A stretch of 64,000 nucleotides of DNA from Desulfobacterales bacterium (GTDB lineage: Bacteria; Desulfobacterota; Desulfobacteria; Desulfobacterales; UBA5852): assembly GCA_963674755.2 (NCBI GenBank), contig CAXXVS010000001.1:672001-736000 (forward strand), read 5' to 3'. The notes under the pieces were generated by a model that searched no databases, was not told the origin of the DNA, and saw only the letters and a list, made by a program, of their open reading frames with translations. Each line of letters begins with the position of its first letter. Position 1 is the stretch's first letter. Positions 1 to 64,000 of the stretch are shown here, piece after piece. The translations under genes were made by a program, and so were the position numbers.

Positions 1-91
1 TTCAAGCGAAACTCATTGGAAAATCTTGATCTTTCAGAAATGTAGGTTCACACTAATATTCTGCAAACCAAATTTGATCTAAAATAGCGGG

Positions 92-313
92 TCACGCCTC
101 GTTTGACTTGGTGTGACTCGCTATTTGCTTGGCATCGATGGCCAGGCAGTTTCTCACATCCTCTAAGGCTTTTTGAATCCTGGCGTTCTCTTCATCGATT
201 TGCGATTCGTCGACAATATAGAGCTCGGAATCTCGTAAAAGTACATCCTTATAGATAAACGCCTGCCCTTGAGCCCTTCCTGGTGAAACGCCCTTTGCGA
301 TCAGGTTCAACAT
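92..313 (-). pseudogene. N-terminal fragment of a PTS enzyme I / PEP-utilising protein
   Basis: MLNLIAKGVSPGRAQGQAFIY...EENARIQKALE resembles the EI N-terminus (G-x-x-x-SPG-x-A-x-G-x-A); ORF stops after ~73 aa. Confidence 0.55.
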
Positions 314-528
314 TCTTCTTCCTGCATCGATCTTCATTCGCAAAAATCCTGTTTTTTGGCTTTGTAGGGTGTGATCAGGCGATGATGTTATCGTGGCGGG
401 TTTTCGCTTAAACAGGCAAGCAGTGCACAACGCTGCCGGCGATGTATTCAGGCCCTCAGATCAATGGTATACTTTTTAGAAGCATCGCTTTGACCAGGCC
501 TGTGACCGGTTTCAAGCGGACAACAAAA

Positions 529-2010
529 TCATGATTTGACGACGCGCATGCAACTCAGCAAATCACCGACGGCGACGGTTGCAATGCCGGAATTGATATC
601 GGACATGGCGTAGGGAATGACCAAATCGTTGTTATGAATGAGCGCACCGCAGGAATACACGACATTGGGAACATATCCCTCACGCTCTTTCTCATGGGGG
701 GCAAGCAAGGGCTCATCCAAACGCGCAATCATTTTTGCCGGATTCTCAAGATCCAGCAAAATGGCACTGATGCAATACTTGCGCATGGGCCCGACGCCAT
801 GGGTGAGCACGATCCAGCCTTCATTGGTTTCGAGAGGGGATCCACAGTTGCCGATCTGGATGAACTCCCAGGGATATTCAGGCTCCTGGATAATGTGCGA
901 ATTCTGCCAAAAATGGATATTGTCCGAGAACATGATGTGATTGTTTTCGCCGTCCTGACGCGAGAGCATGACATAGCGGCCGCCAATTTTCCGTGGGAAA
1001 AGCGCCATGCCTTTGTTTTGTACGGCTTTACCGTTGAGCGTCAAAATGTTGAATTTGATAAAATCCTTGGTTTCGATGAGTTGCGGCAAGATGGTCTTGC
1101 CGTTATAGGCGGTATAGGTCGCGTAATAGGTGACCTCTTTCCGGTTATCGAAAAATTGAACGAAACGGGCGTCTTCAATGCCTCGGCTTTCGTTTTTCGA
1201 AACGGGAAAGATCACCCGCTCGGATATGCGATGCTCGGGGTGGAAAGCCACCTCATAATTGGAATTGGCAAGCCACCACATCACCTCGAAGGTTCTGTTT
1301 TGGAGCACTTTGGAAAATCGTGGTTTCGCGCGGAGCGTTCCAATTTTTTCCAATAACTGGTTATAGGTAAAATCTTCCGGCAGCTGGTTAAGAATATAGG
1401 CGCTAATCTCATTGGCGGCCCCCATCTCGTTCATTTTGAACTGGAAAGGATTGCGTTTGTATACCGCGTCCAGTTGGAGATCCGGCGTTTCAACAAAATC
1501 GCTGATCGGGTCGAAAATGAACTTGTTATTTTGATTAAGAACGCCGCTGCGAAAAACGATGGACGAAATATGGCCTTCGCCGGTGGCCCGCAGACTCATG
1601 ACAAACCGCAGGTTGCCTTTTTTCAGATGGCGCTGATCAGGATGGGGCACGATGGAGGGGTTGAAAAGGGCGGCTGATTCAATCGAGTACTCCATCGTGA
1701 AATACGCCCCGATAAGTGCTTTTTGGACATCGCTGAGTACGGTCTGCGGCGGCACATAGTCCTTCACCACATTCAGGTGGCGCTCGAAAATATGCCCGAT
1801 GTCCTCGTGCCGGCCGGAAAAGTCATCCATAATTTGGGCCATCAAATTTTCGGCCGCCATGTCCGGCATGCTGAGTACCCGCCGAATTATTTTTTTAATG
1901 CGATGCCGCTCCGCAGGAACATGCAGCCGGGTGATCACCCGTGACGTATCCCCGATGATCTTAATCGCTTTTCTTTTAACGCTCAGCTTTTTCTGTTTTT
2001 TTACCGGCAT
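529..2010 (-). CDS. GH130-family glycoside hydrolase/phosphorylase with N-terminal extension
   Basis: ALFNPS, GIEDARF, YATYTAY, LTHGVG and GYVPNVVYSCG motifs. Confidence 0.88.
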   Translation of the reverse strand: MPVKKQKKLSVKRKAIKIIGDTSRVITRLHVPAERHRIKKIIRRVLSMPDMAAENLMAQIMDDFSGRHEDIGHIFERHLNVVKDYVPPQTVLSDVQKALIGAYFTMEYSIESAALFNPSIVPHPDQRHLKKGNLRFVMSLRATGEGHISSIVFRSGVLNQNNKFIFDPISDFVETPDLQLDAVYKRNPFQFKMNEMGAANEISAYILNQLPEDFTYNQLLEKIGTLRAKPRFSKVLQNRTFEVMWWLANSNYEVAFHPEHRISERVIFPVSKNESRGIEDARFVQFFDNRKEVTYYATYTAYNGKTILPQLIETKDFIKFNILTLNGKAVQNKGMALFPRKIGGRYVMLSRQDGENNHIMFSDNIHFWQNSHIIQEPEYPWEFIQIGNCGSPLETNEGWIVLTHGVGPMRKYCISAILLDLENPAKMIARLDEPLLAPHEKEREGYVPNVVYSCGALIHNNDLVIPYAMSDINSGIATVAVGDLLSCMRVVKS

Positions 2011-2165
2011 ATCAGGGAGGCCTTTATGATGATTGAGATGGTGTGCGCCGCATGGACGGCCGTCTTACGGAACAGACTTTCCGCACCTGATTCGAAAGAC
2101 GGTGCCGACCGCTTCGCCGAGCGACAGACGGATGTTGCCGTCCCTCTTCAGTCGGGAAGGACAAC

Positions 2166-3110
2166 CTACATCGGCGGACGGGTATCGGAAAGGCAAAGCG
2201 CCACCAGGTCATCGATGACGGCCGTTCCGACACACATGACCGTATCCGCCCCCCCCCAGTAGATTTTTACCGTACCGTCTTCTTCGGGAACCGCCCCGCA
2301 GGTAAAGACCACATTGGGCACGTAACCGCTGACCTCCCAGGGATCTTCGGGCTGCAATATCCACTGATCGGAAATGCCGATGATCTTGGCCGGATCCTCG
2401 AGGTCGTGCAGGGCTGCGCCGAGTCGATACACCGCGCCGGACATCGTCTTGAAAACGCCATGGTAGAGATGCAGCCAACCCCGGTCGGTTCTAAAGGGCG
2501 GTGCGCCAGGGCCGATTTTCATTTCATCCCAGTGATAGGCCGCCGGCTTCATGATCACGCGGGACTCTCCCCAGTGGACGAGATCCGGCGAATAGGAAAT
2601 CCAGATGGACCAGGGCGAAATTTCGGAATGCGGCCGGTCCAGGCGGGCATATCGGTCGCCGAACTTTTCAGGGAAAATGACCACGTTGCGCAGGTCAGCC
2701 TGAGTGATCAGCGCGATACGCTCAACGTCCTCAAAATCGCAGGTGCGCGCGAGCGCAATCCGTACGCCGTGACGGGAATAGGCACTATAGGTCAGCAGGT
2801 ACGCGCCTTCGACGGGGCAGATTCTGAGATCCTCGACGCCGAAGGCCTCATATTCGGCAAAAACCGTGTCCGTGGCAGGTGTCAGAAAGGGTTTCGGGTG
2901 AACCGTAAACGCATACCCATCCTCGCTGTCGGCCCGGCCGATGACCGAGCGCCCGTTTAGCAGATGCGCCCTGAAAAGCATGATATAGCGACCCTCGTGT
3001 TTGACGATGCCGGCATTGTGGACCGTCGCAACCGGATACGGCACATCGTCCCGCGTCAGGATGGGATTATTATTACACCTTTTGATGATGGGGGGATGTT
3101 GTATTTTCAT
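2166..3110 (-). CDS. GH130-family glycoside hydrolase/phosphorylase
   Basis: NPIL, VHNAG, GVEDLR, KIGPGAPP, LYHGV and GYVPNVVFTCG motifs. Confidence 0.9.
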   Translation of the reverse strand: MKIQHPPIIKRCNNNPILTRDDVPYPVATVHNAGIVKHEGRYIMLFRAHLLNGRSVIGRADSEDGYAFTVHPKPFLTPATDTVFAEYEAFGVEDLRICPVEGAYLLTYSAYSRHGVRIALARTCDFEDVERIALITQADLRNVVIFPEKFGDRYARLDRPHSEISPWSIWISYSPDLVHWGESRVIMKPAAYHWDEMKIGPGAPPFRTDRGWLHLYHGVFKTMSGAVYRLGAALHDLEDPAKIIGISDQWILQPEDPWEVSGYVPNVVFTCGAVPEEDGTVKIYWGGADTVMCVGTAVIDDLVALCLSDTRPPM

Positions 3111-4222
3111 GAAGCGCTTTCCGGTAAGTGCGTTTGGGGGGTGATGGGGGACCGGAGCCCGTCATCGGGCTCGGATCTCCCGAGACAAATCGGTGAATTT
3201 TTAGCGTCAAGTATCATTTCGTAGACCTGTATGTAGTCCTGGCTCATGCGTTCGACCGTGAAATGTTGCTCAACATGGCGGCGACAGTCGACGCGATCGA
3301 TCTCAGGAAGGCGTGCGACCGCATCGATGGCCTCGTCCACGGTATCGACTAAAAATCCATTATGACCGTTTTTGATCAGTTCGGGCATGCTGCCCCGATC
3401 AAAAGCGATCGCGGGCGTGCCGCAGGCCATGGCTTCGATCACCGAAAGACCGAAAGGTTCATCAAACTGTATGGGGTGTAGGAGCGCGCAGGCTTTGCCG
3501 AGCAGCCGATTGCGCGCCGCCGGTGCGACGCTGCCGACATAGGTGACCGTGTCGTCGTCGATGTGAGGCACGACATAGCGGTCAAAGTATGCCTGATCCT
3601 GGATAATCCCGGCCAATATCAGCTTTTTGCGGCAGGCCTTGGCGATTTCAATCGCCTGTCGAGCGCCCTTGTCATTGTGAATGCGGCCGAAAAATAGCAG
3701 GGTGTCGTCCGGCACCGGTTGAAAATCAAACTGCCGGATATCGATACCGTGATGGATGGTCTTGATATAATCAAGATCCGACGATCGATCGGCGTCGCTG
3801 ATGGAAACATAGAATGCGGTGTCGTTGTATTTCTTGTAAACCGGCAGAATCCCGGGCGATGAAAAGCCGTGAATGGTGGTCACAACCGGAGCGGTGGTCA
3901 GGCCGGTATACGTCAATGGCAGATAGTCAAAGTGGTTATGGATGATGTCATACCCATCGCCCTGCTCGAAGAGTTCCGCAATGTGCAGGCACTCCCATAC
4001 TTTCGGTATGAGGGAGCGGTCTTCTTCATACCCCCGCGGGCAAACGGCATGCAGGCTGGCGCTGGTCTGCGAATCGGCGGTTGCAAACAGGGTCACGTCA
4101 TGGCCGCGCGCGACCAACCCCTCGGTCAAAAGGGAGGTCACACTCTCCCAGGGACCATAGTGGCGGGGTGGCGTTCGCCAGGCGATGGGGGCCAGCATGG
4201 CAATATGCATCGGAGGACCCAT
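3107..4222 (-). CDS. GT4-family glycosyltransferase
   Basis: PPRHYG, GRIHNDKG and EPFGLSVIEAMACGTP motifs. Confidence 0.9.
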   Translation of the reverse strand: MGPPMHIAMLAPIAWRTPPRHYGPWESVTSLLTEGLVARGHDVTLFATADSQTSASLHAVCPRGYEEDRSLIPKVWECLHIAELFEQGDGYDIIHNHFDYLPLTYTGLTTAPVVTTIHGFSSPGILPVYKKYNDTAFYVSISDADRSSDLDYIKTIHHGIDIRQFDFQPVPDDTLLFFGRIHNDKGARQAIEIAKACRKKLILAGIIQDQAYFDRYVVPHIDDDTVTYVGSVAPAARNRLLGKACALLHPIQFDEPFGLSVIEAMACGTPAIAFDRGSMPELIKNGHNGFLVDTVDEAIDAVARLPEIDRVDCRRHVEQHFTVERMSQDYIQVYEMILDAKNSPICLGRSEPDDGLRSPITPQTHLPESAS

Positions 4223-4223
4223 T

Positions 4224-6530
4224 TTAGTTGGTTCTTTGTGAGGACGGTTGAATTAAAATTTCATCGGCATAGAGCTTTTGCAGCGCCATCAGCGACAGCA
4301 GCCAGGCCAGGGAGGACTCGGCGCCTTGATTCTGGTTGATGCCGTCCGCCATCAACCCGTCCCGGCATCCGCCGGTTTTGGCATCATAGAGCGGCATATT
4401 CAGATCGTTTTGTCCGAGAAACCAGTTAAAGCACATGGCCGCATTCTCAAACCAGGTGTGCTCACGGGTAAGGTTAAACGCTTCGACACAGGCTTCCACC
4501 ATAGCATTGGCTTCGACGGGCTGCTGGTCGAAGCGGGCTCTGGGGCCGCCTTGCACATACCATCCGTTGCTGCCGATGGGCACAAAGTGTTTGTCTTCGG
4601 TTTGGATGACGAGCAGCCACTTGAGGGCCGTGAGCCCCATATCGATCATGTCGCTGCGCTGCATCCCCTGGCCGGAAAGCAGAAGCGCATGGGGCAGTTT
4701 GCCGTTGGCATAGTTCAGGGTCTTCTCCAGCCATGGCCAATCACCTTTGGCCTGGCTTGCGAATTGATCGAAAAGCCGATCGGCCAGCACTTTCCGGATG
4801 CGGCGGACCTCACTGTCGCCGGAGAATTTATCCAGGTAGGCGTGCATGCCCACAAGGCAGAAAGCGATGGCACGGGGCGAATGGAAACTCTCAGCAGCAG
4901 GCAGGGCCTGGTTGAAAAGCGTCGTACTCATGGCAAGGTGCCCGGGGTTGTCGAGGAAAGCAACGGCTTTACCAAGGCACCAAAGTGCCCTGCCATGCGC
5001 ATCCTCGGACCCGATCTCCTCCATCCACTGCCGGGAGTAGGTCATGAAATTGCGGAAACGCCCCTTCTTTTCATTATAGGCATACAGAAGAAATCCGAGA
5101 TAATGACTGCTGAGGGCATCAAGGCCCCAGCCGTTGGTCGGCAGATAGCGTTGCCCCATGGCGGCCGCCAGCAGCGCGCGGGCATTGTCATCGGTGCAGT
5201 AGCCATGGGTGCGATCGGGGATGGTGTAGTTGGCATGCTGCAAGATGCCGGTATCGTCGGTGAAGGCTTTCAGGTGATCCAGTTTGATCTCGGGGAGCTC
5301 GAACTCCGTGATGGCCTTGATGCTTTCGACGTAGGAATGTCGGGGCCGCGGGTTTCGGGTACGGGTTTGGCGCACTTCACTGAAAAGGCGCAGATATTTC
5401 CGGGATACTTCATTCCAGACGGCATCACGGCTGAACAGATAGGCTTTTTTGCGCATAGCGTGGCGTTCGACATCGTTTTCCAGAAGATCGATGATTTGCG
5501 CGGCCATGGCGTCGGGATTGCAGAAGGGCACAATCCGGCCCCGGTCTTCGGCCAACATCTCGGTGGCGTACCAGTAAGGCGTCGAAATGACGGCCTTGCC
5601 GGTGCCCATGGCATAGGCCAGGGTTCCGGAAGTAATCTGGGCCTCGTCAGGGTAAGGGGTCAAATAGATGTCGGCAATGCCGAGGAATTCACATAACTCC
5701 TGGAGTTCAACAAAACGATTTTGAAAAATGACATGCGCGCCGATATCGAGCCGGCGTACAAGTTGTTGCAGCATGATGCGGTAGGCGTCCCCATGCTCCT
5801 TGAGAACATGCGGGTGGGTGGCCCCCAGGATGATATAGACCACATCAGGGTGTTTTTTGAGGACCGCCGGCAGCGCCTGCAGCACGTTTTCAATGCCCTT
5901 GTTGGCGGAAAGCAAACCGAAGGTCAGGAGCACTTTTTTGCCTTCCACGCCGAACTTGTCTTTGTTGAAGCTGGGATCGATAAACGGTGCATCGGGAATG
6001 CCATGGTGGATAAAGGCGATCTTGTCCTGGGGTACGGCATAGATATCTTTCAGGAATTCAGATGCCTTGCGGCTCATGACCACCAGCTTGTCGGACAATT
6101 CGGATAGCCGGCACATGACGTGGCGGTATTCCGGCGCGGGGTCCTTCAAGACCGTGTGGAGGGTCGTCACCACCGGCATTCGCAGATCCGCCAGTAATTT
6201 CAGCAGATGGCTGCCGGCCGGACCGCCGAAGAGGCCGAATTCGTGTTGCACGCAGACAATATCCGTCTGGCTGATATTGAGAAACTGAGACGCGGTTCTG
6301 TAGTCGCTCAATTTATTCTGGTGGATCTCAAAGCGCACCCTTTCGGGATAGGGATACCCCTCGGGCCTGTCGTTCATGGCAACCGTCCAGCAGTTCATAT
6401 CAGGTGCTTCTGCAGACAACCCTTCCACCAGGTCCGTGGTGAAAGTTGCGATACCGCATTGCCTGGGAAGATAGTTGCCGATCACGGCCACCGATTTTAT
6501 GCCATCGTGATGTTTACCGGCCGATGTCAT
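4224..6530 (-). CDS. GT4 glycosyltransferase fused to a C-terminal (alpha/alpha)-barrel glycosidase-like domain
   Basis: PRQCGIATFT, QHEFGLFGG, QITSGTLAYA; C-terminal GYCTDDNARAL, FDQQPVEA, NQNQGAES. Confidence 0.88.
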   Translation of the reverse strand: MTSAGKHHDGIKSVAVIGNYLPRQCGIATFTTDLVEGLSAEAPDMNCWTVAMNDRPEGYPYPERVRFEIHQNKLSDYRTASQFLNISQTDIVCVQHEFGLFGGPAGSHLLKLLADLRMPVVTTLHTVLKDPAPEYRHVMCRLSELSDKLVVMSRKASEFLKDIYAVPQDKIAFIHHGIPDAPFIDPSFNKDKFGVEGKKVLLTFGLLSANKGIENVLQALPAVLKKHPDVVYIILGATHPHVLKEHGDAYRIMLQQLVRRLDIGAHVIFQNRFVELQELCEFLGIADIYLTPYPDEAQITSGTLAYAMGTGKAVISTPYWYATEMLAEDRGRIVPFCNPDAMAAQIIDLLENDVERHAMRKKAYLFSRDAVWNEVSRKYLRLFSEVRQTRTRNPRPRHSYVESIKAITEFELPEIKLDHLKAFTDDTGILQHANYTIPDRTHGYCTDDNARALLAAAMGQRYLPTNGWGLDALSSHYLGFLLYAYNEKKGRFRNFMTYSRQWMEEIGSEDAHGRALWCLGKAVAFLDNPGHLAMSTTLFNQALPAAESFHSPRAIAFCLVGMHAYLDKFSGDSEVRRIRKVLADRLFDQFASQAKGDWPWLEKTLNYANGKLPHALLLSGQGMQRSDMIDMGLTALKWLLVIQTEDKHFVPIGSNGWYVQGGPRARFDQQPVEANAMVEACVEAFNLTREHTWFENAAMCFNWFLGQNDLNMPLYDAKTGGCRDGLMADGINQNQGAESSLAWLLSLMALQKLYADEILIQPSSQRTN

Positions 6531-6798
6531 GACGCGTGCCTTTTTTGCATGACGAAAGTTCTATCAATTAAATGAACATGGGTGCACATCGGTCATGGCA
6601 ATCCATGCAGGGTATCGCCACTCCCGGTCCAGCCATAAGCCGACGTCGTACCGCCATCTATTTTTACTCTTGCCAGACTGATTTTGTTTTATCCTTTTTT
6701 TGTTTTCTTTTTTCCTTCAGGCTACGCAGACCGGCTTTATGGTCTTCGCGCTTCCCTTTGTCCTTTTTGCCCTTGTCGCCCATTTTAGCCCCTTTACG

Positions 6799-7092
6799 TT
6801 AGGTAAGTTTATGCGTCATTTCCCGCATGGCTTTCACAATGTCCTCTATCGCCGCGTGCATACCCTCGGCGCTGTCCGTGATAGCGGGCTCTTTTTTTCG
6901 CTTGCCCTTAACTTGGGCCGAGGCTTTAATCTTTTCCAGTTTTTCGACATGTTTTCTAAAGAGCAGCTGATGATCGTCCTTCATGTATTGCAGGGCATCG
7001 GCATTGATCTGGCGTATGAGTTCCTCGGCCTCGGCCAATAATTCAGCGGTTTTCTTATGTTCCAAGTTCGTTTGCATAGCATCTCCTTTCAT
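6799..7092 (-). CDS. hypothetical helical protein
   Basis: ORF coupled to the upstream SPFH gene; AGGAG precedes an internal ATG. Confidence 0.6.
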   Translation of the reverse strand: MKGDAMQTNLEHKKTAELLAEAEELIRQINADALQYMKDDHQLLFRKHVEKLEKIKASAQVKGKRKKEPAITDSAEGMHAAIEDIVKAMREMTHKLT

Positions 7093-8153
7093 GGCGCCTG
7101 CGATGGGCCATCTTGTGACCGATCTCCTGGTCCGTCGGACAAAGATTTCACGCCCAAGGTTTCGATCAGCCGGTTGATGTCGGTGGTCTTGAGATTCATG
7201 CCGCCCTCGGACACCGGCAGCAATACGATACGTTTACCCTGAAGCGCCTCGGCGATCCGGAGTTTCACGATGGCCTCGCCGCCCGAGCCGGCCAGGGCGT
7301 TGTTCATCTCCTGGATGCCTTTGGCTTCCGCAATGCCTTCGGCCTGGATCGCCCTGGCCAATAGCTGCTGCTGCTCCTGGTAGACATCCGCCTCGATTTT
7401 CGCTTTTTGGTACTGGCCGTCGGCATCGGCCACCAGCTTATTGACTTCCCCCCGGGCCTCTTCCAGTTTGCGCTTGTATTCCTCTTTGGCCGCATGTTGG
7501 GCCGACTTGTTTTTTTCCACCTGCTGATCGGCCACTTTCTTGTCCTCGATGGCCTTGGTATATTCGGGGTTGAAGCGGTAGTCGTTGGTCAGCACCTTTT
7601 CCACCACGATACCCATGGGCCCCAGAATTTGCTGAAGCGCATCTTTGGCTTTATTGGATTGAGTTTCGCGATCTTCGGCCACGTAGAAGGCCTCGGTCTT
7701 GAGTTCGCCAAAGATATCCCGCGGTTTACTCCGGGCGACCGTCCGGACAATGGTGTCCCGCAACGTCTCGTCATTCCGTGCTACGTATTGGAGGATATAG
7801 GGCGCTTTCTTGGCATCGATACGATAGGCGATGATCACGTCCAGGCTGATATCGTTGCCGTCGATGGTTTTAAACACAAGATCGTCCTGGCTTCTGCGGT
7901 CGCCTCTGATTTTTGAGAAGGTCATTTCCAGGTTCTGCAACTTGGTGTCGAAAACATGCCAGTCGTTGATAAACGGCAAAAAGAAATAGGTGGCCCCCTG
8001 GGGATAAACCCGGTCTTCCACCCCCTTGGGGGCAAAAATGCCGATTTTGCGGGTCCGCACCCCCACCTCGGTTTCCCCCGTGGAATGGAGAACACAACCG
8101 GCCGTCGTGAAAAGGAAAAAGGCGGCGAATAGTGATGTAACGATATGTTTCAT
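7089..8153 (-). CDS. SPFH/band-7 (prohibitin-like) protein, probable lipoprotein
   Basis: N-terminal TAGC lipobox-like signal; SPFH core and coiled-coil tail. Confidence 0.85.
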   Translation of the reverse strand: MKHIVTSLFAAFFLFTTAGCVLHSTGETEVGVRTRKIGIFAPKGVEDRVYPQGATYFFLPFINDWHVFDTKLQNLEMTFSKIRGDRRSQDDLVFKTIDGNDISLDVIIAYRIDAKKAPYILQYVARNDETLRDTIVRTVARSKPRDIFGELKTEAFYVAEDRETQSNKAKDALQQILGPMGIVVEKVLTNDYRFNPEYTKAIEDKKVADQQVEKNKSAQHAAKEEYKRKLEEARGEVNKLVADADGQYQKAKIEADVYQEQQQLLARAIQAEGIAEAKGIQEMNNALAGSGGEAIVKLRIAEALQGKRIVLLPVSEGGMNLKTTDINRLIETLGVKSLSDGPGDRSQDGPSQAP

Positions 8154-9238
8154 TGGTCATTTCCTTTGCGGACGTCGAACAGTTGCAGGGTGTTGTTCAG
8201 ATCCAAGGGGTTGACCCCATGCGGACCGTCGCTGGGCAGAATGATCATATCGAGTCCCTTGTAGGCATCGGCCATTTTCAATCCCACCATGCGCTCGGAG
8301 CCGATCCCTTTCAAAGATTCATTTTTAAGGCGCACCCGTTCCGCTTCGGCCAGCTTCACCAGCAGATCGGCTTCGGCTTTTATCTTGCGGACATACAGGT
8401 CTTTCTCGGCAATTTTGCGGGTGACGTAGGCTTTGCCCTTTTCCATCTCCACGGCGGCGATGACCATTCCTTCCTGGACGATCTTCTTCAACTCGGCCTC
8501 TTCCTTGGCGGCCCGGGCGGCCGCCTGGTTGGTAAAGACCATCTGGTCCTGGAGTTTTTTCTCTTCGATGTTCTTCTGGATCTCAGGGCTGTATTTGAAA
8601 TAGCGCACCAGGACTTGGTCGACTTCGATGCCTTTGAGGTTGAGTTCACGGTTCAGTTGGTCTTTGGCCTCTTGCGCCTTTTTCACCCGCATGGGGCTGT
8701 TGTAGAACTCTTCCGTCGTCAGCTTCCCCAGGGTTTCCTTCAGGGCCGGTTCGGCCTTGGGAATAATACCGTTGTCCTCAAAGAGGGTACCCGGACCGAT
8801 GGTGGTGAACACCAGGTAGGGATCTTTGATGTGGTACAGCATGGAGACGTCCACATCCACGAAAAAGCCGTCCGAGGTTTGAATATGGGCGGCCCGATCC
8901 TTTCTGGCTTCACTCGCGGCCGTATCGGGGAAATTGGTCAATTCCAGCACCTGAATCCCCTTCGGCAGGCGATACATCTGCTGAAACCCAAAGGGCAGCA
9001 CAAAGGACAAGCCGGCATGGTAGATTTCTTTTTGAACGCCCCGGTTTAACCCCAATCGAACCACCTTGATCCCATATTCGTCCGGCTGCACATAGACAAA
9101 AAACAGATTATAGCTGATGACGAGCAGCAAAACCCCGACAAACACGATTTTCAAGCCAACCGTCAGTCTAACCGTTCCCATTTTTTGTTTTATCGTGTGA
9201 ATGTGGGACAGTATCTTTTCCAACTGGTCTTTGGTCAT
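8150..9238 (-). CDS. SPFH/band-7 membrane protein
   Basis: TM helix followed by VQPDEYG...TSDGFFVDVDVS; start placed at the RBS-preceded ATG (MTKDQ). Confidence 0.85.
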   Translation of the reverse strand: MTKDQLEKILSHIHTIKQKMGTVRLTVGLKIVFVGVLLLVISYNLFFVYVQPDEYGIKVVRLGLNRGVQKEIYHAGLSFVLPFGFQQMYRLPKGIQVLELTNFPDTAASEARKDRAAHIQTSDGFFVDVDVSMLYHIKDPYLVFTTIGPGTLFEDNGIIPKAEPALKETLGKLTTEEFYNSPMRVKKAQEAKDQLNRELNLKGIEVDQVLVRYFKYSPEIQKNIEEKKLQDQMVFTNQAAARAAKEEAELKKIVQEGMVIAAVEMEKGKAYVTRKIAEKDLYVRKIKAEADLLVKLAEAERVRLKNESLKGIGSERMVGLKMADAYKGLDMIILPSDGPHGVNPLDLNNTLQLFDVRKGNDQ

Positions 9239-9362
9239 TTGAGCTCCCCTCCAAATAGGGCTCCGAAACGTTTTGGCGAGTTGACGCGCTGACGATTGTT
9301 TCAAATGAAGATAAGGCCATCAGGTTTTTCCGTATGACAACGGTTGCCAGAAATATCTTCAC

Positions 9363-10604
9363 TCAACCGCTTGCATTTTTTTGTGCGTTGGTTGCCGTCA
9401 AAGGCGAATGTAATGTGACTTTCTCTTCTGATTTGATCGTGGGGAAGTAGACGCGAACCTCTGTCCCTTGTCCAATCTGCGATCTCACGAAAATGTAGCC
9501 GCCGTGATTTTTCACGATGCCGTATACCGCTGCCATACCGAGCCCGCGTCCATGAAAATGGCTCGTAAAAAACGGCTCAAACACCCTTTTTTGCGTTTCT
9601 GTATCCATTCCCTTGCCGTTATCCCTTATGATCAAACTGACGTAGCGGGAGGGTAACATTTCGGTAAACGGCTTGACGCTTTCATCGGTCAAGACAACGA
9701 TGCGGCAAACGATCTGTATGATCCCCTGGTTCTCGATGGCTTCCGAGGCATTGGCCAAAATGGCAAGCAAGGCCGTTTGAATTTGCGCCCGGTCGGCCTG
9801 CACGGGGGGCAAACCGGAGGGCAAATCGGTTTCGATGGCAATGGACGGCTTCAGAACCGACGCGAACAGGGGTTGGCTGTCCCTTACCAAATCACTCAGC
9901 GTCATGGTTTCAACGTGATATTTACCGCCGTTGGCATAGGCCAACAGATCGCGGGTCAACTTGATCATGCGTTCGGCGGCATTCTTAATGTGCCGGAGAT
10001 TCTCACCCGTATCCATGGATAGGGTGTCTTTATCGATCATGCTCAAGGCGCCTGCGATAACGGTGAGCGCATTGTTGAACTGATGGGCAATGCCCCCCGC
10101 CAATTTTTCAATGGCCGCCGTTTCCTGCGCCGCCTGAATCCGGGATTCAAGCCTGAGCCGCGCTCTTTCCGTCTGCTTGTGTTGCGAATTGTCGCGGATG
10201 TTGCACTGGATCGTTCGCTGCCGGCCCACCAGATAGACGTTGCTGATGAACTCCACCTCGATGCTGCGTCCGTCCCGTGTTTCCAACGGTAAATGTTCGT
10301 AGCGAATGTACCCGTCACGGAGCAAATCCTTGAATGCCGATCGGTTGGCGCGGATATCCTTGAAAGGGCCGAAGCGCCAGAGGGCCTTGCCGATAAAGTC
10401 CGAACGCTGATAGCCCAGCATACTGACTAAGAACGGGTTGACGTCGATGATACGCCCGCTGTTGGCATCGATGATCAAAATGCCGTCCTGGGCTGTTTCA
10501 AACAGTCGCCGGTAGCGCGCTTCGGAATCTCTCAGGGACACCTTCAACGGGCTCGCAGGTGGTTTGCTGTTACCATTCGCCAAAAGCGCTTTAAATAGTT
10601 CCAT
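9363..10604 (-). CDS. PAS sensor histidine kinase
   Basis: PAS domain; H-box GIAHQFNN, NASEA, DNGKGM, FEPFFT, GRGLGM. Confidence 0.9.
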   Translation of the reverse strand: MELFKALLANGNSKPPASPLKVSLRDSEARYRRLFETAQDGILIIDANSGRIIDVNPFLVSMLGYQRSDFIGKALWRFGPFKDIRANRSAFKDLLRDGYIRYEHLPLETRDGRSIEVEFISNVYLVGRQRTIQCNIRDNSQHKQTERARLRLESRIQAAQETAAIEKLAGGIAHQFNNALTVIAGALSMIDKDTLSMDTGENLRHIKNAAERMIKLTRDLLAYANGGKYHVETMTLSDLVRDSQPLFASVLKPSIAIETDLPSGLPPVQADRAQIQTALLAILANASEAIENQGIIQIVCRIVVLTDESVKPFTEMLPSRYVSLIIRDNGKGMDTETQKRVFEPFFTSHFHGRGLGMAAVYGIVKNHGGYIFVRSQIGQGTEVRVYFPTIKSEEKVTLHSPLTATNAQKNASG

Positions 10605-10632
10605 TTGATGTCCTAGCGTAAAGCTGATTTCC

Positions 10633-12150
10633 CTAAAATGAGATCGGTAGATCTGATTTTTCTTTGGACGGATTTAAAATATATAACTCACAAATTTTCC
10701 GGTAATGGTAACCGTAGATCGAGAGCGTTATGGCAACGGGCATCATGCTGCGCTTGCGTATCAGGGTCCAGACCATCAGTTGCCAGTATTGCAACCGCTC
10801 TTTTCCTAAAAACCCGATCCGGAAAGCAGCGCGAAAAAATGAAAGGAATCGCTGCATACTGAGCGGTTGTGTGACTTTCGGAGCCTTTAATTCTCTCAAT
10901 AAGGTCCTGACCCGACGGTAGTAGTTTTTAGGCGCATAAATCGTTTCCATAATCGATTGATACCCTGCGCTAAGCCGGTCGATGCCCATGCGGGGGATGA
11001 TATTGGTCGTTCCGTCGACATTGTCTCCGCTAAAGCTGTCCGCAACGCGGCGCTCCTGCCGGAGCCGTTCAAAAAGGCGTGTTCCCGGCGGGGCCTGAAG
11101 CATGCCGACCATGGCCGTGACGATGCCGCTTTTTTGAATGAAATCGATCTGTCGTTGAAAGATCGAAGGCGTGTCGTTGTCGAAACCCACGATGAAGCCG
11201 CCCATCACCTGCAACCCGGACCGGTGTATGCGTTTCACATCGGTCAGCAAATCCCGGTTGGTATTGTGGGTCTTGCGGCACTCCGCGAGACTGACCTCAT
11301 CGGGGGACTCGATGCCGATAAAAACGGAATCGAAGCCGGCTTTGACCATCATGTCCATGAGGTCGGTGTCGTCGGCAATATTGATGGAGGCTTCCGTTAA
11401 AAAGACGCAGCCCGTTTTATTTCGGCGCCATTCGATCAGGGCGGGGAGTAAATAGGTTTTAAGGTAACCCTTATTGCCAATAAAATTGTCGTCGACGAAA
11501 AAGATGCTGCTGCGCCAACCGGTGGCATAAATGCGATCCAGCTCAGCAATGACCTGTTCCGGTGTCTTCATCCGCGGACGGTGGCCGAATAATTCCGTTA
11601 CATTGCAGAATTCGCAGTTGAAAGGACACCCCCGGGAGAATTGAATGCTCATGGCAGCATATCGTCTCGTATCGGCCAGATCCCACGCGGGTGCCGGAGT
11701 GTCGCCGATATCGCAGAAAGCCGGCGCCCTGTAGATCTTTTGGGGATGATCGTGTTGCAAATCCGACAAAAAAGCGGGGAGGGTCACTTCCGCTTCATCG
11801 AGAACGAGATGGTCGACGTCACCGAATTGATCCGGTTCAGCGGTAAAAAGCGGCCCGCCGGCAACGACGGGCAAATTTGCGGCCCTGCAGCTGGCAATAA
11901 CCGCTTTGGCCGAATTCCGCTGGACCGCCATGCCGCTGATAAACGCCATATCCGCCCATGCAAGATCTTTATCCGTGAGGGTATTCACGTTCAGGTCCAC
12001 AAGACGCGTGGCCCAACTGGCGGGCAGGAGAGAGGCGACGGTAAGCAACCCCAGCGGCGGGAAAGCCGCTTTCTTGCCGATAAAGCTTAACGCGTAGGAA
12101 AAGGACCAAAACGTTTCGGGGAACCTGGGGTATACGAGGAGAATATTCAT
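10633..12150 (-). CDS. B12-binding radical SAM protein (DUF4070-type)
   Basis: PPLGLLTVA cobalamin-binding N-terminus; CPFNCEFC motif. Confidence 0.9.
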   Translation of the reverse strand: MNILLVYPRFPETFWSFSYALSFIGKKAAFPPLGLLTVASLLPASWATRLVDLNVNTLTDKDLAWADMAFISGMAVQRNSAKAVIASCRAANLPVVAGGPLFTAEPDQFGDVDHLVLDEAEVTLPAFLSDLQHDHPQKIYRAPAFCDIGDTPAPAWDLADTRRYAAMSIQFSRGCPFNCEFCNVTELFGHRPRMKTPEQVIAELDRIYATGWRSSIFFVDDNFIGNKGYLKTYLLPALIEWRRNKTGCVFLTEASINIADDTDLMDMMVKAGFDSVFIGIESPDEVSLAECRKTHNTNRDLLTDVKRIHRSGLQVMGGFIVGFDNDTPSIFQRQIDFIQKSGIVTAMVGMLQAPPGTRLFERLRQERRVADSFSGDNVDGTTNIIPRMGIDRLSAGYQSIMETIYAPKNYYRRVRTLLRELKAPKVTQPLSMQRFLSFFRAAFRIGFLGKERLQYWQLMVWTLIRKRSMMPVAITLSIYGYHYRKICELYILNPSKEKSDLPISF

Positions 12151-12233
12151 GGGTGAACCTCCTTGCCGAGAAGCATTTCGGATCCAAAATCAACCTGGCG
12201 GCCGAATAAAAATGGCGCGGTGTTATCGTGCAT

Positions 12234-12683
12234 TCATTTCACTATCGTTCCGACAAAAGAATAATCTCTTACCGTATCGGTCAGCCAACCCGTTTTCCGC
12301 CACTGGTACTTCACGATGATGGAATCGCCACTAACGATGCCACGCCAGTCAATCGTCCCTTGCTCCGGGCTCACCGTAACCGCTTCGAAATGGATGCCAT
12401 CTTGTTTGACGACGGCCGTATACACCCCTTTGGCAAACCCTCTGCGCGCGTAGATCCTTGAGTGCAATTTGCCGTCTATAAATTTGATTTCTTCTTCTTT
12501 TGCATTGCTGATGTGGTTTTCGATAGATCGTCCTATAAAAACCTTATCGTCCAGAAGACCTTCTTGAGCGAAAACAACCGGAGTGGCCCAAAGTGTGAAC
12601 AGGAGAATGGGCAGAAGGTATGTAGGGGCAATGTCGAATAACGTTCTCATGATAAATGCCTTTACCTTGATCACCAGAGGCAA
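12234..12683 (-). CDS. hypothetical exported protein
   Basis: Signal-peptide-like stretch ending VFA-Q; beta-rich mature part. Confidence 0.55.
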   Translation of the reverse strand: MPLVIKVKAFIMRTLFDIAPTYLLPILLFTLWATPVVFAQEGLLDDKVFIGRSIENHISNAKEEEIKFIDGKLHSRIYARRGFAKGVYTAVVKQDGIHFEAVTVSPEQGTIDWRGIVSGDSIIVKYQWRKTGWLTDTVRDYSFVGTIVK

Positions 12684-12810
12684 AAAAACCGTGCCATAGC
12701 AAAACGGCCCTCAGCGGTATTCTCTTCGCAAACCACACAGCCGGCCGTTGAGGGGGCGATGCAACGCAGCGATCAATGAATGGACTGCGCTTGCACGTGC
12801 GGTTGCCTTT

Positions 12811-13143
12811 CTAGTGCATGCTGCCGCTGCGAGCGGCCTCGATGGCCTCCATACCCTCCGACTGGGAAACCGTGTGAATCTGGATTTGAATTGGTGTGTC
12901 CAGGAGGGATTTCGTTCCAAGCAGAGCCCCAAAGCGATGTGACATGACGTGATGATTCAAATCTTCACGGGTTTCCCACTCTCCCAGCATGCTGAAGCGA
13001 TTCTTGTCTTCGATGTCGCAGAAAACAGCGTAGCTGAGGCAACCCGCTTCTTTACCCACCGGCGCGACCATGGAGAGGAGGGTTTGCGTAACCTCCAGTT
13101 GCTTTTCCGGAAGGACATCTAAAGTGACGCGAAGGACGATCAT
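12811..13143 (-). CDS. antibiotic biosynthesis monooxygenase (ABM) family protein
   Basis: EAGCLSY...EWETREDLNHH pattern; start at MIVLRV. Confidence 0.8.
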   Translation of the reverse strand: MIVLRVTLDVLPEKQLEVTQTLLSMVAPVGKEAGCLSYAVFCDIEDKNRFSMLGEWETREDLNHHVMSHRFGALLGTKSLLDTPIQIQIHTVSQSEGMEAIEAARSGSMH

Positions 13144-13177
13144 TTGGGAACCTCTCTGCAATCCCACGGCACTCTGA

Positions 13178-13408
13178 TTATTCCAAGATTTCGAGTACCG
13201 CGCGTTTTTTGGATTTGGCCGAGACAGCACTCAGCAGGACCCTCAGGGCACCCACCGTCCGGCCTTGTTTGCCGATAACCTTACCGATATCGCCCTTGGC
13301 AACTTTCAACTCCATAATTGCCGTATGCGGCCCTTCAATTTCCTTTACGGATACGTTTTCCGGTTCATCCACCAAGGCTTGCGCAATAAGTTCAATCATC
13401 TCTTTCAT
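13178..13408 (-). CDS. khpA: KH-domain RNA-binding protein (KhpA family)
   Basis: MKEMIELIAQALVDEPE...GKVIGKQGRT...LEILE; GxxG loop. Confidence 0.88.
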   Translation of the reverse strand: MKEMIELIAQALVDEPENVSVKEIEGPHTAIMELKVAKGDIGKVIGKQGRTVGALRVLLSAVSAKSKKRAVLEILE

Positions 13409-13775
13409 GGCATCTCTCCCGCTGAAATGTAATGGCGAATGGTGTGCTGACGGTTGTCCACGCATTCATGATTTAAAAGGAAAAGGCCAACCATTGGCTT
13501 TCAAGGCCGGTCCAGGCGCGCTTTGTCGGTCTACTGGGCACCCGATACGCCATTTCAAAATTGAGGTTTTCGATCGAGATCAAGGCGCGGCCGAGACATC
13601 CCGCAGAGCGGGACTTCCTATCTGACTTTTTTCATTTCACTGCCTCCTGAAGACAGAATTCTACACCTCCGCTGCCTCTGGTCGCCGATAATTCGGACAT
13701 CCGCGATGCTGAGGCAAACCGCCGGGGCTCATCATTTATGCAGACGTGGCCCTTTTCCGGATACATCTTGCCTAC

Positions 13776-13790
13776 TCAAGAATCATGCCT
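13776..13790 (-). promoter_or_regulatory. sigma54-type -24/-12 promoter 1
   Basis: Minus strand AGGCAT-GATTC-TTGA; 103 bp from tandem palindrome 1. Confidence 0.6.
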
Positions 13791-13883
13791 GAGTGTCCAT
13801 GCCATGCGATATAAGACTTAACCTATTGAATAATCGTGGATATTTAAAATTGCAGCGCGGTGTGGCGGGTGGTAAACGGACGT

Positions 13884-14717
13884 TTAATCGGGGTCATATA
13901 TGACCGGTGGCCATATATGACCTCCTTTGCGGGACATAATATTGAAAAGGTTCGCACGCCAGCGCGCCATGGCGGATGCTTCAGCGACAACCAGGTTCTC
14001 ACGGCCGATGTAAAAACGCGCTGTTTGCGGATTGAGATCCAAACCCTGTCCCCGCATCAGTGCCGGTACACTCTCCAAGGTAAGGTTTTCCATGAAGCCA
14101 TAGCAAACCCTGACGCGATGAAACCCCCCGCCCAATTTTGCGGTGTGGATCTTTTCGAGATTAGGAACCCGCGGAATGTCTTCCACCTGAAAATTCAGCA
14201 ATATCGTCCGGCTGTGAATGACTTTGTTGGGCTTGGCGTTTTTTTGCCAGGGCCACGGGCGCGACATTTTTATTTCACGATAAATAAATCGCATCCCCTT
14301 CGATTTTGTTTGGTGGGTGGCCGGCCAGATCGACGATAAATTGATGCGCCGGCGGCATGATCTTGCGCAACTTGGCCGCCAAAACCCGGCGTCCCTTAGC
14401 CCAAGTGAGCATCAATGAAAAAATGTAGCCCCGATAACCTGCGGAAACCAGGCGCCATGAAAAATTTTGCTGATGTTGACCGCAAAAAAAGACACGTCCA
14501 CCAGTAAAAAGAGACCTGCCAGCGGTGCGGCCCATATCAAAGGCCAATGCCACTGTCTAAGGATTTCCAAAACATTGGCATGACTCACATCGATACCGTA
14601 CTGACCGTGGAAGCACTCCCGAATGGCATATATCGGGCTGGTGCTGATATCCCCAAAAACGACCCCCAGGGCGGCCAGTGAAAGCCGCGCCAGTCGGCTT
14701 TTCGGTTTACGTGGCAC
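13884..14717 (-). pseudogene. kup: Kup potassium transporter remnant (internally deleted, frameshifted)
   Basis: LAALGVVFGDISTSPIYA N-terminus; FFAVNISKIFHGAWFP, FYIGRE and WRANLF segments in different frames. Confidence 0.85.
13892..13922. promoter_or_regulatory. tandem palindromic operator/UAS 1
   Basis: GGTCATATATGACC-GGT-GGCCATATATGACC. Confidence 0.8.
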
Positions 14718-14782
14718 GCCCTGACGTTTAAGTTTTTCTGGGGCCGTTTCTTATGTCCCTGCCGTAGGCATGGTCATCGGCG

Positions 14783-16237
14783 TTATTCCTGCGGCTGCAA
14801 TACGGAACCGGCATAAAATACCGGGCACTGCTCACCCTGAAGAAATTCCCACCCCTCCTTCAGCGGGTTCATCACGGATCCGGCAATCGACGCAAAGATA
14901 CTTTGCTTCGCGATCTGCGGGTCACGGAAGGGCCCCTTCACTTCCTCGCTGTAAACGGCACACCCGCGTTTATCGAGGACCGCTACGGTAACGTCCTCAA
15001 ACCGCTCGGTGATGAAATTCAATCCCCCTGTCATGGCGATCCTCTGGTGTTTTGTGGCAAAGGCCACATCGCGCGCCCCGGCAATGCCATTTTCGACCTT
15101 CCAGACCGAAACAAGTTTTCGGACGACCCCCTTACCGCCCTGCGATTCTTCGTACAGGCGTGCAAAATTGTAGCTCTTGGTGAGTACGGGTCCGATGGGG
15201 CCCGCGAGCAGGAAGGCCGCCAAATCCACGAGGTTAAAGTTCTGGCTTTTTTCGTTTTTCATGATCAGCGCATCGATATCCATCTTGTAGAGCATCAGGT
15301 TCTCCCCGTTCAAGGAAAGGTCGCCGTTAAGCGATCGCCTGACCTCATCGGCGCTCTTGCCCATTGCCGTCAGGTCCGCGGAAAGATTGATCGGCCCTTC
15401 TATGGTTTTCGGGGGTATTTTGTTGCGTGCGTAGAGATCAAGAAGTTCTTCGATGGGGACCTCATCAAGATTGCCGATGAATCTGTATTGAGGCGACGGC
15501 CCCGTTAGGTCCGCATGAAGGCTTCCGCTTCCGGTCCCACCGGCGATGTTCATACCGAACGGGTTGATATCGAATATTCCCTTTTCACTGATTGCGTGCA
15601 TCGCAAGGTTCATCAGGGTCACGTCATTGATCCTGAGCATCTTGCATTTGATGTCCCCGGTTAAGGAGGTCTTCTTGAATGGTTCAGCACTGTTCATTCC
15701 GCCGGGCATTGTAAATTTTAGGCTCAAGTCAATGTCACCGGCTATGATTTTCTGGCCGGAGACCTCATCGTCATAAACAAGGCTCCCCTGAAAGACGGAA
15801 AACCTTTTCATCGCAAGCAGTCTTCCCCACGCTGGGTGCACCGGAGGTTTTATATTCAACAGCCCGTCAGCGGACCGGAGGATGGAAATGACCGGCTTGT
15901 AAAGGCCGATCTGGATGATTTCAATGTCGAAGCTTGCAAGCGCCAAAGCCTTCAGCGCGATTTTCATTTTCTCAATCGTTGCGACATTCAATCCGTTGTT
16001 CCGCACGCTAACGTCCTTCAGCGACAGACCGAAAACCGGAAAAAGAGAAATGTCCATCTTCCCCTTTATGCGGGCATCCATTCCCAGAGCGGTTGACAGG
16101 GCCGCCTCGACTTGCGGCGCAAAGGCGCTGATATTGTATCGGAGAGGGAGCATACCAGCGACGGCCACAATCGCCGTGACACCCGTAATAAGCAGGAATT
16201 TTTTAGTTCGGTTAGCCATCCGCAGTGATTTTCTCAA
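14783..16237 (-). CDS. AsmA-family protein
   Basis: N-terminal anchor, SLFPVFGLSLKDVSV, C-terminal V-KGPFRDPQI. Confidence 0.75.
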   Translation of the reverse strand: MRKSLRMANRTKKFLLITGVTAIVAVAGMLPLRYNISAFAPQVEAALSTALGMDARIKGKMDISLFPVFGLSLKDVSVRNNGLNVATIEKMKIALKALALASFDIEIIQIGLYKPVISILRSADGLLNIKPPVHPAWGRLLAMKRFSVFQGSLVYDDEVSGQKIIAGDIDLSLKFTMPGGMNSAEPFKKTSLTGDIKCKMLRINDVTLMNLAMHAISEKGIFDINPFGMNIAGGTGSGSLHADLTGPSPQYRFIGNLDEVPIEELLDLYARNKIPPKTIEGPINLSADLTAMGKSADEVRRSLNGDLSLNGENLMLYKMDIDALIMKNEKSQNFNLVDLAAFLLAGPIGPVLTKSYNFARLYEESQGGKGVVRKLVSVWKVENGIAGARDVAFATKHQRIAMTGGLNFITERFEDVTVAVLDKRGCAVYSEEVKGPFRDPQIAKQSIFASIAGSVMNPLKEGWEFLQGEQCPVFYAGSVLQPQE

Positions 16238-16244
16238 TCGTCAT

Positions 16245-16339
16245 TTAGGGCTCCAAATCCTTTTTTCTTTGATCGAATTCTTCTTTGTCGATTTCACCGT
16301 TTGCATAACGTCTCTTCAAAATATCTTGGGCGTTTCAAC
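16245..16339 (-). pseudogene. SHOCT-domain protein remnant
   Basis: Manual translation gives ..DILKRRYANGEIDKEEFDQRKKDLEP*; the preceding VETP is in another frame. Confidence 0.6.
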
Positions 16340-16411
16340 GGTTTAAATTTGACGGATGGTTAGCTCTGGGCTTTGCAGGAGGTTCGGATGTACTGAACGG
16401 CGAATGAAGCT

Positions 16412-17068
16412 TCAGGCCGCATACCACAGCACGAGAAAGTAATGACATGTGGTGCCGGTGATCACGAATAGATGCCAGATAAAATGGCCGTATGACATTC
16501 GCGAATCGGCTGCAAAAAATGCCACGCCGACGGTGTAGGACAAGCCTCCCGCAATCAATAAGAACAGGCCCGCCGTCGGCATGCTGGCAAGCAGCGGTTT
16601 TATCGTTATCAGGGCCAGCCACCCCATCACCAGATATAGGACGGTCGATAAAATGGGATGTGAGGCCTTATAGATGGTTTTCAACGTTATTCCGGCGATA
16701 GCCAACCCCCAAACCATTCCGAAGAGCGTCCAGCCGAATGGGCCGCGAAGTATGCCAAGCGTTAACGGGGTGTACGTGCCGGCGATAAGAATATAGATCG
16801 CGGAATGCTCGATGATTCGAAAGCAGCGCTTGACCTTGCCGACTGGCCACGCATGATAGAGGGTGGAAGCGAGGTAAAGAAGGATCATGGAGGCGGCGAA
16901 GACAATCGTGCCGACAATGAATCCGGCATCCCCATGGCGCACCGCATGACGGATGAGAAATGGCGTTCCGATGAGTGCGCCGAGCAGCCCTAAGCCGTGG
17001 CTGATACTGTTGGCGATCTCTTCGCCTTGGGACTGCATTTGCTTCAGGTTTGAAAGGATCAATTGCAC
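16412..17068 (-). CDS. hemolysin III / PAQR-family membrane protein
   Basis: EEIANSISHG, STLYH, EHSAIYILIAGTYTP, HFIWHLFV. Confidence 0.92.
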   Translation of the reverse strand: MQLILSNLKQMQSQGEEIANSISHGLGLLGALIGTPFLIRHAVRHGDAGFIVGTIVFAASMILLYLASTLYHAWPVGKVKRCFRIIEHSAIYILIAGTYTPLTLGILRGPFGWTLFGMVWGLAIAGITLKTIYKASHPILSTVLYLVMGWLALITIKPLLASMPTAGLFLLIAGGLSYTVGVAFFAADSRMSYGHFIWHLFVITGTTCHYFLVLWYAA

Positions 17069-17148
17069 GTTGCTTCACGCTCCCTTCATCGCAGACTGCG
17101 CCGGCTCGGCTTCACGGGGCGTGCTTTGTCATCCACAAAACGGCCCCT

Positions 17149-19866
17149 TTATACAGCCGTTTTTTCGGCGATGCCCGGCGATGTTTCCGAAGCGGATCGC
17201 TTTCCTTCGAAATGGATGACCAGTCGATTGTCCCCGGCGTCGAGGTCTTTTTTGGCCTCAAACCCCAGCTTTTTCCCCAACGCGAGCATGTTCCTATTCT
17301 CTTGTAATACGATGCCGTGAACCGTTTTGAATCCCTGCTTCTCGGCAATTGAGAGGCATTTTTCCAACAGGTTGCCCCCGATGCCCTGGCCTTGCCAGGC
17401 ATCCCCCACCAGAACGGCGAATTCACCCGTCCTGCCATCCGCGTCGCCGATGATTCGGGCAACCCCCAGCATGGTGTCGGTTTCCGATTCTTCATCGATG
17501 GCCACCAGGGCAATCTCCCGGTCGTAATCGATCTGGGTGAAGCGGGCCAGCATCTCGGGATTCAGCTCTTTTAGCGTGCCGAAGAAACGATAGTAAATCG
17601 TGGTGGGCGAAAGCGACTTGAACAACGCCGTGAAAAGGGGGGCGTCCTCGGGTTTGACGGGCCGGACAAAAATGCGGTGCCCGTCGACGCTGACCATATG
17701 GGACTCATCCTCCTCCGGATAGGGGCCGATCACCAGATGCAGGGAGGAGGGCACCGCCAGCGGTGCAACGTGGATGCGGGCATCCACCGCGACGGGTTTG
17801 CCATCCTTGATCAGAACGGGATTCATGTCCAGTTCGGCGATGGTGGGGAAATCGATCAATAATTGGGAGAGCCGGATGATCATTTCTTCGAGTATCTGCA
17901 TGTCCGCAGCGGGGCGGCTGCGGTAGCCTTGCAACAGGGCGTAGGCTTTGGTCTCCTGCATCAGCCTGCGGGCCAGCAAGCGGTTCATGGGTGGAAGCCC
18001 CAGGGACCGGTCTTTTAGCACTTCCGTGTAAATGCCGCCCATGCCGAACAGGATGACGGGGCCAAAATTGGGATCGCGCTTGGCACCCAGCAGAATTTCA
18101 TAATCCGGGTTTGAAAAGTAGGGCTGAAGGGTAACGCCCTCGATCCGGGCATCGGGTTTGTATTGGCGGGCCGATGATAGGATTTGACGGTAAGCCTCGC
18201 CAACATCCGCATCGCCACGCAGGTCCAGACGAACACCGCCGGCATCGGTTTTATGGCTGATGTCCGGTGAGTGCAGTTTCATGACCATCGGGTATCCCAT
18301 TTCCCCGGCGATCTGCACGGCTTGGGCCTCGGTCGTGGCGATTTGCGTCTTGATCATGGGCAGGCCGTAGGCCGTGAGAATTGCGTTGGAATCCGATTCC
18401 GACACAACTCCCTGGTCCGCCGTACCGGCGATCAGCCGGCGGGCCTTTTCCTGATCGAAGGCCATGTCCCCGGCTATTTTCGGTGGGACTTCCAACAGCA
18501 TTTCGAGGTTTCGGGCATATTCGACCATATACAAAAATGCCCGGACCGCCCGTTCCGGTGTGTCATAGGTCGGGATTCCCGCGTCATTCAACACGTCCAC
18601 GGCCGTGGCGATGCGCTTGCCGCCCATCCAGCAGGCAAATACCGGAAACCGGCGATCCTGGATCGCAGCGGCCAGCGTTTCGGCTACGGAAAGGGGGTCG
18701 GTAAGGGCCTGGGGCGCAAGGATGACCAGCACACCGTCCAGGTTCTTCGCGTTGAAGCAGATCGCCAGAGCGCGGTCGAACCGCACCGCGGAGGCGTCGC
18801 CGAGGATGTCGATGGGGTTGCCCCGGCTCCAGAAGTCCGGCAGGAAGGCATCGAAGGCCTGTACCGTTTCAGAGTCAAGGGGTGCCGGCTCCTGACCATA
18901 GCGGGCGAGGGTGTCGGTGGCCATCACACCCGGTCCGCCGCCATTGGTGAGGATCGCCAACCGGGGGCCGCGTGGTCGCGGCTGCTTGGCCATCAGCTCC
19001 GCGCAGTCGAAGAGTTCTTCGATGGTGTCCACGCGCACGATGCCGGCGCGCTTGAAGGCGGCGTCATAGACGGCATCTTCTCCGGCCATGGCACCCGTGT
19101 GCGAGGCCGCGGCCCTCGCACCGGCGGGACTTCTACCGGATTTGAGCACGATGATGGGTTTAATCCGGGACACGGAACGTGCGGCGCTCATGAATTTGCG
19201 GAAATTCGTCAGATTTTCGATATACAATAGAATGCTTTTGGCCGAGGGGTCATTGCCGAGATAATCGATCATGTCTCCGAAATCGACATCCAGCATGGAG
19301 CCGATGCTGACAAAATGACTAAAGCCGATGCGTTCCTTCAACGCCAGATCGAGAATCGCCGTGCAGATGGCGCCGCTCTGGGACACAAAAGCCAGATTTC
19401 CGGCTACGGGCATCTCGGCGGCAAAGCTGGCGTTGAGGTTCACGCCTGGACGAATAATGCCCATGCAGTTCGGTCCTACGATGCGAAGTCCGCCGTCCTT
19501 TGCGATGTGCCGAATCTTTTCCTCTATCTTCCGGCCCGCTTCACCGACCTCCTTGCCCCCCGCCGAAATGATAACGGCGCCGCCGACCTTTTTTTCGACG
19601 CATTCTCCGACGATATCGGCCACGCTGGGCATCGGTGTGGCGATAATCGCCAGGTCCACGCCCGTCTCCAAGGCGGAAACCGATGCGACGCAGGCCTGCC
19701 CGTGGCTGATTTGGTAGTTGGGATTGACCGGCCGCACGGTTCCGGAAAACCGGCCGCCGACAAGATTTTTCATCAACGCATTGCCGATGGTGCCTGTCTT
19801 TTCGCTGGCGCCCACCACCGCGACCTGGCGCGGGTTAAAGATGCGTTTCAGGTTGAATTGGGCCAT
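17149..19866 (-). CDS. acetate-CoA ligase-like / GNAT protein lysine acetyltransferase (Pat/YfiQ type)
   Basis: CoA-binding domain, SHTGAMAG, ATP-grasp and C-terminal GNAT (QGQGIG). Confidence 0.9.
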   Translation of the reverse strand: MAQFNLKRIFNPRQVAVVGASEKTGTIGNALMKNLVGGRFSGTVRPVNPNYQISHGQACVASVSALETGVDLAIIATPMPSVADIVGECVEKKVGGAVIISAGGKEVGEAGRKIEEKIRHIAKDGGLRIVGPNCMGIIRPGVNLNASFAAEMPVAGNLAFVSQSGAICTAILDLALKERIGFSHFVSIGSMLDVDFGDMIDYLGNDPSAKSILLYIENLTNFRKFMSAARSVSRIKPIIVLKSGRSPAGARAAASHTGAMAGEDAVYDAAFKRAGIVRVDTIEELFDCAELMAKQPRPRGPRLAILTNGGGPGVMATDTLARYGQEPAPLDSETVQAFDAFLPDFWSRGNPIDILGDASAVRFDRALAICFNAKNLDGVLVILAPQALTDPLSVAETLAAAIQDRRFPVFACWMGGKRIATAVDVLNDAGIPTYDTPERAVRAFLYMVEYARNLEMLLEVPPKIAGDMAFDQEKARRLIAGTADQGVVSESDSNAILTAYGLPMIKTQIATTEAQAVQIAGEMGYPMVMKLHSPDISHKTDAGGVRLDLRGDADVGEAYRQILSSARQYKPDARIEGVTLQPYFSNPDYEILLGAKRDPNFGPVILFGMGGIYTEVLKDRSLGLPPMNRLLARRLMQETKAYALLQGYRSRPAADMQILEEMIIRLSQLLIDFPTIAELDMNPVLIKDGKPVAVDARIHVAPLAVPSSLHLVIGPYPEEDESHMVSVDGHRIFVRPVKPEDAPLFTALFKSLSPTTIYYRFFGTLKELNPEMLARFTQIDYDREIALVAIDEESETDTMLGVARIIGDADGRTGEFAVLVGDAWQGQGIGGNLLEKCLSIAEKQGFKTVHGIVLQENRNMLALGKKLGFEAKKDLDAGDNRLVIHFEGKRSASETSPGIAEKTAV

Positions 19867-19898
19867 TTTGTATCCTTGTCCGGCGAAGGGTCAACGGG

Positions 19899-20048
19899 TC
19901 ACACCCGTCTTCGTCCTTGAAACACTTGAAAAAGCAACACAATGATGGCGATCACCAGCAGGGCATGAATGACGCCGCCCATGGTGGTGCCGGTCAATAA
20001 TCCCAATCCCCACAGAACAAGAAGAATAACAAATAGTGTCCAAAGCAT
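19899..20048 (-). CDS. lmo0937-family small membrane protein (49 aa, not in ORF track)
   Basis: Manual translation MLWTLFVILLVLWGLGLLTGTTMGGVIHALLVIAIIVLLFQVFQGRRRV*; AAGGAG RBS. Confidence 0.85.
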   Translation of the reverse strand: MLWTLFVILLVLWGLGLLTGTTMGGVIHALLVIAIIVLLFQVFQGRRRV

Positions 20049-20098
20049 GGTGGACTCCTTTCCAAAACCGTCAAATTGCCTTTGACATGCGTCTATGT

Positions 20099-20278
20099 TT
20101 ACTTCCCAACGACTTCCTTGATCTCGCCGATCTTTTCCTGAACTTTCCCGTCAACATTTTCGGCTTGACCATCGGCTTCCAGGTCGCGGTTCCCGACTAC
20201 TTTCCCGGCGACCTGCTTGATCTTGCCCTTCACTTTGTGCCACTTGCCTTCGGCTTCGTCCCTTGTACTTGATTTCAT
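20099..20278 (-). CDS. csbD: CsbD-family general stress protein
   Basis: EGKWHKVKGKIKQVAGKVVGNRDLEADG...GKVQEKIG. Confidence 0.9.
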   Translation of the reverse strand: MKSSTRDEAEGKWHKVKGKIKQVAGKVVGNRDLEADGQAENVDGKVQEKIGEIKEVVGK

Positions 20279-20374
20279 GGTGGTCTCCCTTTGGATTAGG
20301 GACCCTGGCAAACACGAATGGCTTTGCCGGTCCGGCGGTTATCTTCGCACCGCTATATACGACGACTTATTACT

Positions 20375-20389
20375 TCAATCTTTGTGCCA
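20375..20389 (-). promoter_or_regulatory. sigma54-type -24/-12 promoter 2
   Basis: Minus strand TGGCAC-AAAGA-TTGA; 103 bp from palindrome 2; upstream of csbD. Confidence 0.75.
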
Positions 20390-20490
20390 GGTTTCCGAAC
20401 CGCAGCGCAATGTCACCCATTGTGCTGATTCTTAAGCGCAACTTGTTTGAATGGCATTTACAGAGCGGTCAAGGACCGCCTCATTAAAGA

Positions 20491-20521
20491 GGTCATATCT
20501 GACCGGTGGTCATATTTGGCC
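20491..20521. promoter_or_regulatory. tandem palindromic operator/UAS 2
   Basis: GGTCATATCTGACC-GGT-GGTCATATTTGGCC. Confidence 0.8.
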
Positions 20522-20802
20522 CCTCTTGGCGGTCCCCCAAGTGCCCTTGGTGGCAGTGATATAGGCGGGATTTTTATTGATTCAGTCGTTTATGCGCCTC
20601 GGCTTGGCTGCGGCCGTCCGGCGACGTACCGGGTTCGCCAGCCGGTCCGACATGGGCAGGGATTTTTAAGTCGTTCTTCCCATGGGGTTTCGATCCTGGT
20701 TTGGGATAGGGGGCCTCAGGCAATCGGCGATGGGGTAGGTCTCTTGTGGGGAATGAATCGAAAGCACACTTGCCCGGGTTTTCCCGGGAATCCTATTCGG
20801 AC

Positions 20803-22401
20803 TCAATCGCCGCTCCCGGTAACGGGCGGCTCTTCGGTTGTTTTTTCCTCTTCGCCCGATTCCAGCCGCAGCAGCCGGGCATCGATGTCGGCCAGCAGCT
20901 TATCGTAGACCGTCTGGTCGAGAAGGCCTTGCCGGAAGGCATCGGTCACATGGTTTTTTTCCGTGAGCAACAGATGCCGGCGGGCCCATTGGGATTCCTG
21001 GGCCACAATCGCCGTGCGGTCGAGTTCCAAGGCACCCATCTGGCCCTGCTCCGCTGTAATCCGCTGGGTATATTCATCCTTGAGTCGGGCACGAACGTCA
21101 TCGCGAAAGAAATGGACGTGCGACATGCGATCCAGCTCTTCGAGCGCCGCGCTGGCCGCCTGCAACTTGCCGCGGGCGAACTCGTAGGCTTCGTGATGCT
21201 CGCGCCCCTTGATGATGCCCATCCAGCGCAGCAGGTGCGAAACCGTCATGCCGTGCACCAGAATCGAGATCATCACCACCCCGAAGGTCATGGTCACCAG
21301 GAGATCCCGATGGGGGAAATCCTTTGCCAGACTCAGCACGAGCACCATCGGCAACCCGCCGCGCAATCCGCCCCACGTCAGCACTACGCTCCACGACCAC
21401 GGGATTTTCTCGCGGGTCTTTCGCAGAATAGCGGATACTGCGAAGATCACCAGCCCCCGGCCCACGGTCACCACCAGGTAGGCGACCAGAATGGCCTTCC
21501 ACGAGGTGAACAGCGCATCGAGATGCACCTCCAGACCGATAAGCAGGAACACAAACGAGTTCAGCGCAAAGGCCACGTATTCCCAAAAGGTCTCCACGGC
21601 GACCCGCGTGGAAGGCGTCATGCCGAAGCGCGCGCCGTAGTTGCCGCAAAGCACCCCGGCCACCACCACCGCGATGACGCCCGAATAATGAAAGTGCTCG
21701 GCCGTCACAAACGCGCCGTAGGCCGCGATGGTCGTCAACGTGATCTCGATCATCGCATCATCGATCTGTTTGATCACCTGCGAGACCGCCAAGCCGACCG
21801 CCGCGCCGATCAGTCCGCCGAAACCGACAATCTTGAGGAAGTCCGTCACGATTTGGCCCGTCGTGACGCTGGCGCCGGTCACCAGCGACAGACTGAGCGT
21901 GAAAAATACGATCGCCGTGCCGTCGTTGAGCAGGCTTTCGCCGTCGAGCAAGACCGACAAACGCCGCGGTGCGCCGAGGCTCCGGAACACCGCCACCACC
22001 GCGATCGGATCGGTGGCCGCGATCAACGCCCCGAACACCAGCGCGTACGACCACGTAAAATCCTGTTCCAGGTGCAGCGTGCTCACGACGGGGGTTAGGA
22101 TCACGGTCGTCAATCCAACCGCCGCGGCCAGGCCCGGCACGGCCAGCGAGGCGATGGTCAGGCGGTTGCGCCAGAATTCCCGGAACTCGATGTGAAAGGC
22201 GGCCTCGAACAGCAAACCCGGCAGGAATACCGAGAAGAGCAGTTCCTTCGTCAAATGGGGCGGCGTGAAAAGGTTCAGGATACCGAGCACCAACCCGCTT
22301 AACACCAGTGCCACGGTGTACGGCACATTCAATTGGCGCACCGCAATCGCCACCATTGCAGCGACCGAAAACAAAAGGATCAAAATGGTCTCAGTTTGCA
22401 C
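20803..22401 (-). CDS. CPA1 Na+/H+ antiporter (NhaP type)
   Basis: ATDPIAV, GESLLNDG and WGGLRG motifs; many TM helices. Confidence 0.92.
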   Translation of the reverse strand: MQTETILILLFSVAAMVAIAVRQLNVPYTVALVLSGLVLGILNLFTPPHLTKELLFSVFLPGLLFEAAFHIEFREFWRNRLTIASLAVPGLAAAVGLTTVILTPVVSTLHLEQDFTWSYALVFGALIAATDPIAVVAVFRSLGAPRRLSVLLDGESLLNDGTAIVFFTLSLSLVTGASVTTGQIVTDFLKIVGFGGLIGAAVGLAVSQVIKQIDDAMIEITLTTIAAYGAFVTAEHFHYSGVIAVVVAGVLCGNYGARFGMTPSTRVAVETFWEYVAFALNSFVFLLIGLEVHLDALFTSWKAILVAYLVVTVGRGLVIFAVSAILRKTREKIPWSWSVVLTWGGLRGGLPMVLVLSLAKDFPHRDLLVTMTFGVVMISILVHGMTVSHLLRWMGIIKGREHHEAYEFARGKLQAASAALEELDRMSHVHFFRDDVRARLKDEYTQRITAEQGQMGALELDRTAIVAQESQWARRHLLLTEKNHVTDAFRQGLLDQTVYDKLLADIDARLLRLESGEEEKTTEEPPVTGSGD

Positions 22402-22586
22402 AGTCTGTCACCCCGTATCCGGCGCGGGTCTTTTTCTTCCCGGCATGGCTTCGCTGCGCGCCCTGCCCGGTTGCACGCGGCGCCATACTGATTAGAGGCG
22501 TGTTGGGTCGCCAATACGGAAGCGGTTCACGAGAGACAATAGGCGCGTGGCGCCGATGTTATTTTCGAGGTAATGCCCGTCGGCGA

Positions 22587-23975
22587 CTAACATGAATCGT
22601 CTTTCTCCTCCCCCGCGCACAAAGCAGGCTCGGCTTCGAGCGCTTCGTACACGCGCTTCAATCGCGTGTCAATCCTCGCACGGTCATGGGCGGACGCGAG
22701 GGTGCGGTCGGCCAATTCGGCGATCCATCGCACCTGATCGCCAAGCGCCCGCCGCCGGTCAGGGCGGCTCGTCAGACCGGCGATGGTTTCAAGCGCCCCG
22801 AGCATCCGCAACATGATGGCGACATCGCCTTTGGCGTTACTCCGAATCTGATCGAAGGAATCGGCCAGCAAGCTTTCAAAACTCGGCCCCATGGCGATCA
22901 CGCGCAGTTCCCCATCCTCGTAGCGGTAAGAAGAGGGTATCTCCCGCGGTGCGATCCGAGCCAGAATTGTCGTCAAATAATCCACGCCCATTACGGCCGT
23001 CGTGGTGTCGTTGATGCCGGGCGACAGCGCTTTCAGGGCCACATCCACGATCTGCCGGATGCCGAAGGCCGCGTCCTGGTCTACCGTGCGATGTCGGCTG
23101 ATGCTGAAGGCCGCCTGCAGGGCGGCAATCGTCTCTCCATCCAGCGGATCTTCCAGGGCGACGGAGGCCAGCATGGTGTCCCGGACCACGAACGCGCCGA
23201 TACCGTGCGCCATGCGCACGATGGCTTTCCTTTCACCCGCCAGGCGTAGAAGCGCTGCGTTATCTACGCTCTGGATATAGCCGCTCTGTTTGGCCGGGAC
23301 GGTGCGCCAATTACGCTCGGACAGCGGGTGTCGCCCCTGGTCATCATCGTCTTCGCCCGGCCCTTGTCCCAGTTTTTGCGGAAACAGCCGGTCAATGGCG
23401 GTGATGGTTTCCTGGGCGACCGAGGCGATGATGCTGGAGGCCTGGATCGAAGTGGCGATGTGGTGAATGAAGAACATGAGGGTGACAACACCCCCAAGCG
23501 CCAGCGCAAAACCGAAAAACACCGCCAGGCTTGGAACAAAGGCGCCCCCGTCGCCGCCGCGGATGGTGCGCAACACGATCAGGCAATAGGTGAAAATGCC
23601 GGCGAAGATCCCGAGCACGACCTGCGTGACGCGGCTGCGCATGAAGTTGCGCAGGATGCGCGAGGTGTATTGGCTGGAAGCCAGCGTCAGCACCACCAAT
23701 ATCATGGAGAACGTGACGCCCACCACGGACATCATCGAACCTGCAATCGTGGACATCATCCCGCGCGCGGCTTCCGGACCGGCCCCAAACAGGCGTGGCC
23801 ACTGGGCCAGCCATCGGTCGCTTCCGGCCGAGTCCGCCGCGATCAACACCGCTGCGAGGGCAATACCGGCCAGGACGATCAGGGAAGGCAAAAACCAGAA
23901 GCTCGACCGCAGATTGCTCCAAAGCTGGTTGAACTTATTCATGAGCAGCTTCCCTATCCTGGGTGAAGGGCGCAT
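22587..23975 (-). CDS. DUF2254-family membrane protein
   Basis: ASSQYTSR and KALSPGINDTTTA motifs. Confidence 0.85.
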   Translation of the reverse strand: MRPSPRIGKLLMNKFNQLWSNLRSSFWFLPSLIVLAGIALAAVLIAADSAGSDRWLAQWPRLFGAGPEAARGMMSTIAGSMMSVVGVTFSMILVVLTLASSQYTSRILRNFMRSRVTQVVLGIFAGIFTYCLIVLRTIRGGDGGAFVPSLAVFFGFALALGGVVTLMFFIHHIATSIQASSIIASVAQETITAIDRLFPQKLGQGPGEDDDDQGRHPLSERNWRTVPAKQSGYIQSVDNAALLRLAGERKAIVRMAHGIGAFVVRDTMLASVALEDPLDGETIAALQAAFSISRHRTVDQDAAFGIRQIVDVALKALSPGINDTTTAVMGVDYLTTILARIAPREIPSSYRYEDGELRVIAMGPSFESLLADSFDQIRSNAKGDVAIMLRMLGALETIAGLTSRPDRRRALGDQVRWIAELADRTLASAHDRARIDTRLKRVYEALEAEPALCAGEEKDDSC

Positions 23976-24029
23976 CTTAATCCATGTCGGAGATTGCGTG
24001 GGGGGCTCGGTTGCTTCATTTCGTTTGTT

Positions 24030-26723
24030 TCACCGAGCGGACACAACCTCCTCTTCCAACGCTTTTCGAACCGCTGAGGCCATCGCAGCTGTGGCGAAAG
24101 GCTTCTGAATTAAATTGACGCCTTCTTCCAGAACGCCGTGCTGGGCGATAACGTCGGCCGTATAACCGGACATGAAAAGGGTCTTGAGATTGGGGCAGAT
24201 GCTCCGGATCTCATTTGCCAGATCGCGACCGTTCATCTCGGGCATCACCACATCGATGAGGAGAAGCTCTATTCGGTGGGCATGGCGCTCGGCCAGATCC
24301 ATCGCCTTACCCCGGGTTTGTGCGGTCAGAACCGTGTAGTTTAAACCATTGAGGATTTTAGCAGTCAGTTTCATGACCGCAGCATCGTCTTCGACCACCA
24401 GCACCCACTCCCCCTTCCCCTCGGGGATTGGTGTTGTTTTTTCCTCCATGGCATCGGTGATCATACCTTTGTAGCGGGGCAGGTAAATCCTGAAGGCGGT
24501 TCCCTGTCCCGGCTCGCTGTAGACATTGATGAAACCATCGTTCTGCTTGACGATGCCGTACACCGTGGCCAGCCCCAGACCGGTGCCTTTGCCGACCGCC
24601 TTGGTGGTAAAAAACGGTTCGAAAATATGCGCCTGTTTTTCCCGGCCCATACCACAGCCGTCGTCACTCACTGCCAGCATCACAAAGTCGCCCGGAATAA
24701 ACCCAAGGTGATTGGTGCAGTAGGCATCATCAAGGGTCACATTTTGGGTTTCAACGCTGAGCTTGCCCACGTCGGCAATGGCGTCTCGAGCGTTGACGCA
24801 CAGGTTGGCAAGGATCTGGTCGAGTTGGGAGGGATCCATTTTGACGGGCCACAAATCCGGATGGGGAAGCCAGGCCAGATTGATGTTTTCACCAATAAGC
24901 CGACGCAGCATCTTGAGCATCCCCTCCACCGTAGTGTTCAGATCCAGTACCGCGGGAGCGATTGTCTGCTGGCGGGCAAATGCCAGCAATTGTCGGGTAA
25001 TCTCAGTTGCACGGCTGGCTGCGGCGTATATTTCCTGCAAGTCGCCGTGAAGCGGATCGGACGGCGCCATCTTATCGATTGCAAGCTCCGCATAACCGAT
25101 GATCACGCTAAGCATGTTGTTGTAATCGTGGGCCACCCCGCCGGCCAACCGGCCTACCGATTCCATCTTCTGAGCCTGTTGGAACTGGGCTTCTAATTCG
25201 ACCTTTTCTTGCTCAGCACGCTTGCGATCGTTGATATTTTCCATCATGGGTAGGAAATAGAGCGCTTGCCCCTGTTCGTCTCTAATCAATCGAACATTAT
25301 TATGAAGCCACACCACCGAGCCATCGGCATGCAGATAGCGCTTGTCTATTTCGTAGTGATCAATTTCGCCGGTGACCAATCGCTGCGCTTGGGCGACATC
25401 CGCCTCAATGTCATCGGGATGCGTAATGTCGGCAACGCTCCGGGATGTCAGTTCTTCGGCCGAATAGCCCGTGATGCGGCATAGCGCTTCGTTGACCATA
25501 AGATAACGGTAATCCAGAGAAACCGAGGCCGCACCAATAGGCGCCTGATTGAACATACGACGGAAGAGAGCCTCGCTCTCCGAAAGTGCTTTTTCGACCT
25601 GTTTACGATCGTCGATTTGCGCCAGGTTGCCCATGTTGGCGGTCTGTCCCTGGTACTGAATGATGCTAGGAAGGTTATGCACCCACAGGGTTTTTCCATC
25701 CTTTTTCAGATGGCGGAACTCGTATTCATAGGGCGCCTTATCGCCCCTGGCTCTGGCCAAAGAGATGTTCCTAACCATTTCCCTGTCTTCGGGATGAACA
25801 AAGTCCCAATACTGGCGGCCGATGAGTTCTTCCAGAGCGTAACCCAGCATTTCTGCGAAACGGCGGTTCACGAATTCCAAAAGGCCGCCGACGTGGATGT
25901 AGATCCCGGTCAGGGAGTTCTGCGTAAGCAGACGGTACCGCTCCTCACTAGCCAATAGCGCCTGCTCCATCCGTTTGCGCTCGGTGATGTCCCGGATGTT
26001 GCATTGAATTAACTTTGTCTTGTCGACAAAGTAAATATCGGTATGGACCACCTGCCCGGTTTTCATTTTTACCGGAGCATCTTTGTAATACTTGATACCG
26101 TCCTCGTCCAACGTCTGCATCAGTTCCTGAATTGTACCCATATCCTGCGGGAAACCAATATCCTTCATGTCTTTCCCGATGCACTCCGTGTCGGGATAAC
26201 CCAACATTGACGTGATGGCTGGATTGGCATTTTGAATTTTCAATTCGTTTTTTTCGAGCAGCAGTATCCCGTCGTTGGCCGTCTCAAAAAGGCGCCGAAA
26301 GCGCTCTTCAGATTCATTCAGCAATTCTTGTGATCGCTTGCGCTCGGTGATGTCCTCAATGGCCAGGAGGATGATCGGATCTTTGCCGAGCCCTCTTTGA
26401 ATTTGCCGGGCATCCAAAAGCATTATGCGTCTGCCGATGGCGGCAAAATCGTGTTCAACCTCATAGTTGTCAAAGGAGGACTTCCGCGGAAGGATGGTTT
26501 CCAGCAGTTCCCGTAGCTTAGGGATATCCCACTGTTTATTGCCGATGTCATAAATAAGTTGGCCCACGGTATCTTCAGGCGTTACCTTAAAGATGTCATA
26601 AAATGAACGGCTGACAGAGATCACCCTTAAATCTTGATCCAGGACGATTAATGGTTCACGCACGGTGTCGATGATGCTCTCGGCGTATTCCAAGGATTTT
26701 GTCACGATATTTTTCCGGCCCAT
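24030..26723 (-). CDS. multi-PAS hybrid histidine kinase with receiver domain
   Basis: Four PAS domains; [20 protein letters not shown]-terminal REC (DVVMP). Confidence 0.92.
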
Positions 26724-26794
26724 TATATTTCTCCTGGTTCAGGGAATATCGCCCGCGATGATACAGGTTCATCCGTTTCTTTTTCCATCGAAGG

Positions 26795-27304
26795 CTAGGG
26801 CTTTGGCCAGGGCATGATCGGCACCGTGCTGATGCTGTTTTTCGGGCTGCCTTCGAGAACGCGATCGCTGTAGGACACGTAGACCAGTACATTGCGCTTG
26901 GGATCGAAGAAGCGCACAACCTGAAGCGTCTTGAAAACGAGGCTGCGGTGTTCATCGAAAACTTGTTCGCCGTCCTTGATCTGGCCAAGGAACGCAATCG
27001 GCCCGATCTGGCGACAGGCGATGCTGGCGTCGCTCGTGTCCTCGGCCACACCCACGGCGCCTTTCATGCCGCCGGTCTGCGCCCGGGAGATATGGCAGGC
27101 CACACCCTGGACCTTGGGGTCGTCGAAGCCGTCGACCACGATCTTGTCGTTGGGGCCGAGCCATCGAAAATGCGTGCTGATCGATCCGGTCGTCCCGCGT
27201 TCGGGGCGGCTGAAAAACCACCCTCCGAAGAGTAGGATGACCAGAAGGATTGCTGCGCCAATAATAATTGCAACCCTTTTCATATTGAATCGCTCCTGTT
27301 TCAC
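26795..27304 (-). CDS. creA: CreA-family protein
   Basis: [45 protein letters not shown]. Confidence 0.9.
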
Positions 27305-27738
27305 AACTTGTGCTTCAGGGAAAAACCGCTGATGGCATCAACCACCGGTTTCAGCATATCGTAAGGGCTCTGACCTTCTGCCAACCCGCCAAGGTAGTAG
27401 ACCCATCCGCCTGATTTGGCCGCCATCCGTTCGATGCCGTTCCGGCCAAGCTCGTCCCAGTCGTAGGCCACAATATAGTGCTCGATGTCGAGGCTCTTGA
27501 GAATGGCGGCCGCCTCAGGGGTGATATAAGACCCCAAGGTGGACACCACCACCGCTTTGTCCTGGTCCCGGAGCAGGTTGTAGAAGGTAAAATAATCGAA
27601 AATGCCCTCTAACAGGATGATGGTCCGGTACTGACGGATACAGCACCTTGCCTTGTCCAAACCATAGAGCCAACTCCTGGCGGAAAGGGGAACTTCTCGG
27701 GCCTGGTGCTTGAGCCAGCGGACGCCCCTATCGCCCGG
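27301..27738 (-). pseudogene. duplicated 3' (Toprim) segment of the primase-like gene
   Basis: 27311-27738 is a close but not identical copy of 29135-29562. Confidence 0.85.
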
Positions 27739-29095
27739 CTAAATCCACTTGGGGGTTCGGGAAAAACTGCCCTCTACCGCCTAACGAAGCTACTTTGTAA
27801 CTGAAAATGGCCTTAAGCGTTTCGATTTTAGGTTCTCTATAAGGCGGTTTAAATTGTCTTTGGTTGACAAGATGATCCATTTCTTTTGGCCAACCACCAG
27901 GGAGCACAATGTTACGCCCAATTAACCTGTCTATGATTTTCAGTATGAGCCCTTCTGGAAAAAAAAAGTGCATATCTCTGCCTGAGTGCCATTTAGGCAA
28001 CCCTGATAATACAAACGGCTTGAAGGAATCTTGGTTGCTCTCAAACTTGTTGTTAACTACGATCGCTCCTCCATCCCATCCGAGGTTTCGAACTATAATA
28101 GTAGATGAATGCAGATCGTTCGGCCGCAAATCGATGATACGGTTGTTCTCAACCCGCAAAAAACTTTTATTAAAGTTGGTTATCAAAGCCACTTGATGGT
28201 GCTTAGCCTCCTCTAAGATAATCAAATTATCTGTAATCATAGCATAGGAGCCTGGAGCGTTATCGACAATTGCGCCTGTGTGCCATGCAAATGGATTAAC
28301 AACGATGTTATTTGTTACGATCGATGCCTGTATTTTTGTCGTGCCATATTGCTCATTCCGCAGAACTCCACCGCACTGATATGCAGACGGATTTATGAAG
28401 ATATTCTCTTTCAGTACGATAGACGCGTTTCCCAAAACTGAAGCAACGCCACCATCACTAAAGGCGTATTTAGAATATGAACCCCCTTTTACTACAAAAT
28501 CAGCTTGTCCGATCCGATAAGAAAAGTCCGGAAAATGGGTTCCTCCTACACCCGCCATCATGTTTTGGAAGATAAATCCCGAAATGCTTGTTTGCAGGTG
28601 TTTATCCGAGACGACACCGTCGACAACTATGAAACTGGAGACTTTGTGTCCTTTCATCAGTGGCATTAGATGGGATGCTTCGGCAAACTGGTCCTCAAAA
28701 TGGCCTTTTATAAAAGGGTTATCCATTAAAGCATCAACGGCGTTTGCTCTGCCAACAAACTCAATGCCAAAGTGCTTTTTGCGAAAAATGATTGGTTTGT
28801 TTATCTCATATGATCCTGGTAAGAGCTTGATAACCTTTCTCTTTGCATTTAACCCAGATAATACATTCATTGCTTCCCCAATTGCTTCCTGCGCTTCCTT
28901 TCCCTCTTTGACGCCGTATTTCAAGCCGACTATCATTGTCAGCATAGTGCCGGATTCGTCGATTTGTGGCTCTGATAGCGTTATGGTCTTCTTCCACGAA
29001 GACCCTTTTGTCCCTTCTGGGAAAAAGACAAACAAAGAAATGACAACGCCAAAGCCTAATAACGCAATGGCAGATATGAGGCGTTTGTTCTTCAT
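27728..29095 (-). CDS. AT-rich exported hypothetical protein, probable parallel beta-helix repeats
   Basis: N-terminal TM/signal; Asn-rich I-x-x-N-x-I/F repeats; composition differs from flanks. Confidence 0.6.
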   Translation of the reverse strand: MKNKRLISAIALLGFGVVISLFVFFPEGTKGSSWKKTITLSEPQIDESGTMLTMIVGLKYGVKEGKEAQEAIGEAMNVLSGLNAKRKVIKLLPGSYEINKPIIFRKKHFGIEFVGRANAVDALMDNPFIKGHFEDQFAEASHLMPLMKGHKVSSFIVVDGVVSDKHLQTSISGFIFQNMMAGVGGTHFPDFSYRIGQADFVVKGGSYSKYAFSDGGVASVLGNASIVLKENIFINPSAYQCGGVLRNEQYGTTKIQASIVTNNIVVNPFAWHTGAIVDNAPGSYAMITDNLIILEEAKHHQVALITNFNKSFLRVENNRIIDLRPNDLHSSTIIVRNLGWDGGAIVVNNKFESNQDSFKPFVLSGLPKWHSGRDMHFFFPEGLILKIIDRLIGRNIVLPGGWPKEMDHLVNQRQFKPPYREPKIETLKAIFSYKVASLGGRGQFFPNPQVDLAGR

Positions 29096-29100
29096 GATGG

Positions 29101-30405
29101 TCAGAATCCTTTCTGGCCGGCATCGGTCTGCGCATGTTTCAGGGGAAAACCGCTGATGGCATCAACCACCGGTTTCAGCATATCGTAAGGGCGCTGACCT
29201 TCTGCCAGACCGCCAAGGTAGTAGACCCATCCGCCTGATTTGGCCGCCATCCGTTCGATGCCGTTCCGGCCAAGCTCGTCCCAGTCGAAGGCGACAATGA
29301 AGTGCTCGATGTCGAGGCCTTTGAGAATGGCCGCTGCCTCAGGGGTGATATAAGAACCCAAGGTGGACACCATCACCGCTTTGTCCTGGTCCCGGAGCAG
29401 GTTGTAGAAGGTAAAATAATCAAAGAGGCCCTCCACCAGGATGATGGTCCGGAACTGACGGATATAGCGTCTTGCCTTGTCCAAACCATAGAGCCAGCTC
29501 CTGGCGGAAAGGGGGACCTCTCGGGCCTGGTGCTTCAGCCAGCGAACGCCCCTATCGCCCGGGCGTCTGCCGACCAATCCGATCGGACGGGCATCGGCAT
29601 CATCAATGGGAAACACCATCCGACCGGCGAAAAAATCACCGTAATTTCTTGAAAACAGGTTTTTGCGTTTGAAATCGATCTGCCGGCAATAGTACCCGTA
29701 TCCCTTGACGGTCGCATCGTTCAAAAACCTGCAAAGGCCGCTATTTGAAAATGCATCGAAGACATCAGCGGCCTTTTCAAAGTGTGGCAGGAAACCGTCT
29801 ATCAGTGCCCGGCCGTGGTGCTGTTCATCGCTGTAGGGTGGCGCGTAGCCGATGTTGAACTTGCCGATGGTGTCTTTACCGACACCCCGGCGGGCAAGAT
29901 AATCCCAAATGCACTTGAACCGGTCTTCATTTGACATCAGGAGGTGATTGTAGAAAGTGGCCGCATCACGCAGGATGGAAGCCGTCTTCTCATCAGGGCC
30001 TTTCGGTTCGGCAAACACAACCGGTTCATCGGGCTCCGGGGTTTCGTCGGGTCCAGGCATACCGGGGCCGCTGCCATCATCGTACTTGAAATCCACGACA
30101 CCCAAATGCGCCGCCCACACCTCCTGTGCCTTTCGGAGCCGATAGTTCTTGCGCAGCATGATGAGGTCATATATGCCCCAATCCCCTTTGCAGGCCCCGA
30201 AGCAATGGAACCGGACCTCATCATCTTTGTTGACGTACACCATGAAACGGTCCTGGGTATCGGCGTGGAACGGGCACGGGGCGTTGTACCGATTTTTTCT
30301 GACGCGCGTGAAACGAATCCCCAGCAGCGTTTCCGCATAGTGGATCATGGCATCGATGGTCGCGGCCGATTTTAAATCCTGATATTGCCCGATCCCCTGC
30401 AACAT
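29101..30405 (-). CDS. DnaG-like primase (CHC2 zinc finger + Toprim)
   Basis: CPFH...FHCFGAC, YLARRG, GRMVFPI, VEGLFDY, DWD. Confidence 0.85.
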   Translation of the reverse strand: MLQGIGQYQDLKSAATIDAMIHYAETLLGIRFTRVRKNRYNAPCPFHADTQDRFMVYVNKDDEVRFHCFGACKGDWGIYDLIMLRKNYRLRKAQEVWAAHLGVVDFKYDDGSGPGMPGPDETPEPDEPVVFAEPKGPDEKTASILRDAATFYNHLLMSNEDRFKCIWDYLARRGVGKDTIGKFNIGYAPPYSDEQHHGRALIDGFLPHFEKAADVFDAFSNSGLCRFLNDATVKGYGYYCRQIDFKRKNLFSRNYGDFFAGRMVFPIDDADARPIGLVGRRPGDRGVRWLKHQAREVPLSARSWLYGLDKARRYIRQFRTIILVEGLFDYFTFYNLLRDQDKAVMVSTLGSYITPEAAAILKGLDIEHFIVAFDWDELGRNGIERMAAKSGGWVYYLGGLAEGQRPYDMLKPVVDAISGFPLKHAQTDAGQKGF

Positions 30406-30466
30406 TTCTCCTTGATCAGCTCCCGATGCTGTTTGGCCGTCATCGTTTCATTTTTTAACAAAGGCT

Positions 30467-30667
30467 TTATCCTTTGATCCGCTTTAATGTACCGTTTTCC
30501 AGCAATTCTTGTAGCTGGCTGAGCAGTCGCTGTTCATGATCATCCGTTATCCCGTCATTGCTTGCCACCTTCATTATTTCCACATACTCGCTGTTGGTAA
30601 TGACGTGATCGCTAATTGCTTTTTCGATTACCTCTTTTAATTCCAATCCCGATTGGGTCAGTTTCAT
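30467..30667 (-). CDS. small hypothetical protein
   Basis: GGAGG-preceded ATG (MKLTQSG); ORF track extends it to 30835. Confidence 0.6.
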   Translation of the reverse strand: MKLTQSGLELKEVIEKAISDHVITNSEYVEIMKVASNDGITDDHEQRLLSQLQELLENGTLKRIKG

Positions 30668-30831
30668 GATGTCCTCCGTTTTGGGTTTTCCCATTGTGAC
30701 CGCCCATAAGCCAAATCCGTGTCGCCGGATTTTAAGCTTAATCCCCCTGATTCGGCGAGGCCTGCCGGGTTTCAACTCATTTGCGATGATATCAATGATA
30801 CTCTCTTCTCCTATGACCAACGTATTGATCT

Positions 30832-32028
30832 TCATGCTGAATGATCCATTGGCACTGCCCGGCCAGGCCGTTTGCCCGGGGCATACCCCGCGATGCCGAT
30901 CATGAATCGCACCACGCCGTAACTCAGCCAGCTCGCCAGGCGCTGTCCGATGGATTGGGTCCTCCAGTTGTTCATGCCGATTCGCTGGGCCCCCGTCGCC
31001 ATGGCCTCCTCCAGGCTGGACTTTAATTCTTTGGCAAAGCCTTTATCGTCGACAACCACATTGGCTTCAAGTGACAGCAGCATGCTGAAGGGGTCGAGAT
31101 TGGAAGAGCCCACCGTGGCCCAATGGCCATCGATCACCGCAACTTTGGCGTGCAGAAGACTTTGGTGATATTCATAGATCTCGATCCCGGCCGCGAGAAA
31201 ACTGCCATAGAGGGCATGGGAGGCATAATGCAGCAATGGGTGATCCATCCTGCCCTGCAGCAGCAATACCACACGGACCCCGCGGCCGGCTGCGTCCACA
31301 AGTGCGTGACGGAAATTCAATCCGGGTAAAAAGTAGGCATTGGCAAGAATGACCTCGCATTGTGCCTGCGCGATCGCCCGTAGATAGGCATCTTCGATAT
31401 CGCGGCGGTGTCGGATATTATTGCGCACCAGAAAAGCCGCGTGCATTATCCCCTTGGGATCGGTTGGAGGAATCTGTCGGTCATTTTCCTGATCCCAGCC
31501 AGGAAGCCAGCGCATCCAGGCCACGCGCGACCATACCTGGCGGACAGCGTTATGAATGGCGATAACAAGAGGCCCTTCCACACTTACCGCATAGTCCAAG
31601 CGCGTCGATGTCCGACCCTGAATGTCCATATTGTCGATGATATTGATGCCGCCGACAAATGCGATCGTCCGGTCCACGACCACGATTTTGCGGTGCAGGC
31701 GACGCAACCGGCGGCGCCGAAGCGTCCAGGGGGATGTCTTGGGGCGGAATTTCATCACCCATACGCCGGCCGCCTCAAGGTCCTCGACCATGGTTGGCGG
31801 CAACCCCATCGAGCCGAATCCATCGATCAACAGGCGGGTTTTTACGCCCCGCAAGGCCGCCCGCTTGAGGACGCCGGCAATGCGCCGCCCGGTCGTGTCA
31901 TCATCGAAGATATAGGTTTCCAGATAGATGTCATGCTTCGCCCGATCCAGGGCCGCTTCGATGGCCGGGAAATAGGCCTCGCCGTTTTGCAGGAGACGGA
32001 TGTGATTGTTTGGAATCATGCGGGTCAC
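30832..32028 (-). CDS. clsB: cardiolipin synthase B
   Basis: Two HKD motifs (HRKIVVVD, HAKVAVID); no N-terminal TM. Confidence 0.88.
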   Translation of the reverse strand: MTRMIPNNHIRLLQNGEAYFPAIEAALDRAKHDIYLETYIFDDDTTGRRIAGVLKRAALRGVKTRLLIDGFGSMGLPPTMVEDLEAAGVWVMKFRPKTSPWTLRRRRLRRLHRKIVVVDRTIAFVGGINIIDNMDIQGRTSTRLDYAVSVEGPLVIAIHNAVRQVWSRVAWMRWLPGWDQENDRQIPPTDPKGIMHAAFLVRNNIRHRRDIEDAYLRAIAQAQCEVILANAYFLPGLNFRHALVDAAGRGVRVVLLLQGRMDHPLLHYASHALYGSFLAAGIEIYEYHQSLLHAKVAVIDGHWATVGSSNLDPFSMLLSLEANVVVDDKGFAKELKSSLEEAMATGAQRIGMNNWRTQSIGQRLASWLSYGVVRFMIGIAGYAPGKRPGRAVPMDHSA

Positions 32029-32064
32029 AGCGGGCTTTTCCGTTCACGATACGCAAGATGCCTC

Positions 32065-32256
32065 TCAACCCCCAATACGAATATTTTGGAGGGAGCCAAT
32101 GAACCCGAAGACACTCAACAGCCAGAGGATCACTCCAATAATCACGACGACATTGAGAATTTTCTTTATCGTGGCCTGCATCGGAATGTAGCTGTTGATG
32201 ACCCAAAGAATCACCCCAACGACAACCAGGACAATGATCAATTGAAGTAACGGCAT
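32065..32256 (-). CDS. small membrane protein (Thivi_2564-like)
   Basis: LIIVLVVVGVILWVINSYIPM...IKKILNVVV. Confidence 0.8.
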   Translation of the reverse strand: MPLLQLIIVLVVVGVILWVINSYIPMQATIKKILNVVVIIGVILWLLSVFGFIGSLQNIRIGG

Positions 32257-32445
32257 CGTAATTCTCCTTAAGTTAAAAGATTAGTATTCCGACTCTTTTC
32301 ATGTTGATTCATGTTCGGGGCGTGGCGTCCGCTTGGGTAACACCGGCCACCAACCGTACGGCGTTCAGGCCGGCGTCATATCTCCTGGGGCCCAGGACCG
32401 TCATCGCCCGAATCTCATGCGAACGTTGCCAATTCGTCACCTATT

Positions 32446-33924
32446 TTATTTGGTTTTCTTGAAATCGATATACCCCTTCTGCACATCCGTACGAACAAGT
32501 TGCACCTTGAGCCGCTGGCCCACATCGACGCCTTCAAACCCATCGAGCAGCCGGCCTTCGATGGGTGGCTGAAATATGCGGACCCAGGTTCCTTTTCGGG
32601 CGGCACCTGTGCAGATGGCGTCGAACCGTTCTCCAATCCTCGAGGAGAGCAGCATGGCCGCCGCGGATTTCGCAACGCGTCGCTCGACTTTGTTGGCATC
32701 ATTTTCCTTCTGGGTGCAGTGAAGGGCCAGTTCCGTCAATTCGTCCCGGCTGTAAGGCGAATGCGCCCTCTCGATGGCGGCCTTCAGGATGCGCTGGGTG
32801 ATCAGATCCGGGAACCGGCGGTTGGGCGCCGTCGAGTGGGTGTAGTCCTTGACGGCCAGGCCAAAGTGGCCGGGGGTTTCCTCGTTCGGCGCTTCGACGA
32901 CATATTCGCCCGGTCCGAGCAATTTGATGACGGCCAGCGACAGGTCGGGAAAGCGGAGCGGGTCGGCGGCTTTCCGCGCGGCCAAAAACCCCTCGAGCGA
33001 CTTGGAATCCGGCTGCGACGGAAGCTTGTATGCGTGCTGGGCCGCGATTTCGACGATTCTGTCCCAGCGCTTGGGAGAGCGGACCATGCGCCGCAAGGCG
33101 GCGACCTTCTTACCGTGGAGGAAACGCGCGGTCACGCCGTTGGCTGCAATCATAAAATCCTCGATGATCTCTTTGGCCCGGTTGCGCTCCTCCGCCCGCA
33201 GATCCTGGATTTCGTTTCCGGCAAAGACAGGGCGGGCTTCGCGTGTTTCCAGGTCCAGGGCCCCGTGGGCATGCCGCAGGCCTTTCAACTGTTGGGCCGC
33301 CCGGTCCTGGAGCCGGAGATTATCGGCCAGTCCCGGCACGGCCGCCACGGCTGCCGGCATGGAACCTTTGCCTTCCAGCCAGGCGGCCACGCTGTCATAG
33401 GCGAGCTTGGCCTGGTTGCGCACCCGGGCGCGAAAGATCGTCGCGTCCTGCAGCACACCCCCGTCGTCCATCACCATTTCGATGACCATGGCCGGGCGGT
33501 CCTGATGGTAATTGAGCGAGGTAAGGTCCGTAGAGAGCTTCTCCGGCAGCATGGGAAATATCCCGCCGGCGGTGTAAACCGAGGTCGTATTGTGGCGGGC
33601 ATGCGCATCGATGGCCGAGTTCTTGCTAACGAGATCGCCCACGTCGGCGATGGCCACCAACACTTTTATCTGGTTATCCGCTGATAGAACTTCGGCCACG
33701 GTCAATTGGTCCAGATCCAGAGAATCATCATTGTCAATGGATGACCAGAGCAGGTGGCGCAGGTCTATCCCGGCGGGTTCCGCCCCACGACCGCCGCTCC
33801 GGACGGTCTCCAGTTCGCCGAGGGCCTCCCTTGAGAAATCAGGCCGAAAGCCATATTCCTGCATGGCCCGGCGGGCGATCTCTTCCAGGACACCTTTTCG
33901 TCTCGCGTTCGACTGAGTTGCCAT
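32446..33924 (-). CDS. RNB-domain (RNase II/R family) ribonuclease
   Basis: SIDNDDSLDLDQ, IEDFMIAAN, HSTAPNRRFPDL. Confidence 0.9.
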   Translation of the reverse strand: MATQSNARRKGVLEEIARRAMQEYGFRPDFSREALGELETVRSGGRGAEPAGIDLRHLLWSSIDNDDSLDLDQLTVAEVLSADNQIKVLVAIADVGDLVSKNSAIDAHARHNTTSVYTAGGIFPMLPEKLSTDLTSLNYHQDRPAMVIEMVMDDGGVLQDATIFRARVRNQAKLAYDSVAAWLEGKGSMPAAVAAVPGLADNLRLQDRAAQQLKGLRHAHGALDLETREARPVFAGNEIQDLRAEERNRAKEIIEDFMIAANGVTARFLHGKKVAALRRMVRSPKRWDRIVEIAAQHAYKLPSQPDSKSLEGFLAARKAADPLRFPDLSLAVIKLLGPGEYVVEAPNEETPGHFGLAVKDYTHSTAPNRRFPDLITQRILKAAIERAHSPYSRDELTELALHCTQKENDANKVERRVAKSAAAMLLSSRIGERFDAICTGAARKGTWVRIFQPPIEGRLLDGFEGVDVGQRLKVQLVRTDVQKGYIDFKKTK

Positions 33925-33973
33925 ACGCCACCTTCTCTTTTAAAGTCTCTTTCCTGTTACAGACCGCGTTCGC

Positions 33974-34288
33974 CTATTTCACGATCAGATCGTTCTTGAC
34001 GGATTGGACCCCCTTGACGCTAGACGCGATTTGGCCGGCCTTATCAACGGCCTGCCGGGAATTGACAAAGCCGCTCAGTTGAACGATGCCCTTGTAGGTC
34101 TCGACACCGATCTGGAAGGACTTGAGAAAATCATCTTCCGCCAGCAGGGATTTGACCTTGGTCGTGATGACCGAATCGTCCACGTATTCCCCCGTGCTTT
34201 CCTTTTTGGAGGTCGATGCGCAGGCCATCAAGGCGGCCACAAACATGATGAGTACCCAATAGCCCACAACCCTACGTTTCGTTTTCAT
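33974..34288 (-). CDS. BON-domain (OsmY-like) lipoprotein
   Basis: LMAC lipobox; DDSVITTKVK...VQLSGFV...GVQSVKNDL. Confidence 0.92.
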   Translation of the reverse strand: MKTKRRVVGYWVLIMFVAALMACASTSKKESTGEYVDDSVITTKVKSLLAEDDFLKSFQIGVETYKGIVQLSGFVNSRQAVDKAGQIASSVKGVQSVKNDLIVK

Positions 34289-34305
34289 AGCCGTTACTCC
34301 TTTTT

Positions 34306-34527
34306 CTAATGGTTTTTCTCCGATGGTATTGGCTTGATTTTACGGAAACTGCCGTGCAGCAACCAGCCCAGGAGAATACCGATGGATAAAATCAGGAACA
34401 TCAGTAAGGCCCTGGACATCGACAGTGTCCAGAATAAAAACGTCAGTTCCATGGTGGTGACATTCTGGAGAATGAATAAGGCGACCACGGCAGCCAGAAT
34501 CAATCCAATTATGTGTTTAAAACGCAT
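34306..34527 (-). CDS. LapA/DUF1049-family small membrane protein
   Basis: LFILQN...FLFW...GILLGWL. Confidence 0.8.
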   Translation of the reverse strand: MRFKHIIGLILAAVVALFILQNVTTMELTFLFWTLSMSRALLMFLILSIGILLGWLLHGSFRKIKPIPSEKNH

Positions 34528-34548
34528 CGCAAGTCCTCCCCATTCAAC

Positions 34549-34725
34549 CTATTCTTTTATGCGCGAAGCATAGCAAATGGGACGATGTTTCCCTTCCCGC
34601 GGTTCTTCCGTATAGAATGGTTGGTTTCCTAATGGATCCTTTCCCTCGACACGGTTCGATTCGAATGCCGTTTCGATCAGTCCCCTGACATAGGTCTGAA
34701 CATCATCTTTCAGGATATTCGCCAT
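34549..34725 (-). CDS. small hypothetical protein (58 aa, not in ORF track)
   Basis: AGGAGG RBS; MANILKDDVQTY...RIKE* fills the ftsH-lapA gap. Confidence 0.45.
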   Translation of the reverse strand: MANILKDDVQTYVRGLIETAFESNRVEGKDPLGNQPFYTEEPREGKHRPICYASRIKE

Positions 34726-34786
34726 GTGAGCCTCCTGTCATATTTACGCAAGGTAGAACGCTTTGCCGACGATCCACTTTCGATGA

Positions 34787-36685
34787 TCAGGCGGCAAGGG
34801 ACGGTGCGGCGGACGACAGCATCTTTCTGAGCTCGTCGCCCTGGACACTTTCCTGTTGGGAGAGGAGATGCGCCAGAGCATCGAGGACGGTGCGCCGCTC
34901 CGATAGGATCTTGCGCACCCGTTGATGGGCTTCATCGACGAACCGCGCGACCTCGTCATCGATCTGCGCGGCTTTGGCTTCGCTGTAGACCTTGCCGGTC
35001 GAAAAACTTTCGGGCAAAAACATCGGCTGGCGTGACCGTTCGTAGCTCACCAGGCCCATGGCATCGCTCATGCCATATTCCGTGACCATGGCCCGGGCAA
35101 TGTCCGAGGCGCGCTGCAGATCGTTCTGGGCGCCGGTTGATATTTCATTGAACACCAGTTCCTCCGCGACACGCCCTCCCAAGAGAACCGCCAGCCGGTC
35201 GAGCAGTTCCGAGCGGGTCAGCAGGTAGCGGTCTTCCGTGGGCTGCTGCTGGGTATAGCCGAGCGCCGCGATCCCACGCGGAATGATGGAAATTTTGTGC
35301 ACCGGGTCGGCATGTTCCACCGATTCGGCCACAATGGCATGTCCCGATTCGTGGAAGGCGACAATTTCTTTTTCCTGCGAATTCATCACCCGGTTCTTTT
35401 TCTGAAGACCGGCCACCACCCGATCGATGGCCTCGTCGAAATCCACTGCCTCGACCTGTTCCTTATTGTTGCGGGCCGCCAGCAAGGCCGCTTCATTGAT
35501 GATATTGGCCAGGTCCGCGCCGACAAAGCCCGGCGTGCGGCCGGCGATCCCGCGCAGGTCGACTTCCGGACCCAACAGAACATTTTGGGAATGGATTTTC
35601 AGGATGGCTTCCCGCCCATTGATGTCCGGGCGGTCCACCAGGACCTGCCGGTCTAAACGCCCCGGCCTCAACAGGGCCGGATCCAGAATTTCAGGCCGGT
35701 TGGTGGCGGCCATGATGATGACCCCTTGATTCGTTTCGAAGCCGTCCATCTCCACCAGCAGTTGGTTGAGCGTCTGCTCCCGTTCGTCATGCCCGCCCAT
35801 GACGTTCATTCCCCGGGCTTTGCCGAGGGCGTCCAGTTCGTCGATAAAGATGATACACGGCGCCTGAAGGGCAGCTTGCGCGAACAGATCGCGAACGCGG
35901 GCCGCTCCCACGCCGACAAACATTTCCACAAACTCGGACCCGCTGATGCTGAAGAACGGTACCTGGGCTTCACCGGCCACGGCTTTTGCCAGCAGCGTTT
36001 TCCCGGTTCCCGGCGGACCGACCAGAAGGACCCCTTTGGGAATCCTGCCCCCCAATTTCTGGAATTTTTCCGGCGTCTTTAGAAATTCGACCACTTCCTG
36101 GAGTTCTTCTTTGGCCTCATCGATACCCGCCACATCATCGAACGAAACCCTGGTATCGGTCTGTGCGAAGATTTTGGCTTTGCTCTTGCTGAAAGACATG
36201 ACTCCCATTCCCGGCCCCATCTTTTTCATGGCAAATCGCCAAAGCAGAAAAAATATGCCCAGGGGCAGAACCCATCCGAGAAGGCCGTTCAAAAATTTGC
36301 TTTCATATCGTCCCGAATAGCTGACTTTGCGTTCATCGAGGACTTTGACCAGGTCGGGATCGTTCACACGGACCGTTGTAAACTCACGCGCAGGGGTACC
36401 TTTCAGGGTCCCCCTGATATTGTCGGGGCCGATGGTCACCTTGTCGACGGTGGCTTCATCGAGGTATTGTTTAAATTGGCTGTAGGGAATGGTCTCCACT
36501 TTGCCGGAGAAGAGATATTGCTGCATATACACGATAAAAAGCATGGTGATGAGAAAATACCAGATGCTGAAACGCGCTTTGGGCGGCAGCGCCCCCCCAG
36601 TGTTTTTAGGGGCACTGGAAACGAAGAGGGATCGAAGCTTCCCCGTCAGGTTGTCCAAAAGCTCTTTTTTCTTGTCATTTGCCAT
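34787..36685 (-). CDS. ftsH: ATP-dependent zinc metalloprotease FtsH (additional paralogue)
   Basis: GPPGTGKT Walker A, IIFIDE Walker B, SRH, HESGH. Confidence 0.95.
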
Positions 36686-36730
36686 TTTCGATTACCCTCT
36701 TTGAGCTGCGATACGCTGCTATCTGTAAGT

Positions 36731-36745
36731 ACAATCTTTATGCCA
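36731..36745 (-). promoter_or_regulatory. sigma54-type -24/-12 promoter 3
   Basis: Minus strand TGGCAT-AAAGA-TTGT; 102 bp from palindrome 3; upstream of ftsH. Confidence 0.75.
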
Positions 36746-36845
36746 GGCTTCTATATCTCGCCTTAGCATTAGCCATCATATTGAATTAATGTGCTATTTG
36801 GATTTTATAGCAATCCTGCGCGGACATGGGCGGGCATGCAAAATA

Positions 36846-36876
36846 GGTCATATATGGCCGGTGACCATATATGACC
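36846..36876. promoter_or_regulatory. tandem palindromic operator/UAS 3
   Basis: GGTCATATATGGCC-GGT-GACCATATATGACC. Confidence 0.8.
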
Positions 36877-37158
36877 TTTTGTGTGGCTTGTTTCGTTACG
36901 GCCGTCCACCCGTCTCATCCAAAAAGAGAGGTATCGTCGGCGATTTCGAGGCGCCGTCGTCGCCTTCCGATGGCGGGTTACCGTTAGCATTTTTCGGCGG
37001 CAATGCCGATAATGCGGGCACCGGGGGTGAGGCAGGCCGGAGGGAGCGCGCCTTCCAGCCTGCCCGATAATGTGCCGTCTCATCGAGTGAATGCTACTGT
37101 TGCTGGAGGGCGTTTTGGGCGCCCTAAAAAAGATCGACAGGTTAATATCGATCGCATC

Positions 37159-37395
37159 TCATCGATTCGAGCGGTAGCATCTTCCTAACGAAGATATTAC
37201 CGCGTCCATCCGAAATTCAATTTCACGGTACCTGTCCGACGACATTGAAACGAAGTCTTCGGGTCTTGCGGTGAAATCCGTCAAAAACTCGGCAAGGTCC
37301 GGATCAATGCCGATGCGTCGGAAAAATTCGGCTTTCGAACCGGCGCTTTTCCGCTCTCCATGGATGCCACTGTCCCGGGTTGCCATCGGGTTCAT
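37159..37395 (-). CDS. hypothetical protein
   Basis: GGGAG-preceded ATG; co-oriented; no recognisable domain. Confidence 0.4.
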   Translation of the reverse strand: MNPMATRDSGIHGERKSAGSKAEFFRRIGIDPDLAEFLTDFTARPEDFVSMSSDRYREIEFRMDAVISSLGRCYRSNR

Positions 37396-37415
37396 CTCCC
37401 TGCGGTGATTGTTTT

Positions 37416-37626
<211 letters not shown>

Positions 37627-38595
37627 TCATCGGCCATACTTTTCTCCGGGGCGCGCCTGCTTGATATATTGATAGAAGTCGCTGTCCGTGGTCAGAATCA
37701 ACACGGAGTTCGAATTGGTCTTTTCCTTGTAGCTTTCAAGGGTGCGTAAAAAAGCATAGAATTCTGGGTTTTTATTGAAAGCCTGGCCGTAGATTTGCGT
37801 CGCCTCAGCGTCGGCCTGGCCTTGAACTTCCTGCACCCGACGGTAAGCGGTGGAGCGGATCTGGCGCAGTTCTTTTTCCATTGTACCGAGGATCTCGGCG
37901 CTGCGCCCCTCGCCTTCAGAGCGAAACTGTGCGGCGATCCGTTTGCGCTCGGAGATCATGCGCGCGTAGACCTTCTCGCGGACGCTTTCCACGTAGTCGA
38001 GACGCTTGATGCGCACGTCCACCAGTTCGATGCCGTATTGCGGGATGATCTTTCGTGCTTCCGTCAGTATCGTTCGGGTGATCTCCTCCCGGCCGCGGGC
38101 AATCTTCCTTTTAAGCTCCTCCTCGCGCTCCTTGGGGATCTCCTTGAGGGCTTCGTCCTCAGGCACTTCCCACGATGCACTGCGCACGAGTTCAACGAGT
38201 TCGCTGCTTGAAACCTGGTCGCGCACCACCGAATCGAGAATATCGTTCAGGCGCGACTGGGCCCCTTCTTCGCTGGCCACATTCTCCAGAAATTTTTTCG
38301 CGTCGGCAATCCGCCATCGGGCGGTGGTGTCCACCCAGATGAACTCGCGTCCTTTGGTGGGAACCTGGTTCGGATCACCGTCCCAGACCAGCAGACGCTT
38401 TTCGAATCGCCGGACCTCCTGTACAAAGGGCAGTTTCATGTGCAGCCCGGCCTCGGTTACCGTTTCCCCAACAGGCCGGCCAAACTGCACGACAATGGCC
38501 TGCTGACCCTCCTCCAATGTATATAGACCGCCATAGACTATGACAACGATCACCACAGCTATCGCGAGGATGACTGCTTTCAAGGTAAACTTCAT
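37627..38595 (-). CDS. hflC: FtsH modulator HflC
   Basis: SPFH domain; RMISERKRIAAQFRSEG, PEFYAFLRTLESY. Confidence 0.92.
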   Translation of the reverse strand: MKFTLKAVILAIAVVIVVIVYGGLYTLEEGQQAIVVQFGRPVGETVTEAGLHMKLPFVQEVRRFEKRLLVWDGDPNQVPTKGREFIWVDTTARWRIADAKKFLENVASEEGAQSRLNDILDSVVRDQVSSSELVELVRSASWEVPEDEALKEIPKEREEELKRKIARGREEITRTILTEARKIIPQYGIELVDVRIKRLDYVESVREKVYARMISERKRIAAQFRSEGEGRSAEILGTMEKELRQIRSTAYRRVQEVQGQADAEATQIYGQAFNKNPEFYAFLRTLESYKEKTNSNSVLILTTDSDFYQYIKQARPGEKYGR

Positions 38596-39641
38596 GGCTG
38601 CCTCCCTTGTGCTGAAGGTTGCCCACTGGACTCCAAGGGGAGCCAGGGCACCATGGCCTTCTGGTCCGAATCCACGATATAGAGCCCTTTCATGTCTGAC
38701 AGGAAACCGGTCATGGCCTCCAGATACAGGCGCCGGCGCGTAACCTGCGGCGCCTGTTCGTATTGTCCTAAAATGGCCTCAAAACGGGTGGCCTCGCCTT
38801 GGGCCCGGTTCACGCGTTCCAAGGCATACCCTTCGGCCTCGCTGATGCTTTGTGTCGCCACCCCTCTGGCTTTGGGGATTTCCCGGTTGGCCTGTTCCTG
38901 GGCTTTATTGATCGTTTGCTCTTTGTCCTGACGCGACTCGTTGACTTCATTAAAGGCCGGTTTTACGGTATCCGGCGGGGTTACATCCTGAAGTTCTACG
39001 GTAACCAGACGCACTCCGGACTCATAGGCTGACAGGATTTTCTGGATTTCGGTTTTGGCTTCACTGGCCACCGCCACCCGGCCGGTGGTTAGCACATCGC
39101 TGCCCAGACGGTTGCCGACCGCGCGGCGCATGACCGCCTCGGCCGTGTCGCGGATTGTTTTCGATGTGTCGCGGACTTGAAACAGGTAGCGGATCGGGTC
39201 TTCGATGCGGTACTGGACGATCCACTGAACATCGATAACGTTCAAATCCCCGGTGAGCATCAGCGACTCGTCCTTGTAGTTGCCGCGCGTATCATAGCGG
39301 GTCTTTTCACCGGGAACGGTGGACACCGCGACCGTCCGAAACCCGAACTCCTCTTTGAGCACGCGAGCCGTGGGCAGCAGACGGACCTTTTCGATACCAT
39401 AAGGCAATTTGAAATGCAGTCCCGGACCGGCCGTGCGCATGACCTTGCCGAAGCGCTGTACAATGCCCGTTTCCTCCGGTTGGACGGTGAACCATGCCGT
39501 CCATAAGACCACCACCACAACACCGGCGACAAGAATGAGAACCGGAGCGCCTTTGAATCTTTCAAACTGGTGTCGAAGGTTTTTCAGCACGTCATCCAAA
39601 GACGGCGGTGATCCTCCTGGGGGTTGATTCATTTGAGTCAT
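38592..39641 (-). CDS. hflK: FtsH modulator HflK
   Basis: ESLMLTGDLN, AFNEVNES, APQVTRRRLYLEAM. Confidence 0.92.
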   Translation of the reverse strand: MTQMNQPPGGSPPSLDDVLKNLRHQFERFKGAPVLILVAGVVVVVLWTAWFTVQPEETGIVQRFGKVMRTAGPGLHFKLPYGIEKVRLLPTARVLKEEFGFRTVAVSTVPGEKTRYDTRGNYKDESLMLTGDLNVIDVQWIVQYRIEDPIRYLFQVRDTSKTIRDTAEAVMRRAVGNRLGSDVLTTGRVAVASEAKTEIQKILSAYESGVRLVTVELQDVTPPDTVKPAFNEVNESRQDKEQTINKAQEQANREIPKARGVATQSISEAEGYALERVNRAQGEATRFEAILGQYEQAPQVTRRRLYLEAMTGFLSDMKGLYIVDSDQKAMVPWLPLESSGQPSAQGRQP

Positions 39642-39703
39642 GCCTTACCTCCTGTAGTATTCCTTATGGGTAGCGTGCCTTGCTGACGATTCTGTTTCGA
39701 TGA

Positions 39704-40361
39704 TCAGGCGGCGAGGGGCGGTGCGGCGGACGACAGGGTTATTCTGAACTCGTCGCCCTGGTCACGCTCCTGTCGGGAGCGGAGATGCGCCAGAGCATCG
39801 AGAACGGTGTGTCGCTCCGATAGGATCTTGCGCACGCGCTGGTGGGTTTCATCGACGAACCGCGCAACTTCATCATCGAATCGCGCGGCGTTGGCTTCGC
39901 TGTAAACGTTGCCGTTGGAAAAACTTTCGGGCAAAAACATCGGCTGGCGCGATCGTTCGCAGCTCACCCGGCCTATGGCTTCGCTCATGCCCTATGCCGT
40001 GACCGTGGCCCGGACAATGTCCGAGGCGCGCTGCCGATCGTTCTGGGCGCCGGTTGAAATTTCATTGAACACCAGCTCCTCCGCGACACGCCCTCCCAAA
40101 AGGACGGCCAGCCGGTCGGCCAGTTCCGAACGGGTCAGGAGGTAACCTTCTTCCGTGGGCTGCTGCTGGGTATAAGCGAAGGCCGCGATCCCGCGCGGAA
40201 TGATGGCGATTTTGTGCACCGGGTCGGCATGTTCCACCGATTCGGCCGCAATGGCATGTCCCGACTCGTGAAAGGCGACAATTTCTTTTTCCTGCGAATT
40301 CATCACCCGGTTCTTTTTCTGAAAACCGGCCGCCCCCCGGTCGATGGCTGCGTCGAAATCC
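39704..40361 (-). pseudogene. ftsH: duplicated 3' third of ftsH with an in-frame stop
   Basis: Close paralogue of ~34787-35445; HESGH retained; TAG after ...VTA. Confidence 0.88.
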
Positions 40362-40377
40362 TCCCCAAATATCGTCT

Positions 40378-40680
40378 TTACCCGCCAACCTCACCAGGCG
40401 AAAGTTCACGCCAGGCGCGGTCGACACTGCTCCCAATGGTACCGAATAGATCATCGATTTCGTTTTTAAGCGGTGACCAGTCCGATGGGCATTCCGTTTC
40501 CAGCTGTTGAACCCTCATCTGGGCGCTGGTGACCTCCTGCTCAAGTTGGCCAACAAGCGGCAAAATTTTTTCTTTTTGTTCGGTGCCATAACTGTCCGCA
40601 ACCTTTTTCATTGCTTCAAGTTTCTCTTTCCAGGCGCTAACCTCAGCATGCATCGCTTTACAATAATCCTGTACTTTCAT
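40378..40680 (-). CDS. hypothetical coiled-coil protein
   Basis: AGGGAG RBS; first gene after promoter 4; DYC...ECPSDWSP. Confidence 0.75.
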   Translation of the reverse strand: MKVQDYCKAMHAEVSAWKEKLEAMKKVADSYGTEQKEKILPLVGQLEQEVTSAQMRVQQLETECPSDWSPLKNEIDDLFGTIGSSVDRAWRELSPGEVGG

Positions 40681-40797
40681 GATCGCTCCCTTTTTGTTGT
40701 CGGTTTTAATTGTACCGTGAATAAAGCCATATCTCCTGCACCCACGGTGTCACTCGTCCGATGCTTCACCTTGCAGCTGACGCAACTACACATAAAT

Positions 40798-40812
40798 ACA
40801 ATCTCTGTGCCA
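40798..40812 (-). promoter_or_regulatory. sigma54-type -24/-12 promoter 4
   Basis: Minus strand TGGCAC-AGAGA-TTGT; 102 bp from palindrome 4. Confidence 0.75.
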
Positions 40813-40912
40813 GCCTTCAAAAATATGCCTCCGTATTTTTTATCCTATTGGATTAATGTAGTATTTAAGCTTTTTGCGGACCCTGCACCGGCATAGGCGG
40901 GCAAGCTAAAAG

Positions 40913-40943
40913 GATCATATGTGACCAGTGGTCACATATGGCC
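40913..40943. promoter_or_regulatory. tandem palindromic operator/UAS 4
   Basis: GATCATATGTGACC-AGT-GGTCACATATGGCC. Confidence 0.75.
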
Positions 40944-41075
40944 CGGTTTTCAGCGCATTCGCCATGGGATCGATGGCAGGCAATCAATAGGAAGCCGCTG
41001 TCAAATGGCGGAGAGGGGTGTGAGGCGTCTAACCTTTGGAGCGCGTATTGTTCGGATTGGGATAAGGGAGGGATT

Positions 41076-42557
41076 TTATGGTTTGCGGATATCGAGCTTG
41101 CGCATGCGGGCGCGCAAGGTACTGCGATTCAGTCCCAAAATCTCCGCCGCACTGTTTTCCCCGCTCACTTTCCAGCGGGTTTGCTCAAGCACCCGGACAA
41201 TATACGCCCGTTCGACATCCGCCAGGCTTCTATTGGCGTTAGTCAAATCTTTGCTGGGCTGTTTCAGTTCATCCACCAGGTGCAGTTTGGGCCCCGAAGA
41301 ATTGATCACCGCGCGCTCGAGAACGTTTTCAAGCTCGCGGATATTCCCGGGCCAATGATAGCTCTCCAGCGCACTCATCACACTGACCGGAATCACCCTG
41401 ATGGATTTGCCGAGTCTTTTCGAAATTTTGTCGACGAAAAAATGAACCAGCAGCGGAATGTCTTCCCTGCGCGCTCTGAGGGGTGGCAGGGTGATCGGGA
41501 AAATATTGAGTCGGTACCAGAGATCCTCCCGGAACGTGCCCTTGCGCACCTCCGCCTCCAGATTGCGGTTGGTGGCGGCAATAATGCGAACATCGACCTT
41601 TATCGTTTCGGAACTGCCCAGGCGTTCGAACTCACCGGTTTCGATGACTTGCAGAAGCTTGGGCTGCAAATCCAGGGGCAGTTCGCCGATCTCATCCAGG
41701 AACAGGGTGGTGCCGTTGGCAACCTCGAACCGCCCCAACCGTCGGGAATGGGCATTGGTGAAGGCCCCTTTCTCATGGCCGAAAAGTTCGCTTTCAATCA
41801 GATTCGAAGGCAACGCGGCACAATTCATTTTAACCAGGGCGCGATCCTTACGCTGGCTCAAGCCATGAATGGCCCGCGCCACCAGTTCCTTGCCGGTTCC
41901 GGTTTCGCCGAGAACGAGGACATTGGTATCCGAGGACGCGATCTGCTCGACCTTGTAAAACACATATTTTATTTCATCGCTGCGGCCGATAATATTCTCG
42001 TGGTTAAATTCCAGTTTGATTTCTTCTTGCAAATAGGCGCGTTCGGCTTCGAGCTGGTCCTTTAATTGCCGTATTTCTTCCAGCGCGTTTTCAGCCGTCT
42101 GCTTGCTGTTTTCAGCCTCTTGCTTTGCGGCGATGAGTTCGGCTGTCCGTGTTTCGACCATTTCTTCAAGATTTTTACGGTAGTATTCGCGTTCGGTAAC
42201 ATCCTCGACGGCCAAAAGAATCAGCTGCGTTTGGTTTTCGTTACGATATATCCGCCGGGCATTCAGATGCATGATCTTGGGGCCGATCGTCTCAAAGTTG
42301 TGTTCCACTTCAAAATCATTGAAAGTGGTGTTCTGCGGAAGGATGTCTTCAAGCAATTCCCTCAGTTTGGGAATATCCCATTGCCGGTTGCCCAGTTCAT
42401 ATATCAGCACCCCTTCGGTGTTCTCGGGAGACGCGTTAAAGGTGCGGTAAAATGAATCGTTGGCCTTCACAACGATCAGATCGGCGTCAAGCACCAGCAA
42501 TGGCTCGCGAATCGAATCCACGATGTTGGCAAAAAGTTTAAGAAAGGCGTTTTTCAT
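41076..42557 (-). CDS. PAS-domain sigma54-dependent Fis-family activator (bEBP)
   Basis: GETGTGKE, ELFGHEKGAFTNA, LFLDEIG, WPGNIRELEN, C-terminal HTH; no receiver domain. Confidence 0.93.
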   Translation of the reverse strand: MKNAFLKLFANIVDSIREPLLVLDADLIVVKANDSFYRTFNASPENTEGVLIYELGNRQWDIPKLRELLEDILPQNTTFNDFEVEHNFETIGPKIMHLNARRIYRNENQTQLILLAVEDVTEREYYRKNLEEMVETRTAELIAAKQEAENSKQTAENALEEIRQLKDQLEAERAYLQEEIKLEFNHENIIGRSDEIKYVFYKVEQIASSDTNVLVLGETGTGKELVARAIHGLSQRKDRALVKMNCAALPSNLIESELFGHEKGAFTNAHSRRLGRFEVANGTTLFLDEIGELPLDLQPKLLQVIETGEFERLGSSETIKVDVRIIAATNRNLEAEVRKGTFREDLWYRLNIFPITLPPLRARREDIPLLVHFFVDKISKRLGKSIRVIPVSVMSALESYHWPGNIRELENVLERAVINSSGPKLHLVDELKQPSKDLTNANRSLADVERAYIVRVLEQTRWKVSGENSAAEILGLNRSTLRARMRKLDIRKP

Positions 42558-42655
42558 CTAATTAACCAGAAGGCCAGCCGCCAAATACCGGGGCCGGCCT
42601 TTGTCCGATCGTTATCGATAGGGCGTGGATAGCGCTCTATCGCTGGAGACAAAGC

Positions 42656-42826
42656 TTATATAGTTCCCTGTCCCGTGCTTTGGCGTTGGATTTTCTCGAT
42701 CATCTGATTGATGACATGGCTGTGCTCATGCTGAGGCCTGAACATGATAATATTCGCATCGGCATCAACTTTTAGATTGTGTCCTGGCGGCCCGTAAAAC
42801 AGATCATTATCTTTGGCCATCCGCAT
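42656..42826 (-). pseudogene. possible cupin-like C-terminal remnant
   Basis: Manual translation ..NDLFYGPPGHNLKVDADANIIMFRPQHEH.. Confidence 0.35.
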
Positions 42827-43093
42827 GATCGTTTCTCTTCAGCCAATGGATACGGTGTGCTTGGTGGACTTCTTTCGCCGCATTCGTTCCGAACGACAGG
42901 TGTCTATTTTGACAGAAAATCAAGGCATCCGAGTTGACATTTGATATTGGGAAGGTAGGTTCAATACGGGGCCCACAGTATAGTCCTTTAATACTGGGGA
43001 TTGGTTGTATTTTTGTCAAGAATGAATTGGGGAAACGATATTCCGCAAAAGGTAACCCGTAACCCGTTCGGATGACAAGGGAAAGGACCCGTT

Positions 43094-43864
43094 TTGCAGA
43101 TTGACAAAACCAGCGATTACCACATGCACACCATTTATTCGGACGGCAAGGCGGATATCGATGTCATGGCCCGTTCAGCCATCGACAAAGGGCTGACGCA
43201 TATCACGATTACCGATCACATGCCCCTTCCCTTTGGTACCCGCTATGCCATGTCACGGGCCAAGGTCAAGGCCTACCGACGGGACATCCGGCAGGCCCAA
43301 ACCGCATACGATGGCCGCCTGACCATGACATCGGGGATCGAATTCGAATATATTCCCCGGTATCGTGAATGGATCCATGACATATGGGAAATGGGCTGGG
43401 ATCATTGCATCGTCTCGGTTCACCGGCTGATCGATGGCGATATCGCCGGCATGGTCAATGGAACGCGTGAGGAATTCGATGCTCTATTTCAGACGGGCAA
43501 GGGCGATATCGAGACTCTCTGCCGGATTTACTACGGGGTGATTCAAATGGCCTGCCGCACCGGCTGGTTCGATATTGCCGGGCACTTGGACGTTATCAAG
43601 AAACACAATGCCGGCGCCGTTTTCTTTGATGAATCCGATGCCTGGTATCGTGACCTGGTGATGGCGACCCTGAAGGTGATCAAGGCGCAGGGCATGACAA
43701 TGGAGATCAACACGGCCGGCATCAACCATCCCGTTGGCGCTCCCTACCCCAGTCCCTGGATCGTCCACGAAGCGGCCGGTATGGGCATTCCCCTGGTGCT
43801 GAGTTCCGATAGCCATGGCCCTGAAACCCTGGGGCAGTATTTCAACGCCGCTTCGATTTTGTGA
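43094..43864 (+). CDS. PHP-family histidinol-phosphatase (HisJ type)
   Basis: DYHMHT, ITDH, SVH, GHLD, EINTAG, SDSH. Confidence 0.85.
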   Translation: MQIDKTSDYHMHTIYSDGKADIDVMARSAIDKGLTHITITDHMPLPFGTRYAMSRAKVKAYRRDIRQAQTAYDGRLTMTSGIEFEYIPRYREWIHDIWEMGWDHCIVSVHRLIDGDIAGMVNGTREEFDALFQTGKGDIETLCRIYYGVIQMACRTGWFDIAGHLDVIKKHNAGAVFFDESDAWYRDLVMATLKVIKAQGMTMEINTAGINHPVGAPYPSPWIVHEAAGMGIPLVLSSDSHGPETLGQYFNAASIL

Positions 43865-43935
43865 TCATACGGCTTGGAAAGGTATGTCGGCCATGTCCGT
43901 GACGTAGACCAATTTATCGCCGGGGTTTATTCCGG

Positions 43936-45603
43936 TTGAAACCTTCCATCTACCGCAACGATATGAAAAAGTGGTTCATCAAAAATTTTCCCCTCCTGGC
44001 CAACCTTCTGGCCAATTACACGGGCGTTTTCATGATTTTCGTGGTGCAGGAGCAGATTGCCCGACAGCTACTTCCCATGGCCAGGGAGAGAACCATCCTG
44101 GCGAGCCTGCTTTACGATCCGGCCGTGATCGTTCTTTGTATCCTGGTGGCACTGCGCTTCGAGCGGCCTGTGCGCCGCTGCCTGGACGCCATTGACCTGA
44201 CAGCGGTACCTGCCCCCCTTCTGACCAGGGCCCGCAAACGGCTGCTGACGATTCCCTATTTTTACATGGGCATAAATCTGGTCGCCTGGATCGTGGCCGC
44301 GGTGCTCTTCCCGATGCTGCTGCTATACGATGGCGTCCCGGCTTTCTTGGTCGTGCGCACGGCCGCGCAGTGTCTCCTCATCGGACTCATCACCTGCACT
44401 CTGGCCTTTTTCCTTGTGGAGGCCATTCTGCAAACCTTTTTCATGCCGCGTTTTTTTCCGGAGGGCGGGGTGTTCAACGTCAAGGGCGTGCCGCATGTGC
44501 GCATCATCACCCGCCTCGTCGCGTTGTTCGTCATTGCCGGATTCGTGCCGGGCGTGGTGTCGATGCTCATGGCCAGCGGTATGCAGCGGATGCTGAATTC
44601 AACCCAGCTCGCTCCCGCCGAAATCATCCCGCTTTTCAGCGAGGCCATGTCCACCAGTGCAATGGTGTTCATCGGGACCGGTCTGGTTCTGGTCATACTG
44701 GTCGGCCTGACCCTGGCCCACCCTTTCCGCGCCATTGTGTCCGCCTTGCACGACATTCGCAAAGGCCGCCTGAACGTCTGGATTCCCGTGCGTTCGACGG
44801 ACGAGGTCGGTTATACGTGCGAGGCCATCAATCGCATGGCCGGCGGACTGCGGGAGAGAGAACGGCTGCGCGAGAGCCTCACCCTGGCCGGAGCGGTGCA
44901 GCAAAGCCTGCTGCCGCGCCATGCCCCCGACATCCCGGGCCTTGACATTGCCGGTGTGAGCATCCCCTGCGATGAAACCGGCGGTGACTATTTCGACTAT
45001 GTGCATTTCGCCCAGCCCGATCCCCACCTCGGCATCGTCGTGGGCGATGTCTCGGGACATGGAATTTCCTCGGCCCTGCTGATGACGACGGTGCGGGCCA
45101 TGGTGCGGACGCGCTGCGACCTGCCTGGCAGCCCGCGGGAAATACTGGCGGATTTAAACCGACAATTGTGCCGCGATGTGGGCGATTCCGGCAATTTCGT
45201 CACCCTCTTCTTCTTGAAGATCGCGACCGGCACCCGTACGATGAGCTGGGTGCGCGCCGGCCAGGATCCCGCACTGCTGTATACCCCCGAGACGGATACC
45301 TTCGAGGAACTGCGCGAAGGAGGGCCTACGCTGGGCGTCGTCGCCGAAGCTCGCTATACCAGCGGCAGCGGCTGTTTATCCTCCGGCCAGGTGATGCTGA
45401 TCGGCACGGATGGCATTTGGGAGTCCCGCGCCCCAACCGACGAGCCCTTCGGCAAGCACCGTGTGCGCCGGGTGATCCGCGACCATGCGCACTTGGAGGC
45501 CCAGGCCATCCTGGACACACTGCTCGCCGAGCTGACGGCCTTTCGGGCCGGCCAACCCGTGGAAGACGACATTACCGCCGTGGTCATCAAAGGTGTCGGG
45601 TGA
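43936..45603 (+). CDS. membrane HAMP + PP2C (SpoIIE/RsbU-like) phosphatase
   Basis: TM helices, HAMP, GGDYFD, GDVSGHG, TDG, DDIT. Confidence 0.9.
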   Translation: MKPSIYRNDMKKWFIKNFPLLANLLANYTGVFMIFVVQEQIARQLLPMARERTILASLLYDPAVIVLCILVALRFERPVRRCLDAIDLTAVPAPLLTRARKRLLTIPYFYMGINLVAWIVAAVLFPMLLLYDGVPAFLVVRTAAQCLLIGLITCTLAFFLVEAILQTFFMPRFFPEGGVFNVKGVPHVRIITRLVALFVIAGFVPGVVSMLMASGMQRMLNSTQLAPAEIIPLFSEAMSTSAMVFIGTGLVLVILVGLTLAHPFRAIVSALHDIRKGRLNVWIPVRSTDEVGYTCEAINRMAGGLRERERLRESLTLAGAVQQSLLPRHAPDIPGLDIAGVSIPCDETGGDYFDYVHFAQPDPHLGIVVGDVSGHGISSALLMTTVRAMVRTRCDLPGSPREILADLNRQLCRDVGDSGNFVTLFFLKIATGTRTMSWVRAGQDPALLYTPETDTFEELREGGPTLGVVAEARYTSGSGCLSSGQVMLIGTDGIWESRAPTDEPFGKHRVRRVIRDHAHLEAQAILDTLLAELTAFRAGQPVEDDITAVVIKGVG

Positions 45604-45657
45604 GTCAGGGGAACCGGTCTGCCCCCTTTTTATCTTCAGCCTCATGGAGAAAACGCC

Positions 45658-45899
45658 ATGTTAAACGGCATCCATTTTATACTGACTTACACCTGCAACT
45701 TCGAATGCGACCACTGCTTTCTTTCTGCGGCCCCCTGATCCGTGGCGGCCCGGCCGAGCTGGCCAGAGTGTGCGGCCTGACGCCGGAACCCGGCTACATC
45801 GACGCCTGCCATCTTTGCTTTCTGACCCGCAAGGCCGCCATTGGTCAGTATCCGGAAGCCCTGGCGCCGAAGCAGGTTTATGGCCCCGATCTCAGTTGA
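45658..45899 (+). pseudogene. internally deleted radical SAM gene
   Basis: MLNGIHFILTYTCNFECDHCF joined, with a frameshift, to a C-terminal YIDACHLC...LAPKQVYG. Confidence 0.75.
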
Positions 45900-46299
45900 T
45901 GCCCCGGTCATTCAGGAAGGGGCCGTATTGCTTGTCGCTGCCCTTGATGTGGCCTACCAGCCAATTGCATAAAAAGTTCATGACATCGATGGACAGATCC
46001 TGTTCGCCGCTTTTGAAAGCATCCTCGAACTCCGTGACCTTCATCTCGAAGGCGGTATGCTCCCTTTTGTGGGCATCCGCTTGTGGATAGCCCAGGCGAT
46101 CGAAGTAATCTTCCTCTTTGGCGAAATGCATGGCTGCGTAGATCACCAGTTGACTGATGAGATTCCCCAGCGCCTGTCTGTCCTCGCCGTTCCGCATGGC
46201 GGCATAGAGCTCGTTGATCAGGGAAACCAGATACTGGTGCTGATCGTCGAGTTCTTTTACATTCACACTGAAGCCGGGCTGCCAATCGAGAAATGCCAT
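45892..46299 (-). CDS. bacteriohemerythrin
   Basis: W-x3-FSVNVKELDDQHQ, HFAKEE, HKREH, WLVGHIKGSD. Confidence 0.92.
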   Translation of the reverse strand: MAFLDWQPGFSVNVKELDDQHQYLVSLINELYAAMRNGEDRQALGNLISQLVIYAAMHFAKEEDYFDRLGYPQADAHKREHTAFEMKVTEFEDAFKSGEQDLSIDVMNFLCNWLVGHIKGSDKQYGPFLNDRGIN

Positions 46300-46561
46300 A
46301 TTGGTTCCTGTCGGGATGGATGGTGTGGAAATCAAAGTCGCCGAACGGCGCGGCTTTTGATGGCTTTTGTAAAAACGCAGTGAGACAGACCCAAAATGCA
46401 TTCTGGCCGCGCTGGTATTCGTAACGACGCCAGCCATATCAAAGACGCCTTGTGGTATCAAGAAATAACCGATATTTGTATTGCTATCGATGCTGCTCAA
46501 CAGCGCATCGGCAGGGGGGAGATATTCCGAATCTTCATCCCACCCATAAAGGAATGCCATC

Positions 46562-47206
46562 ATGAACGATACGGCCATTGTCATCGGCGCCACCGGTCTG
46601 GTCGGACAGGCCCTGACGGACCGGCTCGCCAATGCGAACCATATCTTACGGGTTGTCACCCTGACCCGCCGGCTGGCACCTCATGCTTCCCCCAAGGTTG
46701 ACAACCGGATCGTGGATTTCGACCACCTGGAGGAAAAGGCGGCGCATTTCGCGGGGGACCTGTTGTTTTCGTGCCTGGGAACGACCCGCAAGCAGGCCGG
46801 CGCCATTGCGGCCCAACGCAAGGTCGACCTGGACTATCAATATTGCGCAGCCCAACTGGCAGTGGACCGGGGTGTACGCCATTACCTGCTGGTTTCCGCC
46901 AGCGGTGCCAATGCCAACAGCAACAACCCGTACCTGCGGATGAAGGGCGAACTGGAGGAGAAGGTCCAGGCCCTGCCGTTCGAACGCATCAGCATTTTTC
47001 AGCCCTCTCTATTGCTGGGCCAGCGTGCGGAGTTCCGCCTGGGCGAAAAGGCGGGCGCCATTTTGCTGCCGATTATTTGCCGTATTCCCGGCCTGCGCCG
47101 CTACCGCCCCATCCGCGGTGAAGAGGTGGCCGCCAAGATGGTGCAGGTGAGCCGGCAGCCGGGCCCGCCGCGGGAGTGGTTTCGTCTTGACCGGATTTTT
47201 ATATGA
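46562..47206 (+). CDS. NAD(P)-binding oxidoreductase (TIP30/YraR-like)
   Basis: GATGLVG, CLGTT, YLRMKG, PSLLLG. Confidence 0.88.
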   Translation: MNDTAIVIGATGLVGQALTDRLANANHILRVVTLTRRLAPHASPKVDNRIVDFDHLEEKAAHFAGDLLFSCLGTTRKQAGAIAAQRKVDLDYQYCAAQLAVDRGVRHYLLVSASGANANSNNPYLRMKGELEEKVQALPFERISIFQPSLLLGQRAEFRLGEKAGAILLPIICRIPGLRRYRPIRGEEVAAKMVQVSRQPGPPREWFRLDRIFI

Positions 47207-47252
47207 AAGCCCCTCCGATTTTGAGGCGGCTTGCAGCGAAGGAAAAGGAGAC

Positions 47253-47909
47253 ATGAATGATCATTTAAAGCAATTCTGGGAGTTGCGACTTGAAAGGTGC
47301 CGGGAAGCGCTCGCGGCCAACAATTTCGGCGCTTATGCGGCAAACGATTGCAGGGAGGCGAAGCGCATCGTCCTGGAAGAAATTCTTCCCAGGATTGTGC
47401 CGAAAACGGTCTCCTGGGGGGATTCCATGACGTTGCACGCTACGGGGATTCTAAAAGAGATAAAACAGAACACCGCCATCGATATCGTAGAAACATTTGC
47501 CGACAATGTGCCGTGGGCGGAATTGATCGAACGACGCCGGCAGGCGCTGCTGACGGATCTGTTTTTTACGGGCAGCAATGCCCTGACGGAAGCAGGGCAA
47601 CTGGTCAACCTGGACATGATCGGCAACCGCACGGGCGCCATCACTTTCGGTCCGCGGAACGTCATCATTCTGGTTGGCCGCAACAAGATCGTTTCCGATC
47701 TCACGGCGGCCATGGCGCGCATCAAATCCTACGCCGCGCCGGCCAACGCGATCCGGCATCCCGGCTTAAAAACCCCCTGCATGAAAACGGCCTATTGCAT
47801 GGATTGCAAAAGCCCTGATCGCATCTGCAATACCTGGACTATTACGGAAAAGTCCTACCCGAAGGGGAGGATCCGCGTCATCCTCATCAATGAGGACCTG
47901 GGGCTATAA
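47253..47909 (+). CDS. LUD-domain (lactate utilisation-like) protein
   Basis: [26 protein letters not shown], Cys cluster, EDLGL end. Confidence 0.85.
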
Positions 47910-48072
47910 AGGCTTCCGCTACACCACCGGCAATGTCGGCGCCGCCTCGATCTATCTCATCATGGAAGACCTCTCCAAATCCGGCGGGTTGAAACCGGGT
48001 CAGCGCCTGCTGTGCTTCATCCCGGAAAGCGGGCGGTTTTCGCACTGCTTCATGCATTTGACGGTGGTTTGA
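47908..48072 (+). pseudogene. C-terminal remnant of a DarB/FabH-like ketosynthase
   Basis: GNVGAASIY...[12 protein letters not shown]. Confidence 0.7.
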
Positions 48073-48340
48073 GATACGAAGGCCCTCAGTTTGCCATCCT
48101 TGCGAAAGCGAAGACGCAGGTCCCTGCAAGCCTGTTTCGATACCATTGTATGGGCGATCTTAGTTCCTAAAAATTCGCAATTTCCTGATCAGGAAAATAT
48201 GCCAAAATAAGAAAATTAAAATATTGCCTGCTCACGGCCGCAATCTTAAACGCCGGTCCAAAGGGAACAATATCGGCGCCTGGGTCTGAAAATATTCCTT
48301 GACAGTTTTCCTGAAATCTATCATTTTCCTGAACAGGAAA

Positions 48341-49450
48341 ATGGAAAAATACAGGAAAATACAAACCGAGACGGGGATGATCGACCGACTTCGGCAGGGA
48401 AGAGCCGAGTTGTCGCCGTTGTCCCTTCGCTTTATGGAAGTTGCCAAGAATAAGGGCAGGGATTCCGGATACGACGCACTGATTGAAATTTCGTGGCAGA
48501 AGGAAACCGTCAGATTTGCCGTCGAGTGCAAGGCTCTTTCAACCCCTAAAGCCTTTCAATCCGGATTGATTCAACTGAAGTCGTTAAAACTGCCTGAAGG
48601 CGTATTGCCGATGCTGTGCCTGCCTTTTCTCAGTGAAGCCCAGTTGAAACAGTTGGAAAGTGAGGGAATTAGCGGGATCGACTTGTGCGGAAACGCTGTC
48701 GTCATTGCTCCCGGGAAATTTTACGTCTTTCGCACCGGAGGAAAGAACAGATTTCCCTCCTGGGCTCCGATCAAAAATGTTTACCGCAAGAATACCTCGA
48801 TGGTGGGGAGGGTTTTTCTGGCGCGTCCGGAGTATGAAGCTGTCCAGGAGATTCAAAACGAGATCAGCAGGCGAAATCCCCTGGTCGTATTGGGGGACAA
48901 GAAGCCAATTGGCCTTTCAACTGTTTCAAAGGCGTTGAAATCTCTGGAAGAAGACCTCATCGTTGCGCGCAACGGCGGTATTCGCCTTTTACAGGCCGAC
49001 AAGCTTCTAAATAAACTGGCCGTAAATTATGAGCCCCCGCGAGTCGCAGGGCGGGTGCAGATCAAGATTCAAGAAGACCCTGAAACACTCCGTAATCTGG
49101 TGACCGCGGTTTCTCAAAAGACGGGCTTGCCCGTTGTCGCAACAGGAACATCTTCAGTTTCCCGGTACACGGTTATGCCGCGGGGAGATTTGCTTTCAGT
49201 CTACTGCCCCAAATTGGAACCGCTGCGCGTCCTATTGCCGGGCAGCCGGACGGATCGCTTCCCAAATCTCGAGTTGATCGAAGTCGAGGATGAAACGGTC
49301 TATTTCGATGCGCGCCAGGAAGAGGGGTTTTGGTGGGCATCGCCTGTACAGGTCTATCTTGAACTCATGACCGGGGACAAACGGGACCAGGAAACGGCTG
49401 AGCAGTTGAAACCGTCCATTATGAACACTTCTGGATCGATTTCGCGATGA
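48341..49450 (+). CDS. AbiEi-like (type IV TA antitoxin-like) HTH protein
   Basis: FAVECK, IDLCGN, HTH (LSTVSKALKSLE), ASPVQVYLEL...DKRDQETAE; ATGA overlap with the next gene. Confidence 0.6.
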   Translation: MEKYRKIQTETGMIDRLRQGRAELSPLSLRFMEVAKNKGRDSGYDALIEISWQKETVRFAVECKALSTPKAFQSGLIQLKSLKLPEGVLPMLCLPFLSEAQLKQLESEGISGIDLCGNAVVIAPGKFYVFRTGGKNRFPSWAPIKNVYRKNTSMVGRVFLARPEYEAVQEIQNEISRRNPLVVLGDKKPIGLSTVSKALKSLEEDLIVARNGGIRLLQADKLLNKLAVNYEPPRVAGRVQIKIQEDPETLRNLVTAVSQKTGLPVVATGTSSVSRYTVMPRGDLLSVYCPKLEPLRVLLPGSRTDRFPNLELIEVEDETVYFDARQEEGFWWASPVQVYLELMTGDKRDQETAEQLKPSIMNTSGSISR

Positions 49451-49569
49451 ATCGAATCATCGATCTACAGACGGCGCTCCTGGACCTTCTTTACGAAATC
49501 CGAACCACCGGCGAGAAGCTTATTGTCGACGGCGGGTATGGCATTTACCTTCTTTTTCGACCTACCTGA
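49447..49569 (+). pseudogene. N-terminal stub of an AbiEii-like nucleotidyltransferase
   Basis: MNRIIDLQTALLDLL...LIVDGGYGIYL stops after 40 aa. Confidence 0.55.
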
Positions 49570-50323
49570 TACATCCCTAACACCCGCATCAAAGCTGCTC
49601 CAGGTTTTATAAGCGATATCCTTGAGATTATGTCATTTTTCTGTTAACGAGGAATATCTCTGCAAACAAGTCGGCATATCCCCCGTCATTCCGCGCCAGC
49701 GGCTGCCTGTGAAATGGTAGAGCGCTCTTTAAGGGCACCATTTCCAGTGCATCAAAATAGATGGTAGGGCGTTATCAACCTAAGACGCCCACCCTGAAAT
49801 TTTATAAACGCATCAAATTGTCGAAAGATTCCATAGGCACTAAGAAATCATACTTTTTTAGGTCGCTTATCCTTAATTTGTAGCCTGGAAATGGTGGATT
49901 TAGGAGGAGATCACAATTTGTGACGACTTCAAAGTAAAAGGCGGAACAATCCAGGATAAAGATAGAATCCAGAATGTTAAGTTGGCCCATCCTTACAGGT
50001 AGATATACGCACAATCCAAAATTTGGGTGGGCAAGCGGATTTAGGGGCCACAATGGTCTATACGCATGTGGTAAGCAAAAACAGGCATGGTGTTGTCAGT
50101 CCATTAGACTAAATTGTCTCAAAATAATTATTTTCCGTTATTATGGTGCAGCATCATAATAACGATAATTGGCGGGAAATGATGCCTTTTCAAAACCTAT
50201 AAAATATGTAATTGTTAAATTAACGAATTGATATTGTGGCATATATGACAATCTGGCGGAACAATAACAAAATTCGTAAAAAGTGTCTCAAAAGTATATT
50301 TTTTGTTAAAAAGATGCCTTCCA

Positions 50324-50342
50324 CATAATATTATAGTTGCGG
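50324..50342 (+). other. attI-like array start 1
   Basis: CATAATATTATA|GTTGCGG; GTTGCGG is the exact complement of the next R'' (CCGCAAC); 16-bp core recurs at 58697. Confidence 0.6.
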
Positions 50343-50484
50343 CCGATCGCCTCAATTTAAAAGCACAAATTGACATAAAAACTAATAAATAAATATCAAA
50401 AGAAAATTAAAAGGAATAAAAAGAAGACAAAAAGTTTTCAGCGATCTTTGGGGGGAGGCTGGAAAATTTTCTCGATCTGTGGTA

Positions 50485-50548
50485 ACAGTAATGCACGACA
50501 GCGACAGGGCAACTGTCGTTGGTACTGATCGCTGTCGTGCATTACTGT
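50485..50548. repeat. perfect 20-bp inverted repeat with a 24-nt loop
   Basis: ACAGTAATGCACGACAGCGA / TCGCTGTCGTGCATTACTGT. Confidence 0.9.
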
Positions 50549-50649
50549 AGGGACGAAAAAATTATCCAACCTCGCATTTTCCACTTTTCTACTAGAGACT
50601 ACCGGCAAATATTTCTGAATTTTTGGGCTTGGCTTACAGACCGGCGTCG

Positions 50650-50717
50650 CCGCAACATGTCAACGTACCAGACATCGATCGCTTCGCGTTCGATGCAGGT
50701 AGTTTCCGACATTATAC
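50650..50717 (+). other. attC site (degenerate R')
   Basis: CCGCAAC...internal palindrome (CATCGA/TCGATG)...ATTATAC. Confidence 0.65.
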
Positions 50718-50720
50718 TTT

Positions 50721-51383
50721 ATGAACAATATGAAAACATTTATTGGAGTATTAATAATTATGTCGTTGTTTTCATTCACGAATGTTTTTGCGGCAACACC
50801 TGAACAAAAATTCTGGAAATGGTTCGTGAAAAATCAAGGCATATTATTTGAATTTGAAAAAAACAGAGAAAGGATATTTGACAACCTATCCTCTGAAATG
50901 AAAAAGGTACATCCTGATCTTACCTTTGAATTTGGGCCGATACAGGAATCCGGTAAACGAGAGCTTGTTATTAGTGCAGGAGGTATTAAAGACGCTTTTC
51001 CATTCGTTGAGTCTTTGTATGATTCGGCACCCAAACTTTCCAATTGGATTATTATTAAATTCCGGCCCAGGCGAAATCCCCTAAATGACTTAGAATTTGG
51101 TGGCAAGACGATAAAGGCATCTGAAGTTTATTATAAAATGTTTAAAGACCAAGAGAAAGTCGGCCTAATAATTTTTCTTGATGGATATAATGATGCTGAA
51201 AAAGATATTTACGGAAATATTGGTTACCTATTTTTAGACGAGGCATTAGGGGAATATGATATTGAAATGAAAGTCGGCTTCATTGAGTTTCACGGAAGAG
51301 AATCAAAATATTTTGAAGGTTCTCAACCGCTGAGTGAATTGGCTGAACATTTTGACGAATATTTTAAAAATACAATGAATTGA
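50721..51383 (+). CDS. cassette: exported hypothetical protein
   Basis: Signal peptide; FWKWF...LTFEFG...ELVISAGG; bounded by attC sites. Confidence 0.8.
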   Translation: MNNMKTFIGVLIIMSLFSFTNVFAATPEQKFWKWFVKNQGILFEFEKNRERIFDNLSSEMKKVHPDLTFEFGPIQESGKRELVISAGGIKDAFPFVESLYDSAPKLSNWIIIKFRPRRNPLNDLEFGGKTIKASEVYYKMFKDQEKVGLIIFLDGYNDAEKDIYGNIGYLFLDEALGEYDIEMKVGFIEFHGRESKYFEGSQPLSELAEHFDEYFKNTMN

Positions 51384-51384
51384 C

Positions 51385-51445
51385 GTATAACATTTTGCTG
51401 CACGGGAGCGCAAAAAGCGCGCGCCCCGTGAGCAATGCGTTATAC
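51385..51445 (+). other. attC site
   Basis: GTATAAC...TGCTGCACGGG/CCCGTGAGCA...GTTATAC. Confidence 0.9.
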
Positions 51446-51460
51446 AATCATAGTGATGGT

Positions 51461-51781
51461 ATGAAAAAGACCACAAAAATATGCCCTGATTGTGAAAGGG
51501 AAAACCCTACTGCCCAAAAAAAATGTCAGTTCTGTGGTGCTGTTTTACACTACGGAAAGGATTACTACAAATTAAAAAGTTTTCTCTCGTAGGTCACAAT
51601 TTTCGGCATTTTAACAGGGTGTCTTTATACAAGCCTTTCAAAATCTAAAATTATCGATCCAGCTTTTATTGATAATATTCCGAATTGGGTTTCTTATATA
51701 TTTTGGGGATTTGTAGCTATTGGCGTTCTATGTCGCTTATTAGTTGGCATGGCGGATGTGGACGAAACTTTTATTGAATAA
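51461..51781 (+). pseudogene. cassette: zinc-ribbon membrane protein with an in-frame TAG at 51590-51592
   Basis: CPDC/CQFC; the frame continues after TAG through two TM-like stretches to TAA next to attC. Confidence 0.65.
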
Positions 51782-51787
51782 AACTCT

Positions 51788-51879
51788 GTATAACCTTTCG
51801 CTGTTTCTGAATGTCACGGTATGCAATACTTCGCTTCGCTCAGGCAAGCCGCGCCATCAGAAAAGCTTAGCCGTTGGGT
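51788..51879 (+). other. attC site
   Basis: GTATAAC...GCTGTTTCTGA/TCAGAAAAGC...GTTGGGT. Confidence 0.8.
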
Positions 51880-51890
51880 GAAAAAACAAA

Positions 51891-52721
51891 ATGAACCAAG
51901 ATATCAAATCTATTCTCTATAATATTTTAGGTGGTATAATAGTCTCTGTCCTCACAGTTATTTTTATATCTCTCCGAAAACAATTAAAAAGTTTTCAACT
52001 ACATAGACTTTTAGGATTCTGTTCCCATTCAGGGGACGAACCGAAAATCGTTTATGGTCAACTTGCCTTGCCAAATGTTTTCAAACAAAACGGGCAGGTT
52101 ATTACACATCCCTATGTAAAGCCACCAAGAAACGGTGGAGCAATTCCACTTCAAGGAACATATTCAATAACCCATCCTGTAAGCGAGTGTGAAGTTCGGG
52201 CATCTACATACCTTACTAGTATGCTTTCAAACATAAAAAACACTCATCCACAATTAATTTCTGATGTCGATGCAAATGCAGTCTTAGACAGTAATCTATT
52301 TGCGTTAGGTGGACCAGGGTCAAATTACAAAACAGCAGATATTCTTGCATCACCAGCAAATTTATTTATTCAAATGGCGCATAATGGTTTTTCTTTAATC
52401 TCAGGGGAACATCTGCCCTTTGTCTGTAACCAAACAACTGACTATGGTTTTATTCTACGCATAACTCCCCCTCAATTCCCTAAACGTTCGTGGATTGCAT
52501 GTTCAGGTTTAGGGGAATGGGGTACAAGCGGATCTGCTTGGTTTCTTGCCAACAAATGGAAGTATTTGATGAGAAAAATATCACCTTTTGCCTATTACAT
52601 GGGAATTATGCCTATATGTGATTTTGTTGCAATTATTAAAATTACTCGTGGGCAAGATCAGTCAGCTGAAATAGTCGATGCATACCGAAAATCAGGTAAA
52701 ATGATAAAACGTATAAAATAA
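51891..52721 (+). CDS. cassette: hypothetical protein with an N-terminal TM
   Basis: TM helix; LGGPGSN and GLGEWGTSG motifs; start GTTGGGT matches end ACCCAAC. Confidence 0.8.
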   Translation: MNQDIKSILYNILGGIIVSVLTVIFISLRKQLKSFQLHRLLGFCSHSGDEPKIVYGQLALPNVFKQNGQVITHPYVKPPRNGGAIPLQGTYSITHPVSECEVRASTYLTSMLSNIKNTHPQLISDVDANAVLDSNLFALGGPGSNYKTADILASPANLFIQMAHNGFSLISGEHLPFVCNQTTDYGFILRITPPQFPKRSWIACSGLGEWGTSGSAWFLANKWKYLMRKISPFAYYMGIMPICDFVAIIKITRGQDQSAEIVDAYRKSGKMIKRIK

Positions 52722-52722
52722 C

Positions 52723-52784
52723 ACCCAACATCGGCATTCAGTGGAGCGCAAAAAGCGCGCGCCCACTGATGCCGGGCGTTAGAT
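52723..52784 (+). other. attC site
   Basis: ACCCAAC...CGGCATTCAGTGG/CCACTGATGCCG...GTTAGAT. Confidence 0.9.
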
Positions 52785-52802
52785 ATCAGGTGTTAATTTA
52801 AA

Positions 52803-53903
52803 ATGTTGCCAAATCAAACATCTATTAAAAATTACAACATCTATACCTACACATTTCTTGATGATTTATCTTTTATAAAAGATCCACACGAATATTTTGA
52901 ACATGAAACAAAAGAGACAATTGAAAATGCTATTGTTTTAGTAGGTGAAAAATTTAAGGAACATGGGTGGGAAGGTGATGGTTCAATTGGAATAATTTGG
53001 CTCCCACCGTTTATAGAAGAGGGAATAGAGGACACTTGGGGAACATACGTTTGGCATGTTAAACAAAATAATGACGGAATATCCTTTATAGCATCTTATG
53101 AACCATTAAATACAAAAAGGCTGGGACAGAACGAGTTTGGACTTTCAAGCGTACCCGGGAGAACGTTAACACCTATAAGCATTATCGAAACCGACGTAGA
53201 GTGGTTTTTGAAAGCAATTGATGGTGTCGAAAATAATTTAAAGGAATCAATAGAATTTTTAGCGATCACGTCATCACATGGTGTTACTGAGACAATTAAA
53301 GCAAATACGAACATTCATTACCAAAGCGTTTTGGTTAGATATTTTCAAGAATTTCTGGATGAGTGTTACCTGCAAATTTTAATTGATGCAATTGAAAATG
53401 GCAATCCACACAAAATTAAATTAAGAAAGTCCCAAATAAAAATTGACCTCGCTTCACATATGCCGGAACCTGATGATGAAGAGGATGATATTGTTGATAC
53501 AGCACTTACTATTAGATTTTTTATAGGTGATATGTGGAAAGCCTATAAATGGGAGCCATTTAAAACCAAAATGGATATGCTGTTTAAAAGTATTGATTAC
53601 AATTTGGATAGCACTTTTTCATATGAAATTAGAAAGCATGTAATTATCAGGAATTGCATGCAGCACCATGAAGGAAGTCTAGATCAAGATTCTTTAAAAC
53701 AGCTTGGAAGACAAAGCATTGAAATGAAGTGTGCCGGTGGAATATACCACATAAAAGTCTGGAAGCCTCTTAAAATTGAAGCAGAAGAAATTTATTCGTT
53801 ATGTGATTTACTTAAGAAATTTGTCGAAGATTTCCATAGACATATTAAGCGCAGGGTGCCTACAGTACATTACATTTCAAGAAAAACCCAACCTGAAACT
53901 TAA
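52803..53903 (+). CDS. cassette: hypothetical protein with a HEPN-like RxxxxH motif
   Basis: RNCMQH in a helical C-terminal half. Confidence 0.7.
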   Translation: MLPNQTSIKNYNIYTYTFLDDLSFIKDPHEYFEHETKETIENAIVLVGEKFKEHGWEGDGSIGIIWLPPFIEEGIEDTWGTYVWHVKQNNDGISFIASYEPLNTKRLGQNEFGLSSVPGRTLTPISIIETDVEWFLKAIDGVENNLKESIEFLAITSSHGVTETIKANTNIHYQSVLVRYFQEFLDECYLQILIDAIENGNPHKIKLRKSQIKIDLASHMPEPDDEEDDIVDTALTIRFFIGDMWKAYKWEPFKTKMDMLFKSIDYNLDSTFSYEIRKHVIIRNCMQHHEGSLDQDSLKQLGRQSIEMKCAGGIYHIKVWKPLKIEAEEIYSLCDLLKKFVEDFHRHIKRRVPTVHYISRKTQPET

Positions 53904-54016
53904 GCGGACCGGGAATAGCGGTGCTTTTTTTAAACAATTTACTTGCGTGTTTTTAAATAGTTTTTTACAACCTTTGTCAGGGCTTGTTCCCCGGCCCGCT
54001 TAGTTCATAGTTATGT
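53886..54016 (+). other. attC site (long, overlaps the ORF end)
   Basis: ACCCAAC...AACTTAAGCGGACCGGGAA/TTCCCCGGCCCGCTTAGTT...GTTATGT. Confidence 0.85.
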
Positions 54017-54032
54017 AAAAAGGAAACTATGC

Positions 54033-54419
54033 ATGTCCGATACTTTATTAGGTGTAATTATTGGAGGTCTAATAGCAAGCATTGGCCCATTAATTACTCT
54101 CAAAATGAACCATACGAAATGGAAGTGTGAAAAAAAACTCGAATACCTTAAGGAAAAGAGAAACAAGTTAGAAAAAGCATGTTCTGGAACACTAACAAAA
54201 ATTGCGGAAGGTATACTAAAGAATAATTATTCGTCCGATATGATGAGTGATATTGATTTTTTATTTCCTGAGAAGGTTTCAAAAGCATTTGAAAATCTGA
54301 TGAAAGAAGATGATAAAACAGAGCTTAAAATGCAAAAACATTATTATCTTATTGCTCGTGCTATGAAACAATCCATCGCAGAATTGGATGAAGATATTTG
54401 TAAAATTATATCTACATAG
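54033..54419 (+). CDS. cassette: small single-TM hypothetical protein
   Basis: Start GTTATGT matches end ACATAAC (54455). Confidence 0.8.
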   Translation: MSDTLLGVIIGGLIASIGPLITLKMNHTKWKCEKKLEYLKEKRNKLEKACSGTLTKIAEGILKNNYSSDMMSDIDFLFPEKVSKAFENLMKEDDKTELKMQKHYYLIARAMKQSIAELDEDICKIIST

Positions 54420-54486
54420 TTTAATACGATTTATTTATGGTGTACTCATAATGCACATAACAATCTAATCAACCGGAACCTGAACA

Positions 54487-54602
54487 GGGTCGCATCTTAA
54501 TTATTAACTATTGACATCTGCTCTATATCAGTTCGTTATACCGACGGACGATTCCGAAATAGAGTGAGGCAAATAGAACGTCGTATAATTAGGATTCGAC
54601 CC
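54487..54602. mobile_element. MITE/REP-like element A, copy 1 (splits an attC)
   Basis: GGGTCGCATCTTAATTA left end, degenerate right end; between an attC left half (54455) and right half (54652). Confidence 0.75.
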
Positions 54603-54667
54603 TCTTTATCTCCCAAACTATGTGTAGCGTCTGCTTATGGCCATCGTTATAACTTAAAGGAAATAAC

Positions 54668-55162
54668 ATGGATATAGGAAAGCTACTGTCAGATTTAAAA
54701 GGGAAGGTATTAGATGCCTCCCATTTTGATCTTCTAAGGCATGCATACGATCTGCAAGAGCAAAATATCGTACAACTTAAGAGCAATAATGCCGCGTTAA
54801 AGGAAAGCAACGATTTATTAAAAGACAAGCTTTCTTCTTACGTTAAAAAAATTGAAGATCTCGAAGAGGAAAATTCAAAACTTACCAAGCAAGTCATATC
54901 GCAATCAAATTCTAAATCAGAAAAAATTGTTTTGTCTGATAGTGCAATAGCAGTGCTAAAAAAGATCGTACAAGAAGATGTCACTGATTTTTATCAAAAT
55001 GCCATTATTGATGTTCTGGGGATGGGTAGAATAGCGACCCAAGCTGCACTTGATGAATTATCTGAAAAGGGCCTTATTGATTGCATGTCAGCAAGGCCTG
55101 GGTATGGCTTGCATTATCATCTAACAAGCAAAGCGAAGAAAGCGCTAACCAGTGTAGTATAG
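54668..55162 (+). CDS. cassette: coiled-coil + winged-helix-like protein
   Basis: Heptad stretch, then ALDELSEKGLID...YHLTSKA. Confidence 0.75.
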   Translation: MDIGKLLSDLKGKVLDASHFDLLRHAYDLQEQNIVQLKSNNAALKESNDLLKDKLSSYVKKIEDLEEENSKLTKQVISQSNSKSEKIVLSDSAIAVLKKIVQEDVTDFYQNAIIDVLGMGRIATQAALDELSEKGLIDCMSARPGYGLHYHLTSKAKKALTSVV

Positions 55163-55206
55163 TTATAATACATAAAGATTGAAACGACCTAAATAGGAAA
55201 GTATTT

Positions 55207-55329
55207 GGGTCGCATCTTAATTATTAACTATTAACATCTGTCCTATATCAGTTCGCTATACCAACTGACGATTTCGAAATAGAGTGAGGCAAATAAAACA
55301 TCGTATAATTGATAATTAAGATGCAATTC
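55207..55329. mobile_element. element A, copy 2
   Basis: Near-identical to copies 1 and 3. Confidence 0.8.
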
Positions 55330-55377
55330 TCTTTATCACCCTTTTTATGAATAATATGAATAAAAGGAGAAATCGGC

Positions 55378-55641
55378 ATGTATGCAATGTTATCACTTGA
55401 TTTAGACAGAAAAACCACAAAGGAACAGCGTGATAAGTTCTATGCATATTTGAAGAAGGAACTGTGGACAAAGATGCCGAAAGTGACTACAACATGGTAT
55501 GCTGACTTTTCAACTGGTGTTACGGAATCTGGGGTTATTTCAACAACAAAAGCTGACGTTGCAAATGCTGCGAAACATGCTGGTGTCACTGCATATGATG
55601 CTGTTGTTCATGTTGGACCATCTAAACCAACACCATTCTAA
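55378..55641 (+). CDS. cassette: small ferredoxin-fold protein, possibly Cas2/VapD-like
   Basis: AAGGAG RBS; MYAMLSLDL...QRDKFYAYL pattern; 87 aa. Confidence 0.6.
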   Translation: MYAMLSLDLDRKTTKEQRDKFYAYLKKELWTKMPKVTTTWYADFSTGVTESGVISTTKADVANAAKHAGVTAYDAVVHVGPSKPTPF

Positions 55642-55705
55642 AGAAAGGCCAAATAGGAACCTGAATAGGGTCACCCATTAAAAGACTCGTCAAAGGTGTT
55701 CTGAG

Positions 55706-56623
55706 ATGAAAGAAACATGTCCAATCTGCAATAACCAAATGAACTACACTTCGATTGGTAGCCGGGATGCTTCCTCAATAACTTGTGAGATATGCGGTGA
55801 ATATATTTTAACAAGAACAGCTTTAGTGAATTTAAGAAGCTCTAATTTGACGCCACGCCAAAGAGCGAATATTTATGGATGGTTGAGGATGAATCCGCAT
55901 TTCGAAATATCAACCGCTAATATTGATAGCCTTGAGAGACTCCCGAATCCATCCTTTCATGACAGAGCAGATAATTTGTTGTTGTATTTTGAAAATTTGA
56001 CGTCATACGCTGGGAAAAAACTCAATAAAAACAATTCATGGCTGGGTTTCTCTTCGAGTCTTAATCAAGATGAACTTAATGAAACAATTTCTTTCCTTGA
56101 ATCTGTAGGTCGTATTAGCCAAGAAAAAGTTGCTCCAAATCACCTTATCAAAATTGAGCCACAAGGGTGGTCTCATTTAGAAAAGATCAAGAAGATAAAT
56201 GAAGATAGTAATCAAGGATTTGTTGCAATGTGGTTTTCTGAAGATATGCAGAAAATTTACGATAGTGTTATATCAAAAGCAATTCTATCAGCTGGTTACT
56301 CGCCGCATCGTGTAGACCAGCGTGAGCACAATAATAAAATTGATGATGAAATCATTGCACAGATACGGAAAAGCCGGTTTGTTATAGCAGATTTCACTGG
56401 GCATAGAGGTGGTGTTTATTTCGAAGCTGGTTTTGCTAAAGGCCTAAATATCGAAGTGTTTTGGACATGTCGAGAAGATGATCTCGAAAATTTGCACTTT
56501 GACGTGAGGCAATATAACTGCATCACTTGGGAAATCGATAAATTGAATGAATTTGAAAATAAAATCAAAAATAGAATAGAAGCAGTTTTAGGGAGGGGCT
56601 CAGGACCAGGTATCGCCTTTTGA
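55706..56623 (+). CDS. cassette: Zn-ribbon + wHTH + nucleoside 2-deoxyribosyltransferase/TIR-like domain protein
   Basis: CPIC/CEIC; GFVAMWF, SRFVIADFT, GVYFEAGFA. Confidence 0.75.
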   Translation: MKETCPICNNQMNYTSIGSRDASSITCEICGEYILTRTALVNLRSSNLTPRQRANIYGWLRMNPHFEISTANIDSLERLPNPSFHDRADNLLLYFENLTSYAGKKLNKNNSWLGFSSSLNQDELNETISFLESVGRISQEKVAPNHLIKIEPQGWSHLEKIKKINEDSNQGFVAMWFSEDMQKIYDSVISKAILSAGYSPHRVDQREHNNKIDDEIIAQIRKSRFVIADFTGHRGGVYFEAGFAKGLNIEVFWTCREDDLENLHFDVRQYNCITWEIDKLNEFENKIKNRIEAVLGRGSGPGIAF

Positions 56624-56663
56624 CAATTTTTATATAAGGGAACCTGAATAGGAGAAAGTGTTG

Positions 56664-56786
56664 GGGTCGCATCTTAATTATTAACTATTGACATCTGCCC
56701 TATATCAGTTCGCTATACAGACCGACAATTCCGAAATAGAGTGAGGCAAATAAAACATCGTATAATTACTAATTAAGATCCGACCC
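56664..56786. mobile_element. element A, copy 3
   Basis: 17-bp terminal inverted repeats GGGTCGCATCTTAATTA / TAATTAAGATCCGACCC (1 mismatch). Confidence 0.8.
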
Positions 56787-57022
56787 TCGTTCCCTCTCCA
56801 GTGCATCAGAGTGCACTTTGTACTGTTTTAAGACGCTGTTTAGAGCACCAAATCATGCCCCGTAAATTGATGAGATTTGTTACTGATTATAAACTAATAT
56901 CTCAATATTTATACATTTCACGGAGAGAATAAAAAATCAGTTTTGCGGTCTAGGGCACAGGAAATGTGGCATTTGCCTTAAAATTTCGGTTCTCTAAACT
57001 AGGTTAGAACAGCAAAATAGGA

Positions 57023-57448
57023 TTGAACATAGTGGATTGGAAAAAGTTCATAGAAGACTTATTAAAGTATGCAATTGTAATCGCCCCTGTTATTCTTTCT
57101 GCAGTTTTGGGCTATCTTTTTGCAAAATTTAGGGCCTTTCGTGAAGAAAAACAGAAAGCTTATAGTGAACTGCTACCTATCATAGTCAAGATGCTATATG
57201 ACCCTCAACCTGAAATCGAATCGGAATTTAGTAGATCATTAATGAAATTATGGCTCTATGCAAACAAGCGCGTAGCGAAAAAGTTAGATCATGCTATTGG
57301 ACTTTTTCATAAACCTGATAAACGAAATGAAGTTACCAAGGCTCTTCAAGAGGCGATAGTCGAAATGCGCAAGGATATACAAATTTTGCCTTGGCAAAGG
57401 TTGAAGCCTGATGATGTTCGTCATCTTTATACTAAAATTTCAAAATGA
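57023..57448 (+). CDS. cassette: single-TM hypothetical protein
   Basis: Start GTTAGAA (57003) matches end TTCTAAC (57454). Confidence 0.8.
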   Translation: MNIVDWKKFIEDLLKYAIVIAPVILSAVLGYLFAKFRAFREEKQKAYSELLPIIVKMLYDPQPEIESEFSRSLMKLWLYANKRVAKKLDHAIGLFHKPDKRNEVTKALQEAIVEMRKDIQILPWQRLKPDDVRHLYTKISK

Positions 57449-57453
57449 AGTTG

Positions 57454-57520
57454 TTCTAACATTTTGCTTCACCAGATTCGGGCCAAAAAGCGGCCCTCTC
57501 TGGTGAGCAATTCGTTATGG
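57454..57520 (+). other. attC site
   Basis: TTCTAAC...TTGCTTCACCAGA/TCTGGTGAGCAA...GTTATGG. Confidence 0.9.
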
Positions 57521-57682
57521 ATCTAAAGAGATGACAGATACTAAAACCACAGAATCGCAGGAAGGCGAATCTACAAAATTCGAGTCAACTCCAAATATTG
57601 GAATAGAGAAAGAGACTTATGGAATAGAACCTAAACATTTATCCACCCAAAAAGATGACAAAAAATGCAAGGAAGGTCTAAT

Positions 57683-57744
57683 GGGGTCAAGTCTGCCCAT
57701 GACTCAATTAAATTTCAAGATGAGTCATGAGCAGACTTGACCCC
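57683..57744. repeat. 62-bp palindromic REP-like element B, copy 1
   Basis: GGGGTCAAGTCTGCCCATGACTCA...TGAGTCATGAGCAGACTTGACCCC. Confidence 0.85.
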
Positions 57745-57780
57745 AAGACCACAAGAATAGACCCTAAGAATGCAAAAAAT

Positions 57781-58173
57781 ATGACCAAACGAAATATTGT
57801 ATATTTAATCATATCCGTTATTATCTTTCTGCCTCTTTTAAGCTATGCCATTAATCCATTACACAAGTCGCCTGACAAAATAAAAAATAAACTTATTAAA
57901 AAAACTAAAATAGGTTTTACAAAAGAAAAGGTGAAAGAAATCGGGAAGGCCCAGCTGAATTTAATTTTGAGAGAAGATGAGTATGGACCTCCTGATAGAG
58001 AAATGGTGATCCCTTTCAAAGATATCCTTCATACCTACTTAGAAGCTGAATTAGGATCTCATTTTTCACATGATTACTTTGTTTTTAGAACCTATGTTTA
58101 TGCCTATTGGGTGTTCGATAGAAATGATAAACTTATAGATATATTGATCTATAAAGAAACTGACGCCCTATAA
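57781..58173 (+). CDS. cassette: exported hypothetical protein
   Basis: MTKRNIVYLIISVIIF signal/anchor; the longer ORF-track start lies inside element B. Confidence 0.7.
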   Translation: MTKRNIVYLIISVIIFLPLLSYAINPLHKSPDKIKNKLIKKTKIGFTKEKVKEIGKAQLNLILREDEYGPPDREMVIPFKDILHTYLEAELGSHFSHDYFVFRTYVYAYWVFDRNDKLIDILIYKETDAL

Positions 58174-58181
58174 AAATTCAG

Positions 58182-58243
58182 ACATAACCTGCTGCTGGTT
58201 GGGACGCGCAGGGGCTGCGCGCCCCACATCAGAGGCGCTAAAA
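58182..58243 (+). other. attC site with a non-canonical right end (G|CTA)
   Basis: ACATAAC...GGGACGCGCAG/CTGCGCGCCCC...GCTAAAA. Confidence 0.7.
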
Positions 58244-58620
58244 AAAATTTTCTCAATATCACTTCCCGAGATGGGGGTTTGCGGATTAAATACCCGGTAT
58301 TCCTCATAACGTCTCTGCAGCACAGGCCATTAACCACCATGCTCAACGGCACCCACTTTTTACTGACCTACACCTGCAACTTCGAATGCGACCACTGCTT
58401 TCTGTATTGCAGCCCATGGTCGAAGGGGACGTTTAGCATCGGTCAGGTGACGCGGGTGCTGGACGAGGTTCGGAAGATCGGCACGGTGGAATGGATTTTT
58501 TACGAGGGCGGCGAACCGTTTCTCTTCTACCCGCTGCTGTTGGAGAGTGTCCACCGGGCGGCGGAACGCGGGTTCAAGGTGGGAATCGTGACCAACGCCT
58601 AAACGTTGAGGCAAGGTGAA
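58241..58620 (+). repeat. direct repeat copy 1 (~380 bp) with a truncated radical SAM N-terminus
   Basis: Near-identical to 62423-62804; encodes CNFECDHC...EGGEP...IVTNA*. Confidence 0.92.
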
Positions 58621-58625
58621 GTAAT

Positions 58626-58687
58626 GGGGTCAAGTCTTCCCATGACTCAATTAAATTTCAAGATGAGTCATGAGCAGACTTGACCCC
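58626..58687. repeat. element B, copy 2
   Basis: One difference from copy 1; same TAAT and AAGACC flanks. Confidence 0.85.
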
Positions 58688-58696
58688 AAGACCCCT

Positions 58697-58715
58697 CATA
58701 ATATTATAGTTGGAC
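58697..58715 (+). other. attI-like array start 2
   Basis: CATAATATTATA|GTTGGAC; complementary to R'' GTCCAAC at 59345. Confidence 0.6.
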
Positions 58716-58722
58716 TAAAAAA

Positions 58723-59331
58723 ATGCCAAATTGTGATTACTATGGAACAATTGATGATCATGGAGATATATTAGAATTTCTATTTTCCGAAAATTTATGT
58801 GATATATTTGAATTGTATTCTGAGGTTGAAAGGCCTTTAAAAAAATTCAATTCACCTGAAGAAGTTCTAAGTCAATTTTCAAGATGTTATACAACAGGAA
58901 AAAAATGGCATACTGTTTACTTGCAGCTTTATGTAAAAGGGGCTGGACCAGATTTTAAGCCAACACTTAAAGAGTTGGTGCCTGAAAAAAATGATGGAGC
59001 TACTTTCAAATATAGGGCAGAAGGATGGGGATTGATTCAATTATATCTTTCTACGACAGTTGATAAGATATTACGTGATTCGCACTCAAATCATAATACT
59101 GAAAAACGAGCTAATAAATGGTCAAGTATCTGTAGTGAGTTAGAGGATCCTTCACTTTGGGACTTTTCAAAAATTACGAAATTCTCATCGCGGCTTAATC
59201 GGCAAATAAGAAAGAAGAAGGTGGCAAAATTAAATAGCCGCGTGGTGCTACCAGGCGGTTTAAAAGCATGGGATGAAGGGTGTACTCTGGCTCCATATCA
59301 TCCGGATAAGCATGAAATTGAAAGACTGTAA
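58723..59331 (+). CDS. cassette: hypothetical protein
   Basis: AT-rich ORF with matching cassette ends. Confidence 0.8.
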   Translation: MPNCDYYGTIDDHGDILEFLFSENLCDIFELYSEVERPLKKFNSPEEVLSQFSRCYTTGKKWHTVYLQLYVKGAGPDFKPTLKELVPEKNDGATFKYRAEGWGLIQLYLSTTVDKILRDSHSNHNTEKRANKWSSICSELEDPSLWDFSKITKFSSRLNRQIRKKKVAKLNSRVVLPGGLKAWDEGCTLAPYHPDKHEIERL

Positions 59332-59344
59332 ATTGTTAATCAGA

Positions 59345-59412
59345 GTCCAACAATTGGTTCCAGGTGACGCATTCCGCTGCGCTGCATGCGCCCCTGAACC
59401 ATAGCGTTGGGT
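59345..59412 (+). other. attC site
   Basis: GTCCAAC...TGGTTCCAGG/CCTGAACCA...GTTGGGT. Confidence 0.9.
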
Positions 59413-59427
59413 CAATAGGAATAAGTA

Positions 59428-60297
59428 ATGTTAAAGAAATTCGTAGATGGACTAATATTTGGTGCAGGCTTCGGCATTACATTCGTAGCGATTTTGTTCG
59501 CTTCCATATATTTCATATTACCAACTTTAGCAAAGAAATCATTTAATTCTTTAACTCCAACATCTCAAAACACCTTAGCAACTGTGCCAGCTATCGAGGC
59601 ACCAAAAACTCGCTATCTTGGTTCCACCAACATATCTTCAAGTGGTTTTACTCAAAAAGGAATACTGGCTACCGGTGATGGAAAAATAATAGGTAGTGCT
59701 ACAACCAACGGGAAGCTCCTCAATGGCCTAAAACTCCGATTAGCATTGAACGGTAGTGTTTATAGCTCTTGGGCTACCACTGATTTAGCAGGCGAATATA
59801 CAGTTAAAGTGCCTTACGGTGACTATATTATAGACGGTTTTGAATTTGATAAAACAACGGCTGATGAATTGTTGCCGAATATGATCTTACATCCTCAAAA
59901 CCCGCATTCGAGTAACAAATTTCAAGTAAATTCGTTGTCAGAGGGACGAGGCCTAACCTTTAAATTTGTAAATCCAATTATGAAGAAAATCAAAAAAAGC
60001 AAATTTAGTTCCGACGAGGATGTCATACTTGAATGGGAAGATTACCCAAATGCATCAAGCTATACTTTGCAAATTGATGAGAAATCTGATCCCTATTCTT
60101 GGGCGAGCGACCACTTATTTGAATGGTCTGATAGACCTGAAGTTTCAAAGTCGCATATTAACTTAAGTGAATACAAAATAAAATTGAAGCCTGGGAATTT
60201 TTATACAATAGATATTAGCGCCAAAGACAAAAACGGGAATTGGATATCAGAAAGTGCAAGAAACTACTCTGGCTATGATTTCGAAATTATAAAATAG
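59428..60297 (+). CDS. cassette: membrane-anchored beta-sandwich (carboxypeptidase-regulatory/Fn3-like) protein
   Basis: TM; ATTDLAGEY...PYGDY; LEWEDYPNASSY; start GTTGGGT matches end ACCCAAC. Confidence 0.75.
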   Translation: MLKKFVDGLIFGAGFGITFVAILFASIYFILPTLAKKSFNSLTPTSQNTLATVPAIEAPKTRYLGSTNISSSGFTQKGILATGDGKIIGSATTNGKLLNGLKLRLALNGSVYSSWATTDLAGEYTVKVPYGDYIIDGFEFDKTTADELLPNMILHPQNPHSSNKFQVNSLSEGRGLTFKFVNPIMKKIKKSKFSSDEDVILEWEDYPNASSYTLQIDEKSDPYSWASDHLFEWSDRPEVSKSHINLSEYKIKLKPGNFYTIDISAKDKNGNWISESARNYSGYDFEIIK

Positions 60298-60307
60298 AAT
60301 TCATGCG

Positions 60308-60362
60308 ACCCAACATTGGGCTGTTGCCGACTCGGTTCCCTCGCGGCAAAGCTCTGGCGCTA
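60308..60362 (+). other. terminal attC site, interrupted at its right end by the intron
   Basis: ACCCAAC...GCTGTTGCCG/CGGCAAAGC...GCGCTA. Confidence 0.75.
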
Positions 60363-62420
60363 TCGCGCCGAGCAAAGCTCGGCGCATCTTGCAGGGTGTA
60401 AGTCCCTGCCGGGAGAGAGTCGGCAACGGCTTTCTGTAAGGGTTAGCCCCCCACCCGTATCGAGCCTTGGGTCCATGGCGGAGATGCTTTCTGATCATTG
60501 TAAGTGCTGGAAGCCGCTGTATTGGCTGGAAACGAGCCGCGACCCGGGAGACCGGTGGCATTCGCGGATGGTCTCACCCCACTGAACGAACAATGGAGCA
60601 GAGGTATCGAACAAGATGGGCTAAGCGTAGGCAGAGAATCCTGTAGGCCGTAGGGGAGACCGCGCTCCCTGAAGAGCTGGTACAGCTTCGAAATAGCAAT
60701 TGCGGACGCCGAGGGTTTTAACGTGCACCGAAGGCAACACAGAAGCATCCGTTACAGGCGAGGATGTGAAGGTCCGCCGGAGTCATCAGGCCGTGGCATG
60801 CAGGAAGAGATGCGCTGTAGAACTCGGGAAGCCCCAGAGGCTCCTGTGGGGAAGGAATCCGCAGGTGGGAGCGGAGACGCTCTACATGCCGATGGGGTGT
60901 CTTATCAGGCATACTACTCAGCGGTGGGGAAAGCCCACTACACGGGGAAGGACCTGACGGAAGTACGCAGCCTGCAAAGGAAACTCGTACCGGACAAAGT
61001 CGGGCTGGAGCAATACGAGCCAACCTCCCTGCAGGGGATAGCAACGAAGGCGGAAGTACGAACAGCACACCGTTTTCAGGATCTGTACCGGTGTCTAAAC
61101 GCCCGATTTTTGGCAGACTGCTGGAAGGATTTGAACAAAGATGCGGCCAGCGGAATCGATCAAGTGACGGCGGAGGCCTACGAGGAGAATCTTGAGGCCA
61201 ATATCAAGGCACTGGAAAAGCGCCTGAGACAAAAGCGGTACCGCGCCAAATTGGTGCGGCGATGTTACATTCCTAAGGGCAATGGGGAAGAGAGGCCACT
61301 TGGCATACCGGCACTTGAGGACAGATTGTTGCAGTTAGCGTGTGCCAAGATTTTAACATCGATTTTCGAATCGGATTTTGTAGAGACCAGTTACGCTTAT
61401 CGTCCCAAACGAAGCGCCAAAGAGGCAATAGAAGATTTGCAGTTCAATCTTCAGTTTGGGAAGTTTGGCTACATTGTCGAGGCTGATATACAAGGCTTTT
61501 TCGACAATATTGACCATGACTGGGTTTTACGGATGCTCCGGGAGCGGATTGATGACGCGGCGTTTCTAACCCTGCTCGGCAAGTGGCTGAAGGCTGGGGT
61601 ACTGGATACGGATGGTAAGGTGATTCATCCGGAGTCGGGAACGCCGCAAGGCGGGAGCGTATCGCCGGTACTGGCAAACGTATATCTGCATTTTGCTCTG
61701 GATCTGTGGTTTGAAAAGCGTGTGAAGGCGCAGAGTTGTGGTGAGGCGTTTATTCTCAGGTACGCCGATGACTTCATATGCGCCTTTCGCTATCGCGATG
61801 ACGCCGAGAGGTTCTATCATGAGCTGCCCAATCGGTTGAGCAAGTTCAAACTCGCGGTGGCACCCGAGAAGAGCGAAATGATACGTTTCAGCCGCTTTCA
61901 TCCAGGGATGCAAAGCCGGATCATGTTTTTAGGCTTTGAGGCCTATTGGATGGAAGACCCCAAGGGTGCGGTTAAAGTGAGACTGCGAACGGCCCGCAAG
62001 AAGCTGCACGATGCCTGCCGACGCATCAAGGGGTGGATAAAGGAGAACCGTCATCTGAAGGGGGCAAACTTTATAAGAGCGCTGAACCGGAGGTTGCAGG
62101 GCCATTACAATTACTTCAATGTGCCCGGCAACTTGAATTCGTTGTGGCGTTTTTACCGCTGGTCAGTGGACTGTGCATTCAAATGGCTGAACCGGCGAGG
62201 GGGAAAGCGTAAAAGCTTTACCTGGAAAGTGTTCACACGCGCCATAGACCGGTTAGGTGTCGCCAAGCCCCAAATGGAGATGGTCAACCGAAAACATCGC
62301 GTGTTTGTATAGTGCAAAGGCCTTACGCGGAAGCGAGTACAACCGAGGAACCGGATGCGGGAAAACCGCACGTCCGGGTCTGTGCGGGGGGCGCTGGGTA
62401 ACCGGCGTTCCTACCGTGAG
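60363..62420 (+). mobile_element. group II intron (boundaries +/-2 nt)
   Basis: 5' TCGCG; domain V GAACCGGATGCG-GGAAAA-CCGCACGTCCGGGTC at 62348-62380; domain VI ending CCTACCGTGAG; RT ORF inside. Confidence 0.92.
60723..62312 (+). CDS. ltrA: group II intron reverse transcriptase/maturase, no endonuclease domain
   Basis: RPLGIP, DIQGFFD, GTPQGG, YADD, X domain (LQGHYNYF); true start probably near 61000. Confidence 0.93.
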   Translation: MHRRQHRSIRYRRGCEGPPESSGRGMQEEMRCRTREAPEAPVGKESAGGSGDALHADGVSYQAYYSAVGKAHYTGKDLTEVRSLQRKLVPDKVGLEQYEPTSLQGIATKAEVRTAHRFQDLYRCLNARFLADCWKDLNKDAASGIDQVTAEAYEENLEANIKALEKRLRQKRYRAKLVRRCYIPKGNGEERPLGIPALEDRLLQLACAKILTSIFESDFVETSYAYRPKRSAKEAIEDLQFNLQFGKFGYIVEADIQGFFDNIDHDWVLRMLRERIDDAAFLTLLGKWLKAGVLDTDGKVIHPESGTPQGGSVSPVLANVYLHFALDLWFEKRVKAQSCGEAFILRYADDFICAFRYRDDAERFYHELPNRLSKFKLAVAPEKSEMIRFSRFHPGMQSRIMFLGFEAYWMEDPKGAVKVRLRTARKKLHDACRRIKGWIKENRHLKGANFIRALNRRLQGHYNYFNVPGNLNSLWRFYRWSVDCAFKWLNRRGGKRKSFTWKVFTRAIDRLGVAKPQMEMVNRKHRVFV

Positions 62421-62422
62421 AT

Positions 62423-62804
62423 AAAAAAATTTCTTCTCAATATCACTTCCCGAGATGGGGGCTTGCGGATTAAATACCCGGTATTCCTCATAACGTCTCT
62501 GCAGCACAGGCCATTAACCACCATGCTCAACGGCACCCACTTTTTACTGACCTACACCTGCAACTTCGAATGCGACCACTGCTTTCTGTATTGCAGCCCA
62601 TGGTCGAAGGGGACGTTTAGCATCGGTCAGGTGACGCGGGTGCTGGACGAGGTCCGGAAGATCGGCACGGTGGAATGGATTTTTTACGAGGGCGGCGAAC
62701 CGCTTCTCTTCTACCCGCTGCTGTTGGAGAGTGTCCGCCGGGCGGCGGAACGCGGGTTCAAGGTGAGAATCGTGACCAACGCCTAAACGTTGAGGCAAGG
62801 TGAA
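62423..62804 (+). repeat. direct repeat copy 2 with a truncated radical SAM N-terminus
   Basis: Near-identical to 58241-58620. Confidence 0.92.
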
Positions 62805-62805
62805 T

Positions 62806-64000
62806 ATGACCAAACCCCGTGTACCCATGGGAGCGGTAATTGGAAGGGCCCTCATTGCGCCCCTATACCTGGAGGCGGCTTCCTGGAAAGCCCTTGTCAG
62901 ATCCCTGCTGACCCTTGCGCTTGTGGGCCTGTTGCCGGTCGCCGCAGCCTATTTTCACATGGGATGGATGGTACAGGTGGCCGCGTTCGCATTTCTCTGG
63001 GTCGCAATCCTCTTGCTGGCCTGGAACTTCGAGCGCCACCTGCTGCTGGGGGCGGCGGCCGGTGAATCCGATCCGAGGCTGCGGCAGCGCTACGGGCTCA
63101 ATCTTATGGTCCTGGTCGTCGGGGGCATGTTGCTGGCATTTGTCATTTGGTATTTGCTGCAATGGGTGCTCGCGGCCATATTTTTACTGCATTTGGCTGC
63201 CAGCGATAACAACCCTTTACCTTCAGTGGCCTACGTACTGGGATGGATCGTGGCGATTTCGGTGGCGGGTTCGTTTCCGGTTCGTTTTGTCCTGCTGCTG
63301 CCGGCCGCGGCGGCAGGCCACGATATCGCGCCTAAGAGAATCTGGCGCCTGACCCGCGGCAACGGGCTGCGGCTTTTCCTGGTGCTTGTCATCCTTCCGG
63401 GCGTGCTGGCCGGCTATGGGCAATTGCCCCTCGCCTCAGGCCGCAGCTTTCCAGGGAGCGCGATGGTGGCCGGTCTGCTGACCGCTTACGGGGGCATGGT
63501 GTATTTGGCGGTTCTGGCATGGACCTATCGCAGCCTGTCCGCCATGCCGCTGCCGGAACTCAAACAAGGTGCCGGAGCGCGCCTGCTCAGGGATAATGCC
63601 CGCAGACTGTGGGCGGCGCTGGCGATCGTCCTGCTTCTGTTCGGCGGCGTTGCGGTTTATAACGCTTTCTACAGGACGGCCCCGGGGGAAACCGTTCAAA
63701 TCCTGCGCTTCGGCAAACCGCAACGCATCGCATCCGATCCCGGCACACGGGTCAAGATCCCCTTTGTCGAGGAAGCGCGCCCGCTGCCCGATGTTTTTCA
63801 AGCCCAATACCAAGGCACGTACCTGACCTACCACAAAGAGTTAGTGCCATTGGACTGCCGGGTCCAGTGGCGGATCGTCGACGCGGCGGTTTTTGACAGG
63901 ACGATAGGTGGCCGCACCACGTGTGCCGATGGCATCATCGGCGATCTCGTGATCAGCCTGCTGCGGGACCGCTTCGCGAGGCTGGGCCCGGATGACATTC
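62806..64000 (+). CDS. multi-TM protein fused to an HflC-like SPFH domain (runs off the window; not in ORF track)
   Basis: Manual translation is open from ATG 62806 to the window end; TM helices, then ETVQILRFGKP...PGTRVKIPFVE...QWRIVD. Confidence 0.8.
   Translation, partial: MTKPRVPMGAVIGRALIAPLYLEAASWKALVRSLLTLALVGLLPVAAAYFHMGWMVQVAAFAFLWVAILLLAWNFERHLLLGAAAGESDPRLRQRYGLNLMVLVVGGMLLAFVIWYLLQWVLAAIFLLHLAASDNNPLPSVAYVLGWIVAISVAGSFPVRFVLLLPAAAAGHDIAPKRIWRLTRGNGLRLFLVLVILPGVLAGYGQLPLASGRSFPGSAMVAGLLTAYGGMVYLAVLAWTYRSLSAMPLPELKQGAGARLLRDNARRLWAALAIVLLLFGGVAVYNAFYRTAPGETVQILRFGKPQRIASDPGTRVKIPFVEEARPLPDVFQAQYQGTYLTYHKELVPLDCRVQWRIVDAAVFDRTIGGRTTCADGIIGDLVISLLRDRFARLGPDDI

Follow-up and report, generated by a model that had tools for sequence, protein, structure and literature searches.

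A 64,000-nucleotide stretch of the genome of a Desulfobacterales bacterium (the window) contains an attC site followed directly by a group II intron, which we take, with a probability of about 75%, to be an intact class E retroelement without an endonuclease, belonging to a lineage whose targeting is directed at the R' end of attC. Comparison with relatives shows that its EBS1 loop, UAACGU, pairs with RCGTTR on the top strand and that insertion occurs at G|TTR^RRY, 3 nt past the integrase crossover and in the orientation of the cassettes. The intron would reverse-splice into the single-stranded lagging-strand template at the replication fork with fork DNA as primer, a step for which a strand bias is observed and its cause is our interpretation. 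Because it lies in sense, the intron could splice out of the array transcript, and because it lies past the crossover, it would belong to the downstream unit: the G|TT crossover and the L box would be left intact, and the intron, as the 5' end of the next cassette, should travel along with it. The ribozyme, finally, would function with a rewired catalytic core, for which covariation is observed and the structure deduced. The parts of the intron are as follows.

60363-62421, + strand: class E group II intron of 2,059 nt, from 5' UCGCG to 3' GAGA, bounded by the alignment of relatives and by boundary tests
60363-60367, + strand: 5' splice site UCGCG, aligned with GUGCG/GCGCG of relatives
60719-60724, + strand: EBS1 loop UAACGU, complementary to RCGTTR, with one C.A mismatch to GCGCTA of its own attC
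60902-60904, + strand: J2/3 linker UUA (gamma is U, second base U), replacing GGA/AGA
60990-62312, + strand: intron-encoded RT/maturase in domain IV, with YADD at 61761, no endonuclease domain, and a frame open from 60723
62348-62381, + strand: domain V, triad AAC at 62349-62351 opposite GGGUC at 62376-62380
62382-62421, + strand: domain VI, bulged A at 62413, 4-nt tail GAGA at 62418-62421

A domain I motif, a domain V, a domain VI with a bulged A and an RT/maturase ORF in domain IV are all present. The Rfam model group-II-D1D4-6 matches at 60681-60786 (E 2e-13), and the ORF, which ends 183 codons past YADD, scores 342.6 bits against TIGR04416 (cut-off 300) and has RVT_1 as its sole Pfam domain; the Pfam search found no D/En domain in it. 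The original prediction of a group II intron in sense orientation at the R' end of an attC is borne out by the Rfam and TIGR04416 matches, domains V and VI and the attC parts, all found in the sequence, as are its placing of the intron start right after GGCGCTA (TCGCG at 60363, aligned with the starts of relatives), its 5' end other than GUGYG and its AAC triad in place of AGC. The RT does lack an endonuclease, as predicted, but this says nothing of separateness from IIC-attC introns, since the absence is shared with class C (PMC3552965). A conserved N-terminal extension of the RT across domains I-III was considered and rejected, the frame being open in 1 of 40 loci. Folding of domain I as a whole was uninformative (z -1.8), and no sigma-70 promoter match was found within 60200-62900.

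The boundaries were established by comparison with relatives at 79 genome loci (from the best 80 of 107) and 80 metagenome loci (from the best 80 of 343); plasmids yielded no close relative, the best reaching about 40%. For the 3' end, the target was restored at each locus and then compared with the R'' of the next cassette. With an RAGA end, the restored R' equals the next R'' at 7/7 positions in 9 of the 26 U-start loci (those beginning, like this one, with U) that have a downstream ORF, and with a 3-nt tail in 0 of the 26, two of which were mis-parsed. Two loci, L038 (GTTC) and L079 (GTTG), give the 7/7 match solely in the RAGA register, which also excludes a shifted 5' end. A gene split by the copy in L015 regains its frame with the GAGA end alone (399 versus 261 codons), and tandem and nested copies display GAGA|TCGCG and GAGA|GAGCG joints. 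By this comparison the intron spans 60363-62421, and its insertion point is G|TTR^RRY. An end at GAG, or a shifted 5' end, is contradicted by the restoration, the L015 frame and the joints, and a canonical end at GAGAT by the base after GAGA, which varies among loci and belongs to R'. Of the span first proposed, 60308-62430, the attC from 60308 and the intron start were correct, and the end falls at 62421, not further right. Introns already in place at L079, L105 and L252 carry tandem and nested insertions at their 5' junction, with U-type copies entering both U-type and G-type introns. An ORF-less copy in L022 apparently has the 3-nt tail CGA, and L094 apparently a longer tail.

The assignment of the RT to class E, not class C, is supported by two trees, whose reference set holds neither class D nor class F and omits one class E locus, with class labels drawn from a table in PMC8919778 and from plasmid loci. 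The larger tree (133 sequences, 416 columns) groups the RT with all five class E references (SH 0.985); the smaller (39 sequences) groups it with three of them at UFBoot 99, a value that drops to 50 once two divergent references are added. Class C RTs form a separate clade in the 39-sequence tree (UFBoot 100), which takes in a plasmid intron antisense to its cassette gene, taken as IIC-attC from its position and the tree. An ordinary IIC-attC intron, or an unusual top-strand IIC type, would share the location at attC and the want of an endonuclease, but the RT falls outside class C in both trees, which refutes this reading, the domain I is long and IIB-like (about 460 nt, with the Rfam D1D4-6 match), and the insertion lies on the opposite strand and at the other end of attC; we give it practically no chance. 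The different, class E-like lineage foreseen in the original prediction is thereby upheld, the RT sitting among class E references, well away from class C. Within class E, the U-start introns are monophyletic (0.989 for 34 tips in the large tree, 84 in the small one) and nested among G-start relatives that also target attC. A clade of 15 tips in the 39-sequence tree, all targeting CGTTA, TGTTA or CGTTG, has UFBoot 100, and the 133-sequence tree shows this core target again on further class E branches, interspersed with different targets.

The site occupied by the intron is the last of a cassette array.

50721-60362, + strand: cassette array that hosts the intron and lacks a complete integrase; cores of its attC sites at 51439, 51873, 52778, 54010, 57514, 58237, 59406 and 60359
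60308-60362, + strand: attC, last of the array; R'' ACCCAAC at 60308-60314, L'' GCTGTTGC at 60320-60327, L' GCAAAGC at 60346-60352, R' G|CTA at 60359-60362
Last six bases of the 60308-60362 attC, + strand: IBS1, GCGCTA
62422-62804, + strand: 3' exon, a 383-bp repeat with a truncated radical SAM gene; copy at 58240-58622; not a cassette with its own attC

The attC at 60308 has an R'' of the form RYYYAAC and an L box paired 7/7 between L'' and L' with one extrahelical base, and it directly follows the stop of a 289-aa ORF; three sister sites of its family occur elsewhere in the genome. It folds no better than shuffled sequence (z -0.01 for the bottom strand, -0.85 for the top strand), and it lacks an R' of the form GTTRRRY with a stable bottom-strand hairpin, its core being GCTA. 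Four other attC sites of the array fold well (z -3.6 to -5.7). A weak hairpin and a GCT core are expected of the last site of an array, and this one is terminal and probably recombines poorly. The eight clear cores run from 51439 to 60359, with weaker chance candidates also in the scan. A full integron integrase is encoded on another contig of the same genome, and a short fragment resembling the C-terminus of an integron integrase (E 7e-9) lies at about 49999-50112, just upstream of the array.

The direct repeat of 383 bp (58240-58622 versus about 62422-62804, 98% identical, with a truncated radical SAM gene in both copies) begins in both copies at an attC core G|CTA, and two cassettes and the intron lie between them; a further, internally deleted radical SAM piece is found near 45656. 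The arrangement resembles a joining of array ends at a secondary site, followed by duplication. The junction at 58240 had been proposed as the intron-free equivalent of the occupied site, but as an empty allele it fails: it belongs to a different attC, differs by 3 nt right at the join, and shares only GGCGCTA and the 383-bp repeat. Being a paralogous junction, it cannot fix the intron boundary. Two copies of a 70-bp inverted-repeat element (GGGGTCAAGTCT...AGACTTGACCCC), which we take to be REP-like, also lie inside the array, at about 57680-57755 and 58625-58695. Genes of the cassette region at 55706-56623 and 48299-49450, with weak matches to the nucleoside 2-deoxyribosyltransferase and AbiEi antitoxin families, are possibly defence-related.

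Homologues of the intron share its insertion point, an identical base in the R' core of attC, and lie on the top strand, which agrees with the strand originally proposed. The prediction had named unrelated homologue sites, or an RT grouping with IIC-attC introns, as outcomes that would count against it; neither was seen, though about half of the homologue sites are not full attC hairpins. The intron's own genome holds five insertions of this kind, every one behind an attC or attC-like end: four after CGTTA (three in the integrase-linked array, one a complete ORF-less copy) and the one in the window after CGCTA. Across all relatives, 41 distinct U-start and 35 distinct G-start junctions follow G(C/T)T(A/G/C) and 24 others do not, the only U-start exception seen being a tandem copy. 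An attC motif score of at least 10 was reached by 17/40 U-start and 17/36 G-start core junctions versus 0.47% of 3,000 random CGTTR sites, and a score of at least 9 by 22/40 and 20/36 versus 4.1%, in a set that counts three own-genome flanks as non-core; the fold-test set counts them correctly. There, constrained folding at a 5% background cut picked out 14/41 U-start, 16/35 G-start and 3/24 non-core junctions. About half of the core-junction targets are full attC sites, many others have an L'-like arm, and some are unrelated. A preference for attC, a trait in common with IIC-attC introns, is present at about half of the sites.

The search for EBS/IBS pairing called for in the original prediction yielded UAACGU, which is complementary to RCGTTR and has its one C.A mismatch at the intron's own site. 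Among 74 introns with a located loop, a UAACG-type EBS1 occurs in 56 of 58 core-targeting introns and in 1 of 14 others, and the loops of these 14 fit their own different targets (5.11 versus 2.78 for shuffled pairs, 0/2,000). EBS1 explains the register of insertion, and EBS1-IBS1 pairing of the IIB-like kind is present. No EBS2-IBS2 pairing above chance was found at attC-type sites (3.57 versus 3.49 shuffled); at the 14 other sites p was 0.014, with a crudely located loop. The first base of the 3' exon, considered for EBS3-IBS3 with no located position for EBS3, differs between near-identical U-start copies, being T, G, C or A. Of the targets, about half fail the attC tests, and one or more lie within a gene: at position 2333 of L015, a U-start intron interrupts a long ORF, presumably, from a motif, akin to a type I restriction subunit; this gene would need the rewired intron to splice. 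An EBS1 variant, UAGCG, in the second copy of L022 and in L038 and L079 would pair fully with CGCTA targets like the site at 60359. Since relatives with ordinary ends use the same site, the non-GUGYG end and the AAC triad are not what directs the lineage to attC.

Two other accounts of target choice have to be weighed. The short RCGTTR might be all that is recognised, on an exposed lagging-strand template, with the enrichment at attC left by later purging of harmful insertions. A 5-6 base EBS1 match alone occurs at 19,057 sites in this genome. That some half of the core junctions fall short of full attC, that several copies in one genome (G004) sit at non-attC sites, one of them in a gene, and that the EBS2 test was negative are all consistent with such an account, but the enrichment amounts to up to about 90-fold over the same-motif background, target bases -20 to -13 resemble the L' arm of attC even where there is no hairpin, and an intron that splices in sense should be tolerated at many other sites too; we consider it unlikely. 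We likewise doubt that the attC hairpin or L' arm is read as a structure by the intron-encoded protein or by domain I, in the manner of IIC-attC introns on the opposite strand, with EBS1 setting the register only. Many targets have only the 3' half of attC or are without a hairpin, and close relatives retarget by a change in EBS1 alone, even if a short EBS1, the missing EBS2 signal, the mismatch tolerated at the 60359 site and the tandem insertions after GCGA/GAGA, which have a domain VI hairpin just upstream, would suit recognition of this kind. We retain the reading of a lineage programmed through EBS1 against the R' end.

For such a lineage the fork would offer the target strand. RmInt1, which also lacks an endonuclease, reverse-splices mainly into the lagging-strand template (PMC8914252), and the attC bottom strand lies on the leading template in 25/30 sedentary integrons (PMC5371416), which puts its complement, the attC top strand, on the lagging one; in most chromosomal integrons the target strand would thus be available there. 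The sense strand of the intron is the G-rich strand at 19/20 loci in four genomes and at 3/3 in its own genome, as called from local GC skew, the sign of which was right in 1,838 of 1,947 trials, with five skew values within 0.01 of zero. The bias may mirror integron or gene orientation only. The dnaA gene (C2:253864) was rejected as an origin marker in this genome, where it does not lie at the GC-skew switch.

Near-identical 5' ends with varied flanks number 13 in one genome and 11 in another, and this multi-copy spread together with the intact YADD ORF suggests recent mobility. In one contig of an RNA library, whose source relative is about 87-90% alike, 3' GAGA abuts 5' UCGCG exactly, at a depth of 40.5. 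It may represent either a circle left by excision or a DNA tandem, an arrangement that does occur, and such a contig is absent from three other sequencing runs examined. Among the joints listed from sequencing-run contigs (15 of 46) there was no spliced exon junction or empty allele, and splicing and mobility of the intron are inferred. ORF-less deletion forms are frequent in sediment contigs, and in the intron's own genome a complete ORF-less U-start copy of about 850 nt (C2:2321300-2322147, L187) occupies one of the attC sites in the integrase-linked array, and two more 5' fragments lie nearby. A G-start class E 5' end at attC (C2:2330063, L201) is fused to pieces of a CL1-like intron, of which a full copy occurs at C2:1974400-1976500.

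The consensus ends GUGYG...AY and the AGC/CGC triad are absent from this intron, which has UCGCG...GAGA and AAC, and its relatives show that these departures vary together. The J2/3 linker is UUA in 39/39 U-start loci and GGA, AGA or GGG (RGR) in 51/51 G-start loci, one misplaced row aside. In domain V, AAC stands opposite GGU in 33/33 and AGC opposite GAU in 46/46; tails with AAC/GGU are GAGA (38), AAGA (2), GCGA (2) or other (4), and those with AGC are GAC (44), GAT (23) or other (10), counts that leave out 31 unparsed hits to domains V and VI. The three class E references that could be parsed have AGC and GAC, and the 3' tail is one base longer in U-start introns. By these counts the U1 start, the UUA linker, the AAC triad and the terminal A are one covarying set of one subclade, and, as the bases changed once on one branch, the counts represent one event and lend no independent support to each pair. 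In group II introns the second base of J2/3 partners the second base of the triad, and the first intron base interacts with the next-to-last one. In addition, gamma-gamma' joins a J2/3 base to the last intron base in a Watson-Crick pair and J2/3 makes triples with the triad (PMC6224600), while the triad G forms a G.G-U triple (PMC7583470). Four contacts would then be altered together: gamma-gamma' would become U-A in place of G-C/A-U; the second J2/3 base, U, would meet the triad A, with U.A replacing G.G; the domain V pair beneath would be flipped from G.A to A.G; and the first base, U, would face a next-to-last G where G faces A in relatives. From this covariation we infer that the ribozyme operates on the basis of a rewired core.

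The altered ends and triad could also be those of a crippled ribozyme, spread as DNA by integrase-moved cassettes or by recombination and not by splicing. Splicing has not been seen, and truncated and ORF-less copies are many, but near-identical copies carry different, precisely joined flanks, the altered bases persist in introns whose RTs are as little as about 60% identical, and an ORF-less copy retains the whole fold; we judge this very improbable and favour a functional, rewired intron.

The intron differs in several respects from those already known at attC sites. The IIC-attC introns (S.ma.I2 and relatives) are likewise attC specialists without an endonuclease, but, in the accounts available to us, they are of class C, insert antisense on the bottom strand within R'' at TTGT/T, and separate a gene from its attC (PMC3001079, PMC4424553, PMC7923331). 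The present intron is of class E and inserts in sense on the top strand, at GTTR^RRY in R', on the downstream side of the crossover; a class C protein and a bottom-strand, antisense insertion in R'' at TTGT/T are absent here. Closest to it are H.ha.F1 and H.ha.F2 of a Halorhodospira halochloris attC cluster, which are also of class E, without an endonuclease, oriented with the cassettes and beside attC-like sites, and the printed RT sequence of which resembles this RT closely, by eye only; these fragments are 5'-truncated, and the parts of the paper available to us give no insertion point, EBS1-attC pairing, lineage survey or altered ends (PMC7923331). Two single cases with other RT classes insert in sense directly at attC: UHB.I2 (CL1/IIB1), which also has the non-G start UUGCG (PMC7923331), and a top-strand IIC intron of Enterobacter cloacae (as cited in PMC7923331). 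With bacterial class E introns generally, in the portions of PMC8919778 (class labels) and PMC3552965 at hand, this intron has in common the RT clade, the lack of D/En and retargeting via EBS1, and the G-start members have GGAUC opposite the domain V triad, as those introns do; it departs from class E in its U start, UUA linker, AAC with a flipped pair, terminal A and 4-nt tail.

As far as these sources go, only IIC introns had previously been tied to integrons, apart from the class E fragments in one attC cluster and the CL1 intron after an attC (PMC7923331), and the accessible text of PMC4424553, PMC3001079 and PMC8876359 names IIC-attC alone. The literature available to us describes no R'-targeting class E lineage and no UCGCG/UUA/AAC/RAGA set, though earlier notice in subscription papers is possible. 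What appears new here is thus the covarying UCGCG/UUA/AAC/RAGA core and the R'-directed, top-strand class E lineage; the class E fragments in one attC cluster were already known.

A class E lineage whose EBS1 fits the attC core would represent a second route into the attC niche, on the other strand and with the unit of gene and attC unbroken, and would turn cassettes into carriers of a retroelement. We suggest, tentatively and at slightly less than even odds, that the clade is widespread and that its members are active ribozymes built on a naturally rewired site (a U.A triple in the catalytic triplex, a U-A gamma pair, U1 with the next-to-last G, and a shifted 3' splice site), partly excised as circles and using cassettes as a vehicle through insertion just past the crossover on the strand exposed at the fork; they would constitute a second, independent partnership between introns and integrons, probably wider than that of IIC-attC. 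Annotation pipelines that require GUGYG...AY and AGC would miss such introns or misplace their bounds. The subclade with the swapped core would amount to a natural compensatory experiment on the active site of group II introns and, by analogy, of the spliceosome, one that predicts the base partners between J2/3 and the triad, and the splicing of introns that start with U and end with A.
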